From assembly GCA_026983835.1 (NCBI GenBank), contig JALSTH010000040.1, positions 510 to 64,509 of the forward strand: a stretch of DNA of 64,000 nucleotides. The letters run 5' to 3'. The notes under the pieces are model-generated. The model saw only the letters and a list, made by a program, of their open reading frames with translations. It was not told the DNA's origin and did no database searches. Below, piece by piece: positions 1 through 64,000 of this stretch. The position numbers and the translations under genes were made by a program. This DNA is from Candidatus Zixiibacteriota bacterium (lineage in GTDB: Bacteria > Zixibacteria > MSB-5A5 > UM-FILTER-46-8). Each line of letters begins with the position of its first letter. Positions within the stretch are counted from its first letter, which is position 1.

Positions 1-1703
1 TGGTCGTGGAAAAGGCCGTCATAAGCTCCCAAACCGGTTTCGCTGTAATCGGGACCATTACCATCGATAGGTCCATTGCCGACACCCCACCAATAATCCT
101 CATCCCAATAGGTCGAATTACTGCCACCTATATAACCGATGGCTCCCTTATCGGCAACCTGCAACCATACTTCGCCGAAACAGGGAGTCGATTCGCCGAA
201 AGTATTAGTCAAACAACAATTACCTATGACCAATGGGTATTTATCCGCATTGGTCAAGCCATTAACATCACTTCTGGTAAACGAAGGATCATAAAAACCA
301 TCATGGCTGCCATGAGCGGTGTAGTTCAAAAATCCGATGCCATCATTGACGGTTTGTATAATCGCCGCCGAAGCACCCGGATCATCGGATGCGGGGTAAA
401 GCCAAGTATGGTCAGTTATTCCATGAGCGGCATTGAAATACAGATTTGTGCCATAATTAATCTGACCATTTCCCCAAGTTGGAGCATAGCCGGCATCGAC
501 GCCGGCTATTAGGGTAACTTCCGCCTGATAAGACGGATCGGGCATAGTGTATTGCTCATGCTCCAATGTCTTATCGATTTGGGGCTGAAGTTCAGATGTG
601 CTCTGCGCCGAGAAACGACCATAATAGATTTCGGGTAAATCATCCCCGGTAAATTCGCAGAAATACAGGTCGGTTATGTGCGAGCCGGCAGTCCCGTTAA
701 ACGGCGGAATCTGCGGGGTATCCCCAACCAATAAAACAAAAGACGGCGCCGGATCTTCAGGGGGATTACTGTTATTATAAATATTCTCTATCCAAGATTT
801 GATAGCGGTATTTGAATAACCTATCTCATCGGTATAGCCGACTACAACCGTAAATCCTTTTTCAGTTTTCCACTGAATAAAAGGTTGCAACTGACTCTCA
901 AACATCCTGTCGGCAACAATCACATACTTGATTGGATAAGTTACCAAATCATCGAGTTGCTGCGGGGGCGGGGTTTGATAATTAAACAGCTGATGATAAA
1001 CCGTCTCAAAAGCCGGGGAATAATATTTTTCCCTCATTTGATCGGTGAGAGCATAATCGGGATGCTGGTAATTAACTCTTACGGTAAGCTGCTTATAAAC
1101 TCTCAAACTGTTTTTTACAGGATTATATTGAATAGGAGCTAATTCGACCATCCCGATATGAACCGAACGCATCGTGCCGACTATTTCGGTATTCACCAAA
1201 GGCAGTGCATAATACCTATCCTCCTGATATGACGCTCTGTTATATCTAAAAGGCACATCCTGAGGATTAGCCGACTTGGAAAGCGAAGGCTGAGTCGGGA
1301 TTATCGGATTGGTTATTCCCAAGTCGGAAAGCGAAATTTCCTCGAATTGAGAATTAATGATATCCGTTGTTAAATCACTCTTAAATGGGATATCCAAAAG
1401 CCGATTTACCATCGGAAGATTAGGCTCGCCAATATTGTGGGAGCGGGAAAAATCTTTCACAACAATCATTGTGAAATCCCCGTCAGGGGTAGAAACAGGC
1501 TCAAAATCGACCTTGGAGATATTCATCTGCAGAGTTAAGCCGGAATTATCCTGACTTAGAAGTTCTACGCCCGATGAAGGCCCTCCCAAATCGACAGATT
1601 GATTAGCAAACGCCAGCCCGGACACAGACGCCCAAATAGCGATTACCAAACATAGCTTCAGCAATGTTTTACTCAAAACTTCCTCCGTATTTTTGGGGTT
1701 CAT
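1..1703 (-). CDS. Gingipain-like C25 family cysteine peptidase. The C-terminal part runs off the window start. Plus-strand ORFs 6-512, 885-1142 and 1357-1554 are antisense shadows of this gene.
   Basis: Minus-strand frame is open from ATG at 1701-1703 to position 1. The N-terminus looks like a signal peptide (MNPKNTEEVLSKTLLKLCLVIAIWASVSGLAFA). A propeptide-like region follows, then ...YTAHGSHDGFYDP... and later ...VIGNCCLTNTFGE..., His before Cys as in the C25 catalytic dyad. I hand-checked the translation of the first ~120 nt and of 300-360. Confidence 0.55.
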   Translation of the reverse strand, partial: MNPKNTEEVLSKTLLKLCLVIAIWASVSGLAFANQSVDLGGPSSGVELLSQDNSGLTLQMNISKVDFEPVSTPDGDFTMIVVKDFSRSHNIGEPNLPMVNRLLDIPFKSDLTTDIINSQFEEISLSDLGITNPIIPTQPSLSKSANPQDVPFRYNRASYQEDRYYALPLVNTEIVGTMRSVHIGMVELAPIQYNPVKNSLRVYKQLTVRVNYQHPDYALTDQMREKYYSPAFETVYHQLFNYQTPPPQQLDDLVTYPIKYVIVADRMFESQLQPFIQWKTEKGFTVVVGYTDEIGYSNTAIKSWIENIYNNSNPPEDPAPSFVLLVGDTPQIPPFNGTAGSHITDLYFCEFTGDDLPEIYYGRFSAQSTSELQPQIDKTLEHEQYTMPDPSYQAEVTLIAGVDAGYAPTWGNGQINYGTNLYFNAAHGITDHTWLYPASDDPGASAAIIQTVNDGIGFLNYTAHGSHDGFYDPSFTRSDVNGLTNADKYPLVIGNCCLTNTFGESTPCFGEVWLQVADKGAIGYIGGSNSTYWDEDYWWGVGNGPIDGNGPDYSETGLGAYDGLFHD

Positions 1704-1978
1704 AAGGATATGAAGAAATTAATCGAATTATCATAGAACATATAATATATAGAAGAAAATTCTACCTATTTATTATAAATAAATTCTCTGATAAGTCAAG
1801 AGAATTTGATAGTTTAAGTTTTTTGACCTTGTAGCCCAAAACTTACTTTTAGATTTATTAGAATAAAAAAAGATAAAATATCCATATTCTTTAATTAAGA
1901 TTACTTAATTCGAGTGGATTAGTAAAATTATTCATATTCTTTCCGAAAATATATTAGGACTTCTTATTCGGGGTCAAT

Positions 1979-2584
1979 ATGCTGAAAGCGTTAAGATATT
2001 TTATCTGGGACATAAGTGTAAAATCCGGGCGGTATGCCCTGTTGCAAATGTTATTGAAAGATTTCCCCGGCTTGTTCGGTATTGAAATCCGCAGGCGATT
2101 TTACCGCCGATATTTCGGTTCAATGGGTGAGGATGTGGTTATCCATCAGGATTTCCACGCGCGAAATATTCATAACTTATTCGTCGGCAACGGAGTTCAT
2201 CTCGGGGAAAGTTGCTTTATTCAAGCCGCCGGAAAAGTGAGCATAGGGGAGAATACGATAATAGGTCCAGGAGTCAAAATCTGGTCTCAAAATCATCAAT
2301 TCAAAGATCCGACAATCCCCATAAAAGAGCAAGGATATACCTTCAAGGAAGTAATAATCGGTGATGATGTATGGATAGGCGCCAATGCATTCATAATGCC
2401 GGGCGCCGTTATCGGCAAAGGAGCAGTAATCTCAGCGGGATCGCTTTTGGGGGGGAAACCCATACCACCTTATAAAATCGTCGCCGGTAATCCGGCAAGG
2501 ATTATCGGGAAAAGGGAAATTACAGGTAGTAAAAGCAACTCCCAAAACAGATCCGAAATCCCCAAAATCGCATCGAATATTTAA
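1979..2584 (+). CDS. Hexapeptide-repeat (left-handed beta-helix) sugar O-acetyltransferase
   Basis: Repeated [LIV]G-x-x-x-x hexapeptides (IGENTIIGPGVKIW, IGDDVWIGANAFIMPGAVIGKGAVISAGSLL, IVAGNPARIIG), typical of the WcaF/MAT family. Sits next to two glycosyltransferases. Confidence 0.7.
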   Translation: MLKALRYFIWDISVKSGRYALLQMLLKDFPGLFGIEIRRRFYRRYFGSMGEDVVIHQDFHARNIHNLFVGNGVHLGESCFIQAAGKVSIGENTIIGPGVKIWSQNHQFKDPTIPIKEQGYTFKEVIIGDDVWIGANAFIMPGAVIGKGAVISAGSLLGGKPIPPYKIVAGNPARIIGKREITGSKSNSQNRSEIPKIASNI

Positions 2585-2746
2585 CATCGGTGAGAGCAAA
2601 TCCATTATAATATCAAATATCTATTATCATTTTAATTCATTGAACCAACAACAGATATATTCGATTCCCTTCAAGCGCTATCGGTATTTTCCGATAAAAA
2701 TTATGAAAACTATTAAAATTAAGATGTTCAGGATTAAATAAAAAGT

Positions 2747-3946
2747 ATGACTTTTAAGGCAGAAGACCAAACAAATTCATCAACGGTAACCGTCCGCTCA
2801 GACTTACCCCGGGAGAATGTTCGCCAACGGCGGATATCTGTTTTGCATATCGTCCTATCCACGGTAACCGGCGGAATGGAGAATGTTATCTATAATCTCG
2901 CTTCAGGAATGGATTACAGCCGTTATGAGGTAAAGATAGGATGTTTATTGGAGGTGGGATATCTCTCGGATAAACTGAAAAAATTCGGCGTGGAATCCTA
3001 TTTAATCCCTAAAATGATACCCGGTGTGTCGATGATCTATCCCCGTAATTTAATAAAATTCATCAGGGAAAGCGGCTGCGATATAGTTCATACCCACTCC
3101 GGATGCTGGGGCAAAGCCGCTGCAGCCTGCGTTCATCTCCCGAATGTGAAATTGATATACACCGAACATGGACGGACATTCCCGGACCCGAAGATCGGCA
3201 TCATCATAGATAGATTAGCCTCTCGTTTAACCAATAAGGTGATTGCTGTCGGGGATAATTTGCGGGATTATTTGGTGAATACCGTCGGGGTGCGAGAGGA
3301 CAAAACAATAACTATTTTTAATGGAATCGATACCGATAGATTCAAGCCCGCTGTTGAGCGATTATCAGTTCGGAAGGAATTCGGATGCGTAGATGGCGAT
3401 GTGGTAATCGGGATAGTAGCCCGATTAGCCAAAGTGAAAAATCATAATTACCTGATAGATGCTTTTAAGATCCTTTCGGAGCGAAAACTCCCCGTGAAAT
3501 TGCTCATTATCGGGGATGGTCCTCTTAGAACGGATTTGGAGATGCGGGTGAAATCCTATGGGTTAAAAGATAGGGTTATGTTTGCCGGGGATAGGGATGA
3601 TGTACCTTTACTGTTGAATGCGGTTGATGTCGCTACTTTATCATCATTGAGTGAGGGGACAAGCCTTACCCTTTTGGAAGCGATGTCCAGCGGATTGCCT
3701 GTTGTGGCGACTGCCGTCGGGGGAAATAAAACTATCATCAACGATGGGGAAAATGGCTTCCTTGTCGATATAAATGATGTAAATTCTTATGCCGATAAAT
3801 TGGAAAAATTGGTAAAATATCCGCAACTGCGAGCTGAAATCGGGGGGAAAGCCCGTAGTGATATTATTGCGAGATGGTCGTTGAAAAGGATGGTCGATGG
3901 TTATCAAAAATTATACGAAGAGATTATCAAGCAAAAGAATCCATAA
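2747..3946 (+). CDS. Family 4 glycosyltransferase (GT-B, group 1)
   Basis: N-terminal RISVLHIV...GG.E start and the C-terminal EGTSLTLLEAMSSGLPVVATAVGGNKTII-NGENGFLV (E-x7-E) signature. The true start may be downstream of 2747. Confidence 0.8.
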   Translation: MTFKAEDQTNSSTVTVRSDLPRENVRQRRISVLHIVLSTVTGGMENVIYNLASGMDYSRYEVKIGCLLEVGYLSDKLKKFGVESYLIPKMIPGVSMIYPRNLIKFIRESGCDIVHTHSGCWGKAAAACVHLPNVKLIYTEHGRTFPDPKIGIIIDRLASRLTNKVIAVGDNLRDYLVNTVGVREDKTITIFNGIDTDRFKPAVERLSVRKEFGCVDGDVVIGIVARLAKVKNHNYLIDAFKILSERKLPVKLLIIGDGPLRTDLEMRVKSYGLKDRVMFAGDRDDVPLLLNAVDVATLSSLSEGTSLTLLEAMSSGLPVVATAVGGNKTIINDGENGFLVDINDVNSYADKLEKLVKYPQLRAEIGGKARSDIIARWSLKRMVDGYQKLYEEIIKQKNP

Positions 3947-5111
3947 GTTGACCGGGAAAGATATCATCTGTATATCGTCTATGCCATATAGCGGGATGTG
4001 GACGAGAAAGCAAAGGCTGATGACTTTGTTGGCGGAGATGGGGAATCGCGTGCTTTATGTAGAACCATCGAATCCGCTTTTTACTTCAGTCGGCGATAAA
4101 GGGGAATACAATCTCGATTTTAGGGAAGCGAAAGATAATCTTTTTATACTCCGCCCCCGAGGGAGGCTTCCATTGGCAAGGTATGGGCTAATCCAAAATA
4201 TAAATCTGCGCAGATTCGCCCGTGATGTAAAAATAACGCTGTCCAAATTGAATTTCAACAATCCGATTATATTCACCTACCTTCCGGTGATCAATGCTCA
4301 TACGCCCTTTAACGATTTATTGGACTATTTCGATTATTCGCTTTTGGTATACGATTGCGTCGATGAGCATTCCGAAACAATCGGTTATTCGCCTCAAGCC
4401 TCTGAAATGGTCCATAATTGGGATTTGGAACTGACTGCCAGAGCGGATATTGTCTTCGTAACCGCAAAAAGCTTATATGATGATAGAAAACATCTCAACC
4501 GCCATTTATATTATTCGCCCAACGGAGTGAATGTAAACCATTTTTCAAAAGCGACCCAAAAAGCAATTGAAATCCCTTCCGATTTGGCGGTAATCCCGGA
4601 GCCGAGGATAGGATTTGTCGGTTCGCTTTCCGATTGGATAGACTACCGCTTAATAGCGAAAATCGCTAAAAGACATCCCTATTACAATATCGTTCTGATA
4701 GGTCCGCTCAAGCGGGGGCTAAAACCGACGGAATTGGAAGGGCTGGAAAATGTTCATCTCCTTGGAAAAAAGGACCTAAAGGATTTACCCGATTATCTGC
4801 GGGGAGTCGATTGTGGGATTAACCCTTTTAAAAAAGTAAAGCTCGCCGAAAAAGTTAACCCTCTGAAAGTCTATGAATACCTGGCAGCAGGTTTGACGGT
4901 AGTTTCGGTTGATATGCCAGAAGTCGTTCCGTTGGAGGGAGTTATCTATATCGGGCGATCGGATGAGGAATTTATCGAGGGGGTGGAAAAAGTCATCAAC
5001 GGGGAGTTTTTACCCGATAAAAGGAAATTGGAGGAGGTCCTTGCCAAGCATAATTGGGATAAAATTTTCGGGGATTTGATTGAAATAGTTGCTAAAAGGA
5101 TTTATGTGTGA
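3897..5111 (+). CDS. Glycosyltransferase, group 1-like (EPS/LPS biosynthesis)
   Basis: C-terminal LLGKKDLKDLPDYLRGVDCGINPFK...KVYEYLAAGLTVVS resembles the GT1 nucleotide-sugar binding half. AAGGA sits 7 nt before ATG 3897, which creates a 50-nt overlap with the upstream gene. An alternative start is ATG 3981 (MPYSGMW). Confidence 0.6.
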   Translation: MVIKNYTKRLSSKRIHKLTGKDIICISSMPYSGMWTRKQRLMTLLAEMGNRVLYVEPSNPLFTSVGDKGEYNLDFREAKDNLFILRPRGRLPLARYGLIQNINLRRFARDVKITLSKLNFNNPIIFTYLPVINAHTPFNDLLDYFDYSLLVYDCVDEHSETIGYSPQASEMVHNWDLELTARADIVFVTAKSLYDDRKHLNRHLYYSPNGVNVNHFSKATQKAIEIPSDLAVIPEPRIGFVGSLSDWIDYRLIAKIAKRHPYYNIVLIGPLKRGLKPTELEGLENVHLLGKKDLKDLPDYLRGVDCGINPFKKVKLAEKVNPLKVYEYLAAGLTVVSVDMPEVVPLEGVIYIGRSDEEFIEGVEKVINGEFLPDKRKLEEVLAKHNWDKIFGDLIEIVAKRIYV

Positions 5112-5146
5112 TATAATGAATATCATTTTCAATATTGTTAGAATAG

Positions 5147-7873
5147 TTGTTTCCTGATTTTAGAATCCATTTCAATCTATCAATAAGGTTTAATCAAATG
5201 TTTAATCCCCCTCCAAATAGCGATTTTCCTTACCGAAGACTGTATTCCACTTTCATTGTAATTATCCTTTTTCTTATTTTAACGGTTATACAGGTTTATG
5301 CGGCGAAATATCCCCACATTCGCACAGCCGCCTTAACCTACTCGCTAACCGATTCTATCGGAGCCGACTTTGTCGGCAGGCATTACGACTTGGCGATTAA
5401 TCCGGGCGGCTCCAATTATGATATTATCAAAAGCGTCGATCCGCAAACCAGATGCCTTCGCTATTTAACTATCTCCACCTACCGAGACGACGATTATCAA
5501 CTTCTGTCGACATTTTGCAATGAGCGGGGATATAATTACGACTCTATGTTTTTATGGGTGGAAAATAATACCGTCTGTGTGGAGGCGGTAGCTCCAGCCG
5601 GAGAGCCCTGCGAAGGCGATGTTTCCTGTTCGGATCCTGGGCAGAAGCTCCAGTATTGCGGGTGGAATTCTTTCCGTACCGCTCCAGATTTCCGCAGGCA
5701 GGAAGTATGGGAATTTGTTATCTATAAATATCTGAATTTAATCGGTTCTCAATTTGATGGAGCTATGGAGGATGAGGCAGTTTTCTATTATCATCCTCAA
5801 TGGAATTATTACAGTACTATGATGGTTTATCCGCTCTCGCCCTCCAAATGGGTCAGCGGTTCGTCAGCTGATATAAACGGCTGGGAAGGATATTCCCAAG
5901 ATGCCATACGGGATAGCTTAATGCACCTAAAACAGCAAACCTGGCTTCCTATGCTGATGGACTCCCTTCGAGCGCATAACAAACTTCGATTTGCCAATCC
6001 TGCAGCTTACGGTGTTTTGGGATCGGATGTTATAGAAGATGTTGCTTTGACGGGGACAGGCGACCTTTTGGGCGAAGGGATGCATCTCCGTCCATTGGGA
6101 GGCTATTGGAATAATCAGGCGTGGGATATAATGGAATACATAAGGAATACAGATGGTTATGCCATTGTTTGGACGGAGATCACTTCCGCAGATTCGGAAG
6201 CTTTAGGGAGTTGGGCGAGATGTCAGATGGAGCGGCTGGCATGGTATTATATGGTCGGCGATACTACTCACTTCTATTTCCTTTTGACCGGAAACGAACT
6301 TTGGCTCAGACCCAATGATTACCGCGCTCCCGATAGTTTGTATAAATGGGCGCCGGCTTTTGAATATGATATCGGACAGCCTGTTGGCTCTAAATATATT
6401 GCTCAAACGGGGACGGACCCCTCAGGGCAGTCTTACGAGATTTACGCCCGGGTTTTCACCAACGGTCTTGTTCTCCATAGGGATGCAATGGGATCCGATT
6501 ACAGCGCCAATTCCGCCGTCTCCTGTAATTTAGGAGACCAATTCTATGAACTCCAAGCCGATGGCAGTTTGGGAGACATCGTAACCGTCTCGGTAATCAA
6601 AAACTGCGAAGGGAAAATATACATTCCGGTCAGCGGAAACTCCAACCACCCCCCTTCGGCTCCTGATCCGCTGCACCCCCAATATGGCGAGAATATCGAG
6701 GATACTCACCCGATACTGATAGTAGATAATAGTAGTGATGAGGATGGGGATGAATTGACATATAACTTTTATGTAGCATTGGACAGCGAATTCAATCAAA
6801 TAGTAGATTCCGAACAGGATATCCAGCAAGGTGACGACAGTACTTCCTGCCCTGTGCAGGTTGACCTTTCCTATGGAACCGATTATTATTGGCGCAGTTG
6901 TGCATTCGATGGTATCGACTATGGTGACTATTCACAAACGAGCTATTTTCATATTATTCAACCCAACACACCACCGCCGCCCCCCTTACCCTATATTCCA
7001 ATTGACGGTTCCACAGTCGATGTTACTAAGCCGACACTAAAGGGAATCTGCTCTCGGGACCCCGATGGCGATATTCTTTTTTACTTTTTCGAGATCTCAG
7101 CGGATAGTCAATTCACTGGTGAAGTGCTAAATGGGGATAGTATCAAAGCCGTCAATGGGCTGGTAGGATGGAATATTCCTATCGAGTTAAACAGAAATAC
7201 AACTTATTTTTGGCGGTGCAGGGCTTTTGACGGTACCGATTTCGGCGATTTTTCAAGCACTTCTAAATTCAAGGTGAACGGCTATTACACCCAGCTTGAT
7301 AGTGTTCACCTCAACAGCGCAGGTTCCCTTTCCCCGAAAACGATCTCACCGTCGAATGGAGCGGTGATAAACAATAATGCCCCGACATTGAGGATAATCA
7401 ATATTCCCGAAGCTCGGCGATATTATTTTCGGGTTGCTTTGGATACCGCCTTTGAAAAGACAATTGCCCAATCCCCGGCAATTCCCTCCGGGGATGATAA
7501 AATCACTGAATGGCCTATCGATAGATCGCTTCCTTCCGGCAAATTATATTATTGGCAGGCTAAGGCGGAAGATGGAGAATGGTCGGGCGATGACTCCTTC
7601 TTTGTTTCGATAGGGATACATATTTTCCCAAATCCCTTCAGGTCGAGCAAGGGACATAGGACAGTAACTTTCCGTAATATACCAAAAAACAGTCATCTGA
7701 AAATAGCAACCATATCCGGTAAAACAGTACGTGAATTCGACCGTCTTCCGGAAGGCGATTTCGTTTGGGATTTACGAAACGCTTCGGGGGATGTTTTGGC
7801 TCCCGGTGTTTATTTGTATCTTGTCGATTATCCGGGCGGTTCCGCTAAAGGTAAGTTGGTGATAATACGCTGA
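5147..7873 (+). CDS. Large secreted protein with three ~100-aa Ig/Fn3-like repeats and a T9SS/FlgD-like C-terminal domain
   Basis: N-terminal hydrophobic anchor/signal (FIVIILFLILTVIQVYA). Three repeats share Y[YF]W[RQ]..A.DG.D[YF][GS]D[YF]S. C-terminus FPNPF...GKTV...GDFVWDLRNASGDVLAPGVYLYLV...GKLVIIR. Confidence 0.55.
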   Translation: MFPDFRIHFNLSIRFNQMFNPPPNSDFPYRRLYSTFIVIILFLILTVIQVYAAKYPHIRTAALTYSLTDSIGADFVGRHYDLAINPGGSNYDIIKSVDPQTRCLRYLTISTYRDDDYQLLSTFCNERGYNYDSMFLWVENNTVCVEAVAPAGEPCEGDVSCSDPGQKLQYCGWNSFRTAPDFRRQEVWEFVIYKYLNLIGSQFDGAMEDEAVFYYHPQWNYYSTMMVYPLSPSKWVSGSSADINGWEGYSQDAIRDSLMHLKQQTWLPMLMDSLRAHNKLRFANPAAYGVLGSDVIEDVALTGTGDLLGEGMHLRPLGGYWNNQAWDIMEYIRNTDGYAIVWTEITSADSEALGSWARCQMERLAWYYMVGDTTHFYFLLTGNELWLRPNDYRAPDSLYKWAPAFEYDIGQPVGSKYIAQTGTDPSGQSYEIYARVFTNGLVLHRDAMGSDYSANSAVSCNLGDQFYELQADGSLGDIVTVSVIKNCEGKIYIPVSGNSNHPPSAPDPLHPQYGENIEDTHPILIVDNSSDEDGDELTYNFYVALDSEFNQIVDSEQDIQQGDDSTSCPVQVDLSYGTDYYWRSCAFDGIDYGDYSQTSYFHIIQPNTPPPPPLPYIPIDGSTVDVTKPTLKGICSRDPDGDILFYFFEISADSQFTGEVLNGDSIKAVNGLVGWNIPIELNRNTTYFWRCRAFDGTDFGDFSSTSKFKVNGYYTQLDSVHLNSAGSLSPKTISPSNGAVINNNAPTLRIINIPEARRYYFRVALDTAFEKTIAQSPAIPSGDDKITEWPIDRSLPSGKLYYWQAKAEDGEWSGDDSFFVSIGIHIFPNPFRSSKGHRTVTFRNIPKNSHLKIATISGKTVREFDRLPEGDFVWDLRNASGDVLAPGVYLYLVDYPGGSAKGKLVIIR

Positions 7874-7989
7874 TTTTAAGTCTATTATAAAAATAGCGGC
7901 CTTCTCAATTTCCCACAGTTAGGAATTGAAAGCTTGACATCGACGATATCAAGATATTATCTTTTTAAAATAGACCCGGAGATGAAATA

Positions 7990-9183
7990 ATGCCTAAAGA
8001 AATCGTATTAAAATATGATAGCGCATTAGATGACAAAGAGTTGCGTGCTATCAGATTATTTAACAAGCTATTCGATAAAAAAGAAATACAGTTAGGATAT
8101 GACAGCGATGAGGTAATTATTCTATTACAAGAGATCGATATTAACAAATTAAAAGAAATATCCTCTCATTTTTCCGGTTATACTGATAAGAAGATTTTCA
8201 AAGATGTTCTCCGCTCAATAGAACAGATAAAAAGTTATGGGATTAAAGGAAAGAAAAGAAACTATGTTGATTATAATAAGGAAAGAAAAGTAAAGGGCAG
8301 AAAGAGCAAGGAATTAATAAGACACCAATATTACTATACTCAAGGAAACACTTTCGCAAAAGATGAAAATAAATTCCCGGAGGAATATGAAAATAAAATT
8401 ATTGTTGGCGATAGCGAAAATATATTAAAGAATATACCCGATAACTCTGTCGATTTGGTTTTTACATCACCTCCATATAATTTCGGGCTTGATTATGCTC
8501 AAAATCAAGACGCACACTATTGGGAAGATTATTTTGCAAAGCTTTTTAAGGTTTTTAAAGAATGTATTAGAATTACAAAATATGGCGGGAGAATAATAAT
8601 AAATGTTCAGCCATTATTTTCGGATTATATACCAAGTCATCAAATAATAAGTAATTTTTTTATGAAAGAAAAACTTATTTGGAAAGGGGAAATTCTCTGG
8701 GAAAAAAACAATTATAACTGTAAATATACCGCTTGGGGAAGTTGGAAAAGTCCAAGTAATCCATATTTAAAATACACCTGGGAATTTATTGAAATATTTT
8801 GTAAAGGGGATTTAAAAAAGACTGGAATGAAAGAAAATATAGACATTTCCGCGGATGAATTTAAAAAATGGGTTGTAGCGAAATGGTCAATTGCTCCCGA
8901 AAGAAATATGAAAAAATATGGACATCCCGCAATGTTTCCCGAAGAATTAGTTGAGCGTGTTCTTAAACTGTTTAGTTATAAGGGAGACATCATATTAGAT
9001 CCATTTAACGGGGTAGGAACAACTACTGTTGTTGCAAAAAGATTAAAGCGGAAATATGTCGGGATAGACATATCGGAGAAATATTGTAAAATAGCAGAAA
9101 AAAGGATACGGGGTTTAAAAAATAAACTTGGGTTATTTGCAGATGGAATCCAAGTTAAAGATAAAAAATTGATGAGCTGGTAA
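7990..9183 (+). CDS. Solitary DNA methyltransferase (beta-class N4-cytosine/N6-adenine) with a lysine-rich ~130-aa N-terminal extension
   Basis: Motif IV DLVFTSPPYNFGLDY (SPPY) precedes motif I ILDPFNGVGTTTVVAKRL, the beta-class order. Strongly AT-rich relative to flanks. No adjacent restriction endonuclease ORF. Confidence 0.8.
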   Translation: MPKEIVLKYDSALDDKELRAIRLFNKLFDKKEIQLGYDSDEVIILLQEIDINKLKEISSHFSGYTDKKIFKDVLRSIEQIKSYGIKGKKRNYVDYNKERKVKGRKSKELIRHQYYYTQGNTFAKDENKFPEEYENKIIVGDSENILKNIPDNSVDLVFTSPPYNFGLDYAQNQDAHYWEDYFAKLFKVFKECIRITKYGGRIIINVQPLFSDYIPSHQIISNFFMKEKLIWKGEILWEKNNYNCKYTAWGSWKSPSNPYLKYTWEFIEIFCKGDLKKTGMKENIDISADEFKKWVVAKWSIAPERNMKKYGHPAMFPEELVERVLKLFSYKGDIILDPFNGVGTTTVVAKRLKRKYVGIDISEKYCKIAEKRIRGLKNKLGLFADGIQVKDKKLMSW

Positions 9184-9429
9184 TTAGCTATAATAATAAA
9201 GTAAAAGAGATAACATTTGGAAGTAAGCCTACACATACATTGATGTCGTATTTTCCCGAAGTTAAGTTGCGAATATTTACATTTCTGAAGGGAGAGCGCA
9301 AAGTAGATAAACCAATTCATAAACCGAAATTCTTTAAGCCGTTAGAAAAGAAGCAGATTGAAAAGGCTGTCTTTATTTTATCGGCAGACTTAAAAAAATA
9401 CTTATGAAGCAAACAAATCACTACAGCGG

Positions 9430-10254
9430 ATGGCAATTCAGCGGCGCTTTTTTGCCTCCGGTAAACTCTGTCGTTATATCAATCCTATGAGAATGATAAA
9501 AGTATTAGCAGCGGTAATTATAGCTTTTTATATTTTCTCTTTTTTCCATTGTGGCAAAAAAAAGGAAAAGCAGATGAATTATATCGTAACGGAAAGGGGG
9601 GTTAATCTCCCTGTCTATACGGATATGCCCGAAGGTAGGGGTCCTTTCCCCGTATTGGTTGTGGCGCCAGGTTTGGGATATAATGCTACTCTGCCTTTGT
9701 TCTCTAAAATCGCCGAACAATGTAGATCCAATGGAATAATATGTGTTAGGTTCGAATGGGGATTTTTCATTAAAAACATCTCTCCATCGGAGAATTATGT
9801 AAATGAAAAGGACGATTACAACAGCGCGGTCAAATATGCAAAAAACATCCCCGAAGCCGATACCACCGAAATAATTATCGCCGGTAAATCATTGGGCGCG
9901 TTTGTAGCTCTGGATTATGCGGTTCGACATAAAGATTATAAGGCGTTGATACTGTTGACGCCGCCGTTGCATCCCCCACAACCTCCGTATGAAATCAGAA
10001 AGCGGTTCGAGGGATTGGATGAGACAAACGGGGGTGTCGCCATTATTTACGGGGACAAAGATCCTCTCTGCCATCCCGATAAACTAAAAGAACTTTTGGA
10101 TAAATTAAGGGTAAAACCGACGGTTTATCGTTTAAGGGGGAATCACTCTTTCAAAGGGGATACACAGCTTGATACGGAGCGGAATCTTGAAGATGCCGCT
10201 ATGTCTGTTGTGGGTTTTGTTCAAAAAGTCTGCGGCCAAAATAAAAGACATTGA
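9430..10254 (+). CDS. Alpha/beta hydrolase (dienelactone-hydrolase-like), secreted or lipoprotein
   Basis: Nucleophile elbow IIAGKSLGAFVAL (G-x-S-x-G). N-terminal hydrophobic segment MRMIKVLAAVIIAFYIFSFFHCG. C-terminal His/Asp region. Confidence 0.6.
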   Translation: MAIQRRFFASGKLCRYINPMRMIKVLAAVIIAFYIFSFFHCGKKKEKQMNYIVTERGVNLPVYTDMPEGRGPFPVLVVAPGLGYNATLPLFSKIAEQCRSNGIICVRFEWGFFIKNISPSENYVNEKDDYNSAVKYAKNIPEADTTEIIIAGKSLGAFVALDYAVRHKDYKALILLTPPLHPPQPPYEIRKRFEGLDETNGGVAIIYGDKDPLCHPDKLKELLDKLRVKPTVYRLRGNHSFKGDTQLDTERNLEDAAMSVVGFVQKVCGQNKRH

Positions 10255-10354
10255 AATTTCATATCAGCTCCAAATAAATCAAGGGCGGACAACCATCCGC
10301 CCTTGCAACTTTAAGAATTTATACAATCGCTTGCGATTTATCGTAAGTAAAGTT

Positions 10355-10915
10355 TTACATCCCCAAATTGTATTTCACCCCGGCCATAATCCAAAGCTGA
10401 TTTACATCTGAAACCAACGAGTATCTAAATTCGGCAAAACCGTTTAAAAGGGGACTTAACTCCATCTCGGCACCACCCAGGAAATGAAAGCCAAATTTAG
10501 TATCGGTATCGGAGGTCGAACCGGATCCATACCAGCCGGAATCCCATTCGACTTTAGAGCCAAACATATGAAGTCCTATGCCGCCGCCGATATATGGTGA
10601 GAATTTGGATTGAGGAACCGGGAAGAAATATTTCCCGGATGTCAATATGGCGATATCGTGCATACTTACGCTTCCACCAACTTCATCATAACTTTTTGAC
10701 CAATAGGTAACCTCAGCTTCCCAGCCTAATTGGGGGATAATGGTACCGAGATCCGCTATGGCGCCGAAACCGAATGTGCCGTCGATATTTTCGGGTTTTA
10801 CATACCCGACTTTCGCACCGACAGCTTTCAAACGAATTGCCGATTGAGCAAATGCAGGTACAGCAACGGCAACGATACATAATGCTAAAATGGTGACGAT
10901 TACTTTCTTGGTCAT
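10355..10915 (-). CDS. Small outer-membrane beta-barrel protein (OmpW/OmpA-like beta-barrel family)
   Basis: Signal peptide MTKKVIVTILALCIVAVAVPAFAQ, alternating amphipathic beta-strands rich in G/Y/F, aromatic-rich C-terminus. Confidence 0.55.
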   Translation of the reverse strand: MTKKVIVTILALCIVAVAVPAFAQSAIRLKAVGAKVGYVKPENIDGTFGFGAIADLGTIIPQLGWEAEVTYWSKSYDEVGGSVSMHDIAILTSGKYFFPVPQSKFSPYIGGGIGLHMFGSKVEWDSGWYGSGSTSDTDTKFGFHFLGGAEMELSPLLNGFAEFRYSLVSDVNQLWIMAGVKYNLGM

Positions 10916-11135
10916 ACAATCCTCCTAACTGAATATTTTTTATTTATCGGATGTTATAATATTATGATATTTAATACTTAACTTGCCAATTCATTAACAC
11001 GCTCAAATCTTTTAAAATTATAGGGATTTATATAATGTCGTAATCTGTTAGTCAAGGGATTTCTGTTTCCTCTCTTTCCTTTTTTGAGAAATGATGTCCT
11101 TTGGGAAATGGGAACTTAACCAAATTTTTCAAGGT

Positions 11136-11155
11136 TTGACTTGACAAAAAGTCAA
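11136..11155. promoter_or_regulatory. Perfect 7-bp inverted repeat TTGACTT-gacaaa-AAGTCAA overlapping a TTGACA -35-like hexamer; candidate operator/promoter in the 815-bp divergent intergenic region
   Basis: Read directly from sequence. Palindrome arms are 11136-11142 and 11149-11155. TTGACA lies at 11141-11146 with AT-rich -10-like hexamers 15-18 nt downstream. Confidence 0.3.
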
Positions 11156-11254
11156 TTTTATGATAATGATAACTTAATATCAAATTCCTATATAAGTTAG
11201 GAGTGATGGATTTTTTTTGATTATCGGCTTTTCTCCTAAAATAGGTTATAAAAA

Positions 11255-11363
11255 GGAGTCGAAGCCGAGCCTTGCGATCTATGGAAATAACTGAAAAGCC
11301 GTTTTTATGTATATCGGCATTTCAGAAGGATCACTTTAAATGCGCTCAGGGAGCTTCGACTCC
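11255..11363 (+). other. ~110-nt element closed by an 11-bp inverted repeat (GGAGTCGAAGC ... GCTTCGACTCC) with internal GCCG/CGGC hairpin; candidate structured RNA or miniature repeat element upstream of the tlpA-like operon
   Basis: Arms at 11255-11265 and 11353-11363 are exact reverse complements. Additional GAGC/GCTC pairing extends the stem. No ORF spans the element. Confidence 0.3.
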
Positions 11364-11734
11364 AAAATTTTAACCCGGACAGATAAAACTTCCAGAAGAA
11401 AAGGTTTTAAGTAAGTTCGTAATCCCTCGAATTTTAATCTATCCCGTAGAACGAAGCGTTGAATTTTCACCTGATTTCAACCCGCTATCGAGATTATTTT
11501 AAATCAATAATCAGAGAATAAATACTCCATTAGAATAATTTTGCAATCCCTCCCAATATTATCAAGTATTTTTAACCTTGACTTTATGGAAATTATTACT
11601 ATTTTTAAGACGGAAAGTAGATAATATTCTGATAATAGGTAATCCAACAAAAGATAAGGTCTGTTTCTTCTTTGGAATTCATTGAGATTAAATTAAAAGA
11701 TATACATTACTTTATCTGATATTATGGAGGATAA

Positions 11735-12271
11735 ATGAGTAAAAGGCTTGTAGTAGTAGCTATTTTTATTTTCGCCATTTTTATGGCTAACAACAGTTAC
11801 GCCGGTAAAAAAAAGGCGTTTGACTTCACATTAAACGATTTAAATAATAATCCAGTTAGTATGAAATCACTTTTAGGAAAGGGTCCTGTTTATATCGCCT
11901 TTTGGGCAACTTGGTGCAAACCTTGCAAAAATGAACTGGAGATTGTCAGCAAAATCTATGATGAATATAAAGATAGAGGGTTTCAACTTGTCGGTATTAA
12001 TGAAGATGCAGGCCATTCATTAGGAAAAGTAAAATCATTTGTTAAATCCCAAAAATGGAATTTCCCCATTTTATTGGACAAAAATGAAAAAGTAAAAAGG
12101 GATTACAAAGCTTTTGGATTACCATATTCGGTTATTTTGGATGCCGAAGGAAATATCATCCACACCGCTTACGGTTTCCGCCCGGGAGATGAGGTAAAAG
12201 TGAAGGAACTAATCGAATCCCATCTGTTAACGGATGAAGCAGATTCTACCGCAAAGAAAGCAACGGAATAA
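11735..12271 (+). CDS. TlpA/ResA-like periplasmic thiol:disulfide oxidoreductase (thioredoxin fold)
   Basis: Signal peptide, FWATWCKPCKNELE active-site C-x-x-C, overall TlpA-like redoxin layout. RBS GGAGGA upstream. Confidence 0.75.
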   Translation: MSKRLVVVAIFIFAIFMANNSYAGKKKAFDFTLNDLNNNPVSMKSLLGKGPVYIAFWATWCKPCKNELEIVSKIYDEYKDRGFQLVGINEDAGHSLGKVKSFVKSQKWNFPILLDKNEKVKRDYKAFGLPYSVILDAEGNIIHTAYGFRPGDEVKVKELIESHLLTDEADSTAKKATE

Positions 12272-12291
12272 AATCGAAAGGATTTGATTAG

Positions 12292-13791
12292 GTGATTTAT
12301 ATGAATAGAGCTTTTTATTTTTTTATATTTTTACTTTTAACCTTGATAGTTATTCAAACAGTGCAGGCGGATGATGTTTCCATCCAAACCCAAAACAAGT
12401 TGGAATATTATTTAGACAGAAACCCGACCGATTCCGGGGTCCACAACGATAGTTTGCGCAATCGATTGACCGTTGATATGCTCTATGGTAATTTCTATGC
12501 CGGTATATGGTACGAAGCGTTCGAGCCAATTACGAGATTAACCACCGGAGACACATCTTATGAGGGAATTACCCAGAGGTATTTCGGCTGGACGGACGGC
12601 AATGCCGAGATAAGATTAGGGAACTATTATGCGAATTTCAATCGAGGCTTGATACTTCGGGCTTACGAAAATCAGGATGTCCAGATAGATAAGAACTTGG
12701 ATGGGGTGTGGGCGAGCTATCGGGGAAACAAATTCAACTTGGAGGCATTAAACGGGAAGATACTTCTTTCCGAGAACATTTTGCTTTCCCCTCTGATCCG
12801 CACGCGGGAAAATGACATTGTAGCTTTTCGAGGGGAATTGACACCTATCAGTAATATCTCCTTCGGCGGCGCCGCTTTGCGTTATAAAAAGAAAAACTCA
12901 TTTACCTCTGAGATAGAATATACCAATGCGCAGGAAATTACCGCCGGACTTACCTACGGTCCTTTTGATTTCTATGCCGATTATGGCCGTCAAGAAGGTA
13001 ATGAGGGGTTCTATATAGGGAGGCCTGATCTGAAAACAGGCGATGCGACCTATCTGACAGCTTCCTTCTCAACCGGACTTTTTGGCATCTCTGCGGAATA
13101 TAAGAATTATTATAATATGGCTTTGGATTTCAACGCCCCTCCTTCGGCGAACCATCGTGATCAATCGCCCAACGCTTTATGGGCGCAAAGTGGAGCTAAC
13201 GACAGGGGATTTCAGGTCTCGCTGTTTTTCGCTCCGCTTAATAATTGGACCGTTGAAGCCGATATCGCCCAGAGTGGTGAAAGACCCGATGAATACGGAC
13301 ATATCCAACAGAAAATATTCAACAACTTTTATGAGGTGCGGGGATATATCGGTAGGAATATTTTGATATTGAATTACGAACGCACCGATACCGGTGTCGA
13401 AGGATTGGAGCAATTGCCATACGGGGAGTTCACTTATTATCTCGATGATGACAACACTATCACACTGACCGGGCAGGTTAGAAAATTGGAACGCATTCGC
13501 GATTTGTTCGGTAAGGATGATTACAACGAAACCGACTACTCTATCTCATTTTCGCATTCGTATTTTCTTTCTATAACGGTTTACGGAGGCTTTACTTCGG
13601 AGGAGTTTCAACCTTGGGAACAATCCTTCCCCAAACGGAGCGGGGCGATATCATTGGGGCTTCGTTACGGGGAACATGATCTGAATATATTTTACGGGGA
13701 TCAGCGAGGCGGTTTCGTCTGCACCGAAGGCGCCTGTCGTGAAGTTCCACCATTTAGAGGTTTGAAAATAACTTTGGTATCGAGGTTTTAA
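12292..13791 (+). CDS. Outer-membrane protein (probable beta-barrel/porin-like), unknown family
   Basis: Cleavable signal (LLLTLIVIQTVQADD). G/Y/N/F-rich alternating strands. C-terminal ...TLVSRF ends in the aromatic residue typical of BAM substrates. Confidence 0.4.
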   Translation: MIYMNRAFYFFIFLLLTLIVIQTVQADDVSIQTQNKLEYYLDRNPTDSGVHNDSLRNRLTVDMLYGNFYAGIWYEAFEPITRLTTGDTSYEGITQRYFGWTDGNAEIRLGNYYANFNRGLILRAYENQDVQIDKNLDGVWASYRGNKFNLEALNGKILLSENILLSPLIRTRENDIVAFRGELTPISNISFGGAALRYKKKNSFTSEIEYTNAQEITAGLTYGPFDFYADYGRQEGNEGFYIGRPDLKTGDATYLTASFSTGLFGISAEYKNYYNMALDFNAPPSANHRDQSPNALWAQSGANDRGFQVSLFFAPLNNWTVEADIAQSGERPDEYGHIQQKIFNNFYEVRGYIGRNILILNYERTDTGVEGLEQLPYGEFTYYLDDDNTITLTGQVRKLERIRDLFGKDDYNETDYSISFSHSYFLSITVYGGFTSEEFQPWEQSFPKRSGAISLGLRYGEHDLNIFYGDQRGGFVCTEGACREVPPFRGLKITLVSRF

Positions 13792-13859
13792 CTGTTATTG
13801 GGAATCAAATTGGAAAACAATATAAAATCAATAACCCTTTCATCTCTTAGGAGGAAAAA

Positions 13860-14897
13860 ATGAAAAAACTGTTATTGGCAACGGTGGCGATTTTCTTGCT
13901 TTCTTACGGGAATTCCTTTGCCACTCTAAGAATGCCGCTCGGGGAAATGTTCACCAACACCGGCTGCGGACCTTGCTATAACGCCGAGATAGCTCTGGAC
14001 AACATAATGGAGGAGCATTGGGATGATTATTCCCTAATCCGCTATCATGTCAGTTGGCCCAGTTCCGGCGATCCGTTTTATACTTTCAACAGAGCGGAAA
14101 ATATGGACAGGAACGATTATTACAACAATGATTATACCCCTCATCTTTTCATTGATGGCATTGTTGACGGTGAATATTATTACAACAATTGGGACGATCA
14201 ATTTGCGTTGCGCTGGGACACCCCGAGTCCATTGGAAATCGAACTGATAGGTCATTATAATGGCGCTGACCGAGAGAATCAACTGCATATTTCGATGACC
14301 GCCACCGATAATATCAATTTCAATGATTTGCGGCTGTTCTGCGTTTTGATTGAGAATTACATCCAATATAACGCTCCCAACGGTGTGCGGCAACACGATC
14401 AAACTATGAGGGATATAGTCCCCGATTCCGATGGTGAATCATTTACCATAAGCAACGGTGAAACGAAGGAGTTCGATTTTACAATCGCTTTGGACCCGCA
14501 ATTGGCTGAGGATAACTGCGAGATAGTGGTCTTCGTTCAGGATTATTCCACGAAGGAAGTCCTTCAATCGGCAAAGATCGATGCTACCTCCGGCCAGACC
14601 GGAATTGATAACGATGGAAATGCTCTAACCCCAAAGACTACGATACTTTCCCAGAATTATCCCAATCCATTCAACGCCGAAACATCGATAGCTTTCAGTC
14701 TTGACAAAACCTCTTTCGTGAACCTCTCGGTTTACAACCTTAAAGGACAAAAGGTTGCGGAGTTGGCAAATGGTAATTACAAAGCCGGATTATATTCGGT
14801 CAGTTGGGATGCTTCCGAGCAAGCATCGGGAGTTTATTTCTACCGTTTAAGTGCCAACGGCGAGGTTAGAACCAGACGAATGGCTTTAATAAAATAG
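13860..14897 (+). CDS. Thioredoxin-fold T9SS cargo protein, Cys form (HBP35-like), paralog 1
   Basis: Signal peptide ending SFA. EMFTNTGCGPCY (CGPC thioredoxin motif), YTPHLFIDG cis-Pro-like region, C-terminal T9SS sorting domain NYPNPFNAETSIAF...GVYFYRLSANGEVRTRRMALIK. Confidence 0.7.
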   Translation: MKKLLLATVAIFLLSYGNSFATLRMPLGEMFTNTGCGPCYNAEIALDNIMEEHWDDYSLIRYHVSWPSSGDPFYTFNRAENMDRNDYYNNDYTPHLFIDGIVDGEYYYNNWDDQFALRWDTPSPLEIELIGHYNGADRENQLHISMTATDNINFNDLRLFCVLIENYIQYNAPNGVRQHDQTMRDIVPDSDGESFTISNGETKEFDFTIALDPQLAEDNCEIVVFVQDYSTKEVLQSAKIDATSGQTGIDNDGNALTPKTTILSQNYPNPFNAETSIAFSLDKTSFVNLSVYNLKGQKVAELANGNYKAGLYSVSWDASEQASGVYFYRLSANGEVRTRRMALIK

Positions 14898-14931
14898 AGA
14901 AAAAACTTAAAGCTTATTATAACTTGATGAT

Positions 14932-14956
14932 GGGCATTGGGAAATTCCCGATGCCC
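14932..14956 (+). terminator. Hairpin GGGCAT-t-GGGAA-a-TTCCC-g-ATGCCC between paralog 1 and paralog 2; weak terminator/attenuator with no strong U-tract
   Basis: Read from sequence, 11 paired positions. Followed by ccgtcggattaagtttt. Confidence 0.25.
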
Positions 14957-14994
14957 CCGTCGGATTAAGTTTTAATCATTCAAGAGGAAAGATT

Positions 14995-16038
14995 ATGAGA
15001 AAGATATTCTCGGCGCTTGGTTTAGCGGTAATTATATTGCTAACGGCAGGAAGCTCCTTTGCATTAGATCGAGTTGTTATAGGAGAGCTTTTTACCAACA
15101 CTTCGTGACCGTATTGTAAAAATGCTGAATTGCAACTCGATCAGTTGACCGAGGAATACGCCGATACGATCGCCATAATACGCTACCATGTCAATTGGCC
15201 AAGTAGCGGCGATCCTTTTTACCTTTTCAATCCCGATGAAAGTATGAACAGGAACGGTTTCTATGGAAATAGCTATACCCCTCACCTTTTCATAGATGGT
15301 TCTGTGGATGCAGGCTCCAATTATTCCGGTTGGGGGACTATGTTTATGGACCGATATGCTATACCATCGGATTGGCAAATTAACGCTAACGGAACTTTTA
15401 ACCCCATAACGCGGGTAATACACCTTAATATAAGCATCGATCTGGACGGCGAAAATCCGGATGGCGTAGAATTTATAAGAACTGCTCTTACCGAGAGTGA
15501 TTTACATTTCAACGCGCCGAATGGTTTAACGGTATTTAATCAGGTTTTCAGGAATATGATGCCCATTATCTATGGTGTGACTGTCGAACCTGATAGCAAT
15601 GGTCATTTCGAAACTTCTTTCGATTTCACTGTGGATGAGGAAATTATTACCGAAAACTGCGAACTTGTGATGTTTATCCAATCAACGCGGGAACATAAAA
15701 TATATCAGGGGTATAAAATGCCGTTTACCGATTTAATAGAATCTTCGGTATCGGATGATAACGATAATATCCCTAATGAGTTCGCTCTCATCGGCAATTA
15801 TCCCAACCCTTTTAACTCCTCGACGGTAATCGAATTCAAAACCGAAAACCGCGGGAATGTGAAGTTAGGTGTTTATAATATAGCTGGGAAGAAGGTTGTC
15901 GATTTAATTGATGGCGGGTTGCCTGCGGGGTATCATTCTATCACATTTAATGCCGATGAGCTTCCCTCCGGCATCTATTTTTATCGACTGCGTTCCAATG
16001 ATAAAACAGCTGTCGGCAGAATGACTCTCGTTAAGTAA
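14995..16038 (+). CDS. Thioredoxin-fold T9SS cargo protein, predicted selenoprotein (in-frame TGA=Sec at 15106-15108), paralog 2. The six-frame ORF 15130-16038 is an N-terminally truncated call.
   Basis: GAGGAAA sits 5 nt before ATG 14995. The frame is open over 37 codons and encodes a signal peptide ending SFA, then ELFTNTS-TGA-PYCK. This aligns residue-for-residue with EMFTNTGCGPCY of paralog 1, with the TGA at the first Cys. Downstream region is collinear with paralog 1 (IRYHVNWPSSGDPFY, YTPHLFIDG) and ends in a T9SS CTD (NYPNPFNSSTVIEF...GIYFYRLRSNDKTAVGRMTLVK). Confidence 0.6.
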
Positions 16039-16060
16039 TATCGATAATATCCCTGATGTC

Positions 16061-16093
16061 AAGCGGCACGATTTTGCCGCTTGACTTTTTTTA
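16061..16093 (+). terminator. Rho-independent terminator after paralog 2 (AAGCGGC-acgatttt-GCCGCTT + TTTTTTATTT)
   Basis: 7-bp GC-rich stem at 16061-16067 / 16076-16082 followed by a T-tract. Confidence 0.6.
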
Positions 16094-16143
16094 TTTGGCG
16101 ATTTATTTTTTAATTGAATTGATCTTGTCAAGCAGGTAAAATA

Positions 16144-17175
16144 TTGAAAATAATAACAGGTTTATTTCTATCTTTGATGCTTTTGGTGGGGGGTGATTCG
16201 TTTGCGGCGACAAGGGTTGTCGTGGGGGAAATGTTCACCAACACATCGTGAGGGGCTTGTTCCTTAGCCGATATGACTCTCGATCAGTTGACCGAGCAAT
16301 ACAAAACTCAAATCGCCGTAATCCGATACCATATATGGTGGCCCTCATCGAAGGACCCCTATTATCAATACAACCCTGAGGAAGCAACCGCCAGAAATAA
16401 CTTTTATGCCAACCAATACGCCCCGCATCTTTTTATCGAGGGAAGCGATTATGGGTCGGAGTATGAGCAATGGGAAACAGCCTTCCTGCAGAGGATGGGC
16501 ATATCTTCCGATTGGTTTTTCAGCGTAGGGGGTGATTATAACCCCGACAACCGAAATCTTCATTTGGATATCGATATCTTCCTTGAAAATGAAAATCCCG
16601 AAGGGGTGGAGTTCTTACGAATTGCGTTGGTGGAGAATAATATATTCTGGCAGGCTCCCAATGGCGTGGATTGGCATAATCAGGTTTTTCGCGATATGAT
16701 ACCCGATCCGAACGGAGTAGAAATAACTCCCGATAATTCCGGTGTCTTCCAGACGGAAGTCGATTTCACCATAGGGGAAGAGATAGTCCTCGAAAACGCC
16801 GAGCTTGTATTATTTATCCAATCGACACGGGATAAGGAAATACTTCAGGGATACAAGGCTGCCCTTTCGGATTTCGAGATTAACTCGATTGATGATTCCC
16901 AAAATAAACCGATTAACAAGGCAGAGCTTTTTAATTACCCGAACCCTTTCAATTCCTCAACTGAAATTAAGTTCTTTCTCCCCCACAACGGACAAGTAAA
17001 GTTGGAAATCTATAACCTTATCGGGGAAAGGATAGCAACCCCGCTAAATGATAAACTATCCGCAGGGGAACATTCCGTCCTTTTTAGGGCGGATAACTAT
17101 TCTACCGGGGTGTATTTTTGTAAATTATCTTATGGAAAATTAAATCTGATCAGCAAGATGGTCTGTATTAAATAA
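16144..17175 (+). CDS. Thioredoxin-fold T9SS cargo protein, predicted selenoprotein (in-frame TGA=Sec at 16249-16251), paralog 3. The six-frame ORF 16273-17175 is an N-terminally truncated call.
   Basis: TTG 16144 is the first start after an in-frame stop at 16120-16122, with AGGT 6 nt upstream. It encodes LKIITGLFLSLMLLVGGDSFAA (signal peptide ending SFA), then GEMFTNTS-TGA-GACS. The rest is collinear with paralogs 1 and 2 and ends in a T9SS CTD (NYPNPFNSSTEIKF...GVYFCKL...KMVCIK). Alternative ATG at 16177. Confidence 0.55.
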
Positions 17176-17200
17176 TGTTTCAAGCGGCTTATGCTTAATA

Positions 17201-17764
17201 TTATAGCAACCGTTTTCTTCGCTTTCGTTTCTTTTTCTCTTTGGGCGGTTCCGGTGGGGGGTGTGGCTCATAGATGACGCTTGTTTCCGCCAAATTATCC
17301 TGAACCGAGTTTCGAGTTTCACCTTTCCCCTTCTTGAATAAATTATACAAAATCGAGAATAATTCAAATGGGTAGCCAAATATACGCTTGAAAGAAACCC
17401 ATAACCGCATTCTACCCCCTTCATTCCGAATAACCCTTATTTTGAGAATATTCTTTCCGATGGTTTGGCCGTTCCAATAGTAGGTGGTTAAGGTAAAATA
17501 TCCGACTCCTGCCAAAACAATAAGGACAAGACGAATAGCGATGGATGAGGGAATAAAATCGTTGAGCTCATAAAGAAATGAACCGCCCGCCCTAATATAC
17601 CAAATAATTATCCCAAGTATATAAAGCAGGATTTTATAGATAATGAGGATTATTATGAAATCTATCAGGAACGCATATCTCCTCCGGCGCATACCTGCGG
17701 GAAGTCGGCTGTATTCTATGTGATTATTGTTGTGCAATTTGCTGTGGTGCTTAAAGGAGTCCAA
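17201..17764 (-). CDS. RDD-family membrane protein
   Basis: RRRYAFLIDFIII...YYWNGQTIGKNILKIRVI matches the RDD signature; three TM segments; highly basic C-terminal tail. Confidence 0.6.
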   Translation of the reverse strand: MDSFKHHSKLHNNNHIEYSRLPAGMRRRRYAFLIDFIIILIIYKILLYILGIIIWYIRAGGSFLYELNDFIPSSIAIRLVLIVLAGVGYFTLTTYYWNGQTIGKNILKIRVIRNEGGRMRLWVSFKRIFGYPFELFSILYNLFKKGKGETRNSVQDNLAETSVIYEPHPPPEPPKEKKKRKRRKRLL

Positions 17765-17793
17765 AATAATAACTCCCGTCGAGGTTAATGCGG

Positions 17794-18882
17794 TTAGTTG
17801 ACGGATTCTGAGGATTTTTCCAATAATTGCTGCGCTCGGTAATATTCCTGCAACTTTTCGATTATCGCACTCAAATCGCCGTTTAATATGGATTCGAGGC
17901 TGTGCAGAGTAAGCCCGATGCGGTGATCGGTAACCCGATTTTGGGGGAAATTGTAGGTGCGGATCTTTTCGGAACGGTCGCCGCTTCCAACCATCGCTTT
18001 CCGTTTTGAGGCTAGTTTTCGTTGTTCCTCTTGATTAGCTTTATCCAGCAGCCTCGCCCGTAGAACTTTCATCGCTTTGTTTTTATTCTTCAACTGCGAT
18101 TTCTCGTCCTGACAGGTAACGATTGTACCGGTAGGAATATGTGTTATTCGTACCGCCGAATCGGTGGTGTTGACCGATTGACCGCCGGGGCCCGAGGAGT
18201 GGAAAACATCAATACGCAGGTCATTCGGATTAATCTCGATATCCACTTCTTCCGCTTCGGGAAGAATCGCCACAGAAGCCGCCGATGTATGAATCCTACC
18301 AGATGCCTCGGTAACCGGAACCCGCTGTACCCTATGAACTCCCGATTCATACTTCAAAACACCGTAAGCCCCTTCCGCTTCAACGCTAAAAATAATTTCC
18401 TTGAAACCGCCAACGCCGGTGGGATTTGAACTCAGGACTTCTAACTTCCACCCCTTTTCCTCGATAAAATGGGAATACATCCGATATAAATCAGCCGCAA
18501 ACAGCGCCGCCTCATCGCCACCGGTACCGGCTCGTATCTCCACAATAGCTTTTTTACGGTCGTTGGGGTCTTTCGGGGCTAATAAATCCCGAAGCTTGTT
18601 CTCCAATTCATCCAACTTGGGAAGAAGCTCCTCTATTTCCGCATCCGCCAATTCCAAAAGATCTTCATCCTTCGAAATTTCCCTCAACTCCTTATCCTCG
18701 TTAATTCTCTCAAGGATCTTTTGGTATTTTTCGGAAATTTTTATAATTTCCTGCAGTTCAGAATGCTCACGGGCGATTTTACTGTATTTTTTATGATCTG
18801 CCAATATTTCGGGATTGGATAGCTCTTCGGTCAGCCTCGTGTGTTTTTCCCTGATATTATCTATAATCGATAAATCAATCAT
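17794..18882 (-). CDS. prfA: Peptide chain release factor 1
   Basis: GGQ motif ([23 protein letters not shown]) and PVT tripeptide ([15 protein letters not shown]), both RF1-specific. Near-collinear with E. coli RF1. Confidence 0.9.
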
Positions 18883-18884
18883 TA

Positions 18885-19877
18885 CTATCTAACACTCTCA
18901 TTAGGGATACGAACCGATTTCAATTCCCCATCATAAACCACACACCCGGGATAATCTCCACCCAAAGAATGCGTAAGAGCACATATCGCCACCTCCAACA
19001 TTCCATCGTCCGGTTCCTGTGTCGTAATCATTTGTAGCCACAACCCGGGCTTTACCAATAAGGCAGTCAGCGGGTTATCAACCTTTTTGGCGGAAAGTTT
19101 CAGCAACTCATAAGATCCCCCGGCGACTAATGGGAGAAGCGAAAAATGAACGATAAAACGCTCCAACAGATATGGCGCACGGTTTGCTATAAGAGCAAAA
19201 ATGGTATCGGATATCGAATAGGTCAATATGGCTAACAGCGCTACTATTAAAATAAAACTCGTGCCGCAACGGGGATGCTTTGTGCTGTAAATACGGACAT
19301 TTTCAGGGGTCAGTTCCTGTCCCGCTTCATAAGCGTAAATCGATTTATGTTCAGCGCCATGATATGAAAATATTCGTTTAATCTCCTTGAATTTGGAGAT
19401 TATATATATATACAGCACAAACATTGCCATCCTAATTATCCCCGCAATGATATTGAAGGCAAAAGCGCCGTCATTTCCCTTCAACAAAGAGGTCAAGGCG
19501 ATTGGGACAAAGAAAAATATCAAAACCCCCACGCCCATAGCGACAATCGCCGTCAAAATCAAACTGAAACTAAAAAGTCCTCCGGAATCCGACTTTAACT
19601 TTCGCGGTTTGCCGGGCATAGCCTCATCGGCATCTCTGGCGGCGACCTCTGCGGAAAAGTTTAAGGTCTTAATCCCCAAAAGCAACATTTCAAAAAAAGC
19701 GATGGCGCCGCGTATGATTGGGATATCAAAACGGAGATGGCGTTTCACAAAGGGTTTATATTCCTCGCTTTTGACCAATATAGAACCGTTAATTCTGCGG
19801 ACTGCGGTGGAAACCCTATCCGCCGAACGCATCATAACCCCTTCGATTACTGCTTGTCCTCCGACATTAAATGGCAT
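18885..19877 (-). CDS. DUF1385 (YqhQ-like) membrane-associated protein, commonly encoded next to prfA
   Basis: [18 protein letters not shown]...[13 protein letters not shown]...[10 protein letters not shown] conserved DUF1385 blocks. Confidence 0.7.
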
Positions 19878-19956
19878 ATAAAATAATCCTGCTAATAAAC
19901 AAAGCGGGCATAATCGAGGGAAACTTCGACAGCCCGCCTTAAGACATTAAACCTAT

Positions 19957-20175
19957 TTATTTAGATTTACGATTCTCAACCTTAGCATACTTACGCCTAT
20001 ACCGTTCCACACGACCGGCGGTATCTACCAATTTCTGTTTGCCGGTGAAAAACGGATGGCAGGCGGAACAAATATCAAGCCTGATTTCCTTGATTGTGCT
20101 TCGTGTCTTAAATGTATTTCCGCAGGCGCAGGTTACGGTAATATCATAATACTTAGGATGTATTTTCGGTTTCAT
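19957..20175 (-). CDS. rpmE: 50S ribosomal protein L31
   Basis: [27 protein letters not shown]...[10 protein letters not shown]; four Zn-ligand cysteines, near-canonical L31. Confidence 0.9.
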
Positions 20176-20406
20176 TTTCTCTCCGTTATTTATTTCGTCA
20201 TAAAACCTAGTTAATATACGAATTTTCTTCCTATAAGCAAGAAAGAATTTCTACCCTGTGATACACTTTCCCCGAATCTCAACAGCCCTAATTCTTCGTC
20301 TCTTATGAAAATAAGGCCTTCTCAAAATAAAAGTCTTGGAATCGGTGTATTTTAAATGCTAAAATATGTTTAAATGAATAAAGCACCTAATAACAATTAT
20401 GCTGAC

Positions 20407-20697
20407 TTATTCCCCGACAGCCGTACTTTGAGACCTAAACTTATTCAACCTTTTAGTCAATATCGATTTTTGGCGATCGGCTTTGCGATGGTGTATAATA
20501 TGTTTTTGGCCGGCCTTATCCAAAATGGAAAACGCACTTTTCAGAAGCTCCGTTTTTTTGGAAATATCGCTTTCGATTTCAAACTTTCTAATAGTATTTT
20601 TTATTTGTGTTTTGAATGCTCTATTTCTCAATCTAAACTGTTTTGATTGGCGGTTGCGTTTTGCTGCTTGACGATTGGTACCCAAAAGTTCCTCCAT
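20407..20697 (-). CDS. rpsT: 30S ribosomal protein S20
   Basis: NRQAAKRNRQSKQFRLRNRAFKTQIKNTIRKF...HHRKADRQKSILTKRLN matches the S20 basic helical pattern. The true start may be an internal TTG/GTG. Confidence 0.8.
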   Translation of the reverse strand: MEELLGTNRQAAKRNRQSKQFRLRNRAFKTQIKNTIRKFEIESDISKKTELLKSAFSILDKAGQKHIIHHRKADRQKSILTKRLNKFRSQSTAVGE

Positions 20698-20758
20698 ACA
20701 TTTTTTTTATTTCTCAAACTAGTAAGATAACATTTATTTATGGGGTGTCAATAAAAAT

Positions 20759-22333
20759 TTGAACGGGGAAACAAAATCAGAAAAAGGGATTTCCCTATCC
20801 AAGGGAGTAGCTCGATTTTCAGGCGGGACACTAATATCAAGGGTTTTGGGGCTTGTGCGGGAGCAGGTATTCGCAATCCTCTTCGGGGCGGGGGTATATA
20901 CCGATGCCTTTTTCGCCGCCTTTAGGATACCCAATCTCTTACGGGATTTGTTTGCGGAAGGCGCATTATCCGCAGCTTTTATTCCCACATTTTCAAAAGA
21001 GAATTCGGACAAAGGCAAGCAGACCGCCTTCCAATTAGCAAACTTGGTTTTCACTTCGATGGCTATTATTGTCTCGGCAGTTTGTTTTTTGGGAATTATA
21101 ATCGCCCCGCTAATCGTCCATTTAATAGCTCCCGGATTTGCAAATGTGGAAGGTCAGATGGCTTTGACCGTCGTTATGACCCGAATTATGTTTCCGCTTC
21201 TGCTGTTTGTTTCACTATCCTCTATTGCGATGGGTATCCTTAATACCTATGGAATTTTTGGAATACCGGCATTAGCTCCGGTAATGTTTAATTTGGCAAT
21301 GATAGCCTGCGGAATTTTCCTTCGCGGGTATTTCGATCCCCCCATTATCGCAATGGCTGTGGGGGTTTTTATCGGGGGAGCGGGGCAATTGTCCTTTCAG
21401 ATACCGGCTTTATTAGCTATCGGTTTTCGTTTTAAGCTAAAAATCGACTTTCGAGACGAACGGTTGAAAAAAATCTTCCGCCTGATGCTTCCCGCATCTT
21501 TAGGGACCGCCGCCATTCAAATAAATATATTTGTAAACACTTTATTGGCATCGTTTTTGCCTCATGGCAGCTTATCATATTTGAACTACGGTTATCGATT
21601 GATGCATCTGCCTTTGGCACTCTTCGGCGTGGGAGTCGCCTCGGTAAGCCTGCCTCGATTTTCACTGGAATACTCATCTAATGATATTGACGGTTTGAAG
21701 GAGGAGTATATCTCTTCCTTAAGGTTTTCACTGTTTCTGATATTACCGGCGATGTCATTTATACTCGCCGGAGCATTTCCCATAGTCGGGACGATTTTCC
21801 AACATGGCAAATTCAGCTATTCCGATACAATAGCCACTGTCGGTGTTCTCAGATTATATGCTTCGGGGCTTTTCGCTTTTGCCACCGTGAGGATAACCTC
21901 TCAGGCATTTTTTGCGATGCACGATACCAAAACTCCAATGAAAACCGGCGTAATCGCTGTTGGAGTGAACATCATTTTGAATTTAATTTTAATGGGACCT
22001 TTCCAATATCTGGGACTGGCGGCGGCAACGACTATCGCCGGTATATTAAATATGACCATCTTGGTTTTTCTATTACGACGGCGGTTAGGGAGGATCGGCT
22101 TGCGGCAGTTGTTTGTCTTTGCCGTAAAAATCGTGGGGATAAACCTATCTTTAGCCATTGGTGTTTTATATATTTGCGCCAAGTTCGGCTTAAATTCCGG
22201 GGTGGTCGGGGGATGGACCGAAGGAATTATGTTGCTTGCATTAATTGTAGCTTATATAGTTGGATATATCGGTTTAAGTGCGCTTTTCGGGTTGAAGGAG
22301 TCGAGTAAAATAATCAAATTATTCAGGAAATAA
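20759..22333 (+). CDS. murJ: Lipid II flippase MurJ (MviN)
   Basis: 14-TM protein with the MurJ N-terminal block RVLGLVREQVFAILFGAGVYTDAFFAAFRIPNLLRDLFAEGALSAAFIPTFS. Confidence 0.85.
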   Translation: MNGETKSEKGISLSKGVARFSGGTLISRVLGLVREQVFAILFGAGVYTDAFFAAFRIPNLLRDLFAEGALSAAFIPTFSKENSDKGKQTAFQLANLVFTSMAIIVSAVCFLGIIIAPLIVHLIAPGFANVEGQMALTVVMTRIMFPLLLFVSLSSIAMGILNTYGIFGIPALAPVMFNLAMIACGIFLRGYFDPPIIAMAVGVFIGGAGQLSFQIPALLAIGFRFKLKIDFRDERLKKIFRLMLPASLGTAAIQINIFVNTLLASFLPHGSLSYLNYGYRLMHLPLALFGVGVASVSLPRFSLEYSSNDIDGLKEEYISSLRFSLFLILPAMSFILAGAFPIVGTIFQHGKFSYSDTIATVGVLRLYASGLFAFATVRITSQAFFAMHDTKTPMKTGVIAVGVNIILNLILMGPFQYLGLAAATTIAGILNMTILVFLLRRRLGRIGLRQLFVFAVKIVGINLSLAIGVLYICAKFGLNSGVVGGWTEGIMLLALIVAYIVGYIGLSALFGLKESSKIIKLFRK

Positions 22334-22337
22334 AACC

Positions 22338-23360
22338 GTGAAAACCTTAGTTATACAAACGGCTTTTTTGGGCGATTTGCTGTTGACTTTGCCGTTGGTT
22401 AAGGCATTAAAGCTTCAGGATGAAGATGGCGAAGTTCAGCTACTGATACGGGCGGGATATTCGGAAGTGTTGCAAAATAATCCCGACCTCTCCGATGTAT
22501 TGGAGTTGGATAAGGGGATCGGTAAAGGGATGACTACCAGCTCGGCGGTCGCTGAGATTAAGCGTCGAAAATTCGACAGGGCGATTATCCCCCATCGATC
22601 CCTGCGAAGTGCGTTAATCGCATATTTGGCAAACATTCCCGAAAGGATAGGATTTTTCTCCGCACCCGGGTATATCTTATATACCGAATCGGTCGAATAC
22701 CCTCCAACGGGACATCAAATCCTCAGAATGCTTGTTTTAGCAAAGGAAAAGGGAACGGATATCGAGCGCTTTCCCATTACGGTATTCCCCGATGATAATA
22801 ATTTTGATAAAGCCGATGATGTCATCTCCGGCATCATAGTCGGCAGGGCGGAAAATATCGCTGCTATCGCTCCGGGTTCGGTTTGGCCCACCAAGCGATG
22901 GCCCGTGGAATATTTTGCGGAATTGGGGAATTATCTTATCAGGGAACGCGACTTCCATCTGATTCTGACCGGCTCGAAGGATGACCGCGATATCTGTTTC
23001 GAGATAGGGGAACAGCTTCCGTCATCGGGATGGGCGATTACTGCGGGGGAGTTTTCAATTATGGATACTGCCGCCGTCTTTGCGCGCTCATCATTTGTCG
23101 TAGCAAATGATTCTGCGGCTGGACATCTTGCCTCCGCGGTCAACACTCCGGTACTCACGATTTATGGTCCGACGGTGCCGTCATTCGGTTTTTATCCCAT
23201 CGGGAAGGATAATATCATAGCCGAATATCGTCATTTGTATTGTCGTCCTTGCTCCAAACATGGACCCAGAAAATGTCCCGAGGAGCATTTCAAATGTATG
23301 CTTGAGTTGATCCCTGATTATGTTATCTCCTTGATGGATCCGCTACTTGAGGGAACTTAA
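22338..23360 (+). CDS. Family 9 glycosyltransferase (LPS heptosyltransferase-like)
   Basis: MKTLVIQTAFLGDLLLTLPLVKALK N-terminal GT9 signature. C-terminal ...NDSAAGHLASAVNTPVLTIYGPT... Confidence 0.75.
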   Translation: MKTLVIQTAFLGDLLLTLPLVKALKLQDEDGEVQLLIRAGYSEVLQNNPDLSDVLELDKGIGKGMTTSSAVAEIKRRKFDRAIIPHRSLRSALIAYLANIPERIGFFSAPGYILYTESVEYPPTGHQILRMLVLAKEKGTDIERFPITVFPDDNNFDKADDVISGIIVGRAENIAAIAPGSVWPTKRWPVEYFAELGNYLIRERDFHLILTGSKDDRDICFEIGEQLPSSGWAITAGEFSIMDTAAVFARSSFVVANDSAAGHLASAVNTPVLTIYGPTVPSFGFYPIGKDNIIAEYRHLYCRPCSKHGPRKCPEEHFKCMLELIPDYVISLMDPLLEGT

Positions 23361-23420
23361 TCGGTATTTCCGCAAAAGCGAGAAGCCGAAAGCGGGAGTG
23401 TTTTAAGATAGCAAACATTT

Positions 23421-24425
23421 ATGCTATCTTTACTTATTTTTTGTACTCAAATGGATAAATACATAAAACCCCCTAATTATGGAAAACAATTCTCGGTCGG
23501 GATCGTCGGCACTATTAATAACGATGTCGTAATGGGGGATGAGTCCGATTATAACGATTTGGGCGGTATTATGTACAATATCCTCGCTTTGCATTATTTG
23601 AGCGGCGGCAAAATCTTAATCAAACCTGTTACTTATTACGGATATGACATCGCCGAGAGACTTAATTATTACCTTCAGGATAAACCGAATATCTCCACCG
23701 AGAATCTACATAGATTGAATGTAAATAATCCTTTAGTGAAACTTTGGGATTTAGGCGATTTTGGGAAAAAGGAAATAAAACAATTCAGCTTGCCGGCTAT
23801 TCCTTCCAAGATGCTAACTTCGGTTATGGAGTGTGATTTAGTTTTGATTAACTATATTTCGGGACAGGATATCGAGGTCGATACCCTATTGAAATTCCGT
23901 GAAAGTTATAGCGGGTTGATTTATATCGATATTCACAGTTTGACCTTGGGAATTAAGGAGAACGGCGAGCGATATTACCGTCAGCCCCAGAGATGGAAGG
24001 AAATAATAACCTGCGGGGATATGATCCAGATGAATTTGATGGAGGCTCGGACCTTATTGGGATATAACAATATCGGTGCCGATGAATTGGGCGATGACAT
24101 TTTAAATCCGATATTGACGGAGTTTACGAAATATGGCGCCAAGGCTGTTTTGTTGACACTTGGTGATAATGGGGCAAAAATATCTTTTGGGGAGGGGGGA
24201 AAAGTCTCCATATATGATTCGGTCCCGAAGATAACAGAACCTACGAAAGGCGAAGCGACAGGTTGTGGGGATATTTTTGCGGCGGCGTTTATCCTCTCTA
24301 TTTTGAATGGGAGGGGCTATCCCGCCTCCCTTGATTATGCGGTCGCCGCCGCTACCGAGAAATATAAAGCCCCGGGACTTGCGGGGACTGAAAAACTTAA
24401 AAGTTTTCAATTCCAATTGCGGTAA
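23421..24425 (+). CDS. PfkB-family carbohydrate kinase (possibly a heptose-phosphate kinase given the GT9 neighbour)
   Basis: C-terminal PfkB signature EATGCGDIFAAAFI (DTxGAGD-like) and a GG dipeptide region. The function assignment is inferred from context only. Confidence 0.55.
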   Translation: MLSLLIFCTQMDKYIKPPNYGKQFSVGIVGTINNDVVMGDESDYNDLGGIMYNILALHYLSGGKILIKPVTYYGYDIAERLNYYLQDKPNISTENLHRLNVNNPLVKLWDLGDFGKKEIKQFSLPAIPSKMLTSVMECDLVLINYISGQDIEVDTLLKFRESYSGLIYIDIHSLTLGIKENGERYYRQPQRWKEIITCGDMIQMNLMEARTLLGYNNIGADELGDDILNPILTEFTKYGAKAVLLTLGDNGAKISFGEGGKVSIYDSVPKITEPTKGEATGCGDIFAAAFILSILNGRGYPASLDYAVAAATEKYKAPGLAGTEKLKSFQFQLR

Positions 24426-24484
24426 ATTATTAATTGATTATCGCCGGGAATACGATTATCTTTTCGGGGGTACAGTAAAGGAGT

Positions 24485-24934
24485 GTGCTTATGAAAATTG
24501 CAATCGGTTCCGATCACGCCGGTTATGAATTAAAGGAAAAAGTCAAACGATACCTCAAAAGCAGGGGACATAATATCAATGACTTCGGGACGGACTCCAT
24601 AAAATCCGTCGATTACCCGGATTACGCTTATAAAGTTGCCAAAGGTGTCGCCGATGGCGAATTCGAGCGTGGTGTCCTGATATGTTGGACAGGGAATGGA
24701 ATGACTATCGCCGCCAATAAGGTTCGGGGCGTTCGTGCCGCCTTGTGTCTGAATGAACGGATGGCGGAGTTGGCGAGGAAACATAACGATGCGAGAATAC
24801 TTTGCATGGCGTCCCTATTTTTAGGCGAGGAGGAAGCTTATGAGATTGCCGATAAGTTTTTTGGTTCGAATTTCGAGGGGGGTCGTCATTCCCGCAGGAT
24901 CGGGAAAATCGAAGAGTACGAATGCAAAGATTGA
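24485..24934 (+). CDS. rpiB: Ribose-5-phosphate isomerase B
   Basis: MKIAIGSDHAGYELKEKV...VLICWTGNGMTIAANKVRGVRAALC, the canonical RpiB/LacAB fold sequence. Confidence 0.85.
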   Translation: MLMKIAIGSDHAGYELKEKVKRYLKSRGHNINDFGTDSIKSVDYPDYAYKVAKGVADGEFERGVLICWTGNGMTIAANKVRGVRAALCLNERMAELARKHNDARILCMASLFLGEEEAYEIADKFFGSNFEGGRHSRRIGKIEEYECKD

Positions 24935-24960
24935 GAATTTAAGTTAAACGGAGCTTTTAT

Positions 24961-26208
24961 ATGTCTGAATTACAAAATGTCGATCTGAAAATATACGAAG
25001 CCATAAAAAATGAAACCCGCCGTCAAGCGAATACATTGGAGCTGATAGCTTCGGAGAATTTCGTTTCGCGTGCAGTCTTGGAGGCTATGGGTTCGGTGAT
25101 GACCAATAAATACGCCGAAGGTTATCCCGGAAAACGATACTACGGCGGTTGCGAGTTTGTAGATGTAGCCGAAGATTTAGCTCGCGAGAGGGCTAAAGAG
25201 CTTTTCAGGTGTGAACATGTCAATGTCCAACCGCATTCCGGTTCGCAAGCCAATATGGCGGTTTATTTCGCAACGCTTCAGCCCGGGGATACGATTTTAG
25301 GTTTGAACCTTTCACACGGCGGACACCTTACGCACGGTCATCCAATCAACTTTTCCGGAAGGTTCTTCAATGTCGTTTCATACGGGGTCAATAAAGATAC
25401 CGAAGTAATCGATTATGATGAGCTGAGAGAAATCGCTCTAAAGGCTAAGCCAAAGATGATTATCGGGGGTGCATCGGCATATCCCCGCACTCTCGATTTT
25501 CCGAAATTTCGGGAAATAAGCGATGAGGTTGGGGCGCTTTTAATGGTGGATATCGCTCATATCGCCGGGCTTATCGTAGCCGGATTACATCCTTCACCGA
25601 TTCCGTATGCGGATTTTGTAACCACCACAACTCATAAAACCCTTCGCGGTCCTCGCGGCGGTATGATAATGTGCAAAGAAAAATATGCCGCCGATTTGGA
25701 TCGCACAGTTATGCCCGGAATACAGGGCGGACCGCTGATGCATATAATCGCCGCTAAGGCTGTTGCCTTCAAAGAAGCGATGAGGCCCGAGTTCAAAGAA
25801 TATCAAAAGCAGATTATAGCCAACGCCAAAGCCCTGGCGAAAAAATTATCCTCGCGCGGTTTGAGACTTGTCACCGGCGGCACGGATACCCATTTGATGT
25901 TGGTAAACTTTATCGACAAGGGTATCTCGGGGAAGAAAGTTGAGAAAGCATTGGAGAAAGCGGGGATTACGGTGAATAAAAATACAGTCCCCTTCGATCC
26001 CAAAAAGCCGTTCGTAACTTCCGGGATAAGAATTGGCACGCCTGCGATTACCACCCGTGGAATGAAGGAAGCTGAGATGGAAATAATCGGCGATTTGATA
26101 GCTGATACCATCGAGCATATCGGGGATGAGGAATATTTTCCGAAGGTCAAGGAAAAGGTGCAAAAACTTTGCGCTGCTTTCCCGCTTTACGAAGATATGT
26201 ATTTGTAG
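24961..26208 (+). CDS. glyA: Serine hydroxymethyltransferase
   Basis: [43 protein letters not shown] and the PLP-lysine block [16 protein letters not shown]. Confidence 0.95.
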
Positions 26209-26217
26209 GGAGTAATT

Positions 26218-26523
26218 ATGTTAGCTGAATTTTCCGTAGCGCCGACCGGAGTCGGCGAATCCTTATCCGAATATGTAGCGAAGATTATGGATGTTATCGA
26301 TAAATCCGGGCTTGAATATAAAGCTGGTCCTATGGGGACTGTTGTCGAAGGTGATTGGGATGAGGTTATGGATTTGATTAAGCGATGTCATTTTACGATG
26401 ATGGAATTCTCAAACAGGGTTTACACTCGAATAGCCATCGATGATAGAAAAGGCGCAACCGGTAGAATCGAAGGGAAAATTGCGGATGTGGAGAAGCACC
26501 TAATCCGTAAGTTAAAGAAATAA
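26218..26523 (+). CDS. MTH1187/YkoF-family (DUF77) small protein
   Basis: MLAEFSVAPTGVGESLSEYVAKIMDVIDKSGLEYKAGPMGTVVEGDWDEV is the family's duplicated ferredoxin-like pattern. Confidence 0.7.
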   Translation: MLAEFSVAPTGVGESLSEYVAKIMDVIDKSGLEYKAGPMGTVVEGDWDEVMDLIKRCHFTMMEFSNRVYTRIAIDDRKGATGRIEGKIADVEKHLIRKLKK

Positions 26524-26536
26524 AAGGACTTCCTCG

Positions 26537-26866
26537 ATGGATAATAATGAGATCAGTATCATATTTTCAACGGCTCCGGATGAAGCCGAAGCGTCTCTGA
26601 TCGCAGAGAGGTTGATCGAAAGCGGTTCTGTCGCTTGTTGTAATATAATCCCGGGGATAAAATCCATCTACCGCTGGAAAGGCGAAATCAAAAAGGACGA
26701 TGAATGTATGCTGATTATCAAAACATCCAAATCGGAAGTCGGGAAGGTTATTGCGGAGATAAAAAGCCTCCATTCCTACGAAGTTCCGGAGATCATAAGC
26801 ATCCCCGTAATCGAAGGGAATGAAGATTATATCCAATGGGTAAAATCGATTACAAAAGGTGGATGA
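26537..26866 (+). CDS. cutA: Divalent-cation tolerance protein CutA
   Basis: IIFSTAPDEAEASLIAERLIESGSVACCNIIPGIKSIYRWKGEI...IKTSKSEV...SLHSYEVPEII matches CutA1. Confidence 0.8.
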   Translation: MDNNEISIIFSTAPDEAEASLIAERLIESGSVACCNIIPGIKSIYRWKGEIKKDDECMLIIKTSKSEVGKVIAEIKSLHSYEVPEIISIPVIEGNEDYIQWVKSITKGG

Positions 26867-27299
26867 TATGAAATCGTTCAAGATTAAAGATGGTTATCTC
26901 CTCCGTTTGGACAAAGGAGAAGAAGTCGTAAACTCAATTTTGGAATTTGTGAAGGATTCCGGGATGAAATCGGCAACCGTCTCCGCAATCGGTTCTTTGA
27001 CCGATTGTGTGTTAGGTTATTTCGACCGAGATAAAAAAACATATATACATAAAAACTTCAATGATGTTTACGAGTTGGTTTCGCTGATGGGTAATATCAC
27101 TTTTTTTGACGATCAGCCGATACTTCACGCCCATATCTGTCTCGGTGATATGCACTGCAACATATATGGGGGACATCTGTTTTCGGCGACGGTGGCTGTT
27201 ACTGCGGAGGTTTTTCTTTTGGAGGCGGGCATAGCGGTCAACCGTTCTTTAGTTGGGGAGTTCGGACTTAATCTAATCGATTCTGAGAAAAATGATTAG
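26859..27299 (+). CDS. PPC (DUF296) domain protein
   Basis: FKIKDGYLLRLDKGEEVVNSILEFVKDSGMKSATVSAIGSL...LGYFD... is the PPC-domain pattern. Confidence 0.6.
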   Translation: MDDMKSFKIKDGYLLRLDKGEEVVNSILEFVKDSGMKSATVSAIGSLTDCVLGYFDRDKKTYIHKNFNDVYELVSLMGNITFFDDQPILHAHICLGDMHCNIYGGHLFSATVAVTAEVFLLEAGIAVNRSLVGEFGLNLIDSEKND

Positions 27300-28098
27300 A
27301 CCCTCCGGCATAATAACGATTATAACCGATTTCGGCGACACCGATTATTTTGTCGGTGCGGTTAAGGGCGCAATGGTCACCATAAATCCGGTAGCGAATA
27401 TTATTGATATTACCAACAATATCCGCCCGGGAGATATTCGGCAGGCATCTTTTGTGTTAATGAATAGTTTCTCCGAGTTCCCTTCTGGTACAATTCATTA
27501 TTGCGTGGTCGATCCGGGGGTCGGATCACGGCGTAAGGCTTTGATAGTCGATGACGGTGATTATTTTTTTGTAGCCCCCGATAACGGAGTAGTCTATCCA
27601 TCCATTGAGGGCGGGGATTTTCGAGCCTATGAGATTTCAAAGATAGGGCGCCGAAAGCCGGGAGCGATATCATCGACTTTTCACGGCAGGGATATATTCG
27701 CTCCGGCGGCCTCATTGCTGTCCAAGGGAATTGATATGGGATTAATCGGTGAACCGATCGAAGAGATAGAACATTATCACTTCCCGGTGCCGAAACAAAG
27801 TGATGCCGTTTTGCTCGGCGAAATAATCCATATCGACCATTTTGGGAATCTTATCACCAATTTCCGAAGGGATAATCTATCAGAACTTAGAAAACCGATT
27901 TTTCGGACAAACGAAAGGGATATCTCTGAAAGCCGCTTATATTATCAAGAGGACAAAAGTAAAGCCCCCTTTTACATCGAGGGATCGAGCGGGTATATGG
28001 AGATTTCGGTTTGCAATTCGAGGGCTGATGTGGTATTAGGTTCCGCTGTTGGCGATATAGTGATTTTATTGGATGGAGCCGATGAAAAGACGGATTAG
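27292..28098 (+). CDS. SAM hydrolase / SAM-dependent halogenase-family protein (DUF62)
   Basis: [22 protein letters not shown]...[17 protein letters not shown]...APDNGV...[12 protein letters not shown] conserved DUF62 blocks. Confidence 0.7.
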
Positions 28099-28606
28099 AC
28101 CCAGTTGGGATGAATATTTTATGAGCGTCGCCGAATTAGTGAGCCAGCGCTCGACCTGCTTGCGAAGGCAGGTTGGGGCGGTTATTGTTAAGGATAAAAA
28201 GATACTGTCAACCGGTTATAACGGTGCTCCTTCGGGATTGCCGCATTGTCTCGATATAGGATGTTTGCGGACTGCTCTGAAAATCCCTTCGGGGGAACGG
28301 CATGAGCTTTGTCGGGCGATACACGCCGAACAGAATGCTATTGTCCAAGCGGCGTCTTTCGGAGTATCGATAAGGGGAGCCACCTTATATTCTACGACTT
28401 ACCCCTGTAGTTTGTGCAGCAAAATGATAATCAACGCCGGTATGGTTGAGATAGTCGTCAGGGATGGATACCCTGATGAGATGTCTATAGAGATGCTTGC
28501 TCAAGCGAAAATCAAAGTCAGGATGTTTACCGCTTCCGCCTCTGCGAACAATTCGGATGAGGATGAGGAGTCAGTGCGAATTAATAAAGATGGGGGGATG
28601 AAATGA
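28073..28606 (+). CDS. Deoxycytidylate (dCMP) deaminase
   Basis: SWDEYFM..A...[20 protein letters not shown] and [14 protein letters not shown] zinc-binding motifs (HAE / PCxxC). Confidence 0.85.
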
Positions 28607-29055
28607 AATGTCCTTACTGCGGTTGCCAATCCGATAAAGTAGTTGATTCGCGGACCGCCGCAGACGGAGAAGCTGTGCGACGCCGGAGGGAATGCACCGC
28701 TTGCGGAAAGCGATTTACCACTTATGAATACATCGAGAGAGTAAGCCTGCAGGTGGCGAAAAATGATGGCACGCGGGAAGATTACAATCGTGGCAAGTTG
28801 ATTCAAGGTATGGTCTTAGCCTGTAAAAAAAGACCTATTTCGAGGGAATCTCTGGAGAATATAGCTGATGATATCGAAAGCAAACTCTTTGAAGTCTCCA
28901 AAGGCGAAGTATCTTCTCGTCAGATAGGAGAGTTGGTGATGGAAAAGCTCAAAGGTCTCGATGAGATAGCCTATGTCCGTTTCGCCTCCGTTTATAGAAA
29001 ATTCAAGGACAAATCGGAATTCCTCAAGGAATTGAATGATCTTTTGAGGGAATAA
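28603..29055 (+). CDS. nrdR: Transcriptional repressor NrdR
   Basis: [45 protein letters not shown] zinc ribbon followed by an ATP-cone. Confidence 0.9.
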
Positions 29056-29061
29056 AGATAT

Positions 29062-29784
29062 ATGCGTTCCGATAACAAAGAAATGCCCTTTTTGGATCAT
29101 CTTGAAGAATTGCGGATGCGCATAATAAAAGCGGTGGCGGCGATAATTATTTTAGCCATTATTGCTTTTTTTTTCACCGACTTCCTCTTTCAATTTCTCC
29201 AACTCCCACTTAAAAAGGGGACCCCCGGGATTCAACTCCATTTTTTCGGAATTACCGAAGCATTTATGACCCGAATAAAATTGGCTCTTTTGACGGGATT
29301 ATTTGTCGGGATGCCGATAGTCCTTTTTCAGCTTTGGCAGTTCGTAGTGCCCGGCTTATTTGAATCGGAGAGAAGGGTCGCCTTTCCCCTAATAATCTTC
29401 TCGACCTTTTTTTTCCTTTTGGGAGCGTCATTTTGTTTTTTCGTGGTCGCACGATATGGATTACGCTATTTAATTTTAATTAACTCACCCCCTAATACGG
29501 AACCAGTTATCGGGTTAGGGGCTTATTTCTCATTTATTATGTGGTTGATGATTGCCTTCGGTGCTGTTTTCGAACTGCCGGTAATCGCTTTCTTTTTGGG
29601 ACGATTGGGTATTATCAACGCCAAAATGATGGCAAAAGGAAGACGATATGCCATCATAGCGATCTTAGCGGTCTCGGCATTTATCACCCCTCCGGATGTC
29701 TTTACACAGATTACTCTGAGTATTCCTCTATTCTTGCTTTATGAATTAAGTATAATAGTAGTCAGAATTACAGGAAGAAAATAA
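29062..29784 (+). CDS. tatC: Twin-arginine translocase subunit TatC
   Basis: MPFLDHLEELRMRIIKAVAAIII start and a six-TM TatC layout. Confidence 0.85.
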   Translation: MRSDNKEMPFLDHLEELRMRIIKAVAAIIILAIIAFFFTDFLFQFLQLPLKKGTPGIQLHFFGITEAFMTRIKLALLTGLFVGMPIVLFQLWQFVVPGLFESERRVAFPLIIFSTFFFLLGASFCFFVVARYGLRYLILINSPPNTEPVIGLGAYFSFIMWLMIAFGAVFELPVIAFFLGRLGIINAKMMAKGRRYAIIAILAVSAFITPPDVFTQITLSIPLFLLYELSIIVVRITGRK

Positions 29785-29811
29785 TCTGTTTATGCGGAAT
29801 TATTTCTCCGA

Positions 29812-31122
29812 TTATTTTTCCGTGGAATCCATAGCGGTGGCTAATTTTTTTATCTCACTTTGTATTCGGCGAACCTGCGAGTTAAGTCGTTCTATTCTAT
29901 CCTTTATACTTTCCTCGCTTTCTATGGGAAAGGGTTCGGATACACCCTTTATCCGCCCAATAATATCTTGAGGGGAAGCTGACTGTAGAAATGCGCTGGG
30001 AAATGACATTGCCGAAAGTGATGGTGTAAGACATTGCCGCACCTCACCGATTTCCGCCCTTATATTTTTCAGATTATTATCACGGAGCAGAGCTATCTCC
30101 ACAGTATCGCCGGGAGGTGTTGTCTTGACATAATAATAAAACTGATTCAAACCTGAGACATCCTTTCCGTCGTAGAGAATTATATAATCGTTTGGCTTAA
30201 TCCCCGCCTTATCCGCGGGACTGCCTTCCACCACCGATTTTACTTGAATAAGCTTGGTGTTTGCAACATTGGGTATCCTTTTGCGCACTTCTTTTGGGGT
30301 AACCCCCAAAAAACCATAAAGGATTTCCCCTCTTTCATCTATCTGCTTCAAAACTGTCAAAATATCACCCACGGGTGTTGCCGATACGGCATTCGGGGTA
30401 GGCAAAGGTATTTGATAATTATTCCCTTTTGATGAAGATCCCCCCCCATAATCAGTTAATGGCGCCATCGCCAACTTCGCCAATGATGAAACCCCCAAGC
30501 TGATATATTCGGGTTTTTTTCCGGTTAAGACACCTACTAATTCGCCGGAGATATTAACCACCGCACCTCCGGAAAAACCCGGCGTTAAATTCGCTAAAAT
30601 TTTCAGTTTTCCGCTTTTATCATCGAACCCGTTGAAAGTGCCAACAGTGGACGCCATCGAAACATCCACGGTATTACCGATTATCACCAAATAATTCCCC
30701 GGCCTTAACTCCTCCACATTACCAGTTTCTATCGGTTGGAGAGTTTTATCATCAGCCTTCAATAAGGCAATTCCCCTTAGCCTATCGATACCGACCAAAT
30801 CCACATTGAGAGTCTTGTTATCGGCTGTCAGAATCCTGATACTATCCTTGCCATCGACCAATGAAGAGCAGGTGATAATATAATTGTTACTGAAAATTAT
30901 GCCTGTGCCGGTAACCGTAAATTTGGAACCGCCGACACCTTTTGTCGGGAAATCAGCTTCCACCACAACCATCGATTGCCTGACCTTATCCACAATCGTG
31001 GAAATTTCATTATTGAGCATTTCAAGCATACGAGGTTTTTCGGCTTTTTGAGGTTTTGCACTGCCAAAGCCGATCAGCAATATCGATACGGCTAAGAATA
31101 TTTTTAGGGTTCGCTTATACAT
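29812..31122 (-). CDS. HtrA/DegP-like periplasmic PDZ protein with an apparently degenerate catalytic triad (Ser box present; His and Asp positions not conserved by eye)
   Basis: Signal peptide; GTGIIFSNNYIITCSSLV where DegP has TNNHVV; LRGIALLKA where DegP has SDIALI; intact TPGFSGGAVVN Ser box; C-terminal PDZ (YGFLGVTPKEV...GSPADKAGIKPNDYIILYDGKDV). Last gene of the sigma/anti-sigma operon. Confidence 0.6.
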   Translation of the reverse strand: MYKRTLKIFLAVSILLIGFGSAKPQKAEKPRMLEMLNNEISTIVDKVRQSMVVVEADFPTKGVGGSKFTVTGTGIIFSNNYIITCSSLVDGKDSIRILTADNKTLNVDLVGIDRLRGIALLKADDKTLQPIETGNVEELRPGNYLVIIGNTVDVSMASTVGTFNGFDDKSGKLKILANLTPGFSGGAVVNISGELVGVLTGKKPEYISLGVSSLAKLAMAPLTDYGGGSSSKGNNYQIPLPTPNAVSATPVGDILTVLKQIDERGEILYGFLGVTPKEVRKRIPNVANTKLIQVKSVVEGSPADKAGIKPNDYIILYDGKDVSGLNQFYYYVKTTPPGDTVEIALLRDNNLKNIRAEIGEVRQCLTPSLSAMSFPSAFLQSASPQDIIGRIKGVSEPFPIESEESIKDRIERLNSQVRRIQSEIKKLATAMDSTEK

Positions 31123-31132
31123 AACAATAAAA

Positions 31133-31771
31133 TTAGAAAACTATTTCCGCGCTTGTTCTAAGTAAACCGCCGTTTCCTCCTCGCTTGGAACGGAAGTTTC
31201 TGTTTGACGATAGGGTATCTGCCCTATAAAAATCCCGCTTGAAATATGGGTATGAATCAGTCGGTTTCACCAAAAGATAACTATTCCCCTGCAAATCCTG
31301 AACTACTTTGATAACTTCGCCCGGATTGTCCAAAACCAAATCGGATTTATTGAAATCCGTACTTATTTTTTCCGGCGAGATACCCAAATCATCAGCCAAC
31401 TGCATTTTCAGATCGGGGGTGAAAATCGTCGAAGAAAACAAAAAACCCATTAAGATAACTGCTGCACTGACGGCAAAAGAAAATCCAAGCATCCATCGAG
31501 GCTTAACTCTCTCCTTGAGCTTAAAGGCTTCCCTTTTGCGTTGTTTATATTCGTATTGACTTATCGCCGTCAATACTCTCTCTTCCATATCATCGGGAGC
31601 CTTAAGGTTCCCCATTTCCGAGGCGGAATTCGCCACCCGTTGAAAAACCTCTAACCTTCGACGGCAAGCCGAACAGCCCTTCAGATGTTCGCTTACCTCA
31701 ACCTGTATATTTGGCGGCAGGGTATTATCCAAATACGCCGAGAGATTGCGGTATACCTTTCGACAATCCAT
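31133..31771 (-). CDS. Zinc-binding (ZAS-type) anti-sigma factor, single-pass membrane protein
   Basis: N-terminal MDCRKVYRNLSAYLDNTLPPNIQVEVSEHLKGCSACRR (H-x3-C-x2-C), central TM segment. Immediately downstream of the ECF sigma gene, with a 47-nt overlap. Confidence 0.6.
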   Translation of the reverse strand: MDCRKVYRNLSAYLDNTLPPNIQVEVSEHLKGCSACRRRLEVFQRVANSASEMGNLKAPDDMEERVLTAISQYEYKQRKREAFKLKERVKPRWMLGFSFAVSAAVILMGFLFSSTIFTPDLKMQLADDLGISPEKISTDFNKSDLVLDNPGEVIKVVQDLQGNSYLLVKPTDSYPYFKRDFYRADTLSSNRNFRSKRGGNGGLLRTSAEIVF

Positions 31772-32336
31772 AATAACTCTCTCTTAATGGTAGTAGTTGT
31801 TCACGCAATATTGTCCGAGCACGGTTCAATCGCGATTTCACCGTTCCCACCGGAACCTTCATTATCTCAGCTATCTGATCGTAGGGAAGTTGTTGGATAT
31901 CCCGAAGGACAAAGGCGGTGCGGTATTCATCGCCTAATTTTTCCATCGCTTTTTCGATATAAGGCATCAGGTTCAAGTCCTTATAACCAACTTCGGGGAT
32001 GACTAAATCATCGCTCTGTGAACCGATACCCATCGAGATAAATTTCCACCTTCTACGCTTACGGTATTCGCTCCGCACCAAATTCGCCGCAATGGTATAA
32101 AGCCATGTGGAAAAGGCGTAATCGGGACGGTATCTTTTCCGCTCTTTATAAGCTCGCAGAAATGTCTCCTGCAGGATATCTTCAGCTTCCTGTTGTTCGG
32201 GAATCATCCTGAAAATAAAATTATAAAGCCGGTTTTTGTATTTGGTAACCAATTTGCTGAAAGCGTTTTGGTCACCCTCGGCGGTCAGCCTCATTAATGT
32301 TTTATCGTCCAAAATTGGATTATCCTCATTTTTCAT
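31725..32336 (-). CDS. ECF-family RNA polymerase sigma-70 factor
   Basis: Region 2 YKNRLYNFIFRMIPEQQEAEDILQETFLRAYK and region 4 LPYDQIAEIMKVPVGTVKSRLNRAR. Confidence 0.85.
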   Translation of the reverse strand: MKNEDNPILDDKTLMRLTAEGDQNAFSKLVTKYKNRLYNFIFRMIPEQQEAEDILQETFLRAYKERKRYRPDYAFSTWLYTIAANLVRSEYRKRRRWKFISMGIGSQSDDLVIPEVGYKDLNLMPYIEKAMEKLGDEYRTAFVLRDIQQLPYDQIAEIMKVPVGTVKSRLNRARTILREQLLPLRESYYGLSKGIPQSLGVFG

Positions 32337-32621
32337 AATTTTACCTTTTTTAAGCTTTCTATTTTCATTTCTTTATACACAATCGGTTTATTATTGTTCC
32401 CGATTTATTAGAATCGAATAGAAACGATTTTTAAAAATTCTTTATTTCTCTCTTATTTCCCCCAAAAAACTGTTTGATAGATTGAATAGAAATTCCTTGC
32501 GCGATAAGAGGTTTTGTAATATTATAAAAATAAAGTATTAATAATCCAGGGGCTATTCTTTGCCAAACAGTTTTATAATAAAAAATTATTTCTCTTTAAT
32601 TGTTTAGGACAAAAGTTTTTT

Positions 32622-35417
32622 TTGATGGGTTTTTGTGATTATATTATTGGAGGTAAAAGAATGAAAAAGTTATTTTTGTTCTCTCTTGTTTCGTTTATGG
32701 CGATCTACGGTATCGCTGCCGCTACCTTTGTCAGCGGCGATATTTCGGGAGGGTGGACTGCGGACAACAACCCATATCTTGTATTAGGGGATTTGCAGAT
32801 TCCTCAGGACTCAACACTGACCATTTATCCGGGAGTATCGATTTATTTTTTGGGGAATTATGAATTAAATGTGAATACTGCAGCTACTTTAGTAGCGCTG
32901 GGTAGCGAAAGCGATTCGATTACCTTCACTACTATCGACACTTCCGTAGTTTGGGGCGGCATAAAAATTCATTCGGCTGAAGCATATCTATCCTTTTGCC
33001 GCCTTAGAAACGGAAAAGCTACAGCATATAACCCCTATTCCGGTGGCGCTGTTTTTTGCGACCATTCTAATCTTCTCTTAACTAACTGCACAATCAACAA
33101 TCACATAGCGAGTTATAATGGCGGTGCAATATATTGCGTCTCCTCAAGTGTAGTAATAAGCAGTAGTATCATAAGCGGGAATTTGTCTTTTGCCGGCAGT
33201 GGTGGAGCAATTTGTTGTGATTCCTCAAGCATAGTCATATTTAATAATACTATCGACGAAAATTCTGCCGGTGAATATGGAGGGGGAATTTGCTGCGTGT
33301 ATTCTAGCGGAGAAATTAGCGAAAACAATATCATCAACAATACGGCCGATAACGCTGGCGGTGGAATTATTTGTTTTCATTCGGACCCGATCATAAGTAA
33401 TAATACCATCAATCATAATTCAGCCATTAATGGTGGTGGTATCAATTGCTGTGGCCATTCAGCCCCGACCGTGAGTGGAAACACTATCGGCAATAATTCA
33501 GCAGATAGCTCTGGTGCAGGAATTTACTGCAATTATTCGAGCCCGAGGATAAGCGATAATTTCATCGTGAACAATTCCATATCCGGTAACTATGGACTAT
33601 CTGGTAGTTATGGTGGCGGGATTTACTGCTATCATTCGAGCCCGAGAATAAACAATAATACTATTGCCAATAATTCTAATTCCGGTGATTATGGCGGAGG
33701 AATTTGTTGCGATTATTATTCTAATCCAAAGATATAATACAATACTATCAGGCATAATTCAGTCGCGAGTTACGGTGGTGGCATCTACTGTTATAGCTCC
33801 AACCCGGACATAAGCCAAAATACTATCGGTAACAATTCAGTCGGTATCGGTGGCTACGGTGGCGGTATTTACTGCTATGGCTCCAACCCGAACATAAGCC
33901 AAAATAATATTGATAACAATTCGGTCGGTATCGGTGGTTATGGTGGCGGTATCTACTGTTATGGCTCTAACCCGAGCATAAGCAAAAATAATATTGATAG
34001 CAATTCGGTCGGTATAAGTGGTTATGGAGGTGGTATCTATTGTAACTCTTCCAATCCGCCAATAAATGGAAACACTATTAAAAATAATGCTGCCGATTTA
34101 TCCGGTGGGGGGATTTACTGCAATTTCTCGAATGTTGAGATAAAGATGAACAAAATCAACAATAATTCCGCCGGGCTTTCCGGTGGGGGGATTTATTGCA
34201 ATTCTTCCCACCCGAGAATTGCCAAAAATACCATCGGCAGCAATTCAGCTTCTATTTCCGGTGGGGGGATTTTCTGCAAATCCTCCCAATCGACAATAAA
34301 TGGAAATGTTATCACCGGCAACAGAGCCGATTACTTCGGTGGCGGGCTTTATCTTATCTCTTCCAACCAAACGACAATGAGCAATAACACCATTAGCAAC
34401 AATACTGCCCATTTCTATGGTGGTGGACTTTACAGCTGTAATAATTCCGCTATAAAGGTTGTTAATACTATTTTGTGGGCTGACTCCTCCGCCCGCAACA
34501 GCGAAATCTATTTGGAAAACGATTCCATAGCTATATCTTTTTCCGATATACAGGGTGGATGGGAAGGTAGTTGGAATAATAATATGAACCCGTTATTTGT
34601 CGATCCTGAAAATGGGGATTATCATCTGCAGGAGGGTTCTCCCTGTATAGATGCCGGCGATCCGAACTCGCCCTTTGACCCGGATAGCACAATCTCCGAT
34701 ATGGGAGCGCTTTATTTCTATCAGGGTGGGGGGAATGGTATTTCTATCATAGCCGACCCCATCGATCCGCCGATTATCGTTTCCCAAGGCTCCAGTTTCA
34801 ATTATTACGGGTATCTCATTAACACGACAGATACGGATTTGACTACCGATGTTTGGTGCAGAACATTGATGCCTGATGGTTCTCTATCCGACACGATTCG
34901 CGTATGGAGCGAGGTGTCGGTGGCGGCTAATAGCACCATAGAGGATTTTATTGTTCAATATATTCCTACCTATGCCTCTCTGGGCGATTATTTATATATC
35001 ATTTATGACGGGGATTATCCGAATATTATGAATTCTGCTTATTTCCCCTTCACGGTTATTGCGGCTACCGAAGGATTAGCGGGGAGTGATCGTGGCTGGG
35101 AGGTAAGTGGGTGGGGAGGGAAAGCGGACGATATGGATGCTGTAAACATCCCTGCCAAATTAACCTTGAAGGACAACTATCCGAATCCGTTCAATGCGCA
35201 GACCACTATTACCTATCAACTGCCAAAAGCAGGCGATGTTTCCTTGGATATTTACAATCTAATGGGACAGAAGGTGGCTACGCTAGTCAACGGCAATGTT
35301 GAAGCTGGTTCACATACGGTTGTTTGGAATGCCGGCTATTATTCCAGTGGGATTTATTTCTATAAACTAACCGCCGGCAATAAAGTCTTCACCAAACGGA
35401 TGACACTGCTGAAATAG
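32622..35417 (+). pseudogene. Right-handed parallel beta-helix repeat T9SS cargo protein (adhesin-like), one continuous 932-codon frame interrupted by a single in-frame TAA at 33735-33737. The ORF calls 32622-33737 and 34146-35417 are its two pieces.
   Basis: Signal peptide. Dozens of ~22-aa N-x-[AS]-x-x-GGGI[YFI]C-x-x-S-x-P-x-I-x-x-N-x-I repeats continue in the same frame on both sides of the stop (…SNPKI*YNTIRHNSV…); I hand-translated 33738-34160 with no further stops. C-terminal T9SS CTD NYPNPFNAQTTITYQL...GIYFYKLTAGNKVFTKRMTLLK. Confidence 0.55.
33740..34060 (+). repeat. Near-identical 66-nt (22-codon) tandem DNA repeats inside the beta-helix gene
   Basis: Three to four consecutive units such as ggtatcggtgg(c/t)ta(c/t)ggtggcggtat(t/c)tactg(c/t)tatggctc(c/t)aacccg(a)a(c)cataagc(c)aaaataatattgata(a/g)caattcggtc, encoding YGGGIYCYGSNP.IS.NNID.NSVGIGG. 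Confidence 0.6.
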
Positions 35418-35531
35418 TAGTCCTTGTAAGGGCGGACATATAAGTCCGCCCTTACATAAATTACAATCCCTATTTAGAAGCATCTCACAAAAAAGAGATG
35501 GTTTCATTTTTATAAAAACAACATCTCCCTT

Positions 35532-36860
35532 CTATGGATTATTGTCCCTGCCCTCCGGAATAATTTTAGTAGCCTTAAAACGGCGGATACGATTACCCTG
35601 TTGTTCGGTGACAACAAACTTATACCCCCCCAATTCGACCTCTTCTCCAATTTTAGGGAGCCTCCCAAGTGCATTAACCACCACACCCGCAATAGTATTC
35701 GCATCTTCAGGCAATTCAGCCTCAAACTCTTCGTTAAAATCTTCAGCCGACATATGCGCCGCTACGGATAAAGATCCATCCGCCTTAACACTCCATTCCT
35801 CAGGTTCAGTATCATATTCATCCTTTATCTCACCGACAATCTCCTCAATAATATCCTCGAGGGTCACCAAACCGGCAGTCCCACCAAACTCATCCAAAAC
35901 AATCGCCATATGACTTTGGTTCCGTTGGAAATCCCGCAACAGCTCCGATAGGGGCTTTGAGTCGGGGATAAAATAAACCTCCCTCATTATATCCTTGACA
36001 ATCACTAAGTTTTTCTCCCTCAATATCCCGATAACATCCCTCGCATGGATAACCCCCTGAATATTATCCAATGATTCTTTGTAAACCGGAAAGCGGGAAA
36101 AACTCGATTCGGTTATGATGCTTACAACCTCCTCCGAAGAAGCTTCCAAAGGGATCCCCTCGATTTCGGTACGAGGGGTCATAACCTGATGCGCAAGCGT
36201 ATTTGCGAAATCGAAGACCCCGTCTATCAACTCTCGCTCGGTCTTATTAAAAGTCCCCCTCTGCAAACCTTCCGCCAAAAGATGCTTGACTTCCTCTTCG
36301 GTAATGGGTGTTTGCCCTTTATTTTTGATATTGACTCCCATAAGGCGAAGAAAGAAATTGGTTGAGGAAGTAAGGATAAAGATAAGCGGCATTGAAAATT
36401 TCAAGGAATAATAAGTCCACGAGGCAGCTATCAAAGCTATTTTTTCCGAAAAACGGATAGCTAAAGCTTTAGGTACCAATTCGGCAAGGACTAAAAACAG
36501 ATATGAAATAACGACTATGACAATCGTTAAAGCGATACTTTCCGCCGCCGCTTCGGATTCGCCGAAGGGCAGACGATAAATAACTGGTTTAAGCAACTGC
36601 ACAGCTATCGCCCCACCCATAGCGGATGCCGCCGAAGCGGTAACCGTCATCCCGACCTGAACAATGGCAAAAAACCTGTCCGGATTATCCAAAAGCCTTT
36701 CCACGAATCGGGCTTTTTTACCGACCCCACCCTTTTCTTTCGACAACTGCGCTATACGGCTTCTTCGGACGGCAATAACCGCAATTTCCGAAGCGGCAAA
36801 AAATCCGGATAGAAATATCAAAACAAAAATCAGGAGAACTTCCAACCAAAAGGTTAACAT
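35532..36860 (-). CDS. HlyC/CorC-family (CNNM) transporter-associated protein: DUF21-CBS-CorC_HlyC
   Basis: N-terminal DUF21 membrane domain (LIFLSGFFAASEIAVIAVRRSRI), paired CBS, C-terminal CorC_HlyC. Confidence 0.8.
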   Translation of the reverse strand: MLTFWLEVLLIFVLIFLSGFFAASEIAVIAVRRSRIAQLSKEKGGVGKKARFVERLLDNPDRFFAIVQVGMTVTASAASAMGGAIAVQLLKPVIYRLPFGESEAAAESIALTIVIVVISYLFLVLAELVPKALAIRFSEKIALIAASWTYYSLKFSMPLIFILTSSTNFFLRLMGVNIKNKGQTPITEEEVKHLLAEGLQRGTFNKTERELIDGVFDFANTLAHQVMTPRTEIEGIPLEASSEEVVSIITESSFSRFPVYKESLDNIQGVIHARDVIGILREKNLVIVKDIMREVYFIPDSKPLSELLRDFQRNQSHMAIVLDEFGGTAGLVTLEDIIEEIVGEIKDEYDTEPEEWSVKADGSLSVAAHMSAEDFNEEFEAELPEDANTIAGVVVNALGRLPKIGEEVELGGYKFVVTEQQGNRIRRFKATKIIPEGRDNNP

Positions 36861-36967
36861 AGGGAAGCACTCCCATACTGGCAGAGAATTAAACGCCGAT
36901 TTCTACTCGGAGGGTTTTCCGCCGAGTCATCTTTCGCGTTGGAACTATCTTCCATCAAAAAAATCCA

Positions 36968-37819
36968 TCAATAGGAACCCCTCGCCATCGCCTTGAGACG
37001 CTTAATTCTTTCCTCCATCGGCGGGTGCGTACTGAACAAGTTGGTTAATCCCTTCCCCGAAAGAGGATTTACAATAAACAGATGCGCTGTTTCGGGACGA
37101 GCTTTTGCCATCGGAATCCTTTTGGAAATTGAATCCAATTTAAGAAGCGCCTCGGCTAAGGCAAGAGGTTTATGAGAAATCTTCGCTCCCCCGGCATCCG
37201 CCGCGAACTCCCTGCTTCGGGAAATAGCCAATTGTATCAGCATAGCCGCAATTGGGGCAAGGATCGCCATAAAAAGAAGTCCCATTCCTCCCATACCTTC
37301 ATCATCATCCCTACCCCCACCGAAAAACGCCGCCCAACGAGCCATAAACGCCAACATTGAAATAGCTCCGGCGACAGTGGCGACTACCGTCCCGATAAGA
37401 ATATCCCTATGGACTATATGCGCCATCTCATGGGAAATAACCCCTTCCAATTCATCACGGTCGAGTATTCGTAAAATTCCTTCCGTGGCGGCGACTGCGG
37501 CATGGGAGGGATTCCTCCCAGTGGCGAAAGCATTAGGCGATTCGTTTGGGATTATATAAACCTTCGGCATTGGAATCTTTGCCTTTGTCGCCATATCCCT
37601 GACCACATCGTAGAGGATGTTATTATCGCTTTGTTTGACCTCTTTGGCGTGATACATCGCCAAAACTATTTTATCGGACCACCAATAAGAAGTAAAATTC
37701 ATAATCAGGGCGAATACAAAGGCGATAATCATCCCGTTAGGACCGCCAATAGCCCTGCCCATAAATATCAATATAAATGTCAATAGTGTAAGCAATAAAA
37801 CTGTTTTAATCGTATTCAA
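36968..37819 (-). CDS. htpX: Zinc metalloprotease HtpX (M48)
   Basis: [10 protein letters not shown] (HExxH), four TM segments, C-terminal HPPMEERI. Confidence 0.85.
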
Positions 37820-38067
37820 TTAAACACCTCTTAATATTTGGATAAACCTGATATGCTATTATTACGGTTAATCCGCATATTTGTTTCTATCGAATCAAGA
37901 TAATATTATATAATAATAAGCAAATTGTCAAGCTCGACAAGAGATGATTTTGATTATCGCTCTTAAGCTTATAAAGTCGATTCCTTTTGCGATGGTGGGA
38001 ATATGAATCTTTCGCCTTTGACGAAATTATAACCCGAGGAGCAACTCCACCATAATCCGTCGGATAC

Positions 38068-38553
38068 CTATCCCACTATTCGCCGAAACAATGGTGATTC
38101 CCCAAAATATACATCAGGGTTTATATGCGCAGGAGCATTGAAATCTATTACCACAGTAGTATCTATTTTTGATTTCTCGACCATTATATCACCCTCAAGC
38201 ACCAACCCCCTGCTGATGATTTCTATCGTGGAATCCGAACTATTATACTTTCCCCACGAGATTTTATAAAGCGAACCATTCAAATGAAAAAACGGCGGCA
38301 GCTTACCGGCACTGGTTATTCTATTCGTTTCGATATAAAATTTGGCGACTTCGACGCCCGCATAAGAGGCGACATAGCTGTCTCTGATATTATTCGGAGA
38401 GGCTTTCTCGATCGCTAATTTTTTCGCCGACAAGATAGTGGATAAACTTCCAATGGTCATTCCCACAAACACCAGCGCTAATATAATGTAAAGGATATTA
38501 TTAGCTCTTTTCGATTCCATATACTTCCCTTTTGCGTAAATTGTGAAACTCAA
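38068..38553 (-). CDS. Hypothetical N-terminally membrane-anchored protein
   Basis: Single hydrophobic helix (ILYIILALVFVGMTIGSL); no recognisable motif. Confidence 0.3.
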   Translation of the reverse strand: MSFTIYAKGKYMESKRANNILYIILALVFVGMTIGSLSTILSAKKLAIEKASPNNIRDSYVASYAGVEVAKFYIETNRITSAGKLPPFFHLNGSLYKISWGKYNSSDSTIEIISRGLVLEGDIMVEKSKIDTTVVIDFNAPAHINPDVYFGESPLFRRIVG

Positions 38554-38758
38554 TGCAGATCATTGCGCCGACGCCAATCAATAACTCCTTATCATTCTTA
38601 CTGTTAGCGACCCCAAAATTTGTCATCCGCAACATATAAACCGCAAACGATATTCCGTGCAAAGAGAAATATATAAATTGCTATTCTGTTGATTATTAAA
38701 CAGTTAGACTGGTAAATCGGATAAATAACCGTTGAAAGTGGAATTTATGATGGATGTT

Positions 38759-39502
38759 TTATTCCAAATCGTCCCGCTTGACTATTCCCGAAAAAAACGG
38801 GAATATATTTATCTCCGGAATGTTGAGATACATCGGAGTTGAGGCAACGGAAACGATTTGTTCGGCTACATCTCGAGGTTCGATTATTCTCATTCGCTGA
38901 TCATCATCCCCTATAGTTTCACCCGCCGAATTAATCCTATGCGGATAAACGGAGGTTATCCTGATTTTGTATTGCCGTAACTCCTCCGACAACGATTCCG
39001 CCAAACCTCGCAATCCAAATTTGGAAGCCGCATAAGCCGAAGCATCTTTCAATCCTATCTTTCCGCCGATTGAATTAATGAAAAATATATGGGCTCCCAT
39101 TGAATTTTTCAAAAACGGAAGAAAATATTTGCAGATATAAAAGGCTCCGGAAAGGTTCAATCTTATCGAAAACTCCCAATCCTCATCCGAAAAGCTCTCA
39201 ATAGGCCCGCTTAGGAATCCCCCCGCATTATTCACTAAAATATCAATTTTATCGTAATAGCTTCGGATTTTATCCACCCCCCGCTTGACCGAAGCGGGAT
39301 CGGTAATATCTATTTGCATAGGGAGAGATTGGACGCCTTTCGTCGATAATTCTTTCGATTCCTTTTTTAGCGATTCCAAACTCCGCCCTATAATTATCAG
39401 TCTGGCGCCGGATTCGGCGAATGCCTCCGTAATCGCTTTCCCCAATCCCTTTGCTCCGCCGGTTATGGCGACGGTTTTATCCGATAGGCGTTTATTGTCC
39501 AT
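38759..39502 (-). CDS. Short-chain dehydrogenase/reductase (SDR); candidate sepiapterin-reductase-like enzyme given the folE2-queD context
   Basis: TGGAKGLGKAITEAF Rossmann motif, NNAG, and YAASKFGLRGL (Y-x3-K). The specific function is inferred from operon context. Confidence 0.75.
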   Translation of the reverse strand: MDNKRLSDKTVAITGGAKGLGKAITEAFAESGARLIIIGRSLESLKKESKELSTKGVQSLPMQIDITDPASVKRGVDKIRSYYDKIDILVNNAGGFLSGPIESFSDEDWEFSIRLNLSGAFYICKYFLPFLKNSMGAHIFFINSIGGKIGLKDASAYAASKFGLRGLAESLSEELRQYKIRITSVYPHRINSAGETIGDDDQRMRIIEPRDVAEQIVSVASTPMYLNIPEINIFPFFSGIVKRDDLE

Positions 39503-39513
39503 AGTTAACCCAA

Positions 39514-40359
39514 TTAATCGGCATCCTCTATAGTAAAGATATTATTTTCGGCTGGGACAATCAAACTTAATTTTTCCGATTCGACCCTCTTATCCCGTTC
39601 GATAAAGGCATAAGCGTTATGATTATGGATGGATTCCAAATTCTCGGATTCCACATAGAACCAACTTATCCGCTCATCCTCCATAAGCTTTATCGTAATC
39701 GACCTGACCACATCCTCCACAAAAGAAGGGTTGTCATATGCCTTCTCGGTTAGGAATTTTTCGTCCTCCCTTTTAAGCAAAGAATAAATCTCGGCGGATG
39801 CGCAGGATTCCACTGTCTCGATCATTTCCTCCAACCAGATAAAATCTTTCGCCCGATAGGAAAGCTTGACAATACTCCTTTGATTATGGGCTCCGTATTC
39901 CGAAATTTCTTTCGAGCAAGGACAGAGCGTAGTAATCGGAACTTCCACCTCAACGACAATGTCGATTTTATTATCACCGTTAATCGCCCCCTTGAAACTG
40001 CAACGGTAATCCAAAAGACCTTCCGAACGACTTACAGGCGCTTTCTTGGAAATAAAATAAGGGAAATAAAATTCGAGATGAGCGCTGTTTGCATTTAACT
40101 TATTTTTGATATACTTCAATATTTCATCAAAATGTTTAATATCGATTTCGCCGTGATAGATATTCAAAACCTCTACAAAACGGCTCATATGCGTTCCCTT
40201 AAAATGTCTCGGCAAATCCACATACATATTGATTTCAGCAACCGTATGCTGCATTTTATTAGATCTATCACGCACCGTAATCGGATATCTTATATTCTTT
40301 ATGCCAACCCTGTCTATATCTATATTACGATTATCCAACCTGTTTTGCACATCTATCAT
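39514..40359 (-). CDS. folE2: GTP cyclohydrolase I type 2 (FolE2/MptA family)
   Basis: Conserved FolE2 blocks including ...TTLCPCSKEIS...GAHNQRS... Confidence 0.8.
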   Translation of the reverse strand: MIDVQNRLDNRNIDIDRVGIKNIRYPITVRDRSNKMQHTVAEINMYVDLPRHFKGTHMSRFVEVLNIYHGEIDIKHFDEILKYIKNKLNANSAHLEFYFPYFISKKAPVSRSEGLLDYRCSFKGAINGDNKIDIVVEVEVPITTLCPCSKEISEYGAHNQRSIVKLSYRAKDFIWLEEMIETVESCASAEIYSLLKREDEKFLTEKAYDNPSFVEDVVRSITIKLMEDERISWFYVESENLESIHNHNAYAFIERDKRVESEKLSLIVPAENNIFTIEDAD

Positions 40360-40360
40360 T

Positions 40361-40774
40361 TTATGCTCTCCTAACAGCGGCGCTGTTTTTGGTAGTTTCG
40401 ATTATTCTTACCTCCTGCAGCATATTATTCGGCAGTTGGTCATCCAATATATCGAAGAAAACGGACGCTAAATTCTCGGCGGTGGGGATAACAGCCTTCA
40501 GGAAAGGGACATCGGAGTTTAGATTTTTATGATCGACTTTATCGATAATCTCACGGCGGATAATTGATTTCAGCTCCGAAAGACTAAAAACCATTCCCGT
40601 TTTCGAATCAGGAATGCCTTTTAAGGTAACGATTAAGGTATAATTATGCCCATGCCCGCCTAAGTTGGCGCACTTGCCATAAGTATTCTCATTTTCTTCC
40701 GCAGAAAGCTTTTCCGAATATAACCTGTGAGATGCCGAAAAATTTTCGGTTCTTGAAATGGTAATTATTTTCAT
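40361..40774 (-). CDS. queD: 6-pyruvoyl-tetrahydropterin synthase / 6-carboxy-tetrahydropterin synthase (PTPS/QueD family)
   Basis: FSASHRL...CANLGGHGHNYTL, the zinc-binding C-x5-HGH and ExxH signature of PTPS/QueD. Confidence 0.8.
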   Translation of the reverse strand: MKIITISRTENFSASHRLYSEKLSAEENENTYGKCANLGGHGHNYTLIVTLKGIPDSKTGMVFSLSELKSIIRREIIDKVDHKNLNSDVPFLKAVIPTAENLASVFFDILDDQLPNNMLQEVRIIETTKNSAAVRRA

Positions 40775-40882
40775 AATAAATGAAACCCTCTCATCGACCC
40801 AAATAGTTCCCGCTTTTCATAATCCGTTGTGTTGCAATCAAGCGTCATTTCTTAAATATTTTATAAAATGTATATTGCCTAC

Positions 40883-41377
40883 TTAAAAGAACAGGGAGAA
40901 TACGCCCATCGTGATGGAGGTTACTATCGTTGCTGAAATCAAAAGGCCCAATGCGATTCCTATCATCGCCTTTCTGCTCGGGATACCGAAAATAAACGCC
41001 GCCAGTGTCCCCGTCCAAGCGCCTGTTATCGGCAGCGGTATCCCCACAAAAATCGCCAAGCCCCAAAAACCATATTTATCCACCGCCTTTGCCCTCTTGC
41101 GGGTGCGTTGCAGAAACCAATCAGCAATTCGTTTGGTAAGGGGAAATCTCTCCGCCAACTTCAACATCTCCTCCATAAAAAGCAACAACGGTAAAGCCGG
41201 GATGAAATTCCCCAAAACCGAAGCGATATATGCCTGATGCCAACTCATTTTGCCGTAGGTAATAGCCCAAGGGATCGACCCGCGGAGTTCGGTAATCGGC
41301 AACATAGCCATAAGAAAAGTCGCCCACCAGGTAGGTATGCCCGCAAAATAATGGGCTATCTGTTGAGCATCCATCAA
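40883..41377 (-). CDS. Small multidrug-export-like membrane protein (COG2426 family)
   Basis: Four TM segments; ...LPITELRGSIPWAI... resembles the Sm_multidrug_ex family. Confidence 0.5.
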   Translation of the reverse strand: MMDAQQIAHYFAGIPTWWATFLMAMLPITELRGSIPWAITYGKMSWHQAYIASVLGNFIPALPLLLFMEEMLKLAERFPLTKRIADWFLQRTRKRAKAVDKYGFWGLAIFVGIPLPITGAWTGTLAAFIFGIPSRKAMIGIALGLLISATIVTSITMGVFSLFF

Positions 41378-44025
41378 CGCTTTTCCTTAAACCAGCCGAT
41401 AACATCATCGCTTATTCCGAAACGCAAACCCCGACTATATCCTCTTAATATACCATCGCCATCAACCGCGATAACAAACGGCATTTCAGCGGATGAGGGG
41501 GGCAAATCCATAAGAGTTTTATAAAAAATCAATTGCGCATTGCCCGGATCGATGTATGCTCTCCAATTCAACCCATCCTGCGTTATCCTGTTTAGGTAAG
41601 CCTCCCCCGGATAGCTATCGGTAATCAACAGAAAATCCGCACCAAGCGAAGATAGTTTGCTTGAAGAACGATTTAACTCATCCAAGACCCTCTCGCTGCT
41701 CTCCACATTCGGTTCCACCCAAACCATTATCAATCCGTTTGGAGGCAATTCATCAAAGGTTGTTAAACCACTCCATTTTTTCAGCGGAACCAATCTCGCC
41801 GGCGGAGGGATAATAACAGGATTTCTCTCGGAGATCGCCTGCGGCGCCCTGATTATCAAGCGTTTGGTCAGGGAATCGCCGGCGTTTAGCGTAAAAAACT
41901 GCAGGTATGCCAAAACATCCCCCTGAGCAAGACGATTCGCCCCGCAGAGCATATATCTCCCCGGAGGCAATTGCTTCGGTTTTTCATTATCCTGTATCGG
42001 GCTCAAATAATCGAAATCCTCCAACATCTCATATATCCCATTATCCAACTTTGACAAGCTCCAATGACGGTAGCACAACGGCTTTTCTATCGGCCCACTC
42101 GGATATTCCAAAGTTAAAACTCCATACTGCCCTTCCGATTTCGAAGAATCGGCGACCTTATCTTTATCGGCGTAAACGAATTTCCAATCGCCGTCGTTCC
42201 AGAATTGAGGTTGTCCCGTTATCGGATGAAGCCTTGAAGGAATACCTTTTGCCCTGATGATGGCAACAATCAAATGATTGTAATCGCTCTTGGTCCCCCT
42301 CATTGCGGTGTAGATTTCATCGGGTGAAAGCTGGGCGGAGAATCTGTCCCTGCTTTCCTCGATGGTAAATTTCGGCGAGAGATATTTATCCAATCCCATA
42401 ATATCGACATCCGGAAACGCTTTGGAGAGTATGCTCCGCCAAGCGGTAATATGCTCATATCTTATTCGAGGTTGCAGAATATAATCCAAAAAACGATTGT
42501 AAACGGAGCTGTCGCTTTTCTCCGGTTTGTATTTTATGGCTGTGAAATGATCTTCGAGGACAGCGGTATCGACACTCCGCAAGTCCTTGTCCATCAGTAT
42601 GCCAAGAAATGTTTCGGCATCGTTGAGCTGGTTTGGTTTCAATCCCGAAAGGAAATCGAATACTTCCATCCAATTACCTTTCGCCCTTTGCATAACGCTA
42701 TCCACATCCTCATAAGACATACCGATCGCTTTGCTTAAAGAATCGATACGCTCGCTGTCAGACCATACGGAAGCCGCCATCTCCCTTAAGGTATCGGCAT
42801 AAGCTTTTTTCTTTCTCAATAATTCCTTCAGGGTTTTATCTTCTTGTGTTTGGGCAACATTTTCCGGCGGTGGAGGCGGATGCATATCCAAGCTCCAAGA
42901 CCAATCATCATCGCTTATCGGTTTCGGCGATAAGTAAACCGTATCACGAAAAGCCGCCGGAACCCGAGCCCAATCGAGCGTATCCCCCGATCCGGCCCAA
43001 ACGACCCAATCGGTTAAGCCCGTAGTCAACGAACAAACGCCTTTCTCATCGGTTTTCAATGAAGTCAACGGCAGCAATCCGGCATAATTTATCAGCATAA
43101 AATAAACTTTGATACTATCAACAGGGAGATAATCGTTCGGTGAAATCTTGACTATCATTCTTTTGGAATCCTCGTAGATGCTTGTCGAGTTTATGATTGT
43201 GCTTCGTTTCCCTTTTTTCAATACTTCCTCATCCCCGTTATAATCGCCGAATGCGGTGCTGACCACCAAAGCAGCTCGCTTTGCGGGATTGGTGAACCAC
43301 GCCTTGCCTAATTTATATGTCGGCTCGCATCCCCCCATATAGCTCCATTTACCATCAGCCCAAACCTCGACCCATGCATGGTTGTTATCGCAATGCGCCC
43401 AATATGGAGTAAAGCAAGCGCGGGCTGGGATTCCGACCGACCTCAAAGCGGAGATGGTCAAAATCATTTCTTCCTCGCATCGCCCGAAGCCAGCCTTTAT
43501 AGTGGTCAGCGGACCTTGATCCCAAGGTTTCGTTGATTTGAAGGTGGCGTGTTCATAACACCAGAGGTTAACCTCCAAAGCCGCTTCGGTCATCGTCATC
43601 CCGGAAACTCGTTTCGACAATTCCTCAAAGAAAGGTTTCCGCCATCTTTGAGCCGGCTCCTGCGCGCAACGATAGGGAAGCACGAAATGTTTGAACAAAT
43701 TGTCGTTAAGCTGGGCTCCCCAACTGAAGGTTTCTTTCGCTTTGATGGCATATCTTATATTTTCCAAAAGGTAGTTCGGGCGCAACGACGCCAAATCGGA
43801 AAGCGGCATATAAGCGAGCAGAAACTCGGCGTATTCTTTCTCTTGGGGAGTGATATCCATATTTAGAATACTAAAAAGATTTTCCCCATTGCCTCCCGCT
43901 CTAATTTTCTGTAGCGTCAACAGAGAATCGATATTCGCCTCGCCTGCCGAGACAACACCATAACTGATAGCTACAATAATAGCGATAAAAAGTGATCTCG
44001 CCGAATATTTCATAAATGATTTCAT
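41374..44025 (-). CDS. Large secreted transglutaminase-like (cysteine-protease-fold) domain protein
   Basis: Signal peptide. TGase-like core FGRCEEEMILTISALRSVGIPARACFTPYWAHCDNNHAWVEVWADGKWSYMGGCEP (Cys...His...Asp). A second degenerate TGase-like region follows (LIVAIIRAKGIPSRL). The C-terminal thioredoxin-like tail has no CxxC. Confidence 0.6.
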   Translation of the reverse strand: MKSFMKYSARSLFIAIIVAISYGVVSAGEANIDSLLTLQKIRAGGNGENLFSILNMDITPQEKEYAEFLLAYMPLSDLASLRPNYLLENIRYAIKAKETFSWGAQLNDNLFKHFVLPYRCAQEPAQRWRKPFFEELSKRVSGMTMTEAALEVNLWCYEHATFKSTKPWDQGPLTTIKAGFGRCEEEMILTISALRSVGIPARACFTPYWAHCDNNHAWVEVWADGKWSYMGGCEPTYKLGKAWFTNPAKRAALVVSTAFGDYNGDEEVLKKGKRSTIINSTSIYEDSKRMIVKISPNDYLPVDSIKVYFMLINYAGLLPLTSLKTDEKGVCSLTTGLTDWVVWAGSGDTLDWARVPAAFRDTVYLSPKPISDDDWSWSLDMHPPPPPENVAQTQEDKTLKELLRKKKAYADTLREMAASVWSDSERIDSLSKAIGMSYEDVDSVMQRAKGNWMEVFDFLSGLKPNQLNDAETFLGILMDKDLRSVDTAVLEDHFTAIKYKPEKSDSSVYNRFLDYILQPRIRYEHITAWRSILSKAFPDVDIMGLDKYLSPKFTIEESRDRFSAQLSPDEIYTAMRGTKSDYNHLIVAIIRAKGIPSRLHPITGQPQFWNDGDWKFVYADKDKVADSSKSEGQYGVLTLEYPSGPIEKPLCYRHWSLSKLDNGIYEMLEDFDYLSPIQDNEKPKQLPPGRYMLCGANRLAQGDVLAYLQFFTLNAGDSLTKRLIIRAPQAISERNPVIIPPPARLVPLKKWSGLTTFDELPPNGLIMVWVEPNVESSERVLDELNRSSSKLSSLGADFLLITDSYPGEAYLNRITQDGLNWRAYIDPGNAQLIFYKTLMDLPPSSAEMPFVIAVDGDGILRGYSRGLRFGISDDVIGWFKEKR

Positions 44026-44213
44026 TTTTTGTTCCTCTTTTGTTATTCCTTCGGGAATTAGATAAAGCCTTCATCCGAATATAGCAACATATTTTCAAAA
44101 CCTCGAGCAGACCTACTGTTGAATTTCATCTTTGTAATCGTTAATTGTTATGGGGATATTCGAGCCTTTATTGGTTTGACTTGTTTGGATATCGGTGTTA
44201 AATTAATCCCGAT

Positions 44214-46490
44214 ATGGCTAAAAAGAAGAAGACAAAAAATAAAGGATTGCATTTGTTGGGGGGGATTATAATCCTGTTATCAATACTATTGGGTTTGAGC
44301 CTCTACACTTTCAATCCTTCCGTTGACAGCAATATATTCGAGAGCATAAGAGGAACGATCGCCTCCCATAACTATACCCAAATTCTTAATATTAAAGTTT
44401 CCAACAGCGGCGGAGTGGTGGGAGCGTTTTTCGCTTGGTTGATAATATTCCTTTTTGGGAAAATAGGATTCCTACTGCCTCCGCTTTTACTTGTTATCGG
44501 GATAATTGTATATACCGGGGAGGGCAAATGGCATCTGCCCGGAAAAGTGAAATTAGGCTTTTCGGCGATTTTCCTGATTGCGGTGTTATTTACAATCGAT
44601 AAAGCCGGCAGCGGTTATTTACCTTTGAAGGGTTTTAACATGGGAGGAGCCGCCGCTTATATCACCGCTAAGATTATTAAGTTGCTGATAGGGACGCTTG
44701 GCGCTTATCTAATTACTTCGATCGCTCTGTTGTCGGTTATCGTAGTGTTGTCACCATCCACAACCAAAAGGGGTTTGGCTGCGGCTGCGATGTTGGCGGA
44801 ACGGATATTGAAATCTATCGTAAGCGTAGTTTTATATCCCTTCAGGAAGGATAAAAGGGAGCAAAGGCGAAAGCCCGAAAAACAAAAGGGGAAAATAAAA
44901 ATCGTTAAAACCAAAACGATCAAAGAGGGTAAAAACCCAATACAGGAAATGAGAACCGAAAAACCGGTAAGGGTCAATATAAAAAGGGACATTCCCGAGG
45001 TGGAGGTTTCCGAAGGATCCGAGACACCTTTTCACCAACAGGCGGAAGGAGAATATATATTCCCGGAAATATCATTTTTAGAAAAAGGCGATCCATCCAA
45101 AGAGATAGAAAGCGATGAGATTATAAAGGAACGGGCGGAGTCGTTGAAAAAAGCGCTGAATACTTTCGGCGTACGGATAAATGAGGAATCGGTGGAGAGT
45201 TATCCCGGCCCGGTTATCACCAGATATGAATTTCAACCGGCACCGGGCATCAAAGTAAGTCAGATAATCAACCTTGCCGATGATTTGGCATTGGCGATGA
45301 GGGCAAAAAGTATTCGAGTGATAGCGCCTATTCCCGGTAAGGGGGCGGTTGGGGTGGAAGTCCCCAATAAAAATCCGCATATCGTCCGCATAGCAGAGTT
45401 ATTGAAATCGCCGCAATTCCGTTCCGAAAAATACGAAATCCCCTTGGCATTGGGTAAGGATACGGGGGGAATACCTTTTATCGCCGACCTTTCAAAGATG
45501 CCTCATCTATTGATTGCCGGCGCCACAGGTTCCGGTAAATCTGTCTGCTTGAATTCGATAATAACCAGCATACTTTATCGGCTACATCCCGATAAGATAA
45601 GGTTTATCTTCATAGATCCGAAAAGGTTGGAGCTTTCGGTTTACTCAGGTATTCCGCATCTCGAAAGGCCCGTAGTTACCAAACCGAGACAAGCCGAGCG
45701 GGTTTTAGCCGGTGTCGTGGAGGAGATGGATAACCGATACAGCAAGTTGGCGGAGGCAAGCGTAAGAAGTATTCAGGATTTCAATAAGAAGGTCCCGGAG
45801 CAGGAATGGCTGCCCTATATCGTAATTATTATCGATGAGCTTGCCGATTTGATCGTGGGATCATCCAATAAAATAGAATTGATGATAACCCGCTTGGCGC
45901 AAATGGCTCGTGCGGTGGGGATACATCTGATATTAGCCACCCAGCGCCCATCGGTGGATGTTATCACCGGACTTATAAAAGCGAATTTCTCCTCCCGCAT
46001 CGCCTTTCAAGTGGCGTCCAAAGTCGATTCGAGGACAATACTTGACAGCAACGGTGCGGAAAAATTATTGGGCAATGGCGATATGCTTTTGATGCTAACC
46101 GGAAGGCAGGAACTTGTTCGCCTTCACGGTTCCTATATATCGAGCGAGGAAACAGCGCGGATTGTGGAATTCCTTAGAGGAAAGGAATATTCACCAAAAC
46201 CTGTCGATACCCTAAAGGATGTCTCCGGTAAGAAATCGAAGCTGTTTCTAAACGCCTCCGATGAGCTTTTCCGCCAAGCGGCGGAGACCGTTGTTTTGCA
46301 TAAGCAGGGATCGGTCTCCTTATTACAAAGGAGGCTTGGAGTAGGATATCAGCGGGCGGCAAGGTTAATAGATCAGCTTGAAGAAGCCGGAATTGTCGGG
46401 CCCTATGACGGCTCCAAAGCGCGGAAGGTTTTAGTAAATGAACAGTATCTGCAAACATTATTCTCCGAAAAATCGGGTAGCCATAATTAG
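44214..46490 (+). CDS. ftsK: DNA translocase FtsK
   Basis: N-terminal TM segments, linker, motor domain with Walker A LLIAGATGSGKSVCLNSII, C-terminal gamma winged-helix domain. Confidence 0.9.
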   Translation: MAKKKKTKNKGLHLLGGIIILLSILLGLSLYTFNPSVDSNIFESIRGTIASHNYTQILNIKVSNSGGVVGAFFAWLIIFLFGKIGFLLPPLLLVIGIIVYTGEGKWHLPGKVKLGFSAIFLIAVLFTIDKAGSGYLPLKGFNMGGAAAYITAKIIKLLIGTLGAYLITSIALLSVIVVLSPSTTKRGLAAAAMLAERILKSIVSVVLYPFRKDKREQRRKPEKQKGKIKIVKTKTIKEGKNPIQEMRTEKPVRVNIKRDIPEVEVSEGSETPFHQQAEGEYIFPEISFLEKGDPSKEIESDEIIKERAESLKKALNTFGVRINEESVESYPGPVITRYEFQPAPGIKVSQIINLADDLALAMRAKSIRVIAPIPGKGAVGVEVPNKNPHIVRIAELLKSPQFRSEKYEIPLALGKDTGGIPFIADLSKMPHLLIAGATGSGKSVCLNSIITSILYRLHPDKIRFIFIDPKRLELSVYSGIPHLERPVVTKPRQAERVLAGVVEEMDNRYSKLAEASVRSIQDFNKKVPEQEWLPYIVIIIDELADLIVGSSNKIELMITRLAQMARAVGIHLILATQRPSVDVITGLIKANFSSRIAFQVASKVDSRTILDSNGAEKLLGNGDMLLMLTGRQELVRLHGSYISSEETARIVEFLRGKEYSPKPVDTLKDVSGKKSKLFLNASDELFRQAAETVVLHKQGSVSLLQRRLGVGYQRAARLIDQLEEAGIVGPYDGSKARKVLVNEQYLQTLFSEKSGSHN

Positions 46491-47136
46491 CCTGATACCG
46501 CTTATGGCGGTTTTACTGGCAGTCCAGACCTGTTTTGCTTTTAAGGGAACAAATTCGGGTGAATTATCGAAAGGGAAAAAGATATACGGGCGGATGGAAA
46601 GCTTTCTGAAGGGAAAGCCGAATATGGCGTTTGATTTCATCCGAATTATCGAATCCCCTTACACGGGTGAATGTGATTCATTAAGGGGAAGCATTAAGAT
46701 AAATAGAGATGGATTTGCGAGGGTTGATATAGACAATAGAATAATAATCGAGAGAAGCGACACATTGTATGATTATTCGGGCGATGGCAATCAGCTTACG
46801 ATATCCCCCGGCAAAAGGGGGATGATAAAACAGTTGCTCTTATCCGAATATTTGGGCGGGAATAAAGTTGTCGGCTGGAAGGATAATGGGAGATGGGTTG
46901 AGGTATCGCTTGAACCGACAAATGATGATAATGAGTATAAGGATATAAGAATGATTATGATGGAACAAAAAGGCGTATCCGCCTATCTGCCAAAGAAATT
47001 ACATTATATCGATGGATTGGGAAGAAGGATTACTTGGGAATTTTCTAAATTCAACTTCGCTCCGAGTTTTAACTCCGAAACATTTACATTTTCTCCGCCT
47101 GACGGATGTCGGGTGGTAAACCTATTTGAGCGATAA
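46438..47136 (+). CDS. lolA: LolA-like outer-membrane lipoprotein carrier protein
   Basis: Conserved ftsK-lolA gene pair; signal peptide; LolA-like length and beta-rich composition. The start overlaps the ftsK end by 53 nt; alternative ATG at 46504. Confidence 0.55.
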   Translation: MNSICKHYSPKNRVAIISLIPLMAVLLAVQTCFAFKGTNSGELSKGKKIYGRMESFLKGKPNMAFDFIRIIESPYTGECDSLRGSIKINRDGFARVDIDNRIIIERSDTLYDYSGDGNQLTISPGKRGMIKQLLLSEYLGGNKVVGWKDNGRWVEVSLEPTNDDNEYKDIRMIMMEQKGVSAYLPKKLHYIDGLGRRITWEFSKFNFAPSFNSETFTFSPPDGCRVVNLFER

Positions 47137-47147
47137 ATAAGATTGAA

Positions 47148-48497
47148 TTGTTTATGAGTAAGCGGCGTAAATATTATTTAACAACTTTCGGGTGTCCGAA
47201 AAATGAGGTCGATGGGCAGGTTTTGGAGTATCATCTGAAACTGCGGGGTTTATCTCCGGCGGCAACTCCCGATGATGCCGATATACTTATTGTCAACACC
47301 TGCGGTTTTATCGAGGATGCCAAATCAGAATCGATAGAAGGTATTTTGAGCTTGGCGGAATACAAACATAACGGTAAAAAACTCGCCGTTATCGGTTGCC
47401 TTTCGCAAAGGTATAAAAATGAATTAAAAGCCGAACTCCCGGAAGTCGATTACTTTTTCGGCATATCCTCCCCGAAAAAAATTGCGGAAACTTTTGTGGG
47501 GGCGGACAATAAAATCATCGAGGAAACATTCAACCTCAACGGAAAATATGAGATCCAAGAAGGGCGGGTGGTTGGAAAAGGGATTCCTTACGCTTATTTA
47601 AAAATCGCCGATGGATGCGATAACCGTTGCAGTTATTGTGTTATCCCATCAATTCGGGGAAGGTTCCGCAGCAAACCGCTCGATAATATTGTTAAGGAAG
47701 TCGATTACCTTCTTGGAGAGGGAATAAAGGAGATAATATTGGTGGCGCAGGAAACAACCCGTTACGGTTATGATTTGGGTGAAGATATAAATCTTACGGC
47801 GCTTATTAGAGAGTTGACGGCGGATAATCGTTTGAGATGGTTAAGGATTCTCTATGCGCATCCCATTAGGACAACAATGGCTTTGTTAGAGGAAATCTCC
47901 GCTAATGACAAGGTTTGCAATTATTTGGATATTCCCCTCCAACAGATATCCGATAAAATGTTGTCGAGGATGAATAGGCATATCAGCTCAAAAGAGACTG
48001 AGAAGTTAATCTCGACCATAAAGTCTAAATTTCCCAAAATAGCCTTACGGACCACCTTTATGCTCGGTCATCCGGGTGAGACGGAAGCTGATTTTCAGGA
48101 ATTGCTGGATTTTATCGAAAAGTTCCGCTTTGAAAATATCGGCTGTTTCCTGTACTCGGAGGAGGAAAATACAATTTCGGCACAAATGCCCGATAAGGTA
48201 CCTTTGGAAATAGCGCGGGAAAGACAGGATCGCTTGATGTCCCTTCAGGATGATATAGTGGAGGAGAGAAATTCAAAACGCATCGGAGAGATTCATCGAG
48301 CTATAATCGATAAAGTCGATTTAAATTCCGATGGATATATCTGCCGAATGGAGTCTCAAGCTCCGGAGATAGATGGCATCGTTGTTGCAAAAGGTGATAA
48401 TCTATCGCTCGAAGCGGGCGATTTTGTTGATATAAAGCTGATTGATTTCGAATCGTATGATTTCGAGGCGATTATTGTCGGCGAAAATCAAAGATAA
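47148..48497 (+). CDS. rimO: Ribosomal protein S12 methylthiotransferase RimO (radical SAM MTTase)
   Basis: YYLTTFGCPKNEVDG N-terminal MTTase cysteine cluster, radical-SAM CDNRCSYCVIP, C-terminal TRAM. The ~440-aa length fits RimO rather than MiaB. Confidence 0.75.
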   Translation: MFMSKRRKYYLTTFGCPKNEVDGQVLEYHLKLRGLSPAATPDDADILIVNTCGFIEDAKSESIEGILSLAEYKHNGKKLAVIGCLSQRYKNELKAELPEVDYFFGISSPKKIAETFVGADNKIIEETFNLNGKYEIQEGRVVGKGIPYAYLKIADGCDNRCSYCVIPSIRGRFRSKPLDNIVKEVDYLLGEGIKEIILVAQETTRYGYDLGEDINLTALIRELTADNRLRWLRILYAHPIRTTMALLEEISANDKVCNYLDIPLQQISDKMLSRMNRHISSKETEKLISTIKSKFPKIALRTTFMLGHPGETEADFQELLDFIEKFRFENIGCFLYSEEENTISAQMPDKVPLEIARERQDRLMSLQDDIVEERNSKRIGEIHRAIIDKVDLNSDGYICRMESQAPEIDGIVVAKGDNLSLEAGDFVDIKLIDFESYDFEAIIVGENQR

Positions 48498-48514
48498 AAT
48501 TCGGGGAGAAGCTT

Positions 48515-49204
48515 ATGCCTGCTCAAATTAGAATGGCGAGGAAAACCGGAATTACCCTGTCCAAATCGGTTACGATGATATTAATCGCTATATATGTAAT
48601 TCAAAGCGCGGCCGTTGTTTACCTCTTGCTTGATAGAGCTCAATTGCAAAAAAGCCTTATTGAAAAGGATACCAAAATCACCGATTTGGAACGGGAAAAC
48701 GACAAACTGAGGGAAAAACTAAAGATATTTAAGATAATTGAGGATTTTCAAAGCGGCTTCACCCCGCAGGAGAAGGACATAATAGCCGATGCAATTTACA
48801 CGCAGAGCAAACAATTGGGATATGACCCGTTGCTACTGATGGCTTTGATACTGACTGAAAGCTCGCTTCACAAAGGACAGGAATCATACCTCGGAGCGCA
48901 GGGACTGATGCAACTTCTGCCGTCCACCGGATATTGGTTATCAAAAAAATATAAAATGCCTTGGAAGGGAAATAATTCGCTTTTCGACCCTCAATATAAT
49001 ATACATATGGGAAGCTATTATCTTTTGGAACTTATTTTAAAGTTTAAGGATATTAAAAAAGCCTTGGCGGCATACAATATGGGTGAATATGCGTTGAAAG
49101 GAAGATTGAAACTCAAACAGGGTATCCCCAAAAAGTATGTCGGCGCCATTATGAAAAAATATCAAATGCTCAAGGAGAAATATCCCGATTCCTTATTCGG
49201 TTAA
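48515..49204 (+). CDS. Lytic transglycosylase (SLT domain) with N-terminal TM and coiled-coil
   Basis: ES..H......GAQGLMQLLPSTG....AYNMGEY; goose-type lysozyme-like SLT motifs (ES / GLMQ / AYN.G). Confidence 0.75.
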   Translation: MPAQIRMARKTGITLSKSVTMILIAIYVIQSAAVVYLLLDRAQLQKSLIEKDTKITDLERENDKLREKLKIFKIIEDFQSGFTPQEKDIIADAIYTQSKQLGYDPLLLMALILTESSLHKGQESYLGAQGLMQLLPSTGYWLSKKYKMPWKGNNSLFDPQYNIHMGSYYLLELILKFKDIKKALAAYNMGEYALKGRLKLKQGIPKKYVGAIMKKYQMLKEKYPDSLFG

Positions 49205-49210
49205 TATTCA

Positions 49211-49828
49211 ATGAAAAAGGGTTTTACATTCGCTATATTGTTGAATATTGCATTTGCTTTTGAAGTGCTCGCTATGCCGGTTGATAATTTGCACTTCAGT
49301 ATTGAACTTGCCGATACGGTTGTGGGGCATTTTTTCAAAGGGGTGCAAATAAACGGCGAAGGTTTTGTGTTAAAATCCGAGAGCACTCATCCCGCGAATT
49401 TTATCGTCGAGCAGTCTTTGATAAATTATATCAAGAAAAACGGAGGCGATTCCTATTTGGATTCGGTGGGAAACAGGAACTCTTCCGATACCGCCGGATT
49501 TCTTCTATGTTATAAAATCCTCAAATTGGGTTTGAAGTATGATAGGGCCGGGGCTAATCATCCAAAAGGGAAAAAGATATGGCGGAAGGGGGAGATAGGC
49601 GTTATATTTCAACTTGTTTCCAAATCGGACGGGAAGGTGATTAAATACGAGGAAACGAGCGCCGAAAGGGCAGATTTCCTTAGCAAAAAAGAAGCAACGC
49701 AATTCAGCGCCAACGGTGACTTTTATATCACTCCCGAGATGCCAACCGGTTTTAAGAGATTTTTTGAGCCGGCGATAGTAGGAATAACAACCGCAACTCT
49801 GATATTTTTATTTTTCAGTAATAGGTGA
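49211..49828 (+). CDS. Hypothetical secreted/membrane-anchored protein
   Basis: Signal peptide and C-terminal hydrophobic tail; no recognisable motif. Confidence 0.3.
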   Translation: MKKGFTFAILLNIAFAFEVLAMPVDNLHFSIELADTVVGHFFKGVQINGEGFVLKSESTHPANFIVEQSLINYIKKNGGDSYLDSVGNRNSSDTAGFLLCYKILKLGLKYDRAGANHPKGKKIWRKGEIGVIFQLVSKSDGKVIKYEETSAERADFLSKKEATQFSANGDFYITPEMPTGFKRFFEPAIVGITTATLIFLFFSNR

Positions 49829-50632
49829 TTGAGCAATATGAATAACAACCGAAAACTCCAGATGATTTTTATCGCCCTTTTGATTTTTACTTTCGCAATC
49901 TCCGTTGTCGGCTTTTATGGGTGTGGTGCGGAGAATATAAAACCGGTAGCGAGTGCGAAGGATCAGCTCAAGCGGGCGATGGATCTATACAATAAAAAGA
50001 AATACTATAAGGCGGAAATCGAGTTCCAAAAATTCGTTTACAATTATCCCGGGGTCGGTGCGGTCGATACCGCTCAATTCTATTTGGCGATGTCTTATTA
50101 CAAGGATAAGGATTATGCTTTGGCCGCCGGAGAGTTCAAAAGGTTTTTGTCCTCTTTCCCCTCATCCGAATTTTCCGATGACGCCCAATACCGATTGGCG
50201 ATGTCCCATTATCATCAATCCCCAAGCTATCCGCTCGATCAAACCGAAACTTATATGGCGATTAATGGGCTTATCAGTTTCTTGGATACTTATCCCAACA
50301 GCGGATATGCCGACTCCGCTTCGGTTCACCTGCAGGAACTACGCAATAAACTATCGCATAAGCTGTTCAGCACAGGGAGGTTGTACCAAAAGATGGGATA
50401 TTATGATCCCGCGATAATGTATTATAACAAACTTTTGGAAGATTATCCTAATTCCCCTTTCGCTGAAGAATCGGTTTTTCGTGCGGGGGAATGTTATTTG
50501 AAGTTGGAGAAGTATATTCCCGCCCGGGAGAAACTGCTGAGTTATGTGGATTCCTATAAAAACGGAAAATTCCATAAAAAGGCGGTTTCTCTGCTTCGAA
50601 AAATAGAGGACATTAAAAAAGCTGAAAATTAG
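49829..50632 (+). CDS. bamD: BamD/YfiO-like TPR lipoprotein
   Basis: Lipobox-like GFYGCG after the signal. TPR-like repeats (YYLAMSYYKDKDYALAAGEFKRFL, YRLAMSHY, IMYYNKLLEDYPNS). Confidence 0.6.
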   Translation: MSNMNNNRKLQMIFIALLIFTFAISVVGFYGCGAENIKPVASAKDQLKRAMDLYNKKKYYKAEIEFQKFVYNYPGVGAVDTAQFYLAMSYYKDKDYALAAGEFKRFLSSFPSSEFSDDAQYRLAMSHYHQSPSYPLDQTETYMAINGLISFLDTYPNSGYADSASVHLQELRNKLSHKLFSTGRLYQKMGYYDPAIMYYNKLLEDYPNSPFAEESVFRAGECYLKLEKYIPAREKLLSYVDSYKNGKFHKKAVSLLRKIEDIKKAEN

Positions 50633-50636
50633 CGCA

Positions 50637-51215
50637 ATGGAGAAGGTAGGAATACTTGGGGGAGTTTTCGATCCAATTCACATAGGCCATTTGCATATTG
50701 CCGATGGTGCTTTGAGGATTTTAGGTTTATCGAAAATTATATTTATCCCGTCAGGGGATCCGCCTCATAAGGCGAGATCTCCGTTTGCGTCCGGAGAATG
50801 TCGTTCGGAGATGATACTGATGGCAACCGCCGATAATCCCGCATTTGATCTCTCCTATTTGGAATTGAACAGAGAGGGCAAATCATACACCGCCGATACC
50901 CTCGACAGCCTTCGTAGAACCAATCCTGATTGGAAAATGTATTTCATAATGGGGGGGGATAATCGCGCGGAGATATTGGCTTGGAAGCAGCCTGAGCGGA
51001 TATTTGCTTTGGCTGAGGTTGTAATTGTCAACAGACCCGGATTTGACGATGATGCGGATATAAAACTGCCTTGGGAGACGATAGAGATCGATCTTCCCGG
51101 AATAGATTTATCATCGAGCCAGATCAGGCGGTTTATCAAAGATAAAATCCCCTGCAGGTATCTATTGCCCCCGGGAGTGGAGGATTATATAGTGCGGAAG
51201 GGGTTATATACTTAG
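50637..51215 (+). CDS. nadD: Nicotinate-nucleotide adenylyltransferase
   Basis: VGILGGVFDPIHIGHL (H/T-x-G-H) nucleotidyltransferase motif and C-terminal SSSQIR. Confidence 0.85.
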   Translation: MEKVGILGGVFDPIHIGHLHIADGALRILGLSKIIFIPSGDPPHKARSPFASGECRSEMILMATADNPAFDLSYLELNREGKSYTADTLDSLRRTNPDWKMYFIMGGDNRAEILAWKQPERIFALAEVVIVNRPGFDDDADIKLPWETIEIDLPGIDLSSSQIRRFIKDKIPCRYLLPPGVEDYIVRKGLYT

Positions 51216-51246
51216 CCATTTTCCATAAGGGTTAATAGGATATTTT

Positions 51247-53946
51247 ATGTCTGAAAAGTTAATTTTAGTTGATGGAACCGCCTTGGCGTATAGAAGTTAT
51301 TTTGCTTTTATGCGGCGGCATCTGATCTCCTCGAGGGGGGAGATCACCTCCACCTCCTTCGGCTTCATAAATTCAATTCTCAAACTCAAACGGATATATA
51401 ACCCCGATTACCTCGTAATATCCTTCGATTTGGGCGCGCCGACAATCCGTCATAGAATATATCCCGAATATAAATCCACCCGCGCCAAAATGCCCGATGA
51501 TATGGTCGAAACCCTCCCGAGATTATATCAGATTGCCGATGCTTTGAATTTGCCGGTAGTCGAGAGGGAAGGAGTCGAAGCGGATGATATTATCGGCACT
51601 TTGGCAGTTAAGGGTGCTGAAAAATGCTTTGGGGTTTATATCTATACGGGCGATAAGGATTTCTTCCAGTTGGTAAACAACAAAATAAACATAATTATCC
51701 CGGGTAGAAAAGGTGATGAGGATATTATCTTGGATCCCCAAGGCGTTAAAGCAAAATTCGGCGTTCCTCCCGATAAAGTGGTGGATGTTTTAGCGCTTAT
51801 GGGCGATTCCGCGGACAATATCCCCGGGGTGCCGGGTATCGGACCCAAAACGGCAATTCAATTGATCAATCAGTATGGCAGTTTCGACCATCTATTCGCC
51901 TCGATAAGTTCTCTGACGAAAAAGAGCCTCAAAGAGAAATTATCTGCAAACAGGGAACAAGCCGAACTCTCAAAACAACTCGTTATCATAAATACATCCA
52001 TCGATTTGCAGATCGATTGGGGCAAATTCAGGGTCTCCGAACCAAATCTCGATAAGCTATTGCCGTTGCTTAAGGAACTCGAATTTGAGAAACTGCTAGA
52101 TGAGTTTTCCCCGGGTGCCGCTTTGAGCGAAAAAAAAGCTAATGTAGATTATCGGTTGATTAAAAACATCGGGGAATTGAAGGAGCTTGCAAAGGAGCTG
52201 GAAAAGGCGGGACAATTTGCCATCGATACCGAAACGACCTCGCTTCAAGCACGAAAGGCTGAGTTAGTGGGAATCTCCATCTCCTATGAAAACGGGAAGG
52301 CGTATTATCTGCCCATGGGACATAACAACACGGACAAAAACCTCCCCCTTGCCGAAACCATTTCACTTATTGGAAAACTATGTAGGGATGATAAACTAAC
52401 TAAAATCGCCCAAAACCTAAAATATGACCTTCAGGTCCTTAAAAACTATAATTTGGACATTAGGGGACCGCAATTCGACACTATGCTCGCTTCCTATGTT
52501 CTCAATCCGTCGGCAAGACAGCATGGACTTTCCGCATTGGCGATGGAGTATCTCAATTATTCTATGCAGGGTATATCCGAATTAATCGGAAAGGGCAAGA
52601 AGCAGAAATCGTTTGCCGAGGTCCCTGTGGAGGATGCGGTTTTCTATTCCTGTGAGGATGCCGATATTACCCATCGTCTATATAATATCTTTAAAACAAA
52701 GTTGGCGGAGAATAAATTAGAGAAGGTCTTTTATGAAATCGAAATGCCTTTGGTGGAAGTATTACGGAGTATGGAGGAAGTCGGGATAAGGGTGGATAAA
52801 AACAAATTAAAAGAGATATCCAAACATCTTGCCGACGAGCTTGATAAATTAACCGCCGAGATCTACGAATACTCCGGATACGAATTTAACATAAATTCCC
52901 CGATACAGCTTCAAAAAGTGCTTTTCGATGATTTGAAACTGCCCTCAAAGGGTAAGACCGCCAAAAGGGCCGGACTTTCGACCGATGCTTCGGTTCTTGA
53001 GGAGCTTGCTGAAATCCATCCGCTTCCCAAATTGCTTTTGGAATATCGTGAATTGATGAAGGTGAAATCCACCTATTCCGATGCTTTGGTGGAGCTTATC
53101 GACCCCCAAACCGAGCGTATTCATACCAGTTTTAATCAGGCTGTTACCGCCACCGGAAGGTTGTCGTCCGCCAATCCCAACCTCCAAAACATCCCCGTAA
53201 GGACCGAGCTGGGCAGGGAAGTCAGGGAAGCTTTTATCCCCACCAATGAGGATTATACATTTCTGTCGGCGGATTATTCGCAAATCGAACTTCGGCTTGT
53301 GGCGCATATCGCTGATGATAAGGCGATGATAGAATCCTTTCTGCGTGATGAGGATATCCATACCCGAACGGCGGCGGAGGTTTTCGGGGTGGATATCGAG
53401 GATGTTACTCCGGATATGCGGCGTAAATCAAAGATAACCAATTTTTCCATAATCTATGGGGTTTCGCCCTATGGGTTGTCAAGACAGGCGGAGATGTCCG
53501 TACAGGAGTCGAAGCAGTTTATTGATATTTATTTTCGGCGGTATCCGGGTGTCAAAAAGTATATGGAGGAGATTGTGAAGTTCGCTGAGGAGAAGGGTTA
53601 TGTATCCACTATCTTTGGAAGGCGAAGATACATACCGGATATCAAATCGCGAAACCATCAAGTGCGCGAATTTGCCAAAAGGACAGCCATCAATACACCT
53701 ATACAGGGTTCGGCTGCCGATGTAATTAAATTAGCGATGATAAAAATATATAATGAGCTCTCCAGTCGAGGTTTCAAAAGTAAAATGGTGCTTCAGGTTC
53801 ACGATGAGCTTTTATTTGATGTCTATTTGGCGGAGCTTGGGGACATAAGGGAAATAATCAAAAACGGGATGGAAAATGTTATAGAGCTCAAGGTTCCTTT
53901 GAGGGTTGAAATCGGAATTGGCAAAAACTGGTTGGAGGCGCATTGA
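51247..53946 (+). CDS. polA: DNA polymerase I
   Basis: 5'-3' exonuclease N-terminus (LILVDGTALAYRSYFAF), 3'-5' exo region, polymerase motifs A/B/C (LSADYSQIELRLVAH, RRKSKITNFSIIYG, QVHDELLFD). Confidence 0.95.
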   Translation: MSEKLILVDGTALAYRSYFAFMRRHLISSRGEITSTSFGFINSILKLKRIYNPDYLVISFDLGAPTIRHRIYPEYKSTRAKMPDDMVETLPRLYQIADALNLPVVEREGVEADDIIGTLAVKGAEKCFGVYIYTGDKDFFQLVNNKINIIIPGRKGDEDIILDPQGVKAKFGVPPDKVVDVLALMGDSADNIPGVPGIGPKTAIQLINQYGSFDHLFASISSLTKKSLKEKLSANREQAELSKQLVIINTSIDLQIDWGKFRVSEPNLDKLLPLLKELEFEKLLDEFSPGAALSEKKANVDYRLIKNIGELKELAKELEKAGQFAIDTETTSLQARKAELVGISISYENGKAYYLPMGHNNTDKNLPLAETISLIGKLCRDDKLTKIAQNLKYDLQVLKNYNLDIRGPQFDTMLASYVLNPSARQHGLSALAMEYLNYSMQGISELIGKGKKQKSFAEVPVEDAVFYSCEDADITHRLYNIFKTKLAENKLEKVFYEIEMPLVEVLRSMEEVGIRVDKNKLKEISKHLADELDKLTAEIYEYSGYEFNINSPIQLQKVLFDDLKLPSKGKTAKRAGLSTDASVLEELAEIHPLPKLLLEYRELMKVKSTYSDALVELIDPQTERIHTSFNQAVTATGRLSSANPNLQNIPVRTELGREVREAFIPTNEDYTFLSADYSQIELRLVAHIADDKAMIESFLRDEDIHTRTAAEVFGVDIEDVTPDMRRKSKITNFSIIYGVSPYGLSRQAEMSVQESKQFIDIYFRRYPGVKKYMEEIVKFAEEKGYVSTIFGRRRYIPDIKSRNHQVREFAKRTAINTPIQGSAADVIKLAMIKIYNELSSRGFKSKMVLQVHDELLFDVYLAELGDIREIIKNGMENVIELKVPLRVEIGIGKNWLEAH

Positions 53947-53950
53947 TAAT

Positions 53951-54550
53951 ATGTCGGTTGTAGGTTTAACGGGCTCTCCGGGAGCGGGCAAAACAACGAT
54001 CGCCAATATATTCAAGGAGTTGGGGGCGGAGATTGTCTCTGCGGATGAAATCGGCAGGGAGGTGGTCGAATCCAATTCGGAAGTTTTGGAGGCGTTGATA
54101 AAAGCTTTTGGGAAAGACATTTTGGACGAGAGGGGAAATTTAAATCGCAGACAGTTGAGCGGAATTGTTTTTTCCTCCGATGATGCGCTTAAAAAACTAA
54201 ACCGAATAGTCCATCCCTCTTTGCTGATGGAATTAAAGCGGATAATCGATGAGCATCGCTTTGCAAAGGGGGAAAAATTGATGATTGTTGATGCGGCGTT
54301 GATTTATGAATGGGGGATTGCGGATTGGTTTGATGCGGTGATAGTTGTTTATGCTGACCTTTGGTTGCGGATAAAACGGTTGAAATCGCTGGGTTTAACC
54401 GAAAGTGAAGTGATGGGCAGAACCGATTCCCAACTGCCGCAGGAGGAGAAAATCCGTCGTTCCGACTACACGATAGAGAACAACGGATTGCTCAAAGATA
54501 TCCGCCCCGAAGTTGAAAAACTTTATCGTATTTTAATGCGCCCGAAATAG
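53951..54550 (+). CDS. coaE: Dephospho-CoA kinase
   Basis: MSVVGLTGSPGAGKTTIANIF P-loop. ATG 53951 is preferred over ORF start 53906, which overlaps polA. Confidence 0.85.
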   Translation: MSVVGLTGSPGAGKTTIANIFKELGAEIVSADEIGREVVESNSEVLEALIKAFGKDILDERGNLNRRQLSGIVFSSDDALKKLNRIVHPSLLMELKRIIDEHRFAKGEKLMIVDAALIYEWGIADWFDAVIVVYADLWLRIKRLKSLGLTESEVMGRTDSQLPQEEKIRRSDYTIENNGLLKDIRPEVEKLYRILMRPK

Positions 54551-54661
54551 CTGACTACAAATTTAGCGAGACTTATTAGCGGGAACCAAATGGGTGGATT
54601 ATGATGGGGAAATACTAATAGGGAAAACTGGGATGATAATTTCGATGGGGGGGAATAAAAC

Positions 54662-54690
54662 TTGCGAAAAGTTTTTGGGGTTGATATAAT
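54662..54690 (+). promoter_or_regulatory. Consensus-like sigma-70 promoter: TTGCGA – 17 bp – TATAAT
   Basis: Read from sequence: -35 at 54662-54667, 17-nt spacer, -10 TATAAT at 54685-54690, in the AT-rich intergenic region after coaE. Confidence 0.4.
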
Positions 54691-54722
54691 ATAATTTGAG
54701 AAATATTCAAATTGGCCTAATT

Positions 54723-54799
54723 AGAAGCACTTATAGAAATAGAAAGTACGAAGGAGCTAAAAACTGCTCTTGGGTTCGAGTCCCAGTTTCACTGCTTCT
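54723..54799 (+). ncRNA. tRNA-like element: 7-bp acceptor-like stem AGAAGCA/TGCTTCT enclosing a GGAGC hairpin and a canonical T-arm (TTGGG-TTCGAGT-CCCAG). It is not a canonical tRNA: no D-arm, and 6 extra nt sit between T-stem and acceptor.
   Basis: GGTTCGAGTCC T-loop motif and the exact 7-nt inverted repeat are read from sequence. Lies between the promoter at 54662-54690 and the hairpin terminator at 54856-54880. Confidence 0.35.
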
Positions 54800-54855
54800 T
54801 AATAAAGGGAATATTTCCGAATAAATTCTCGAAATGTTCATAAAAAAGCAGTATC

Positions 54856-54880
54856 CTTCGGATAAAATCCGAGATTTTTA
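54856..54880 (+). terminator. Small rho-independent terminator (CTTCGGA-taaaa-TCCGAG + ATTTTTA) upstream of the RloC-like gene
   Basis: 6-bp stem including a G·U pair, 5-nt loop, T-tract. Confidence 0.4.
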
Positions 54881-54936
54881 AGCAGGCTCTAATAGGATTA
54901 TATCGGAGGAGTTTAAAATTATTTAAGGTCAAAAAG

Positions 54937-57381
54937 ATGATAAAAAGAATTAAAAAAATTAAGGGAGTTGGAAGATTTTTGAATGTCGGCCATACGGAGC
55001 TTGGCCGATTAACCTTAATCTATGGCCCTAATTGTTATGGCAAGTCAACCCTTTCTGATATTTTCCGTTCAATAGCGAATAAAAATCAAGAGATTTTATC
55101 AAACAGATATTCTATTGTAAGAAATGGTGGCCCTATTGCCCAAGAAATATGTTTTAGCGTTAAAACTGATGTGGATCAGACAGAACAAGATATTTCTTGC
55201 GTTGACCGAAAGTGGAATACAGGAAGCTTCAATTACTCGATAGAAGTTTTTGACTCTCGGTTTATTGAGGATAATGTTTTTACCGGTTTAACAATTTCAA
55301 GGGACAATAAAAAAAACCTTACCAATTTGTTGATAGGTGAAAAAAGTGTTGAGATTGGCAAACAAATAGACTCTTTAAAAAATAAATCGCTTCACGAAAA
55401 GACAAAAGATATTGGCGAACTTGAGGATTCGCTCAAAAGAAATTTGGGAACTTTAAATTTAGGAATAAGTCTTGAAGACTTTATATCAGTCGAGAAGCCG
55501 GATGATATTGAAACGACTAAATCTAAATTAACTATGCTTCAAGAAAATCTGAAGAAAGTTATAAAATTAATTTCGGAAAAGAATAAGATTCTCGAACTCG
55601 ATGGACCATTAATACTTTCTATAGAAGATCCCGAGCCGACAATTAAAATTCTAAAAGATTCGCTGGAAAAAGGTTTTGAAGATATAAACGATACTGCATA
55701 TAAGCGAATGCGAGAACATATAGAACAACACTTCAAATCCCACGATGGCGAAGAAGAAGAGTGGATTGAAAAAGGGGTAAATGCCTATCTTAAACAAAAT
55801 AAAGATACAACCGTCTTAAATTGTCCGTTTTGTAGTCAATCTTTAGCTACAGTTGTTGATCTTATTGAGACATATAAAACAGTGTTCAGCGAGGAATATG
55901 AAAGCTTTTATAATGAAGCTCTTAGAATGCTGGACGATAAACATCAAGAATTCAATAAAATTATTAACAACATTAAATTAGTAGAAAATTCAGTAAATAA
56001 AAATTTGGCAATTTGCGGACGCTGGCAGGGTTATTTTACAGACGAGACCCAAAAACTCATTGAACAAATAGATAATTTCAGCAATAAAGTGAATAAATCC
56101 AAAAGCAACCTCGTAGGGCTAATGGAAGAAGTTTCCGGCAAATTTGGAGAACTTATCGGTGAAAAAAAGAAGAAGCCTTTTGTTTCTATTAAGGAATTTC
56201 CTACTGGCGATAAATTACTAACCACTTATCAGCAATTCGCAGAAATGGTAAATAAATACAATGAAGACGTAAAGTTACTTATTATAGAAATAAACACCCT
56301 TAAAACAAGGAGTCAGAATGACCAACTAGTAAAAGAGTCAGAAAACTTGAGCAATAAAATAGAGGACATAAAAACAAAAATAAAAAGATCCGAATTAGCG
56401 GCAGATATAGACAAATATCAACTTTTAAAAAGAGAGAAAGATAAAATAGAACAGGAAATTAAAAAATTGCAGGAAAAACTAGAGCAAGAAAATACAAAAT
56501 TCATTGAGCAATACTTTCAGGATACAACGCACATTTTTAATAGATTAGGCTCTATTGACTTTGAAATTCAGACAACTTATAGACGTTGGGGAGGTCAGCC
56601 GGTATATGAACCGACAATCAAATTTGCAAACGAAGAAATTACTTTTAATCGATTACCATTTATATTTAGTGATGCGGACAGGAGGGCTTTGGCATTTTCA
56701 ATTTTCATTTCAAAACTCAGAAATAAAAGTGAGGCTGAATTAAAAAATACCATCGTTTTTTTAGACGATCCAATAACCAGCTTTGACGACAATAGAATTT
56801 CACAGACCTTTATAGAGATTAAGAATCTTACAACATCTTGCCGCCAATTAATTATAGCTGCACATCACAGCAGATTTTTACTTGATACTTACGAGAAACT
56901 AAAAAGCCTTCCGAATCTGGATTTAAAATTTATTGAAATCAAAAGAGATGGTTTTGGTACCCTCTTTGGGTTGGTTAGTGATCCTAAAACTAGATTAGAC
57001 CCCCATGCTCAAGAAATAGAGAAGGTGGAAAGATTTATTAATGGCGATTCTGATGTAAACGCGTCGGACGTGCGTAGATCATTAAGACCAATACTAGAAA
57101 AAGAGATAGAGTGGAGGTTCAGAAGAGACTTAAAAGGAGTATCTTTTGAGGGGCTTGGCGATATTGTTACCAAACTGAAAGAAAAAAATTCAATAAGCGA
57201 GAAGATAGCAAGAAGGATTTACGACTTTAATGACGTACTTATAGATGACCATCACGAAACAACTTTAGATACGAATGAAGATACAAGAAATTTGTCTAGA
57301 GATATCATTGAATTTATTTTTAAAGAACTAATCCCTAATAGTAAGTCCTTGAATTCTGAATTTAAAAAACTTGATAAATAG
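54937..57381 (+). CDS. RloC-like (AAA_13 family) ABC-type ATPase with coiled-coil insert carrying a CxxC zinc-hook; candidate anticodon-nuclease/defence protein
   Basis: N-terminal IKKIKGVGRFLNVGHTELGRLTLIYGPNCYGKSTL (Walker A). Roughly 500-aa K/E-rich coiled coil containing LNCPFCSQSL. Distal signature-like FSDADRRALAFSIF, Walker B IVFLDDPITSFDDNR, H-loop IIAAHHSRF. About 160-aa C-terminal domain. The gene is very AT-rich. Confidence 0.6.
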   Translation: MIKRIKKIKGVGRFLNVGHTELGRLTLIYGPNCYGKSTLSDIFRSIANKNQEILSNRYSIVRNGGPIAQEICFSVKTDVDQTEQDISCVDRKWNTGSFNYSIEVFDSRFIEDNVFTGLTISRDNKKNLTNLLIGEKSVEIGKQIDSLKNKSLHEKTKDIGELEDSLKRNLGTLNLGISLEDFISVEKPDDIETTKSKLTMLQENLKKVIKLISEKNKILELDGPLILSIEDPEPTIKILKDSLEKGFEDINDTAYKRMREHIEQHFKSHDGEEEEWIEKGVNAYLKQNKDTTVLNCPFCSQSLATVVDLIETYKTVFSEEYESFYNEALRMLDDKHQEFNKIINNIKLVENSVNKNLAICGRWQGYFTDETQKLIEQIDNFSNKVNKSKSNLVGLMEEVSGKFGELIGEKKKKPFVSIKEFPTGDKLLTTYQQFAEMVNKYNEDVKLLIIEINTLKTRSQNDQLVKESENLSNKIEDIKTKIKRSELAADIDKYQLLKREKDKIEQEIKKLQEKLEQENTKFIEQYFQDTTHIFNRLGSIDFEIQTTYRRWGGQPVYEPTIKFANEEITFNRLPFIFSDADRRALAFSIFISKLRNKSEAELKNTIVFLDDPITSFDDNRISQTFIEIKNLTTSCRQLIIAAHHSRFLLDTYEKLKSLPNLDLKFIEIKRDGFGTLFGLVSDPKTRLDPHAQEIEKVERFINGDSDVNASDVRRSLRPILEKEIEWRFRRDLKGVSFEGLGDIVTKLKEKNSISEKIARRIYDFNDVLIDDHHETTLDTNEDTRNLSRDIIEFIFKELIPNSKSLNSEFKKLDK

Positions 57382-57542
57382 GGATTTTGGTGGATAATAA
57401 AACTAACTTTACCTACCGCCCTTTATTTTGTAGCCCGTCGCTTTCTGAAAAAATTTCGGTAAAGTTAGATAGCAGGTGGTGAGGATAATCCATCGCCTGT
57501 TGAGTCTTTAAAAAATTGGGTTTAATATTATATTCCCAGGGA

Positions 57543-58691
57543 TCATTCGGTAAATAAATCCAGGTACTCTTTTAATATGAACATTCTGTTTCGCGAAAAG
57601 CCAGTGTATTCTCTTAAAATATTAATCTCCACAAGATCCTTTATGAGAGAGTTTGCTGCTTTATAAGATACATCAAGAACATCCTGCGCCTGACGGACAC
57701 CGATAATAGGTTTCCCAAACATATATTCAAGAAGTCTATTGCCCGATTTCGCCCTTCTCCCCAGTTTTAATATCTCATTATCATATCTCCTTTTCAATTT
57801 GATAATATTCTCTAAAGTCATCTTGCCGTTTTCTACGGTTTCTATTATTACTGAAAGGAAAAATATTATCCACTGTTCAATATCATTTTTTAGCCGAACA
57901 GAGTTTAATATATCATAATAGGCGGCGCGGTGCTTCTCAAAAAAGTAGGAAATGTAAAGAGTAGGCTTTCGTAATAAACCATAATAAATCAATTGCAGAG
58001 TTATAAGCAACCGCCCTATCCTACCATTGCCGTCTAAAAAGGGATGTATCGTTTCAAATTGATAGTGAGTTAAAGCTACTTTTATAAGGTGCGGTATGCC
58101 AAGGGATTCATTGTGCCAAAATTTCTCCAAATCTTTTAAAAGGTTAGGCAATTCCCTATGATGAGGAGGAACGAAAGAAGCGTTGCGCAAATTTGATCCC
58201 CCAATCCAATTTTGACTTTTGCGGATTTCCCCCGGTTGCTTTTGCTGACCCCGTACCCCTGATAATAGAATTTTATGTGTCTCCCCTATCAATCGCATAC
58301 AGAGAGGTAATTCCTTAAGTTTATCAACCGCAAAATTAATTGCTTTTATGTAATTTTGAACTTCCTCCCAATCGTCTCTTATCTCCGGTTTTATTTCCTC
58401 CTTCGGGAGGACAGCTTCAGTTATATTGGTTTTCGTACCTTCGATTTTACTTGAGGTCGTAGCCTCTTTTATAATATGCATTTGAATAAAAAAATCGACA
58501 TCTGGGACAAGTAAAGAATAGGCATTTAATTCCCCTAAAAGCCTTGCAGCCTTTTCTAACAAAATATCTATATCGGCACTATGCCATTTGAACCTTTTAT
58601 TGACATAGTTTGGTGTGAAGCTTTTATATTCGGATTCTGTTGCCCTGAGCTGTTTTTCGTATTTGCCGGAAGCAAAATCCATTTCATCCAT
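57543..58691 (-). CDS. Fic-family protein (AMPylator-type), class II: N-terminal inhibitory motif present
   Basis: Canonical Fic motif [14 protein letters not shown] (HxFx[D/E]GNGRxxR). Upstream SSKIEG matches the [S/T]xxxE[G/N] inhibitory helix. Confidence 0.85.
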
Positions 58692-58884
58692 ATATTCTTA
58701 TCCTAATTAGATTATGCCGATAAAAAGTAAAATATAAAATTCCTTATGTTCATTTTAGCTCTAAAAGTAAAATAAGGCAAATTATATTTTACTTTTAGGT
58801 AAATATGGAAGATTTAACACCCCCTCGTTCTATAAATACTATAATAATTTTAGGAATATCTGTTTTCCATAATATTTCGTAAAG

Positions 58885-58912
58885 AAAGCGGCGGAAGAAT
58901 GTCCGCCGCTTT
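58885..58912 (-). terminator. Rho-independent terminator (AAAGCGGCGG-aagaatgt-CCGCCGCTTT) downstream of the minus-strand FG-GAP gene; A/T-flanked, possibly bidirectional
   Basis: 10-bp perfect stem read from sequence, 35 nt past the stop of the 58947-60947 gene. Confidence 0.6.
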
Positions 58913-58946
58913 AATATGTTCGTTTCAGCAATACTTAATAATTATG

Positions 58947-60947
58947 CTATTTCACCAGCGTCATCTTCTTAATCGATGTCTTGCCTAAATTGGTGAGTTT
59001 TGCGTAATATATTCCGCTCGGCATATCCGCGGCATTCCATCTTATACTGTGCGTTCCCGCCGACAAATAACCATCAACCAGCTTCGCCACCTCCCGCCCG
59101 GCGATATTATAAACCGTCAAGTCAACCTCTCCCCCATAAACCAAAGAAAAGTTGATATTGGTCGCCGCATTGAAAGGATTCGGATAATTGCCGTGCAAAG
59201 CAAACTCGACAGGATGCGAAGCGTTGGAATTATCATCGGGGAGCTTGATATCGTGATTCTCGTTCCATTTATCGAGACCGACCACATCCCAATCGGCGGA
59301 GTTTCCACCCGCACCTTCAATTACCGTGAACGGAAACGATGCCGAGCTGATTACGCTGTCGGGATAATCCCCACAATAAGCGATATAATTATAGTCGCCC
59401 AACGGTGCATAACCCGGAATATGTTGGGTCATAGCAGCTGTCAAGGTATCGTGAGGGAGCATAATTATATGATCCATTTCCTGAATCGGACCATAAATTC
59501 CATAATCGGGGACATCGAGCATAATCCACACATCGGTAACCTGAACATCAGCCGTGTTGTTGATAAGCACGCCTGTGTATTGGAAACTACCGCCCGGCGT
59601 GACTACAACGGGGTCTTCGGCAGGTATCATATCGATGTAGATATCCGGCATAGAACCGCCCGATATGGCGAACATCTTGCCACCGCTGGAGAGATATTGA
59701 GTGCCGGCGATAATATCACAGTTCCCATCGCCATCCAGATCGCCCGCCGCCCGAACCGTTTTCAGACGGTTTCCGGTATTGTACTGCCACAATATCGAGC
59801 CATCGGAACCATCGCAGAGATAAACATTATAATCGAAACTCCCACCGACAACCTCATCGATACCATCCTGCGTGACATCGGGAACATTATCGATAGTCCA
59901 GACATCACCGCCGTTTAAATCCCCCACAGTTGTGCTCCAATTGACCGCTCCGGTGGCGCCATCAAGGGAGATGATACGATTATCCCAACTGGCAACCAAC
60001 GCCTCCGGAATACCATCGCCGTTCTGATCGCCGCCGACTTTAACCTCCATCACGCTTGTGCCGATATTCGATTGCCAAATAAGGTCTCCATTTGCCGCCG
60101 ATAAGCAGTAAACATTTTCGGACCACGAACCGGCTAAAACATCCTGCAATCCATCGCCGTCCACATCGACGAAACCTTCGACATCCCAAACTGATTGGCC
60201 TGTATGGTATTCCCAAATCAAAGTACCGGTAGCACCATCAACGCAAATTACTCTATCTTCATACGGATCGCCGGCGCCGATAATTGCCTCCGGGGCATCA
60301 TCGTAGTTGATCGAGCCTATGGAAGAAACGGCGAAAACCGCATCATTTGCTTGGAATTTCCAAATCAGCGAACCGTCAACGCCTGACAGGGCTACCGCAG
60401 CATCTTGATAGGAACCAAAGCCAGCCAAGACATCAGGGATGCCATCGAAATTCAAATCGCCGGTCATATGTATTGAATAGCACCAACCACTGGGTTCGTG
60501 GACATAAGTATCGTAAACCCATTCGGTAGAGCCATCGGCGCCATTGATAAGGAAAGCACTTCTGCCACCCCAAGCGGTGCCTAATAAAACCTCATCGATT
60601 CCATCGCCATCATCGTCGGTATAGCGGGAAAGGCAGTCATCACCATAACCTCCCCCGGATGATACGCCACCTTGGGGTCCGGCAGACCAAAGGACGACAG
60701 GACTGCCGTTATTTCCGGGACCTGACAAACAAAACAGGTTATGATCGCCTTGATAAGCTGAATTACCCCAGATGCCGACTACATCGGGATGGGAATCGCC
60801 ATCGACATCGGAGAATCCCATCACGCAGACACAATGATCATCCGGACCTTGATAGGACCAGATAAGGTCGCCCGCTTGGTAAGCAAACGAGCTACCCGCA
60901 AAGAGCATTACCCCAAGGAGAACAACGCCAGTTAACATTTTTCGCAT
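58947..60947 (-). CDS. FG-GAP/beta-propeller repeat T9SS cargo protein
   Basis: Signal peptide. Repeated ...DVDGDG..D...G....-type FG-GAP/VCBS-like units. T9SS CTD GNYPNPFNAATNINFSL...GIYYAKLTNLGKTSIKKMTLVK. Confidence 0.65.
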   Translation of the reverse strand: MRKMLTGVVLLGVMLFAGSSFAYQAGDLIWSYQGPDDHCVCVMGFSDVDGDSHPDVVGIWGNSAYQGDHNLFCLSGPGNNGSPVVLWSAGPQGGVSSGGGYGDDCLSRYTDDDGDGIDEVLLGTAWGGRSAFLINGADGSTEWVYDTYVHEPSGWCYSIHMTGDLNFDGIPDVLAGFGSYQDAAVALSGVDGSLIWKFQANDAVFAVSSIGSINYDDAPEAIIGAGDPYEDRVICVDGATGTLIWEYHTGQSVWDVEGFVDVDGDGLQDVLAGSWSENVYCLSAANGDLIWQSNIGTSVMEVKVGGDQNGDGIPEALVASWDNRIISLDGATGAVNWSTTVGDLNGGDVWTIDNVPDVTQDGIDEVVGGSFDYNVYLCDGSDGSILWQYNTGNRLKTVRAAGDLDGDGNCDIIAGTQYLSSGGKMFAISGGSMPDIYIDMIPAEDPVVVTPGGSFQYTGVLINNTADVQVTDVWIMLDVPDYGIYGPIQEMDHIIMLPHDTLTAAMTQHIPGYAPLGDYNYIAYCGDYPDSVISSASFPFTVIEGAGGNSADWDVVGLDKWNENHDIKLPDDNSNASHPVEFALHGNYPNPFNAATNINFSLVYGGEVDLTVYNIAGREVAKLVDGYLSAGTHSIRWNAADMPSGIYYAKLTNLGKTSIKKMTLVK

Positions 60948-61390
60948 AATAACCTCCGTAGTTTCGATTGATTATGACAAAGGGCTTTATTTAAATAATT
61001 CTGATTTCAAAACAACGCTAATGGGTAGAAAATCTAATGGAGCAAGAGTAAAATAATTTTATATACTTAAAATATACTCTTAATTTCGAATCCGTCAAGG
61101 GATATTTGGAGAGTAGGATAAACTAAAAGCAGGGCTGAAATCCGCGTCAATGATATTTTTTCCAATGTTTACAAACACCGGGGGCGATATGAGACAGCGG
61201 TGCTGGTATTTTTTCGCAAGGGTGTCCGTTGTGGCCGCCGGATTTGATATTTCTTTTCATTTATCCGCCAAGAACTGTTAACAATTATCCTTATATAGAG
61301 ATATAATAATTTTAGGGTGATAATTTTAATTTTTCCGCTTGAAAAGGCTTTGTTTTTATGCTATGGTTTTTTGTGGCGAAGGAGGAATTA

Positions 61391-61435
61391 ATGGCTGGAA
61401 ATTATACATCGCCAAAGCGTTATCATCCTAACTAA
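61391..61435 (+). CDS. Candidate 14-codon leader ORF (MAGNYTSPKRYHPN) with consensus Shine-Dalgarno, immediately upstream of a G9 tract / C-rich partner
   Basis: AGGAGG at 61380-61385, 5 nt before ATG 61391. Stop TAA at 61433-61435. G-run 61440-61448 begins 5 nt later. Confidence 0.25.
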   Translation: MAGNYTSPKRYHPN

Positions 61436-61439
61436 TTGA

Positions 61440-61448
61440 GGGGGGGGG
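61440..61448. repeat. Homopolymeric G9 tract with a C-rich complementary segment 61479-61500 (ccccTCTAccccGccccccAcc) in the 5' region of the 61571 gene
   Basis: Read from sequence. Confidence 0.5.
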
Positions 61449-61570
61449 ACTTATGTAAATACGCCTACGCAGGTAATTCCCCTCTACCCCGCCCCCCACC
61501 TTGAAATCCCACACATAAAAGTATTTTAATCCACTAATAGATTTTTAAATTTTACCCACAGGGGGAAACT

Positions 61571-63184
61571 ATGAAAAATTCTATCTGGAAAAAGGAGATT
61601 GTATTTTTAATCTTTTTGCTTATATTAATTTATGGGGTGGTGAATGCTACGCCCCTGATAGGGAGCTGCTATAAATCGGAATTTAGTCGGGATCATATAA
61701 TAAATACAGGCTATATTAATTTGACAGGGATAACTGATTTGAGATTCGGTATGCGATGGGGTGATATTGACGAGATAATCAATTCCGATTCTTTGGGTTA
61801 TTATCCGCCGAAGGATGTTTTTCAACCGCTGTTGGATTCTATCAATAAGTATGTCCCTTCGGATGTGGAATGCATATTTCAGTTGAAATTTTGGAACGCT
61901 TACAAGATGGCGGATCCGGATTCCACCGGGACTGCTTGGTGCAAGAAGGATGTTTACAAGGTGCATCCTGATTATGTTGAGGACTTCAAGGATATGTGTT
62001 ATGGTTTGGGAGTGGCATTAGGAGGGAGGGTAAATTATTTTGTTCTCCACAATCAGCCGAATGCTGGTTGGAATGAGGATGGGGGTGGGGTGTTTTGGCG
62101 TAATTCGCCGGAGGATTTTGCGTGGCAGTGCAAGATATGTGCGGAGCAGATAAAAGAAGGGAACCCCGATGCCTATGTGATATATGGTGGTTTCGGGGGG
62201 ACAAAGGTTGATAGCGGATTTATCCCTCGGGCGGTTAATGCTATAATGACTTACCAGACACCAAAGATCGATGCTGTGGATTTCCATTGGTACGATATTT
62301 TGCATTCGGCGGATACGATGAGATATATAGCTGAAAAGCTACACAATTTTACCGATTCCTATGACCTCGATTGGACAGTCCTTGAAACCAACGGTCCAAG
62401 AATCGTCTTCCCGTTGGATAGCATTCCCCAAGGCTGGGGTGAAAGCATAATCGATTCGCTCAACGATATAAGTCAAGGGCATGAAGAGCATATACTCGAT
62501 CATCTAAGGGATTGTTTATATGCTGGTACGCGTATCGTAGATCCCGCCAATTTGGGATTGCCGGAGAATTATAATATAGTTCAGCCTATAAAGGTTGATG
62601 AGTTTAACGGACGCGTTCCGATATTTATTGCTAATGGAGCGAAGATAGTTAATTGGTTCTCAGCTTACACCGCATTTGATGAACAATGGTTGTCGAACCT
62701 CGATGAAATCCCCTGTACGGATAACGAAATTATGTCCCAAGGTCCCGAAGGGAAAGTGGAGATGGTAATAAAATCCTGTCAGAACTGGCCATTGAATGTG
62801 GCTAAGGTTGATTTTGGTGTGTTTGGGAGCACTGATCTATCCGATAGGATGAAGGAATACATTGATTCATTAAATCTGCCGAAAATATCGCCGCCGGGGC
62901 AAAAGCAGATGGATATTAATTTAAGAGGGATTACATTATGTAGTTATCCTAACGCGTTTAATTCTTCTACTAAAATCTCTTATTATCTTCCTGAGGATAT
63001 GGAAGTAAAATTAGAGATGTTTGATATTCTTGCCAGAAAAGTCGACATACTCGATACAGGAATTAAGGGTAAGGGGCAACATACCGTCATTTGGGATGCA
63101 GGTAAATATGCCGGAGGCGTTTATTTTTGTAGGTTATCTACCAGCTTATGTTCAAAGGTAATTAAAATGACTTTGCTCAAGTGA
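61571..63184 (+). CDS. Secreted T9SS cargo protein with a putative glycoside-hydrolase-like (TIM-barrel) N-terminal domain
   Basis: Signal peptide. ...VLHNQPNAGWNEDGG... and ...WTVLETNGP... are candidate catalytic Glu regions; this assignment is weak. T9SS CTD SYPNAFNSSTKISYYL...GVYFCRLST...KMTLLK. Confidence 0.45.
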   Translation: MKNSIWKKEIVFLIFLLILIYGVVNATPLIGSCYKSEFSRDHIINTGYINLTGITDLRFGMRWGDIDEIINSDSLGYYPPKDVFQPLLDSINKYVPSDVECIFQLKFWNAYKMADPDSTGTAWCKKDVYKVHPDYVEDFKDMCYGLGVALGGRVNYFVLHNQPNAGWNEDGGGVFWRNSPEDFAWQCKICAEQIKEGNPDAYVIYGGFGGTKVDSGFIPRAVNAIMTYQTPKIDAVDFHWYDILHSADTMRYIAEKLHNFTDSYDLDWTVLETNGPRIVFPLDSIPQGWGESIIDSLNDISQGHEEHILDHLRDCLYAGTRIVDPANLGLPENYNIVQPIKVDEFNGRVPIFIANGAKIVNWFSAYTAFDEQWLSNLDEIPCTDNEIMSQGPEGKVEMVIKSCQNWPLNVAKVDFGVFGSTDLSDRMKEYIDSLNLPKISPPGQKQMDINLRGITLCSYPNAFNSSTKISYYLPEDMEVKLEMFDILARKVDILDTGIKGKGQHTVIWDAGKYAGGVYFCRLSTSLCSKVIKMTLLK

Positions 63185-63253
63185 ACTTGATAAAAAAGGG
63201 ACAGGGCGTAACTCCCTGTCCCTAAAAAATGATTGTTAACTTCGAGGTGAGAT

Positions 63254-64000
63254 ATGAAATTGATGGTGCTGAATATAGCGATGATAGTTATTTGCCTTTT
63301 GCCGAAGATGGCGTTTTCGGAAATTGGCATTTTATGGACTAAGCAATTTGATATGGGGCAGGGGGCAGGTTTTTTCGATGTTGTAGAAAATAGCGATGGA
63401 GGTTATATAGCAGTGGGGGATGCCTTATTTGGATCTGATACTCTCAACCAATGGTATTTACATAAAAGCGATCAATCTGGAAATGTTGTATGGGATAAAT
63501 TATACGGCGGTAGTTTAGTTGATCGTGCCTATTCGGTACAAAGGGTTGAAGATTCGTTGTTTGCTGTAGCAGGATATACATTTTCCTTTGGGAACGGCGG
63601 CGCGGATGTATGGTTGCTGAAGGTGAACGAAGATGGTGATACACTCTGGTCGCATACCTATGGAGATACTCTTGACAATTATGCGTTTTGTATGAAGCAT
63701 ATGAGCGATGAAGGGTATATAATGGCGGGAGACACTAAGATAGCAAATGGTAATTATGATATATGCCTTGTGAAAGTTGATTCGATCGGTAATATTAAAT
63801 GGAGTGGAGAATATGGCGGAGATGATTATGACGATGGTTATAGTGTTTTGGAGACGGATGATGGGAATTATTTTGTGGTGGGGGATGCGGCGGCGTCTAA
63901 TGTTTTATTGGTGGATAGTTTGGGGAATTTGATAAATGAGCATCACGATGATAATGCTTACTATGGTGCGACGAAATCGCATACGCCGGGGAGATATGTT
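63254..64000 (+). CDS. Secreted beta-propeller-like repeat protein (3' end beyond the window)
   Basis: GAGGTGA RBS before ATG 63254; signal peptide MKLMVLNIAMIVICLLPKMAFS. Repeated ~50-aa units (G.Y...G.T.S.G.G..D.WL.K....G...W...YGG). The frame is open to the window end. Confidence 0.5.
   Translation, partial: MKLMVLNIAMIVICLLPKMAFSEIGILWTKQFDMGQGAGFFDVVENSDGGYIAVGDALFGSDTLNQWYLHKSDQSGNVVWDKLYGGSLVDRAYSVQRVEDSLFAVAGYTFSFGNGGADVWLLKVNEDGDTLWSHTYGDTLDNYAFCMKHMSDEGYIMAGDTKIANGNYDICLVKVDSIGNIKWSGEYGGDDYDDGYSVLETDDGNYFVVGDAAASNVLLVDSLGNLINEHHDDNAYYGATKSHTPGRYV

Follow-up and report, generated by a model that had tools for sequence, protein, structure and literature searches.

The closest solved structure to the proteins described here is that of HBP35 (35-kDa hemin-binding protein, PG0616; 5y1a), a Cys protein from P. 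gingivalis, a host-associated Bacteroidota species. HBP35 is a T9SS cargo protein displayed on the cell surface, in which C48 and C51 confer insulin reductase activity in vitro, and its gene complements an E. coli dsbA mutant (PMC2907840). It combines a signal peptide, an N-terminal thioredoxin fold with a CxxC motif, a beta-sandwich, and a type-A T9SS C-terminal domain (CTD); neither a Sec form nor tandem paralogs nor a TlpA/DUF6029 module has been reported for it. An Omp28-related branch is already curated in NCBIfam as a selenoprotein family (NF045500, "Omp28-related selenoprotein"), beside NF033782 ("Omp28 family outer membrane lipoprotein") and Pfam Omp28 (PF11551; 2r2c). DUF1223 (PF06764; Atu2684, 2axo) also has a thioredoxin fold (SCOP c.47), with no CTD and no Omp28-type sandwich recognized there by Pfam. 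In TlpA/ResA/CcmG systems, a dedicated periplasmic reductase with a redoxin fold, an export signal, and a WCxxC site is encoded beside a client that has a thioredoxin fold or a Cys pair, as in cytochrome c maturation and the reduction of ScoI and CoxB. In SECIS elements of the E. coli fdhF type, a SelB-binding hairpin lies downstream of the UGA.

We analyzed a 64-kb stretch of DNA (the window), the host being a Zixibacteria-like sediment bacterium. As an earlier note on this DNA had proposed, five consecutive genes lie on the same strand. The cluster is probably a conserved extracytoplasmic thiol/selenol redox module of Zixibacteria-like and related FCB-group bacteria, for which we infer the redox function. 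The same note had held that this is not a described system, which is too strong, given that NF045500 is already in NCBIfam and that HBP35 is a characterized surface CxxC T9SS cargo protein. It is the T9SS tail that sets the present clade apart from the known selenoprotein branch, and we found no description of the three-gene module or of the T9SS-tailed Sec clade in the literature searched. The genes and their main parts are as follows.

11735-17175, + strand: five-gene cluster, in the order A (TlpA/ResA-like), B (DUF6029), C1, C2, C3
11735-12271, + strand: gene A, exported TlpA/ResA-like thiol-disulfide oxidoreductase, 178 aa (Pfam and NCBIfam matches)
12292-13791, + strand: gene B, DUF6029 outer membrane beta-barrel, 499 aa (PF19494, 5.1e-34)
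13720-13737, + strand: codons of the conserved Cys pair C477-x-x-G-x-C482 of DUF6029, in a mini-hairpin right before the last barrel strand
13860-14897, + strand: gene C1, Cys form, 345 aa, with C36-G-P-C39 at nt 13965-13976
14658-14897, + strand: type-A T9SS CTD of C1, preceded by a disordered linker
14995-16038, + strand: gene C2, putative Sec form, 347 aa including U, ATG start, active site U-P-Y-C (read-through translation)
15799-16038, + strand: CTD of C2
16144-17175, + strand: gene C3, putative Sec form, 343 aa including U, TTG start, active site U-G-A-C (read-through translation)
16936-17175, + strand: CTD of C3

Gene A encodes an N-terminal signal or anchor and the active site FWATWCKPC. 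The protein matches Pfam AhpC-TSA (2e-25) and Redoxin (1.1e-21) as well as the NCBIfam ResA subfamily (1.9e-31); the last match is under cutoff (109 bits versus 170 for ResA), and no NCBIfam equivalog or subfamily cutoff is reached. These searches bear out its earlier description as a TlpA/ResA-like periplasmic oxidoreductase (WCKPC). All syntenic homologs of gene A carry W-A-x-W-C-x-x-C, always with Cys and never with Sec. Unlike in the described TlpA/ResA/CcmG systems, no CcdA/DsbD gene lies near gene A, and the client here would be a T9SS-exported (seleno)protein rather than a cytochrome or copper chaperone.

Each of C1, C2, and C3 begins with a signal peptide that ends in SFA and closes with a type-A CTD (Por_Secre_tail/TIGR04183). 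Between the two, all three have a Trx-fold module and an Omp28-type beta-sandwich (about residues 125 to 241 in C1), followed in C1 by the disordered linker. C1 matches Pfam Omp28 (1.6e-19, above the gathering score), Por_Secre_tail, and DUF1223 (1.8e-5); C2 with U changed to C matches Omp28, Por_Secre_tail, and NF045500; and C3 matches Omp28, Por_Secre_tail, and NF033782/NF045500. In the AF2 model of C1 (pLDDT 83.5), a strand (residues 27 to 32), CGPC (36 to 39), and a helix (39 to 52) form a beta1-CxxC-alpha1 geometry, and the family invariant residues near CxxC are E29, Y62-H63, D71, and R84. A Foldseek search of the PDB with the whole model found HBP35 as the best match (E 1.1e-14, TM 0.56/0.61), followed by the DUF1223 protein 2axo (6e-9); matches in the PDB by sequence profile were 2axo, 2r2c, and, weakly and in the middle region, 5y1a (E 1.9e-4). 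We conclude that C1 to C3 are paralogs in an Omp28/HBP35/DUF1223-type thioredoxin-fold family, with the redox motif at the canonical position. The architecture foreseen in the earlier note, with a middle domain that proves to be an Omp28-type sandwich in the model, thus stands, as does the likeness to HBP35 that it had pointed out. Its thioredoxin-like N-terminal module does have the thioredoxin fold but belongs by sequence to the Omp28/DUF1223-like branch and not to canonical PF00085.

The paralogs also differ from these relatives. Identity to HBP35 is only 14%, and the thioredoxin part is undetectable by sequence. Homology to the NCBIfam and Pfam Omp28 families covers the Trx-like and beta-sandwich core (profile positions about 35 to 280). 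NF045500 scores are 45 to 59 bits for the window paralogs, and 39 to 74 bits for eight proteins (these three and five Sec forms reconstructed from other loci), versus a cutoff of 200 bits; the last ~100 of its 377 profile positions are unmatched, the C-terminal region here being the type-A CTD. Where the name of NF033782 implies a lipoprotein, there is a signal peptide here. With DUF1223, the paralogs share the E-L-F-T-x-x-x-C-x-x-C-P...Y-H-V motifs.

The case for selenocysteine in C2 and C3 turns on four short elements.

15106-15108, + strand: in-frame TGA, putative Sec codon of C2, aligned with Cys36 of C1
15136-15153, + strand: putative SECIS hairpin of C2, CUCG-A-UC[AGUU]GA-C-CGAG, starting 27 nt past the UGA
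16249-16251, + strand: in-frame TGA, putative Sec codon of C3, aligned with the first Cys of the C1 CGPC
16279-16296, + strand: putative SECIS hairpin of C3, with the same sequence as the C2 hairpin and likewise 27 nt past the UGA

Both TGAs fall inside the conserved ...E.FTNT[SG]-C/U-xx-C motif. The read-through translation of C2 is unbroken, and the part before the TGA (the signal peptide plus DRVVIGELFTNTS) fits the family consensus. The genetic code is standard, with TGA an ordinary stop elsewhere, since it ends 11 of the 51 long open reading frames in the window. Because the UGA is read as a stop, public gene calls shorten C2 to 230 aa and C3 to 300 aa, starting after the TGA. Homologs go by the name "Omp28-related outer membrane protein" or, if shortened, "T9SS type A sorting domain-containing protein"; about half of the best 120 database homologs, and 37 of the 150 best cluster representatives, begin just past the motif, which is a signature of miscalled Sec genes. 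Across 58 metagenome loci, 50 copies have TGA at the homologous codon and 27 have TGY (50 UxxC, 27 CxxC, and 1 UxxU), with the frame open and the peptide conserved on both sides. The position of the TGA is therefore not due to chance, as it recurs in 50 homologous copies.

A SECIS-like hairpin with covariation follows the TGA. C2 and C3 are 54% identical in DNA sequence, and the longest stretch that they share without a difference coincides exactly with the 18-nt hairpin, which overlaps the LDQLTE codons and occurs exactly twice in the window (0 expected by chance). Among the homologs, a hairpin downstream of the TGA is present in 40 of 46 Sec forms versus 3 of 24 Cys forms (Fisher p = 1e-9), and the best hairpin has a median of −10.1 kcal/mol in the former versus −5.7 in the latter (Mann-Whitney p = 8e-5). 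Double compensatory changes occur at three pairs in each of two hairpin registers, and pairing falls to 15 to 43% in slid-partner controls, with "% paired" figures inflated by the assignment of sequences to registers by pairing count. The two hairpins of the window are the weakest of the set (−4.0 kcal/mol). As with fdhF-type elements, the hairpins lie in coding sequence 15 to 27 nt past the UGA, have G/U-containing apical loops (that of register I has GGUCU, as in the fdhF apical loop), and are mostly absent from Cys orthologs. Unlike those elements, they adopt two alternative registers on the same LDQL codons, and the window version is a short one of 4+2 bp that contains an A.C mismatch and has AGUU as its loop; Rfam SECIS models gave no match.

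The comparative evidence (alignment of the TGAs, TGA/TGY exchange among homologs, and the hairpins) suggests that the UGA of C2 and C3 is decoded as selenocysteine, in support of the earlier assignment of one Cys and two Sec paralogs. If translation really ended at the TGAs, C2 and C3 would be either pseudogenes or shorter genes starting downstream, and the upstream pieces would be remnants. The products proposed by gene callers would agree with this, as would the search for selA, selB, selD, and tRNA-Sec, which found none of them in either the window or the loci fetched. However, 50 independent homologs have the TGA exactly at the catalytic Cys codon behind a conserved signal peptide and E.FTNT in frame, the shortened products would lose the signal peptide and active site but retain the secretion CTD, and the covarying hairpin is confined to Sec forms at the frequencies given above. 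Reading the TGAs as stops is thus extremely improbable and is effectively refuted by the comparative data.

Gene B, for which the ENA gene call starts at 12301, encodes a C-terminal beta-signal (...TLVSRF). The AF2 model is all-beta with about 22 to 24 antiparallel strands (pLDDT 68.8, moderate confidence), and Foldseek found generic barrels only (FimD/PapC ushers, AlgE, porins; TM 0.2 to 0.4); together with the DUF6029 match, this agrees with the previous description of a 499-aa outer membrane beta-barrel-like protein. Pfam detected neither a plug nor the signature of a TonB-dependent receptor. All of the syntenic DUF6029 homologs examined, down to 25% identity and including Ignavibacteria/Bacteroidota loci, carry the motif (E/Q)RGG-x-(V/I/T)-C-x-x-G-x-C. 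Outer membrane protein topology would place this Cys pair on the extracellular side; its hairpin has a pLDDT of <50 in the model.

About 34 loci have 2.2 kb or more of sequence ahead of the first copy; 19 of them show the order A, B, C, and on a further 7 short contigs the end of B abuts C. Identities across the TlpA-DUF6029-Omp28-like module are 25 to 47%, the outer flanking genes (RDD, prfA, OMP) are not conserved, and the module also occurs in two Ignavibacteria/Bacteroidota loci (L004 and L006). This conserved synteny supports the functional link between TlpA and the paralogs that had been proposed. Of the 34 loci whose upstream sequence is long enough, about 15 lack the TlpA/DUF6029 pair, which makes the partnership frequent but not obligatory.

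We propose that C1 to C3 would reach the periplasm via their signal peptides and that their type-A CTDs would direct T9SS export to the cell surface or into the medium; the window contains further T9SS cargo genes, which imply a working T9SS. UGA would be read as Sec with the aid of the short hairpin 27 nt downstream, and Sec in the active site would be more nucleophilic and harder to inactivate. The exchange of Cys for Sec in two of the copies may also tune the redox potential, as the earlier note suggested. By analogy with HBP35, the three proteins may serve as thiol/selenol-disulfide oxidoreductases for substrates outside the cell or in the envelope, the TlpA-like redoxin would supply reducing equivalents in the periplasm or hold the active sites reduced there, and the DUF6029 barrel, with its invariant Cys pair by the last strand, may be the outer membrane partner (docking site, substrate channel, or redox target).

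Against this redox reading, a surface-exposed oxidoreductase would have no obvious reductant, or route of re-reduction, outside the cell. That objection favors an alternative in which C1 to C3 are ligand- or metal-binding proteins rather than oxidoreductases: C/U-xx-C with E29, Y62-H63, D71, and R84 would bind heme, metal, or metalloid (Cu, Hg, As, Se, Te), the role of the TlpA-like protein would be confined to reducing the pair for loading, much as TlpA reduces the Cu chaperone ScoI, and the barrel would import the captured ligand. HBP35 binds hemin and is required for growth when hemin is limiting, the conserved motifs near the CxxC in sequence contain an invariant His and acidic residues, and pairing with an outer membrane barrel is the typical layout of surface capture and uptake systems. 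Yet an exchange between Cys and Sec at the N-terminal residue of a thioredoxin-fold CxxC, as seen here, is a classic signature of catalytic redox selenoproteins, the CxxC of HBP35 is itself catalytic in insulin reduction, the proteins contain neither a heme motif (CxxCH) nor a known metal-site motif, and DUF6029 lacks the receptor signatures noted above. We therefore regard ligand binding as unlikely.

It is also possible, although quite improbable, that C1 to C3 work mainly in the periplasm or envelope, in transit or permanently, as DsbA/DsbC-like oxidases or isomerases recycled by TlpA, with the CTD serving only eventual disposal or display; the Cys pair of the DUF6029 barrel or other T9SS cargo would be example clients. 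Complementation of dsbA by hbp35 implies that such a protein can act in the periplasm, where TlpA-like partners reside, and the immediate neighbor, DUF6029, offers an invariant Cys pair. All clade members nevertheless keep a full type-A CTD, which leads to export and surface attachment in studied systems, three or four tandem paralogs are hard to square with the maturation of one barrel, and many family members occur without DUF6029. We thus retain the view that the paralogs are probably exported redox proteins.

The gaps between the paralogs contain two further elements.

14932-14956, + strand: imperfect inverted repeat in the C1-C2 gap, GGGCAT...ATGCCC, no T-run (read from the sequence)
16058-16095, + strand: terminator-like hairpin and T-run in the C2-C3 gap, with an 11-bp stem (7 GC) at 16058-16085, then TTTTTTTATT

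Intrinsic hairpins had been proposed in both gaps. The first is a real inverted repeat but, lacking a T-run, does not qualify as a canonical intrinsic terminator; it is absent from the output of the terminator scan, which gave only a weak 6-bp hairpin at 14948-14963. The second, placed earlier at 16061-16093, is strongly terminator-like.

The five consecutive same-strand genes that the earlier note had recognized at 11735-17175 are indeed present, all on the + strand. They encode a TlpA/ResA-like redoxin (A), a DUF6029 barrel protein (B), and three Omp28-like paralogs with T9SS tails (C1 to C3), of which C1 is a Cys form and C2 and C3 are predicted selenocysteine (Sec, U) forms, each read through an in-frame TGA.

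11735-12271, + strand: A, 178 aa, hydrophobic N terminus, motif FWATWCKPC
12292-13791, + strand: B, 499 aa, DUF6029 (PF19494, 5e-34)
13720-13737, within B: codons of C477/C482, invariant C-x-x-G-x-C, mini-hairpin before the last barrel strand
13860-14897, + strand: C1, 345 aa, ...GEMFTNTG-C-GP-C...
14995-16038, + strand: C2, 347 aa including U, TGA at 15106-15108, ...GELFTNTS-U-PY-C...
16144-17175, + strand: C3, 343 aa including U, TGA at 16249-16251, ...GEMFTNTS-U-GA-C...

The genes are separated by 20 (A-B), 68 (B-C1), 97 (C1-C2), and 105 (C2-C3) nt. Intrinsic hairpins had been proposed between the paralogs, and one of the two stands as terminator-like: the element between C2 and C3 (16058-16095) is a strong terminator-like hairpin with a T-run, whereas the repeat between C1 and C2 (14932-14956) has no T-run. 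Upstream of A lies an AT-rich gap of ~820 nt (10916-11734) in which no open reading frame (ORF) exceeds 48 aa and Rfam finds no match; sigma-70-like hexamer pairs occur there at several places, 11136-11170 among them. A metagenome counterpart of the window was found in ENA (ERZ27262647, contig k141_146319).

Against the Pfam Omp28 family (PF11551, gathering score 34.9 bits), C1 scored 70.8 bits, and C2 and C3, which are clear paralogs of C1 (37 to 41% identity), fell just under the gathering score at 33.6 and 33.0 bits. DUF1223 was weakly matched by all three paralogs, and the closest named homologs were annotated as "Omp28-related outer membrane protein" from candidate division Zixibacteria. 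As canonical thioredoxins (PF00085/Redoxin), C1 and C3 gave no match; C2 weakly matched Glutaredoxin (0.0065) and Thioredoxin_4 (0.016), under the gathering scores. Judged by sequence, C1 to C3 thus belong to the Omp28/DUF1223 branch rather than to PF00085. Each begins with an N-terminal signal peptide as read from the sequence (ending ...SFA in C2 and C3) and ends in a Por_Secre_tail at the extreme C terminus (TIGR04183, 35 to 46 bits; cutoff, 23). Matches to the "Omp28 family outer membrane lipoprotein" model (NF033782) were subthreshold. The core family is large: a CTD-free C1 core (CTD, the C-terminal type-A T9SS sorting domain), searched against 1.84 billion cluster representatives, gave 4,046 matches at an E value of ≤1e-3, with at least 1,394 representatives at ≤1e-10. 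Among the representatives P0144 (1,409 aa), P0211 (807 aa), P0143, P0150, and P0263, some carry two or three Omp28-like thioredoxin (Trx) cores per polypeptide, and some have the Trx core after a long N-terminal extension.

The thioredoxin-like character proposed for the N-terminal module, which failed at the level of the PF00085 profile, was recovered at the level of fold. In an AlphaFold2 (AF2) model of C1 built on a 27-sequence alignment (pLDDT, 83.5), a strand at 27-32 is followed by CGPC (36-39) at the start of a helix (39-52), with a pLDDT of >90 there, and the invariant Pro94 lies immediately before a strand (95-98), apparently in the thioredoxin cis-Pro position. The rest of the model consists of a beta-sandwich (~125-241), a disordered linker (246-269), and a seven-strand CTD (274-343). 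The first Foldseek match of this model in the PDB was Porphyromonas gingivalis HBP35 (5y1a; E value, 1.1e-14; TM, 0.56/0.61; 346 columns; 14% identity) and the second was the DUF1223 protein Atu2684 (2axo), a family accepted as having a thioredoxin fold (PMC3091736). The family sequence profile likewise reached 2axo (N-terminal part), P. gingivalis Omp28 (2r2c; the sandwich), and 5y1a. HBP35, a distant relative, is a surface T9SS cargo in which Cys48 and Cys51 are needed for insulin reduction (PMC2907840), and C1 resembles 5y1a in combining a Trx-fold CxxC domain, a beta-sandwich, and a CTD. Because 5y1a is the top structural match and HBP35 is itself a surface CxxC T9SS cargo, the analogy that the earlier note had drawn holds for both architecture and fold.

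Ordinary ORF calling sees C2 and C3 only 3′ of a stop, but translation extended 5′ in the same frame adds, in each case, a signal peptide and the conserved motif, along with just one in-frame TGA. In the alignment, both TGAs (15106 and 16249) fall on Cys36 of C1, the first Cys of CGPC. Scanning metagenomes with a core alignment stripped of the CxxC and the CTD yielded 58 loci, and all copies in them were read in frame. The catalytic codon was TGA (UxxC) in 50 copies and TGY (CxxC) in 27, with one U-xx-U, and the copies had open frames that kept the signal peptide and the E.FTNT motif 5′ of the codon. An earlier scan of a genome collection with the full-length alignment had keyed on the CTD motif QNYPNPFN, nearly all of its 80 loci being unrelated T9SS cargo; only L003 to L007, L009, L013, and L019 were usable. 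If the TGAs were real stops, C2 and C3 would be pseudogenes, a reading effectively refuted by the recurrence of TGA or TGY at this one codon. A reassigned code is also excluded, since TGA terminates 11 of the 51 long ORFs in the window. The pattern of one Cys and two Sec paralogs thus holds, and on these comparative grounds decoding of the C2 and C3 TGAs as Sec is very likely. No selA, selB, or selD gene was found by Pfam annotation of the window or in the fetched loci, and no tRNA-Sec was found in the window plus 37 loci, a small amount of sequence.

In the single U-xx-U copy (L084:767-778), both active-site codons are TGA (TNTT-U-GL-U) and one register-II hairpin comes after them; this is possibly a di-selenocysteine site. 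In L087 (2683-3094; also in L096 and L098), one Sec paralog is represented by a 117-aa N-terminal fragment with a signal peptide and U-SS-C, which is followed after ~400 nt by a second Sec copy (U-AG-C) that apparently lacks its own signal peptide; this arrangement could reflect a rearranged or duplicated N terminus or an assembly frameshift.

The Sec forms carry a SECIS-like hairpin 3′ of the TGA in either of two registers, and a third variant occurs in two loci.

SECIS-like hairpins downstream of the in-frame TGA
Register I: starts 15 nt after UGA; GCUGAUCUG[GUCU]UAGAUCAGY; encodes ADLVLDQL
Register II: starts 27 nt after UGA; CUCGAYC[AGUU]GRYYGAG; encodes LDQLxE
Third variant: L115 (L115:43) and L117 (L117:7935); GCCAGC[AGUUG]GCUGGC

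The two registers are mutually exclusive and share the GAUCAG (LDQ) codons, which make up the 3′ arm of the register-I stem but the 5′ arm of the register-II stem; L095:7932 and window position 15106 illustrate the pair. A register-I or -II hairpin was present in 40 of 46 Sec forms versus 3 of 24 Cys forms (p = 1e-9), and the median energy of the best hairpin was −10.1 kcal/mol in Sec forms versus −5.7 kcal/mol in Cys forms (p = 8e-5). In each register, three base pairs were changed on both sides, for example A-U to G-C or the reverse, coupled to the change LDQLVE to LGRLAE. Sliding the partner columns reduced pairing from 93 to 98% to 15 to 43%, but these percentages are biased because sequences were put into registers by pairing count, and it is the compensatory changes that are the meaningful evidence of covariation. 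Identity between C2 and C3 is 50% for the proteins, 54% for the DNA, and 37% for third codon positions; the longest stretch of DNA that the two genes share without a difference coincides exactly with the 18-nt register-II hairpin, a motif found in the 64-kb window only at these two sites (0 expected). The hairpins of C2 and C3 are themselves weak (−4 kcal/mol), with an A·C mismatch also seen in L084 and L090. The Rfam SECIS family gave no match at gathering thresholds across the whole window or at an E value of ≤10 near the TGAs, where the weak matches fell on the terminator only. Among the exceptional Cys forms, two in tandem arrays (L098:6845 and L093:6726) retain an almost intact SECIS-like hairpin after TGY, which suggests recent switches between Sec and Cys within the arrays. 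Two registers built from the same LDQL codons illustrate how a SECIS can evolve in nature while constrained by the protein that it encodes.

Roughly two in three copies sampled in the metagenome loci look like selenoproteins, as do roughly one in four of the top 150 cluster representatives. Of these 150, 37 start only a few residues past the CxxC position, and so do around half of the top 120 word-index matches, which is the pattern expected if gene callers halt at the in-frame TGA and restart downstream. Public gene calls strip such members of both signal peptide and active site, and a dedicated model would mend many public records. The NCBIfam model for an "Omp28-related selenoprotein" (NF045500) is related only: C1 to C3 scored 45 to 59 bits and five reconstructed Sec forms scored 39 to 74 bits, far enough below its curated cutoff of 200 to rule out membership. 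The clade further differs from what is known in its type-A T9SS tail, in being systematically shortened in public records, and in belonging to a conserved module of three genes, one of which encodes a Cys-pair barrel.

We mapped this module by tblastn of A and B against all loci. The order TlpA-like, DUF6029, and then one to four Omp28-like genes was found in 19 of the ~34 loci whose sequence extends 2.2 kb or more 5′ of the first Omp28-like copy, and in 7 more short contigs the end of a DUF6029 gene adjoins that copy. Syntenic proteins were 35 to 47% (A) and 25 to 36% (B) identical to those of the window, whose outer neighbors (an RDD protein, prfA, and a small outer membrane protein) were never conserved among the loci. 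L004 and L006, from Ignavibacteria/Bacteroidota metagenome-assembled genomes, carry the module with Cys forms. In L125, L126, L128, and L129, the TlpA gene lies directly 5′ of the Omp28-like gene with no DUF6029 gene between them. Approximately 15 loci had neither partner; their neighbors were unrelated, and inspection of these revealed no alternative conserved partner.

A matched AhpC-TSA (2e-25) and Redoxin (1e-21) well over the Pfam gathering scores and was nearest to ResA/StoA/TlpA models, all specific NCBIfam models being below cutoff (ResA, 109 bits against 170; TlpA, 54 bits against 230). The motif W-A-x-W-C-x-x-C, with Cys, was present in all TlpA partners of Omp28-like genes.

B passed PF19494 with 118 bits (gathering score, 27). 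The AF2 model of B is a large all-beta barrel of ~22 to 24 strands (pLDDT, 68.8), with confidence of 80 to 90 in the strands and poor confidence in the loops; its quality was limited by the word-index search, which returned only nine DUF6029 homologs. A fold search for a specific DUF6029 function returned generic PDB neighbors only (ushers, AlgE, and porins; TM, 0.2 to 0.4). Every syntenic DUF6029 protein keeps the motif (E/Q)RGG-x-(V/I/T)-C-x-x-G-x-C directly before the last strand, as well as a C-terminal beta-signal (...SRF), and no Sec variant of the Cys pair was seen among the syntenic homologs. The C terminus of a BAM-assembled barrel is periplasmic, and we therefore infer that the Cys pair sits at the extracellular end of the last strand, where the model confidence is <50.

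Taken together, the domain content and gene order suggest that C1 to C3 are probably exported thiol/selenol-disulfide oxidoreductases of the HBP35/Omp28 type, reduced by TlpA, displayed by the T9SS, and partnered by DUF6029. The paralogs would cross the periplasm, where the dedicated TlpA-like redoxin could reduce them, with Sec at the attacking position in C2 and C3; the T9SS would then carry them to the surface, and the DUF6029 barrel, with its invariant Cys pair, would be their outer membrane partner. A somewhat unlikely alternative is that they capture a ligand, heme, a metal, or a metalloid, with TlpA only a priming reductase; HBP35 binds hemin (PMC2907840), whereas C1 to C3 have no evident heme motif. 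We think it less likely still that they are mainly periplasmic and Dsb-like, possibly acting on the barrel's Cys pair; in favor of this, hbp35 complements an E. coli dsbA mutant (PMC2907840), and against it, all three paralogs end in a T9SS tail.

A bolder reading, which we regard as improbable, is a trans-outer-membrane thiol/selenol relay running from TlpA through the DUF6029 CxxGxC hairpin to docked, T9SS-displayed UxxC proteins. Such a relay would be an outer membrane counterpart of the DsbD/CcdA inner membrane relay (Pfam annotation of the whole window found no DsbD/CcdA). If true, it would keep a surface selenoenzyme continuously recharged in anaerobic sediment bacteria, reducing, for example, extracellular disulfides, polysulfides, or metalloids.

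Several of the components are already known, namely, HBP35 as a Cys-form surface redox T9SS cargo, the Omp28 and DUF1223 families, TlpA/ResA reductases, bacterial SECIS logic, and the NF045500 model. In the open-access literature searched, we found nothing relevant on Omp28 with selenoprotein, selenoprotein with type IX secretion, or Zixibacteria with selenocysteine, and no T9SS-routed cell-surface bacterial selenoproteins. What is new here is the combination of predicted T9SS-exported selenoproteins, a TlpA/DUF6029 module, and a dual-register SECIS, together with the scale of the misannotation. T9SS-routed surface selenoproteins would take selenium biochemistry outside the outer membrane. The module provides a first functional context for DUF6029 and Omp28/DUF1223, families of unknown function, and a defined system in which to ask whether reducing power gets to the bacterial surface and, if so, how.

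Two other CTD genes in the window indicate, indirectly and from sequence, that this genome uses the T9SS widely; no core por/gld genes were seen in the window.

32661-35417, + strand: 918-aa beta-helix T9SS cargo (Beta_helix/NosD plus Por_Secre_tail)
58947-60947, − strand: beta-propeller (PQQ/FG-GAP-like) T9SS cargo with Por_Secre_tail

At position 33735, the window reads TAA and the ENA copy AAA, which places a nonsense codon in the middle of the beta-helix gene; this is either a strain variant or pseudogenization or else a sequencing error. The base-for-base match between the window and the ENA copy is lost directly after 35417. Two stretches of low GC content (0.34 to 0.37 versus ~0.43) may be mobile or defense islands; that at 8000-12000 includes an N6_N4 DNA methyltransferase gene (7990-9183), and that at 54000-58000 includes an AAA_13 ATPase gene (54937-57381) and a Fic-domain gene (57543-58691).

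Follow-up and report, generated by a model that had tools for sequence, protein, structure and literature searches.

Is the TGA codon at positions 15106-15108 of this stretch of Candidatus Zixiibacteriota DNA (64 kb in all, called the window below) a stop codon, or is it read as selenocysteine (Sec) inside a single gene? The codon lies in the middle member of three tandem paralogs, referred to here as P1, P2 and P3. A mechanical list of open reading frames gives P2 only as 15130-16038, starting from a TTG, and in the public annotation (P0001, 230 aa) the gene begins later still, at Met 15346. The original prediction was that the gene starts further upstream and that the TGA encodes Sec. From the sequence evidence we consider it very likely that the UGA of P2 is indeed decoded as selenocysteine and that 14995-16038 is one intact gene. 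This reading is supported by the column of Cys and TGA codons in homologs, by selection on the segment upstream of the TGA, by a conserved hairpin downstream of it, and by the fold of the product together with its C-terminal sorting domain. Both P2 and its neighbor P3 are, in our view, well-supported selenoprotein genes.

Reading frame through the TGA codon and its column in homologs

The trio and the elements that define the P2 frame are located as follows:

13860..14897, + strand: paralog P1, a Cys form with the motif C-G-P-C, 42% identical to P2
14982..14988, + strand: Shine-Dalgarno-like GAGGAAA of P2, 6 nt ahead of ATG 14995, read directly from the sequence
14995..16038, + strand: full P2 gene, predicted selenoprotein, 347 codons including one for Sec, plus stop
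14995..15063, + strand: signal peptide of P2, MRKIFSALGLAVIILLTAGSSFA, read directly from the sequence
15106..15108, + strand: in-frame TGA of P2, predicted Sec codon, first position of U-P-Y-C (15106-15117)
16058..16095, + strand: terminator-like hairpin of 11 bp (7 GC) followed by a T-run, after the P2 stop and before P3
16144..17175, + strand: paralog P3, second predicted selenoprotein gene, U-G-A-C, 50% identical to P2

The 37 open codons between ATG 14995 and the TGA encode MRKIFSALGLAVIILLTAGSSFALDRVVIGELFTNTS, that is, a signal peptide of 23 residues, with R and K in its n-region, a hydrophobic core and an SFA cleavage-type end, and then LDRVVIGELFTNTS. After the TGA the sequence continues with PYCKNAELQLDQL (PYCKNAEL...) in unchanged frame to TAA 16036-16038; in translation, ELFTNTS-TGA-PYC is in frame with the ORF 15130-16038. 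The end of the signal peptide reads ...SSFA-LDR in the translation and is free of a lipobox Cys. Inspection of the sequence ahead of TTG 15130 revealed no Shine-Dalgarno motif. The start at ATG 14995, the GAGGAAA ahead of it and the in-frame signal peptide had all been put forward in the original prediction, and all three can be seen in the sequence and its translation. Read through the TGA, P2 would consist of the signal peptide, a thioredoxin-like domain with U-P-Y-C, an Omp28-like beta-sandwich and a T9SS type A C-terminal sorting domain (CTD), in this order.

Since P1 reads EMFTNTGCGPCYNAEI at the column in question, the TGA of P2 falls in the column of the first CGPC Cys and would give U-P-Y-C, just as had been proposed. 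P3 has a TGA of its own in the equivalent column (16249-16251); TTG 16144 is its probable start codon, and a separate signal peptide, LKIITGLFLSLMLLVGGDSFA, is encoded ahead of the TGA. The designation of P2 as the second of a set of paralogs thus refers to a real tandem array, in which P3 is present as a third copy. The three proteins are 39-50% identical to each other, and their motifs follow in the order CGPC, UPYC and UGAC, with P2 in the middle; U-P-Y-C resembles the CPYC dipeptide of glutaredoxin, and CGPC of P1 the thioredoxin motif. In thioredoxin-fold enzymes the xx dipeptide tunes the redox potential, and the different dipeptides therefore suggest that the potentials of the three paralogs are differently tuned. 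Sets of Sec and Cys paralogs that occur naturally within one operon lend themselves to the question of why a particular redox site favors Sec. Because of the strong terminator-like hairpin that lies between them, at 16058-16085, P3 is probably transcribed separately from P2.

The nearest relatives of P2 (P0002-P0006, P0012, P0014, P0015, P0017 and P0018) are 290-301 aa long or truncated at the N-terminus, and begin just past the CxxC position; P0002-P0006 are annotated at 295-297 aa. Farther, full-length relatives (P0007-P0011, P0013 and P0016) have TNTS-C-x-x-C. We extended the truncated genes on four related contigs upstream, and in all ten the frame continues past a single in-frame TGA, located in the same column, up to a start codon, with a signal peptide encoded in between. 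The layout of this upstream segment is as in P2 in all of these homologs. Across related contigs and GTDB representative genomes, approximately 39 non-redundant TGA forms compare with approximately 25 Cys forms (TGC or TGT) at this column, and neither TAA nor TAG occurs there in any of them. The TGA forms come from about 23 sources: Zixibacteria, Gemmatimonadota (CP070758.1 among them), TA06, Glassbacteria and unclassified bins. They include many Zixibacteria MAGs as well as two complete Zixibacteria chromosomes (CP070742.1 and CP070813.1).

Coding constraint is seen on either side of the TGA. When the members of three ortholog pairs are compared, the 14 codons ahead of it differ by 16 synonymous and only 2 non-synonymous changes; as changes there are mostly synonymous, this segment must be translated in the frame of the downstream ORF. 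The original prediction would have been weakened if homologs could do without the signal peptide and the motif; we find instead that the upstream segment is conserved and under purifying selection, and that homologs have either Cys or TGA at the column. Published criteria for a bacterial selenoprotein gene call for an in-frame TGA that is matched by Cys in two or more homologs, and for more than one independent TGA sequence (PMC1088965 / PMC13188914), and both are found here. A genetic code in which TGA is a sense codon throughout was considered and rejected, since 10 of the 48 ordinary ORFs of the window end with TGA. Beyond P2 and P3, no other gene with an in-frame TGA was found in the window; the remaining candidates were ordinary stops or non-coding frames.

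SECIS-like hairpins after the TGA

Two short hairpins lie downstream of the TGA codons of the window:

15136..15153, + strand: SECIS-like hairpin of P2, CUCGAUC-AGUU-GACCGAG, seven stem positions with one A.C mismatch and a 4-nt loop
16279-16296, + strand: hairpin of P3, the 18-nt CTCGATCAGTTGACCGAG, identical to the P2 copy

The P2 hairpin occupies nt 31-48, with the U of the UGA taken as nt 1, and begins 27 nt after this codon; its loop starts 34 nt past the UGA and has G at its second position, followed by U. According to the bSECIS model, the loop has 3-9 nt, with a G in its first two positions followed by G or U, the distance from UGA to loop is 16-37 nt, and the upper stem has 4-16 bp with an MFE of -7.5 kcal/mol or below (PMC13188914). 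In loop size, G position and spacing (34 nt) the P2 hairpin agrees with this model. In terms of energy the hairpins alone, at -5.6 (P2) and -4.5 kcal/mol (P3), lie above the limit of -7.5; this is because of the A.C mismatch, which leaves 6 of the 7 stem positions paired in P2. The orthologous hairpins reach -7.1 to -12.1 kcal/mol, and the two of the window are the weakest of the family. If the full 60 nt after the UGA are allowed to fold, the energies are -10.8 (P2) and -10.3 kcal/mol (P3). An Rfam scan of the whole window returned no matches.

Each of the twelve Sec genes in the clade to which the window belongs has a hairpin at nt 31-48. In an ungapped alignment of these genes, 88% of the cells pair, as compared to 17-45% when the 3' partners are slid, and compensatory changes occur in 3 of the 7 pairs; the covarying positions include synonymous third bases of Leu (CUC/CUU) and Asp (GAU/GAC) codons. 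The original prediction had named the lack of a SECIS-like structure as a point that would speak against it, and a conserved hairpin with compensatory changes is what we observe. Because the hairpin overlaps the codons for the conserved peptide LDQL, part of its conservation is at the protein level. It is nonetheless absent from the Cys forms that encode LDQL (L006, L007 and L008:3112), in which Gln is encoded by CAA and not CAG, so that the loop G is lost.

Differences in folding between Sec and Cys forms are also seen family-wide. The 57 nt after the codon have a mean MFE of -18.2 kcal/mol (z -1.63) in Sec forms vs -9.8 kcal/mol (z 0.0) in Cys forms (Mann-Whitney p = 4e-6, for groups that lack phylogenetic independence and have different GC contents, 0.56 and 0.48). 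In the two Sec genes of the window, this downstream segment has z-scores of -0.5 and -0.07. Another clade of Zixibacteria (L016, L017, L018, L021 and L024) has a second hairpin design, GCUGAUCU-GGUCUU-AGAUCAGC, at nt 19-40 after the UGA, and a third design is present in Gemmatimonadota-like loci (L045, L047 and L052); two SECIS designs are thus recurrent within one protein family. In locus L008, the Cys gene 3112 keeps nearly the same 8-9 bp GGUCUU hairpin (nt 19-40) as its Sec paralogs 4329 and 5546, which could reflect either a recent conversion between Sec and Cys or a structure partly imposed by the peptide D-L-V-L-D-Q.

We propose that the hairpin just 3' of the UGA would recruit SelB and Sec-tRNASec, and that Sec would in this way, which is the usual one in bacteria, be inserted at 15106-15108. 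Within the 64-kb window and the fetched loci, no selA, selB, selD or tRNA-Sec was found: ARAGORN reported no tRNA-Sec in the window or any locus, Pfam no SelA, SelB or SelD domains among window ORFs of at least 150 aa, and tblastn with E. coli SelD no match in the window and 70 loci.

Fold, family and alternatives to selenocysteine

The sorting domain of P2 is located at its C-terminus:

15799..16014, + strand: T9SS type A C-terminal sorting domain of P2, residues 269-340 (PF18962, TIGR04183)

Both profiles exceed their curated cutoffs, PF18962 with 41.2 bits (cutoff 27) and TIGR04183 with 43.8 bits (cutoff 23), which bears out the earlier assignment of this domain. A T9SS type A cargo combines such a CTD with a Sec signal peptide, and in P2 the latter is present only if the TGA is read through. 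An AF2 model was made of P1, and the arrangement of beta1, CxxC and alpha1 that is typical of the thioredoxin fold is present, with a conserved cis-Pro loop. By Pfam, P1 is an Omp28 protein with 70.8 bits, while P2, at 33.6 bits, falls just below the cutoff of 34.9; a match to DUF1223 is weak.

The best NCBIfam match of P1 and P2 is NF045500, 'Omp28-related selenoprotein' (E 5e-16 for P1 and 7e-12 for P2). This family corresponds to 'Hypothetical protein GOS_C', predicted in 2008 from Global Ocean Sampling data on the basis of 74 Sec sequences and 312 Cys homologs, with UxxC in a thioredoxin-like fold (PMC2398784); a 2026 review lists GOS_C under the accession NF045500 (Table 1, PMC13188914). 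P2 has in common with it an Omp28-like sequence, a thioredoxin-like fold with a single Sec in UxxC, a large number of Cys homologs and a SECIS-like hairpin downstream of the TGA, and the profile alignment starts ahead of the motif; the Sec columns of the family and the trio probably coincide. The family differs in that the last ~95 of its 377 model positions do not align with the T9SS CTD of the trio. The scores of 45.3 (P2), 47.2 (P3) and 59.2 bits (P1) fall well below the cutoff of 200, as do those of relatives (29-75 bits, the highest belonging to the closest Cys form of Zixibacteria). As NF045500 is matched only far below its cutoff, the clade of the window is, judged by sequence, a divergent subfamily that has gone unrecognised, while the superfamily to which it belongs, thioredoxin-fold selenoproteins with UxxC, is known.

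The original prediction had compared P2 to HBP35 of P. gingivalis (PDB 5y1a). HBP35 is secreted by the T9SS and attached to the cell surface; it contains a thioredoxin motif, and thioredoxin activity has been reported for it (PMC3120885 and references there). The likeness is correct at the level of fold and architecture, that is, a thioredoxin domain combined with a T9SS CTD. At the level of sequence, identity is 12%, and HBP35 was not recovered when PDB sequences were searched with a profile; HBP35 also has Cys in place of Sec, belongs to another phylum with another gene context, and it alone has known roles in hemin binding and coaggregation. Its attachment to the surface is by way of A-LPS. 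Omp28 of P. gingivalis (PF11551, NF033782, PDB 2r2c) is a lipoprotein, whereas P2 has no lipobox but a T9SS CTD; the scores against NF033782 are 34-55 bits, compared to a cutoff of 150. DUF1223 (PF06764; PDB 2axo, Atu2684) can be grouped with Omp28 as a nearby known family. Known exported UxxC selenoproteins comprise DsbA-like and DsbG-like proteins, a thiol:disulfide interchange protein and a TlpA-like protein with UGC (Table 1, PMC13188914). In these as in P2, Sec takes the place of the N-terminal, nucleophilic Cys of CxxC in a thioredoxin-fold oxidoreductase; they are periplasmic single-domain proteins, while P2 adds a beta-sandwich, a T9SS export signal and a tandem arrangement with a Cys paralog.

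In calling a surface selenoprotein of this kind uncommon, the original prediction overstated the case, since an Omp28-like UxxC family has been known since 2008 as GOS_C and other outer-membrane selenoproteins have been predicted, as listed in the 2026 review (PMC13188914). Our literature searches for selenoproteins together with Omp28, DUF1223 or type IX secretion returned no relevant paper, and those for Sec use in Zixibacteria found nothing. NCBI names the truncated proteins 'T9SS type A sorting domain-containing protein' and the Cys forms 'Omp28-related outer membrane protein'. Public annotation of genes like P2 (230-297 aa) loses the signal peptide and the catalytic center, and correcting it recovers a sizeable, multi-phylum subfamily of predicted secreted selenoproteins that is missed by the existing NCBIfam selenoprotein model.

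Could the TGA be a real stop after all, with the gene starting at TTG 15130 or ATG 15346, or could P2 be a decaying pseudogene of the Cys paralog? This is how gene callers annotate P2 and its relatives (P0001 with 230 aa, P0002-P0006 with 295-297 aa); HBP35 has been reported to yield truncated cytoplasmic forms from one mRNA (PMC3120885), and no Sec machinery was found in the window or the fetched loci. However, a stop or a decaying gene fits poorly with a single TGA in ~39 genes from ~23 sources that is always found in the Cys column and never replaced by TAA or TAG, and equally poorly with an upstream frame, including the signal peptide and strand beta1, that is conserved mostly by synonymous change. 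The shortened product would have to be initiated at a TTG without a Shine-Dalgarno sequence, or further downstream; judged from the AF2 model, its thioredoxin fold would be left without beta1 and the redox motif, and the product would have a T9SS CTD with no route across the inner membrane. We regard this explanation as very unlikely.

A related possibility is that the UGA is read through, but without selenium, by insertion of Cys, Trp or Gly through a suppressor or near-cognate tRNA or a reassigned code. Selection on the full frame demonstrates read-through and not the identity of the residue, and the missing Sec machinery in the window and fetched loci would be compatible with this too. Against it, TGA ends 10 of the 48 window ORFs, with no other in-frame TGA candidates there, and its use within genes is limited to one catalytic Cys column that is followed by a hairpin with SECIS-like distance and loop features; moreover, NF045500, to which the trio is related, has been curated as a selenoprotein family. 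We consider selenium-free read-through to be just as improbable as a real stop. A trivial explanation would be a sequencing or assembly error, given that a single substitution separates TGA from either Cys codon, TGC or TGT. The two adjacent paralogs P2 and P3 contain independent TGAs, however, the same protein sequence is recorded in several independent sources (NCBI, JGI, Logan and ENA), and dozens of homologs from other assemblies show TGA at this position, which reduces the chance of an error to a negligible level. Decoding as Sec thus remains by far the preferred reading of the P2 codon.

Gene neighborhood and a possible role at the cell surface

Two further genes precede the trio in a conserved cluster:

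11735..12271, + strand: TlpA/ResA-like secreted thioredoxin-family protein with WCKPC, first gene of the cluster
12292..13791, + strand: DUF6029 protein, predicted large outer-membrane beta-barrel, with the Cys pair C474 and C479 and a C-terminal Phe

The Cys pair C474/C479, near the C-terminus of the DUF6029 protein, is invariant. The AF2 model of this protein (pLDDT 77.9) consists entirely of antiparallel strands, and Foldseek matches it to AlgE, usher pores and porins. In related contigs the same order recurs, with the redoxin and the DUF6029 gene followed by one Cys form and two to four Sec forms, and one or both of the partners are linked to an Omp28-like gene in approximately 30 further loci from several phyla. 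The module of redoxin, DUF6029 protein and Omp28-like C/UxxC protein is thus present in L001, L003, L005-L008 and ~30 loci of L010-L066; it spans Zixibacteria, Gemmatimonadota, Marinimicrobia and others, including several phyla of the FCB group.

If P2 is made as a selenoprotein, its preprotein would cross the inner membrane by the Sec translocon and fold in the periplasm, where the U-P-Y-C redox center would come to lie at the N-terminus of helix alpha1. It would then be exported by the T9SS and probably be surface-anchored, and would in this way be located at the cell surface or in the extracellular space, like HBP35. There, the U-x-x-C center may act as a thiol/selenol-disulfide oxidoreductase. 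We base both the suggested surface location and the suggested redox role on homology and fold. The conserved gene order in turn suggests a functional link between the TlpA-like protein, the DUF6029 barrel and the surface proteins, and this module may have its place of action on the surface of uncultured bacteria from sediment and groundwater. We speculate, although we think it rather doubtful, that the T9SS-exported Cys and Sec paralogs at the surface, the TlpA-like reductase and the DUF6029 barrel could together form a redox relay across the outer membrane, which would carry reducing power to extracellular substrates. If such a relay existed, P2 and its relatives would be the first selenoprotein cargo of the T9SS, and Zixibacteria, Gemmatimonadota and related phyla would have a thiol/selenol system of a new kind outside the cell.

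The window also encodes two more proteins with a T9SS type A CTD, at 34146-35417 (+ strand) and 58947-60947 (- strand), one of them a NosD-like beta-helix and the other an FG-GAP/beta-propeller protein; given these two, the organism evidently makes wide use of T9SS cargo. Upstream of the TlpA-like gene lies an AT-rich segment of ~820 nt (10916-11734), without a convincing ORF or an Rfam match, which may contain the promoter of the cluster or be involved in its regulation. Immediately past the trio, at 17794-18882 (- strand), is a release factor gene; the P-V-T tripeptide identifies it as RF1, which reads UAA/UAG, and not the UGA-reading RF2, and its position next to genes with a recoded UGA is probably a coincidence. 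Elsewhere in the window, the gene for an AAA_13 ATPase of 814 aa (54937-57381, + strand) adjoins that for a Fic/DOC protein (57543-58691, - strand), and a stand-alone N6/N4 DNA methylase is encoded at 7990-9183 (+ strand); these three genes may be defence or toxin-related.

Follow-up and report, generated by a model that had tools for sequence, protein, structure and literature searches.

The window, by which we mean the whole 64-kb stretch of DNA analyzed here, carries on its forward strand a gene cluster in which a redoxin gene and a DUF6029 gene are followed by three tandem paralogs of one family, two of which have an in-frame TGA near the 5' end. The features referred to in the text are the following.

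11735-12271, + strand: TlpA/ResA-like redoxin (Pfam, NCBIfam), upstream gene of a conserved cluster.
12292-13791, + strand: DUF6029 protein (Pfam, NCBIfam), upstream gene of the same conserved cluster.
13860-14897, + strand: Cys paralog p1, motif TNTG-C-GPC, a family member that serves as an internal control without the hairpin.
14995-16038, + strand: Sec paralog 2, from ATG 14995 to TAA 16038, read through TGA 15106 (translation; Pfam).
15106-15108, + strand: TGA of paralog 2 as putative Sec codon, aligned with the first Cys of CxxC.
15136-15153, + strand: candidate SECIS hairpin of paralog 2, with 5' arm 15136-15142, AGUU loop 15143-15146 and 3' arm 15147-15153 (RNAfold MFE, CM).
16144-17175, + strand: Sec paralog 3, from TTG 16144 (putative start) to TAA 17175, read through TGA 16249 (translation, Pfam, NCBIfam).
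16249-16251, + strand: TGA of paralog 3 as putative Sec codon, aligned with the first Cys of CxxC.
16279-16296, + strand: candidate SECIS hairpin of paralog 3, with AGUU loop 16286-16289 (RNAfold, CM).

In each of the three paralogs a signal peptide precedes a thioredoxin-like N-terminal domain, which is followed by an Omp28-like domain (PF11551) and a T9SS C-terminal sorting domain (PF18962/TIGR04183); the N-terminus is hydrophobic, and both PF18962 and TIGR04183 match the C-terminus. For paralog 2, Pfam reports PF11551 and PF18962 together with weak DUF1223/glutaredoxin matches, and the TGA falls inside the thioredoxin-like domain in the motif TNTS-U-PYC. Paralog 3 has the same order of domains and the motif TNTS-U-GAC; its putative TTG start has an AGGT 6 nt upstream. 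By their domains, the proteins fit T9SS cargo with an HBP35-like layout and are predicted to be secreted. In the AF2 model of the Cys paralog (pLDDT 82.5), C36xxC39 follows strand beta-1 (27-32) and lies at the N-terminus of helix alpha-1 (39-53), where thioredoxins classically have their active site. The best PDB match of this model is Porphyromonas gingivalis HBP35 (5y1a, Foldseek E 9e-16).

Each TGA is preceded by 35-37 open codons in frame with the long downstream ORF. In the window, 11 of the 52 long ORFs end with TGA, which is therefore a stop codon under normal circumstances. The annotation by gene callers and NCBI covers just the downstream parts of 230-300 aa, starting at TTG 15130 and ATG 16273; the public gene call for paralog 2 is truncated (P0001, 230 aa), and the NCBI label on truncated family genes is "T9SS type A sorting domain-containing protein". 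A third candidate TGA read-through, at 49829, turned out to be only a BamD/YfiO gene starting right after the stop codon of the preceding gene. The 64-kb window has no selA, selB, selC or selD and no tRNA gene, and 45 related loci have no Sec machinery or tRNA(Sec).

We collected relatives by scanning genome and metagenome collections with the peptide pattern [HF]xQ[TV][FM]R[DN][MI][IMV]P, which lies about 145 codons 3' of the Sec codon, so that the sampling is independent of the RNA motif. The scans yielded 102 loci. Six-frame ORFs read through TGA were then searched with a family HMM, which left 121 non-identical genes whose N-terminus is intact. The column of the first Cys has TGA in 81 of these genes and TGY in the other 40. 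In the 81 TGA genes, which come from many lineages, the reading frame is conserved on both sides of the TGA, signal peptide included. Public gene calls for the relatives are typically 290-300 aa long and start just past the CxxC position, the mark of overlooked selenoproteins. The gene order of the window (redoxin, DUF6029, one Cys paralog, several TGA paralogs) recurs in three Zixibacteria-type MAG contigs (L001, L002 and L004). The family set has no indels between the Sec/Cys codon and the LDQL motif, and we therefore number nucleotides from the U of UGA as 1.

An exact search finds CTCGATCAGTTGACCGAG twice on the + strand of the window, at 15136-15153 and 16279-16296, and no third site in the 64 kb even allowing 3 mismatches (shuffles give 0.03). 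Each copy begins 30 nt past the T of an in-frame TGA (15106 and 16249) and encodes LDQLTE, in agreement with the original prediction, which drew attention to this 18-mer. The prediction also described paralogs 2 and 3 as extensively diverged, and they are, with 50% identity in amino acids and 54% in nucleotides. The 18-mer is the longest exact run between them (the runner-up has 12 nt), and their identity breaks off exactly at both of its borders, which are the ends of the stem described below. At the equivalent codons, the Cys paralog has CTGGACAACATAATGGAG; this sequence differs from the 18-mer as was claimed, though the string originally quoted for it was one codon off, an immaterial slip. 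Taken alone, the block is weak evidence, because the naive expectation for at least six identical codons in a row between paralogs, given 23% identical codons, is about 0.05, and because a 20-nt exact run is also common to p1 and p3, just 5' of the Cys/Sec codon. The decisive evidence for a function of the 18-mer is in other genomes, not in the block itself.

The 18-mer is an imperfect palindrome, CUCG(A)UC-AGUU-GA(C)CGAG, in which nt 31-37 (CUCGAUC) pair with nt 42-48 (GACCGAG) around the tetraloop A38-G39-U40-U41. Both window copies have an A35·C44 mismatch (A15140·C15149 in paralog 2), and the 7-position stem consists of 4 + 2 bp around it, where the relatives have 7 bp. In both genes the stem begins 27 nt past the UGA, and 34 nt (nt 4-37) separate the UGA from the loop. 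The RNAfold fold of both genes contains this AGUU hairpin, formed by the 18-mer itself. The original prediction had drawn another stem, GCAACU/AGUUG(a)C, which comes to -2.1 kcal/mol in paralog 2, is unable to form in paralog 3 (+6.1), is never chosen by RNAfold and is not conserved. The CGUAUU/AAUACG helix proposed to enclose it does exist in paralog 2, with AATACG at 15155-15160 and not at 15156-15161, but it occurs only there and is not conserved.

The pair probability of the AGUU hairpin in full context is 0.92-0.98 in paralog 2 and 0.43-0.45 in paralog 3. If only nt 16-75 are free to pair, the hairpin from +31 to +48 has 0.84-0.93, with 0.87-0.93 for paralog 3. Its energy is -4.0 kcal/mol alone and -4.5 to -5.6 kcal/mol in a 30-nt context; the hairpins of the relatives have -8.7 to -10.7 kcal/mol, and the window copies fall short of the -7.5 kcal/mol of the bSECIS model because of the A·C mismatch. 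The 65-nt regions reach -13.7 and -12.2 kcal/mol, but these values include extra pairs that are not conserved, and compared with shuffles the 65-nt folds have no clear gain in stability (z of -1.74 and -0.44). A scan of the window for [AG]GUU-tetraloop hairpins with an upstream TGA finds 19, with 11.5 expected; the two known sites are the only ones at a TGA-to-loop distance of 37 nt, and four other such hairpins have a TGA 21-39 nt upstream. Rfam, in which a bacterial SECIS family is lacking, gives no gathering-score match in the window and, in 14900-16500, only chance-level matches away from the element (E at least 0.39).

We call class A the TGA genes with at least six of the seven pairs at nt 31-37/42-48. 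Class A has 32 genes with 21 distinct 18-mers, such as CUCGAUC-AGUU-GAUCGAG, CUCGACC-AGUU-GGUCGAG, CUCAGCC-GGUU-GGCUGAG and CUCGUUC-AGUU-GAGCGAC, and the 34-nt distance between UGA and loop is the same in every member. In the class A alignment 91.5% of the cells are paired versus 16-44% when the partners are slid by 1-3 columns, a percentage that is partly circular because the set is defined by pairing. Four of the seven pairs have changes on both sides (GC/AU/GU, AU/GC/UG, CG/UA), and none of 500 shuffles reaches the score observed. RNAalifold recovers the helix and finds no second conserved helix in nt 1-72 of class A. The encoded amino acids co-vary while the pairing is kept, as in D(GAU)-I(AUC), D(GAC)-V(GUC), S(AGC)-A(GCU) and V(GUU)-S(AGC), and also G/A; selection at the protein level does not predict such changes. 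In the loop, G39 and U40 are conserved in at least 90% of the genes and U41 is invariant; one member (L001:3648) has the G-less loop AAUU. With 11 G·U cells in the alignment and an asymmetric loop, the element is specific to RNA of the sense strand.

The non-circular tests are the contrast between Sec and Cys genes and a cross-check with a covariance model. Of the 81 Sec genes, 72 have hairpin A or the class B hairpin described below, versus 5 of 40 Cys genes (Fisher p = 8e-17); counting hairpin A alone, the numbers are 32 of 81 versus 1 of 40 (p = 6e-6), where the sole Cys gene is a near-copy of a Sec paralog. In the window's own Cys paralog p1, three of the seven hairpin positions pair. Synonymous codon choice, earlier proposed as a check, bears out an RNA-level constraint in the Sec genes: CAG encodes Gln13 in 62 of 65 Sec genes (8 of 13 Cys genes), and TTG encodes Leu14 in 46 of 69 (4 of 24). 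For the cross-check we built a covariance model, R1, from 30 class A hairpins with the window excluded. R1 finds just the two sites in the window, with 32.4 bits at 15132-15157 (E 1.6e-6) and 32.0 bits at 16275-16300; the next-best window match has 11.8 bits, and the antisense strand gives 8-11 bits. In 448 kb of related loci, all the matches of at least 27 bits are inside family genes. The identical 18-mer is also found in other organisms (L005, L035 and L007; in L007 the frame is broken 3' of the hairpin).

Class B includes 40 TGA genes with a different hairpin, 12 nt upstream of the class A position. It has the form GCUGAUCUG-GUCU-UAGAUCAGY at nt 19-40, typically encoding ADLVLDQL, with 96.7% pairing, compensatory changes in three pairs and -10.1 kcal/mol. 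The complete Zixibacteria chromosome CP070813.1 has three class B paralogs. Classes A and B have in common the gene family, the UxxC context, the LDQ codons (GAUCAG) and a G-U loop; the class B loop is 11 nt nearer the UGA and its hairpin is more stable than that of the window type. The GAUCAG codons form the 3' arm in class B, and the 5' arm and the start of the loop in class A. The self-complementary GAUC appears to pair either upstream or downstream, and the loop with its G-U moves by 11 nt accordingly. In seven TGA genes of greater divergence, the hairpins are unrelated and have GU- or GG-containing loops at about +21 to +30. One Gemmatimonadetes locus has the class A hairpin plus a hairpin with its loop at +21-23, and one genome therefore apparently serves both spacings. 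Many class A genes also have a small extra hairpin at nt 18-22/26-30 (68.8% paired). We rejected it as part of the element; the window copies form only 3/5 and 4/5 of its pairs, and its loop lacks a conserved G.

With a probability of roughly 80%, we conclude that the 18-mer is a functional bSECIS hairpin that recodes the UGA 30 bases upstream as Sec. The hairpin is there: it keeps its distance to the TGA, shows compensatory changes, has a G in its loop and is restricted to TGA-containing genes; from it we infer SelB binding, Sec insertion and a redox function of the products. The bacterial SECIS function put forward in the original prediction is thus upheld, as a prediction, by the hairpin of the 18-mer and not by the one it had drawn. 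Sec decoding in bacteria by SelB in competition with release factor 2 is well established, and under this scheme the element would work as follows. When the UGA reaches the ribosomal A site, the ribosome would cover roughly the next 12-15 nt, so that the hairpin at +31 to +48, lying outside the mRNA entry channel, would stay folded. SelB, with GTP and Sec-tRNA(Sec), would bind the loop (G39, U40) and the upper stem by means of the winged-helix domains at its C-terminus, and Sec would be delivered in competition with release factor 2. The products would be two exported, T9SS-sorted, HBP35/Omp28-like thiol-disulfide oxidoreductases with a UxxC active site.

The alternative that survives best, improbable as we consider it, is that the hairpin is a conserved mRNA structure with some other role, such as ribosome pausing, mRNA stability or translational coupling, and that the true SelB-binding element is elsewhere, for instance nearer the UGA. 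The long spacing, with 27 nt to the stem, speaks for it, as do the hairpin loops at about +21 to +30 in the 40 class B genes and in the seven Sec genes of greater divergence, and the extra nt 18-30 hairpin of many class A genes. However, RNAalifold shows no competing conserved helix in nt 1-72, the extra hairpin is poorly formed in the window, and hairpin A carries the G-U signature in its loop, lies within the range of 16-37 nt and is missing from Cys paralogs of the same operons.

Quite improbable is a second alternative that grants the 18-mer no RNA function and attributes it to protein-level conservation of the helix alpha-1 motif LDQL, together with codon bias or a short gene-conversion tract between the tandem paralogs. 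LDQL is indeed common in Cys homologs too, and both the 20-nt exact run between p1 and p3 and the naive chance of about 0.05 agree with such an origin. Yet the Cys genes encode the same amino acids with varied codons, the pairing survives the amino-acid changes LSRL, LGRL and LVQL, the same 18-mer is present in other organisms, and the identity between the paralogs stops exactly at the stem ends.

We find it very improbable that the TGAs are genuine stops, so that the genes would be pseudogenes or would use the downstream starts TTG 15130 and ATG 16273, and the hairpin would play no part in decoding. The annotation of the downstream 230-300 aa only and the broken frame in L007 fit this reading, but truncation would cost the products both their signal peptide and their CxxC active site, the 81 genes share in-frame conservation of the 35-37 codons before the TGA, and the TGA is always on the Cys column. 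Finally, a DNA-level palindrome acting as a protein-binding site or a GATC methylation/restriction site is hardly credible: the 18-mer is an imperfect DNA palindrome containing GATC, but many class A members lack GATC (e.g. CTCGACC...), the G·U pairs become A·C mismatches on the opposite strand, the covariance model is strongly strand-asymmetric, and the element keeps a fixed codon distance to the TGA and occurs only in TGA genes.

Within the bSECIS reading, we tentatively propose a "register flip", as a possibility that we hold doubtful. The GAUC core in the LDQ codons would pair upstream in one lineage (class B, loop at +28-31) and downstream in that of the window (class A, loop at +38-41), so that the predicted SelB-binding loop, displaced by 11 nt, would sit at the outer limit of the spacing that is tolerated. 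This would leave a minimal 18-nt SECIS, possibly helped by the abutting nt 18-30 spacer hairpin and a strong TCG-UGA context. The genes using it would be tandem arrays of 2-4 Sec paralogs for surface-directed T9SS selenoproteins, in a branch missed by curated models and annotations.

For annotation, the consequence is that two genes are corrected here, and dozens in Zixibacteria, Gemmatimonadota, TA06, Fermentibacteria and unclassified MAGs. The family genes are truncated at the UGA, and the called products therefore have neither signal peptide nor active site. The selenoprotein catalog gains a covariation-supported bSECIS in a branch outside the curated model NF045500. The family also offers natural spacing experiments (two hairpin registers, a displaced UGA, a double UGA), and such spacing variants could measure how far from its codon a bacterial SECIS may sit. 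As for biology, the results point toward uncultured sediment bacteria using selenium for redox chemistry at their cell surface. Most likely the 18-mer hairpin is a well-supported yet fairly ordinary case of a known kind of signal; the two registers on one palindromic core, the tandem Sec arrays and the T9SS destination are moderately interesting and leave current understanding unchanged.

Among the known SECIS elements are those of E. coli fdhF and fdnG, studied by Hüttenhofer, Böck and co-workers, in which the loop exposes G-U for SelB and a minimal hairpin of about 17 nt suffices. In fdhF the helix follows the UGA directly, with the SelB-binding mini-helix starting 11 nt after the UGA, a GGUC loop (G23, U24) and a bulged U17. 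The window loop likewise exposes G-U, in AGUU (G39, U40). Unlike that of fdhF, the window stem starts at 27 nt, has an A·C mismatch and has no bulged U, and its loop is 16 nt farther from the UGA.

The bSECIS consensus of Zhang and Gladyshev (2005), in the form in which PMC13188914 summarizes it, has a loop of 3-9 nt whose first two positions include a G, with a U after it, 16-37 nt between UGA and loop, an upper stem of 4-16 bp, and an energy of -7.5 kcal/mol or lower. The window hairpin agrees with this model in its 4-nt loop, in the G at loop position 2 followed by U, in stem length and in its 34-nt spacing, which is near the upper limit and 11 nt beyond that of class B. It also lies in the coding region, 3' of an in-frame UGA that aligns with a Cys of the homologs. 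It differs from the model in having no lower stem or conserved extension and in its energy of -4 to -5.6 kcal/mol.

At the protein level, the closest described selenoprotein is GOS_C, the Omp28-related selenoprotein of NF045500, described in PMC2398784 and PMC13188914 as having UxxC in a Trx-like fold; we found nothing relevant beyond GOS_C/NF045500 in the literature on Zixibacteria, Omp28 or T9SS selenoproteins. The window proteins resemble GOS_C in the Trx-like fold, UxxC, the Omp28-like domain, the numerous Cys homologs and a predicted bSECIS. With the NF045500 HMM, the window paralogs score 45.3, 47.2 and 59.2 bits, and six of seven other diverse family members 40-75 bits (the seventh has no match); membership in NF045500 is rejected for the window proteins, as their scores are far under the 200-bit cut-off. 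They differ from GOS_C as a separate branch with a T9SS sorting tail, and are distant, sub-threshold relatives in an un-modeled sister branch. That tail is shared by HBP35, which combines a thioredoxin-active domain with a T9SS C-terminal domain (PMC4674972). HBP35 (5y1a), the best structural match of the Cys paralog, has Cys instead of Sec and a sequence identity of about 15%.

The paralogues of the cluster encode an HBP35/Omp28-like protein of the T9SS type, and the order of the genes is conserved between the window and three related loci (L001, L002 and L004); such a cluster suggests an extracytoplasmic redox system dedicated to thiol/selenol chemistry. The features of the window and of the related loci on which we draw are as follows.

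11735-17175: cluster of a TlpA/ResA-like redoxin gene, a DUF6029 gene, one Cys paralogue and two to four tandem Sec paralogues, in that order; also found in L001, L002 and L004
15103-15105 and 16246-16248: biased codon preceding the UGA; at all Sec loci
16058-16095: strong hairpin resembling an intrinsic terminator, with 11 pairs and then a T-run, separating Sec paralogues 2 and 3
16081-16154: promoter-like hexamers, after the terminator-like hairpin
17794-18882, minus strand: class I peptide chain release factor gene with PCRF and RF-1 domains, adjoining the cluster
Next after the release factor gene: DUF1385 gene
34146-35417: second T9SS cargo gene of the window, with a NosD-like domain and a Por_Secre_tail
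Nt 19-40 after the TGA: class B hairpin, in related loci L010, L014, L015, L017, L024, L054 and others

With this terminator-like hairpin and the hexamers after it, Sec paralogue 3 may be transcribed separately. The adjoining release factor reads P-V-T at the place of the P-x-T motif of RF1, so that from its sequence it is probably RF1; it has no obvious link to recoding.

Serine codons directly before the Cys/Sec codon are strongly biased: in Sec genes 39 of 43 are TCG, in Cys genes only 5 of 21, and the position immediately before the UGA is a G in 61/81 Sec genes. This codon bias may reflect an effect of the 5' context on Sec decoding. The Cys paralogue (13941-13960) and Sec paralogue 3 (16225-16244) have in common an exact run of 20 nt, GGGGAAATGTTCACCAACAC, which lies immediately 5' of the Cys/Sec codon and is absent from Sec paralogue 2. 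The run may have arisen by chance, by codon bias or by gene conversion.

Class A collects the genes with a predicted SECIS hairpin of the window type. An A·C mismatch at stem pair 5 recurs in six of them, the two window copies (15140/15149 and 16283/16292) and those of L005, L035, L084 and L078, and with it the stability falls from roughly -9 to roughly -4 kcal/mol. The SECIS hairpin of many class A genes is adjoined by a possible triloop hairpin of 5 bp (columns 18-22/26-30 of the A2 alignment); the latter is 68.8% paired, with six pair types at columns 18-30, and the window copies (15123-15135 and 16266-16278) form only 3/5 and 4/5 of the pairs.

L084 (767-776) has the motif U-G-L-U: its second in-frame TGA comes 9 nt after the first, and a single class A hairpin follows them. 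In L037 (3109-3160), with the motif S-G-G-G-G-U, the TGA is 9 nt nearer to a class A hairpin that is typical in other respects (34.4 bits); either the spacing varies naturally here or a frameshift arose in sequencing. A Zixibacteria MAG (L007:3061-3125, and L050) carries the identical 18-mer after the TGA, but its reading frame is interrupted some 20 codons past that TGA, so that either the gene is a pseudogene or the assembly is at fault. One Gemmatimonadetes locus (L042:1023 and L042:3103) combines a class A hairpin, with its loop at +38-41, and a paralogue that has an unrelated 7-bp hairpin with a GGA loop at +21-23.

The class B predicted SECIS, GCUGAUCUG-GUCU-UAGAUCAGY, encodes ADLVLDQL and is found in 40 genes of the family. 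Compared with the window hairpin, it is more stable and its loop is 11 nt nearer to the UGA; its 3' arm, GAUCAG, is reused from the hairpin of the window.

Follow-up and report, generated by a model that had tools for sequence, protein, structure and literature searches.

The 'hypothetical protein GOS_C' has previously been predicted to be a selenoprotein with a Trx-like fold, supported by 74 TGA reads and 312 Cys homologues (Zhang & Gladyshev 2008, PMC2398784). A 2026 catalogue of prokaryotic selenoproteins equates this family with the NCBIfam model NF045500, the 'Omp28-related selenoprotein', and lists its motif as UxxC (PMC13188914). The same catalogue quotes the criteria for a bacterial SECIS element (bSECIS) as a UGA-to-loop spacing of 16-37 nt, an upper stem of 4-16 bp and a free energy of -7.5 kcal/mol or lower (PMC13188914). 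Other UxxC selenoproteins with a Trx fold, including Sec-Trx, DsbA-like proteins, the thiol:disulfide interchange protein and the redoxin family, also carry selenocysteine (Sec) in place of the attacking N-terminal Cys, and many of them are extracytoplasmic according to the 2026 catalogue. Our literature searches for Zixibacteria or Zixiibacteriota in connection with selenocysteine, selenoproteins or selenium, and for 'Omp28' in combination with selenoprotein, returned nothing relevant.

Here, we describe a gene from a Candidatus Zixiibacteriota bacterium that lies in a 64,000-nucleotide stretch of DNA, the window, as the third of three tandem paralogs, referred to as P1, P2 and P3. The encoded proteins resemble GOS_C and NF045500 in that the predicted Sec of the UxxC motif falls in the identical column, in that an Omp28-like domain follows, and in that both Sec and Cys forms occur. 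They differ in carrying a type IX secretion system (T9SS) type A sorting domain, which does not align to the NF045500 model, and in the organization of their genes, which form tandem arrays of Sec and Cys forms downstream of genes for a redoxin and a DUF6029 protein. Moreover, GOS_C originates from ocean surface water, whereas the proteins described here come from Zixibacteria-type MAGs from sediment and groundwater. The other UxxC selenoproteins with a Trx fold belong to different sequence families, and have neither the Omp28-like domain nor the T9SS tail. The relevant features are as follows.

11735..12271, plus strand: TlpA/ResA-like redoxin (WATWCKPC; Pfam AhpC-TSA/Redoxin, NCBIfam ResA-like), which opens the conserved neighbourhood
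12292..13791, plus strand: DUF6029 protein of 499 aa ending in ...VSRF (Pfam PF19494), conserved immediately 5' of the paralog array
13860..14897, plus strand: P1, the Cys form, with C-G-P-C (TGC at 13965-13967) and without the conserved hairpin
14995..16038, plus strand: P2, architecture as P3, with TGA at 15106-15108 (U-P-Y-C) and the identical 18-nt hairpin at 15136-15153
16058..16085, plus strand: strong intrinsic-terminator-like hairpin in the gap between P2 and P3, 11 pairs followed by TTTTTTTATT
16081..16109, plus strand: promoter-like site TTGACT-17-TATTTT 5' of P3, a consensus match only, and possibly not the promoter type of this phylum
16134..16146, plus strand: start region of P3, with a weak Shine-Dalgarno-like AGGT (16134-16137), a 6-nt spacer and TTG (16144-16146)
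16144..17175, plus strand: full read-through CDS of P3, 343 codons, TTG start, predicted Sec at codon 36, TAA stop
16144..16206, plus strand: predicted Sec-pathway signal peptide of P3, (M)KIITGLFLSLMLLVGGDSFA, with the cleavage predicted after SFA from the sequence
16207..16878, plus strand: predicted thioredoxin-like N-terminal half and Omp28-like domain, residues ~22-245 (Pfam, PDB profile matches and AlphaFold/Foldseek of P1)
16249..16260, plus strand: redox motif U-G-A-C of P3, with the predicted Sec codon TGA at 16249-16251 and the resolving Cys codon TGT at 16258-16260
16279..16296, plus strand: SECIS-like hairpin of P3, type B, CUCGAUC-AGUU-GACCGAG, encoding LDQLTE
16936..17163, plus strand: T9SS type A C-terminal sorting domain, residues 265-340 (PF18962, TIGR04183)

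The TTG at 16144 is the earliest in-frame start codon past the stop codon TGA at 16120-16122, and the 35 codons from this TTG to the in-frame TGA at 16249-16251 encode the signal peptide. Translation of P3 gives LKIITGLFLSLMLLVGGDSFAATRVVVGEMFTNTS up to this TGA and GACSLADMTLDQL... directly after it, and past the TGA the frame stays open up to the TAA at 17173-17175. In P2, SSFALDRVVIGELFTNTS precedes the TGA and PYCKNAE follows it, and P1 reads ...NSFATLRMPLGEMFTNTGCGPCYNAE around its redox motif. The SFA motif is common to the N-termini of all three paralogs, and the TGA codons of both P3 and P2 align with the first Cys of the CxxC motif in P1. The initial annotation had placed the first start at TTG 16144, after a stop at 16120-16122 and with AGGT 6 nt upstream, and all these coordinates proved correct. 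It had also described a signal-peptide frame with an SFA motif shared by the three paralogs, and a TGA in the Cys/Sec column that gives U-G-A-C, both of which were borne out when P1, P2 and P3 were translated. A scan of the whole window for TGA read-through candidates yielded P2 and P3 only.

The closed genome CP070813.1 and at least 16 loci share the gene order of redoxin, DUF6029 and Omp28-like paralogs. The DUF6029 gene is absent in some loci, and there the redoxin directly adjoins the paralogs. The terminator-like hairpin at 16058..16085 suggests that P3 has its own transcript, and a weaker terminator-like site is found 3' of P1 at 14948-14963. Promoter consensus matches such as TTGACT-17-TATTTT carry no weight as evidence of function.

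To determine what occupies the motif column in homologues, the DNA of several short homologues and of 63 metagenome loci that a domain-only profile had retrieved was scanned in frame. The resulting 71 homologous genes come from metagenomes and MAGs, mostly labelled Zixibacteria. TGA was found in this column in 51 genes, spread over 44 contigs, TGC in 10 and TGT in another 10, and TAA and TAG did not occur. All 51 TGA genes have an open upstream frame with a hydrophobic signal-peptide N-terminus and an R.V..E.FTNTS strand, and the open run upstream is at least 36 codons wherever the contig extends far enough. Downstream, the frame continues for 244-592 open codons past the TGA, mostly 306-319, in all 42 TGA genes that are complete at the 3' end, and the Cys forms mostly have 307-327 open codons after the motif column. 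Conserved flanks lie on both sides of the UGA, R.V..E.FTNTS in front and ..C..A...LDQL behind. Thus P3 shows what is generally expected of a bacterial selenoprotein gene: an in-frame UGA that aligns with the Cys of homologues and is enclosed by conserved flanks. The closed 3.83-Mb Zixibacteria genome CP070813.1 contains the redoxin and the DUF6029 gene together with a tandem array of four paralogs, and the TGA is present in three of them. Because three tandem TGA copies occur in this closed genome, the TGA is not an assembly error, and the TGA pattern is neither an assembly artefact nor the result of random decay.

The segment upstream of the TGA was compared between P2 and P3. In the 12 codons 5' of the TGA, pN was 0.11 and pS 0.86, and in the 24 codons 5' of the TGA these values were 0.27 and 0.94, respectively, versus a pN of 0.36 and a pS of 0.74 in the first 59 codons 3' of the TGA. 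By this measure, protein-level constraint on the segment 5' of the TGA equals or exceeds that on the part 3' of it. The initial annotation had proposed computing dN/dS between these two paralogs upstream of the TGA, where purifying selection would imply translation. The purifying selection is apparent from pN values of 0.11-0.27 against pS values of 0.86-0.94, but a formal dN/dS could not be given because dS was saturated. Stops in the upstream frame of related genes had been named as an outcome that would speak against translation, and the frame is open in 51 of the 51 TGA genes. The same annotation had argued that a motif-aligned TGA with an upstream frame goes beyond chance, which is strengthened by the finding that the 12 codons 5' of the TGA fit the family consensus R.V..E.FTNTS. 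It had further favoured Sec recoding over two truncated pseudogenes, and this view holds up in light of the 51 TGA genes versus 20 Cys genes among the 71, their intact frames, the covarying hairpins and the upstream constraint.

In known bacterial selenoprotein genes, such as E. coli fdhF, the SECIS of the Zhang & Gladyshev model is a hairpin located in the coding region shortly past the UGA, whose first loop bases include a G preceding U or G, and the family examined here is similar in both respects. Two classes of hairpins follow the TGA. Type A, based on 31 distinct aligned sequences, is GCUGAUCU-GGUCUU-AGAUCAGC, located at +19 to +40 and encoding ADLVLDQL. Type B, based on 14 aligned sequences including both window genes, has the consensus CUCGACC-AGUU-GGUCGAG, located at +31 to +48 and encoding LDQL(V/T)E. 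The loop thus lies 23 nt from the UGA in type A and 34 nt in type B, so that the two registers are 12 nt apart within one family. The type A loop GGUCU(U) presumably resembles the apical loop of fdhF. Both hairpin types were predicted by RNAalifold without prior input. In type A, 95.6% of the cells were paired, with compensatory changes in 3 of the 8 pairs, and in type B this was 94.9%, with compensatory changes in 3 of the 7 pairs, versus 12-42% paired in slid controls. The best hairpin after the TGA had a median free energy of -10.1 kcal/mol in Sec genes versus -7.0 kcal/mol in Cys genes (Mann-Whitney p = 1.4e-4). The entropy at third codon positions in codons 6-12 was 0-0.7 bits in type A Sec genes versus 1.0-2.0 bits in Cys genes, with the limitation that the type A set was partly defined by GGTC in codons 8-9, so these two codons are not independent evidence. 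A conserved structure with compensatory changes that is confined to the Sec forms, as expected of a bSECIS, is therefore present in this family.

The hairpin of P3 is a weaker version of type B. It consists of six pairs and one A.C mismatch closed by the loop AGUU (16286-16289). The stem contains 7 stacked positions, namely 2 pairs, the A.C mismatch and 4 pairs, and its agreement with the bSECIS upper stem range of 4-16 bp would depend on whether the model tolerates the mismatch. The departures from the type B consensus are a compensatory change of one pair, from C-G to U-A, and the A.C mismatch in the adjoining pair. The loop agrees with the bSECIS model in size and in having G second and U next, and the spacing from the UGA to the loop, 34 nt (16252-16285), is within the 16-37 nt range but close to its upper limit. 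The hairpin deviates from the bSECIS model by its internal mismatch and its energy: alone it amounts to -4.0 kcal/mol, which does not reach the minimum free energy criterion of -7.5 kcal/mol, and the hairpin shared by P3 and P2 is the weakest of 46. The 60-nt region at the P3 hairpin reached -10.3 kcal/mol, a value that includes an unrelated helix, and its z-score against shuffled sequences was an unremarkable +0.28. Mismatch-free relatives with the same hairpin reached about -13 kcal/mol (locus L112, with three flanking pairs). Two other structures were considered and rejected. A 'type A-like' fold, GCUGA...UCAGU with a 12-nt loop, in the window sequence is weaker and not conserved in P3, and a lower stem CGUAU/AUACG, which P2 and some of the type B genes have, lacks a counterpart in P3.

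The 18-nt hairpin sequence is identical in P2, P3 and two metagenomic relatives, L081 and L087. Among P2, P3 and L081, the columns with identical residues share the codon in only 27 of 129 cases, and the six identical codons of the hairpin form the longest exact nucleotide match between these three genes. With ~0.21 per column, the chance of a run of six identical codons at a prespecified position is ~1e-4. The identity of the 18 nt across genes that are otherwise this diverged implies continuing selection on the RNA.

For the protein analyses, P3 was scored as the read-through product with U written as C. None of the three paralogs reached the NF045500 cut-off of 200 bits (P3 47.2, P2 45.3 and P1 59.2). 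The relationship to GOS_C was apparent when a GOS_C sequence from Dataset S2 of PMC2398784 was used: read JCVI_READ_1092961114687 showed 26% identity with P3 over 202 residues (BLASTP E = 2e-10), and GOS_C matched the family profile with an hhalign probability of 98.4%. In this comparison the U columns of the two proteins coincide, with RVVMVEDFTGLN-U-PYC in GOS_C and RVVVGEMFTNTS-U-GAC in P3. Judged by these scores and alignments, P3 is a divergent branch of an already predicted selenoprotein superfamily, and not a member of the curated NF045500 equivalog.

P3 slightly missed the Pfam threshold of 34.9 bits for Omp28 (PF11551) with 33.0 bits, as did P2 with 33.6 bits, and P1 passed it with 70.8 bits. 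The Pfam match of P3 to DUF1223 was weak. When the family profile was compared with the PDB, 2axo (Atu2684, DUF1223, PF06764) matched over the N-terminal half and 2r2c (Omp28, PF11551) over the second half. The former is a Trx-like fold with CxxC that resembles the N-terminal half of P3, and the latter is a domain that resembles its second half, although Omp28 itself, a lipoprotein, has no T9SS tail and the window proteins do not reach the NF033782 cut-off. The profile also matched the 35-kDa hemin-binding protein HBP35 of Porphyromonas gingivalis (5y1a) and many thioredoxins at the CxxC segment. HBP35, which going by the depositors' naming is a T9SS cargo protein with an N-terminal thioredoxin-like domain and a CxxC motif, is reported to have thioredoxin activity and to bind hemin. 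It was the best structural match to the whole protein, as the AlphaFold model of P1 (pLDDT 82.5) gave 5y1a as its top Foldseek match in the PDB (E = 5.7e-15, TM about 0.6), but it has a Cys where P3 has Sec and the sequence identity is 14%. In the P1 model, C36-x-x-C39 is located between a strand (27-33) and a helix (39-52), the canonical position in a thioredoxin fold. The fold of P3 was carried over from this model by alignment, at 36% identity and with the same numbering. On this model, the U-G-A-C of P3 is located at the N-terminus of helix alpha-1 following strand beta-1, where a thioredoxin fold has its C/UxxC.

The C-terminal sorting domain of P3 scored 36.6 bits against PF18962 (cut-off 27) and 34.9 bits against TIGR04183 (cut-off 23). 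A Por_Secre_tail match above threshold combined with a signal peptide characterizes T9SS type A cargo, and P3 has both, the signal peptide being present in the read-through model only. The T9SS thus most likely transports the P3 product through the outer membrane. Other T9SS cargo genes are present in the 64-kb window according to Pfam analysis of its ORFs.

Based on these sequence comparisons, we consider it highly probable that P3 encodes a selenoprotein in which the UGA at 16249-16251 is read as Sec. Our confidence is lower for P3 than for the family, because its hairpin is weak and because the Sec machinery was not found in the DNA searched. No tRNA-Sec was detected in the window with ARAGORN and Rfam, nor with ARAGORN in the fetched loci that were scanned, Pfam found no Sec machinery genes among 30 window ORFs, tblastn with E. 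coli SelD and SelB queries gave no match, and neither selA, selB nor selD turned up in the window or the fetched DNA. This would fit a read-through without selenium, in which either a near-cognate tRNA or a suppressor tRNA inserts Trp, Cys or Gly at the UGA, or TGA is reassigned in this lineage. However, TGA terminates 10 of the 49 window ORFs, which rules out genome-wide reassignment. These ORFs include polA, whose Pfam match runs to its end. TGA is also the terminator of 7 of the 42 Sec genes themselves, so recoding must be local to the motif codon. Moreover, the column alternates with Cys alone, inside a CxxC redox motif, the conserved and covarying hairpin with its G-U loop at SECIS distance occurs in TGA forms only, and the homologous GOS_C is a catalogued selenoprotein family, which together make decoding without selenium very improbable. 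Even less credible is the protein model in the databases, a 300-aa protein starting at the ATG that is present at 16273, with the 35-codon ORF upstream being unrelated or encoding a separate small peptide. The gene callers of NCBI, JGI and ENA all give this model, but its product would have no signal peptide, would be missing two parts of its own fold, the first beta-strand and the redox motif, and would keep a T9SS sorting domain that is useless without export by the Sec translocon. In addition, 51 genes show protein-level conservation of the upstream frame, and for many homologues, which lack a Met at the corresponding position, the gene callers settled on various starts further downstream.

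The weakness of the P3 hairpin, the weakest of the set and the one with the A.C mismatch, could also mean that the family is a true selenoprotein family in which P3, perhaps with the clade of P2, L081 and L087, has a degraded SECIS, is read through poorly or not at all, and is a nascent pseudogene. The TTG start and the weak ribosome binding site of P3 point in the same direction, as does a 1-nt frameshift a few codons past the hairpin in L087, the closest relative. However, this frameshift falls within a run of A and may stem from a sequencing error. Decay is also difficult to reconcile with an 18-nt hairpin that is identical in four genes that are ~50% diverged elsewhere and whose synonymous sites are saturated, with the compensatory change of the pair beside the mismatch from C-G to U-A, and with the intact 307 codons past the TGA, including the T9SS tail. 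We therefore regard a decaying copy as improbable.

If P3 is indeed a selenoprotein gene, translation would begin at TTG 16144, and SelB with Sec-tRNA(Sec), guided by the in-frame bSECIS-like hairpin at 16279-16296, would insert Sec at the UGA at 16249-16251, after which the ribosome would proceed to the TAA at 17173-17175 and yield an exported product of 343 residues. The preprotein would pass the inner membrane via the Sec translocon, and would then be exported by the T9SS through its C-terminal domain. At or beyond the cell surface, U-G-A-C would function as a redox pair of selenol and thiol in which Sec is the attacking nucleophile, and P3 would be a cell-surface or secreted thiol/selenol-disulfide oxidoreductase. 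P3 probably has partners in the DUF6029 protein and in the periplasmic TlpA-like redoxin, both of which are conserved alongside it. It is conceivable, but in our view rather unlikely, that the tandem arrangement of P1 as Cys form and P2 and P3 as Sec forms, with their own terminators, represents a set of selenium-responsive isoenzymes. In that case, the SECIS would be deliberately weak and distant (the A.C mismatch and the 34-nt spacing), so that the Sec copies are made only when selenium and SelB are plentiful and the Cys copy serves as a selenium-independent backup, the whole forming, with the redoxin and the DUF6029 protein, an undescribed periplasm-to-surface redox module delivered by the T9SS.

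The findings suggest that Sec is decoded in Zixibacteria-type organisms and used by them in exported T9SS cargo. The understanding of Sec recoding as such is unchanged by P3, and its main value lies in the repair of annotations and in documenting Sec in T9SS cargo. At the family level, the type A hairpin fixes the peptide ADLVLDQL and is a clean case of a SECIS element that constrains a protein sequence, and a single protein family turns out to use two hairpin registers. Public records hold P3 as 16273-17175 only, as a protein of 300 aa (P0001), and the four tandem paralogs in CP070813.1 are all annotated in shortened form. A first homology search returned two size classes, proteins of 345-351 aa with FTNTSCGPC and proteins of ~295 aa that start just past the motif. 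A second search returned dozens of relatives of ~290-307 aa that are stored without their N-terminus, and for this size class the upstream TGA was present wherever the DNA was checked. Neither the signal peptide nor the active site is part of the stored models of P3, P2 and these homologues, which also fall outside the reach of NF045500. Their annotation would be corrected by a model built for the subfamily. NCBI names several of the relatives 'Omp28-related outer membrane protein [Zixiibacteriota]' and none of them 'selenoprotein'. Finally, a contig profile search keyed on the generic T9SS motif NYPNPFN returned 80 loci, 3 of which were members of the family.

Paralog 2, the other TGA-bearing tandem copy next to paralog 3, has the following coordinates:

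14995-16038, paralog 2, with an in-frame TGA at 15106-15108 (U-P-Y-C) and a hairpin at 15136-15153

Its 18-nt hairpin is identical to that of paralog 3, and its start context is the better of the two, consisting of an ATG with a GAGGAAAG-type ribosome-binding site. The closest relative of paralog 3 is a gene in the homologous locus L087 (56% identity over the matched domain), which carries a TGA in a U-G-P-C motif and the same 18-mer hairpin. In this gene (L087:2300-2520) an A-run a few codons 3' of the hairpin is short by one A. The resulting frameshift reflects either an error in sequencing or decay to a pseudogene.

Two hairpin registers, 12 nt apart, occur within this one family, with type A extending from +19 to +40 and type B, the class of paralogs 2 and 3, from +31 to +48. 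The type A SECIS hairpin, GCUGAUCUGGUCUUAGAUCAGC, is nearly invariant in nucleotides (e.g., L082:3959-4018, L114, and L151), and only in Sec forms does it fix the peptide ADLVLDQL. For type B genes, RNAalifold predicted a second small hairpin nearer the UGA, with 4 pairs and a GC[C/U]GA loop (columns 15-27 of alignment A3, corresponding to window positions 16263-16275 in paralog 3). Conservation of this second hairpin is poor, each pair being broken in up to 5 of the 14 sequences, and the copies in the window genes are weak.

In two closely related arrays, the third genes (L135:2459 and L115:2459) are orthologs that differ in the motif codon, which is TGC (C-P-Y-C) in the former and TGA (U-P-S-C) in the latter. 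Since the type B hairpin is still present in the Cys form, this difference looks like a recent Sec/Cys switch. Four tandem paralogs are also present in a closed Zixibacteria genome (L151; CP070813.1, 788301-801179), at locus positions 6001, 7213, 8480, and 9848, and all four are truncated in the annotation. The motif TGA occurs in at least three of them (L151 positions 5950, 7174, and 8411), each time together with a type A hairpin.

The gene order, a TlpA/ResA-like redoxin followed by DUF6029 and one to four Omp28-like Sec/Cys paralogs, is kept in the window (11735-13791) and across loci (L001-L003, L082, L083, L086, L090, L096, L104, L116, L125, L128, L133, L141, L149, and L151). The DUF6029 protein is approximately 500 aa long and ends in SRF, as in an outer-membrane barrel. 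A strong, intrinsic-type terminator-like hairpin (11 pairs and a T-run; 16058-16085) separates paralog 2 from paralog 3, and a weaker terminator-like site lies 3' of paralog 1 (14948-14963), thus the paralogs may be separate transcription units.

Elsewhere in the window, three long ORFs, 5147-7873 (908 aa), 32622-33737 (371 aa), and 61571-63184 (537 aa), gave no Pfam match at E <= 1e-4. Two more proteins, one NosD-like and the other FG-GAP/beta-propeller, carry a type IX secretion (T9SS) C-terminal sorting domain:

34146-35417, + strand
58947-60947, - strand

Judging from these two additional sorting-domain proteins, the organism evidently depends on type IX secretion.
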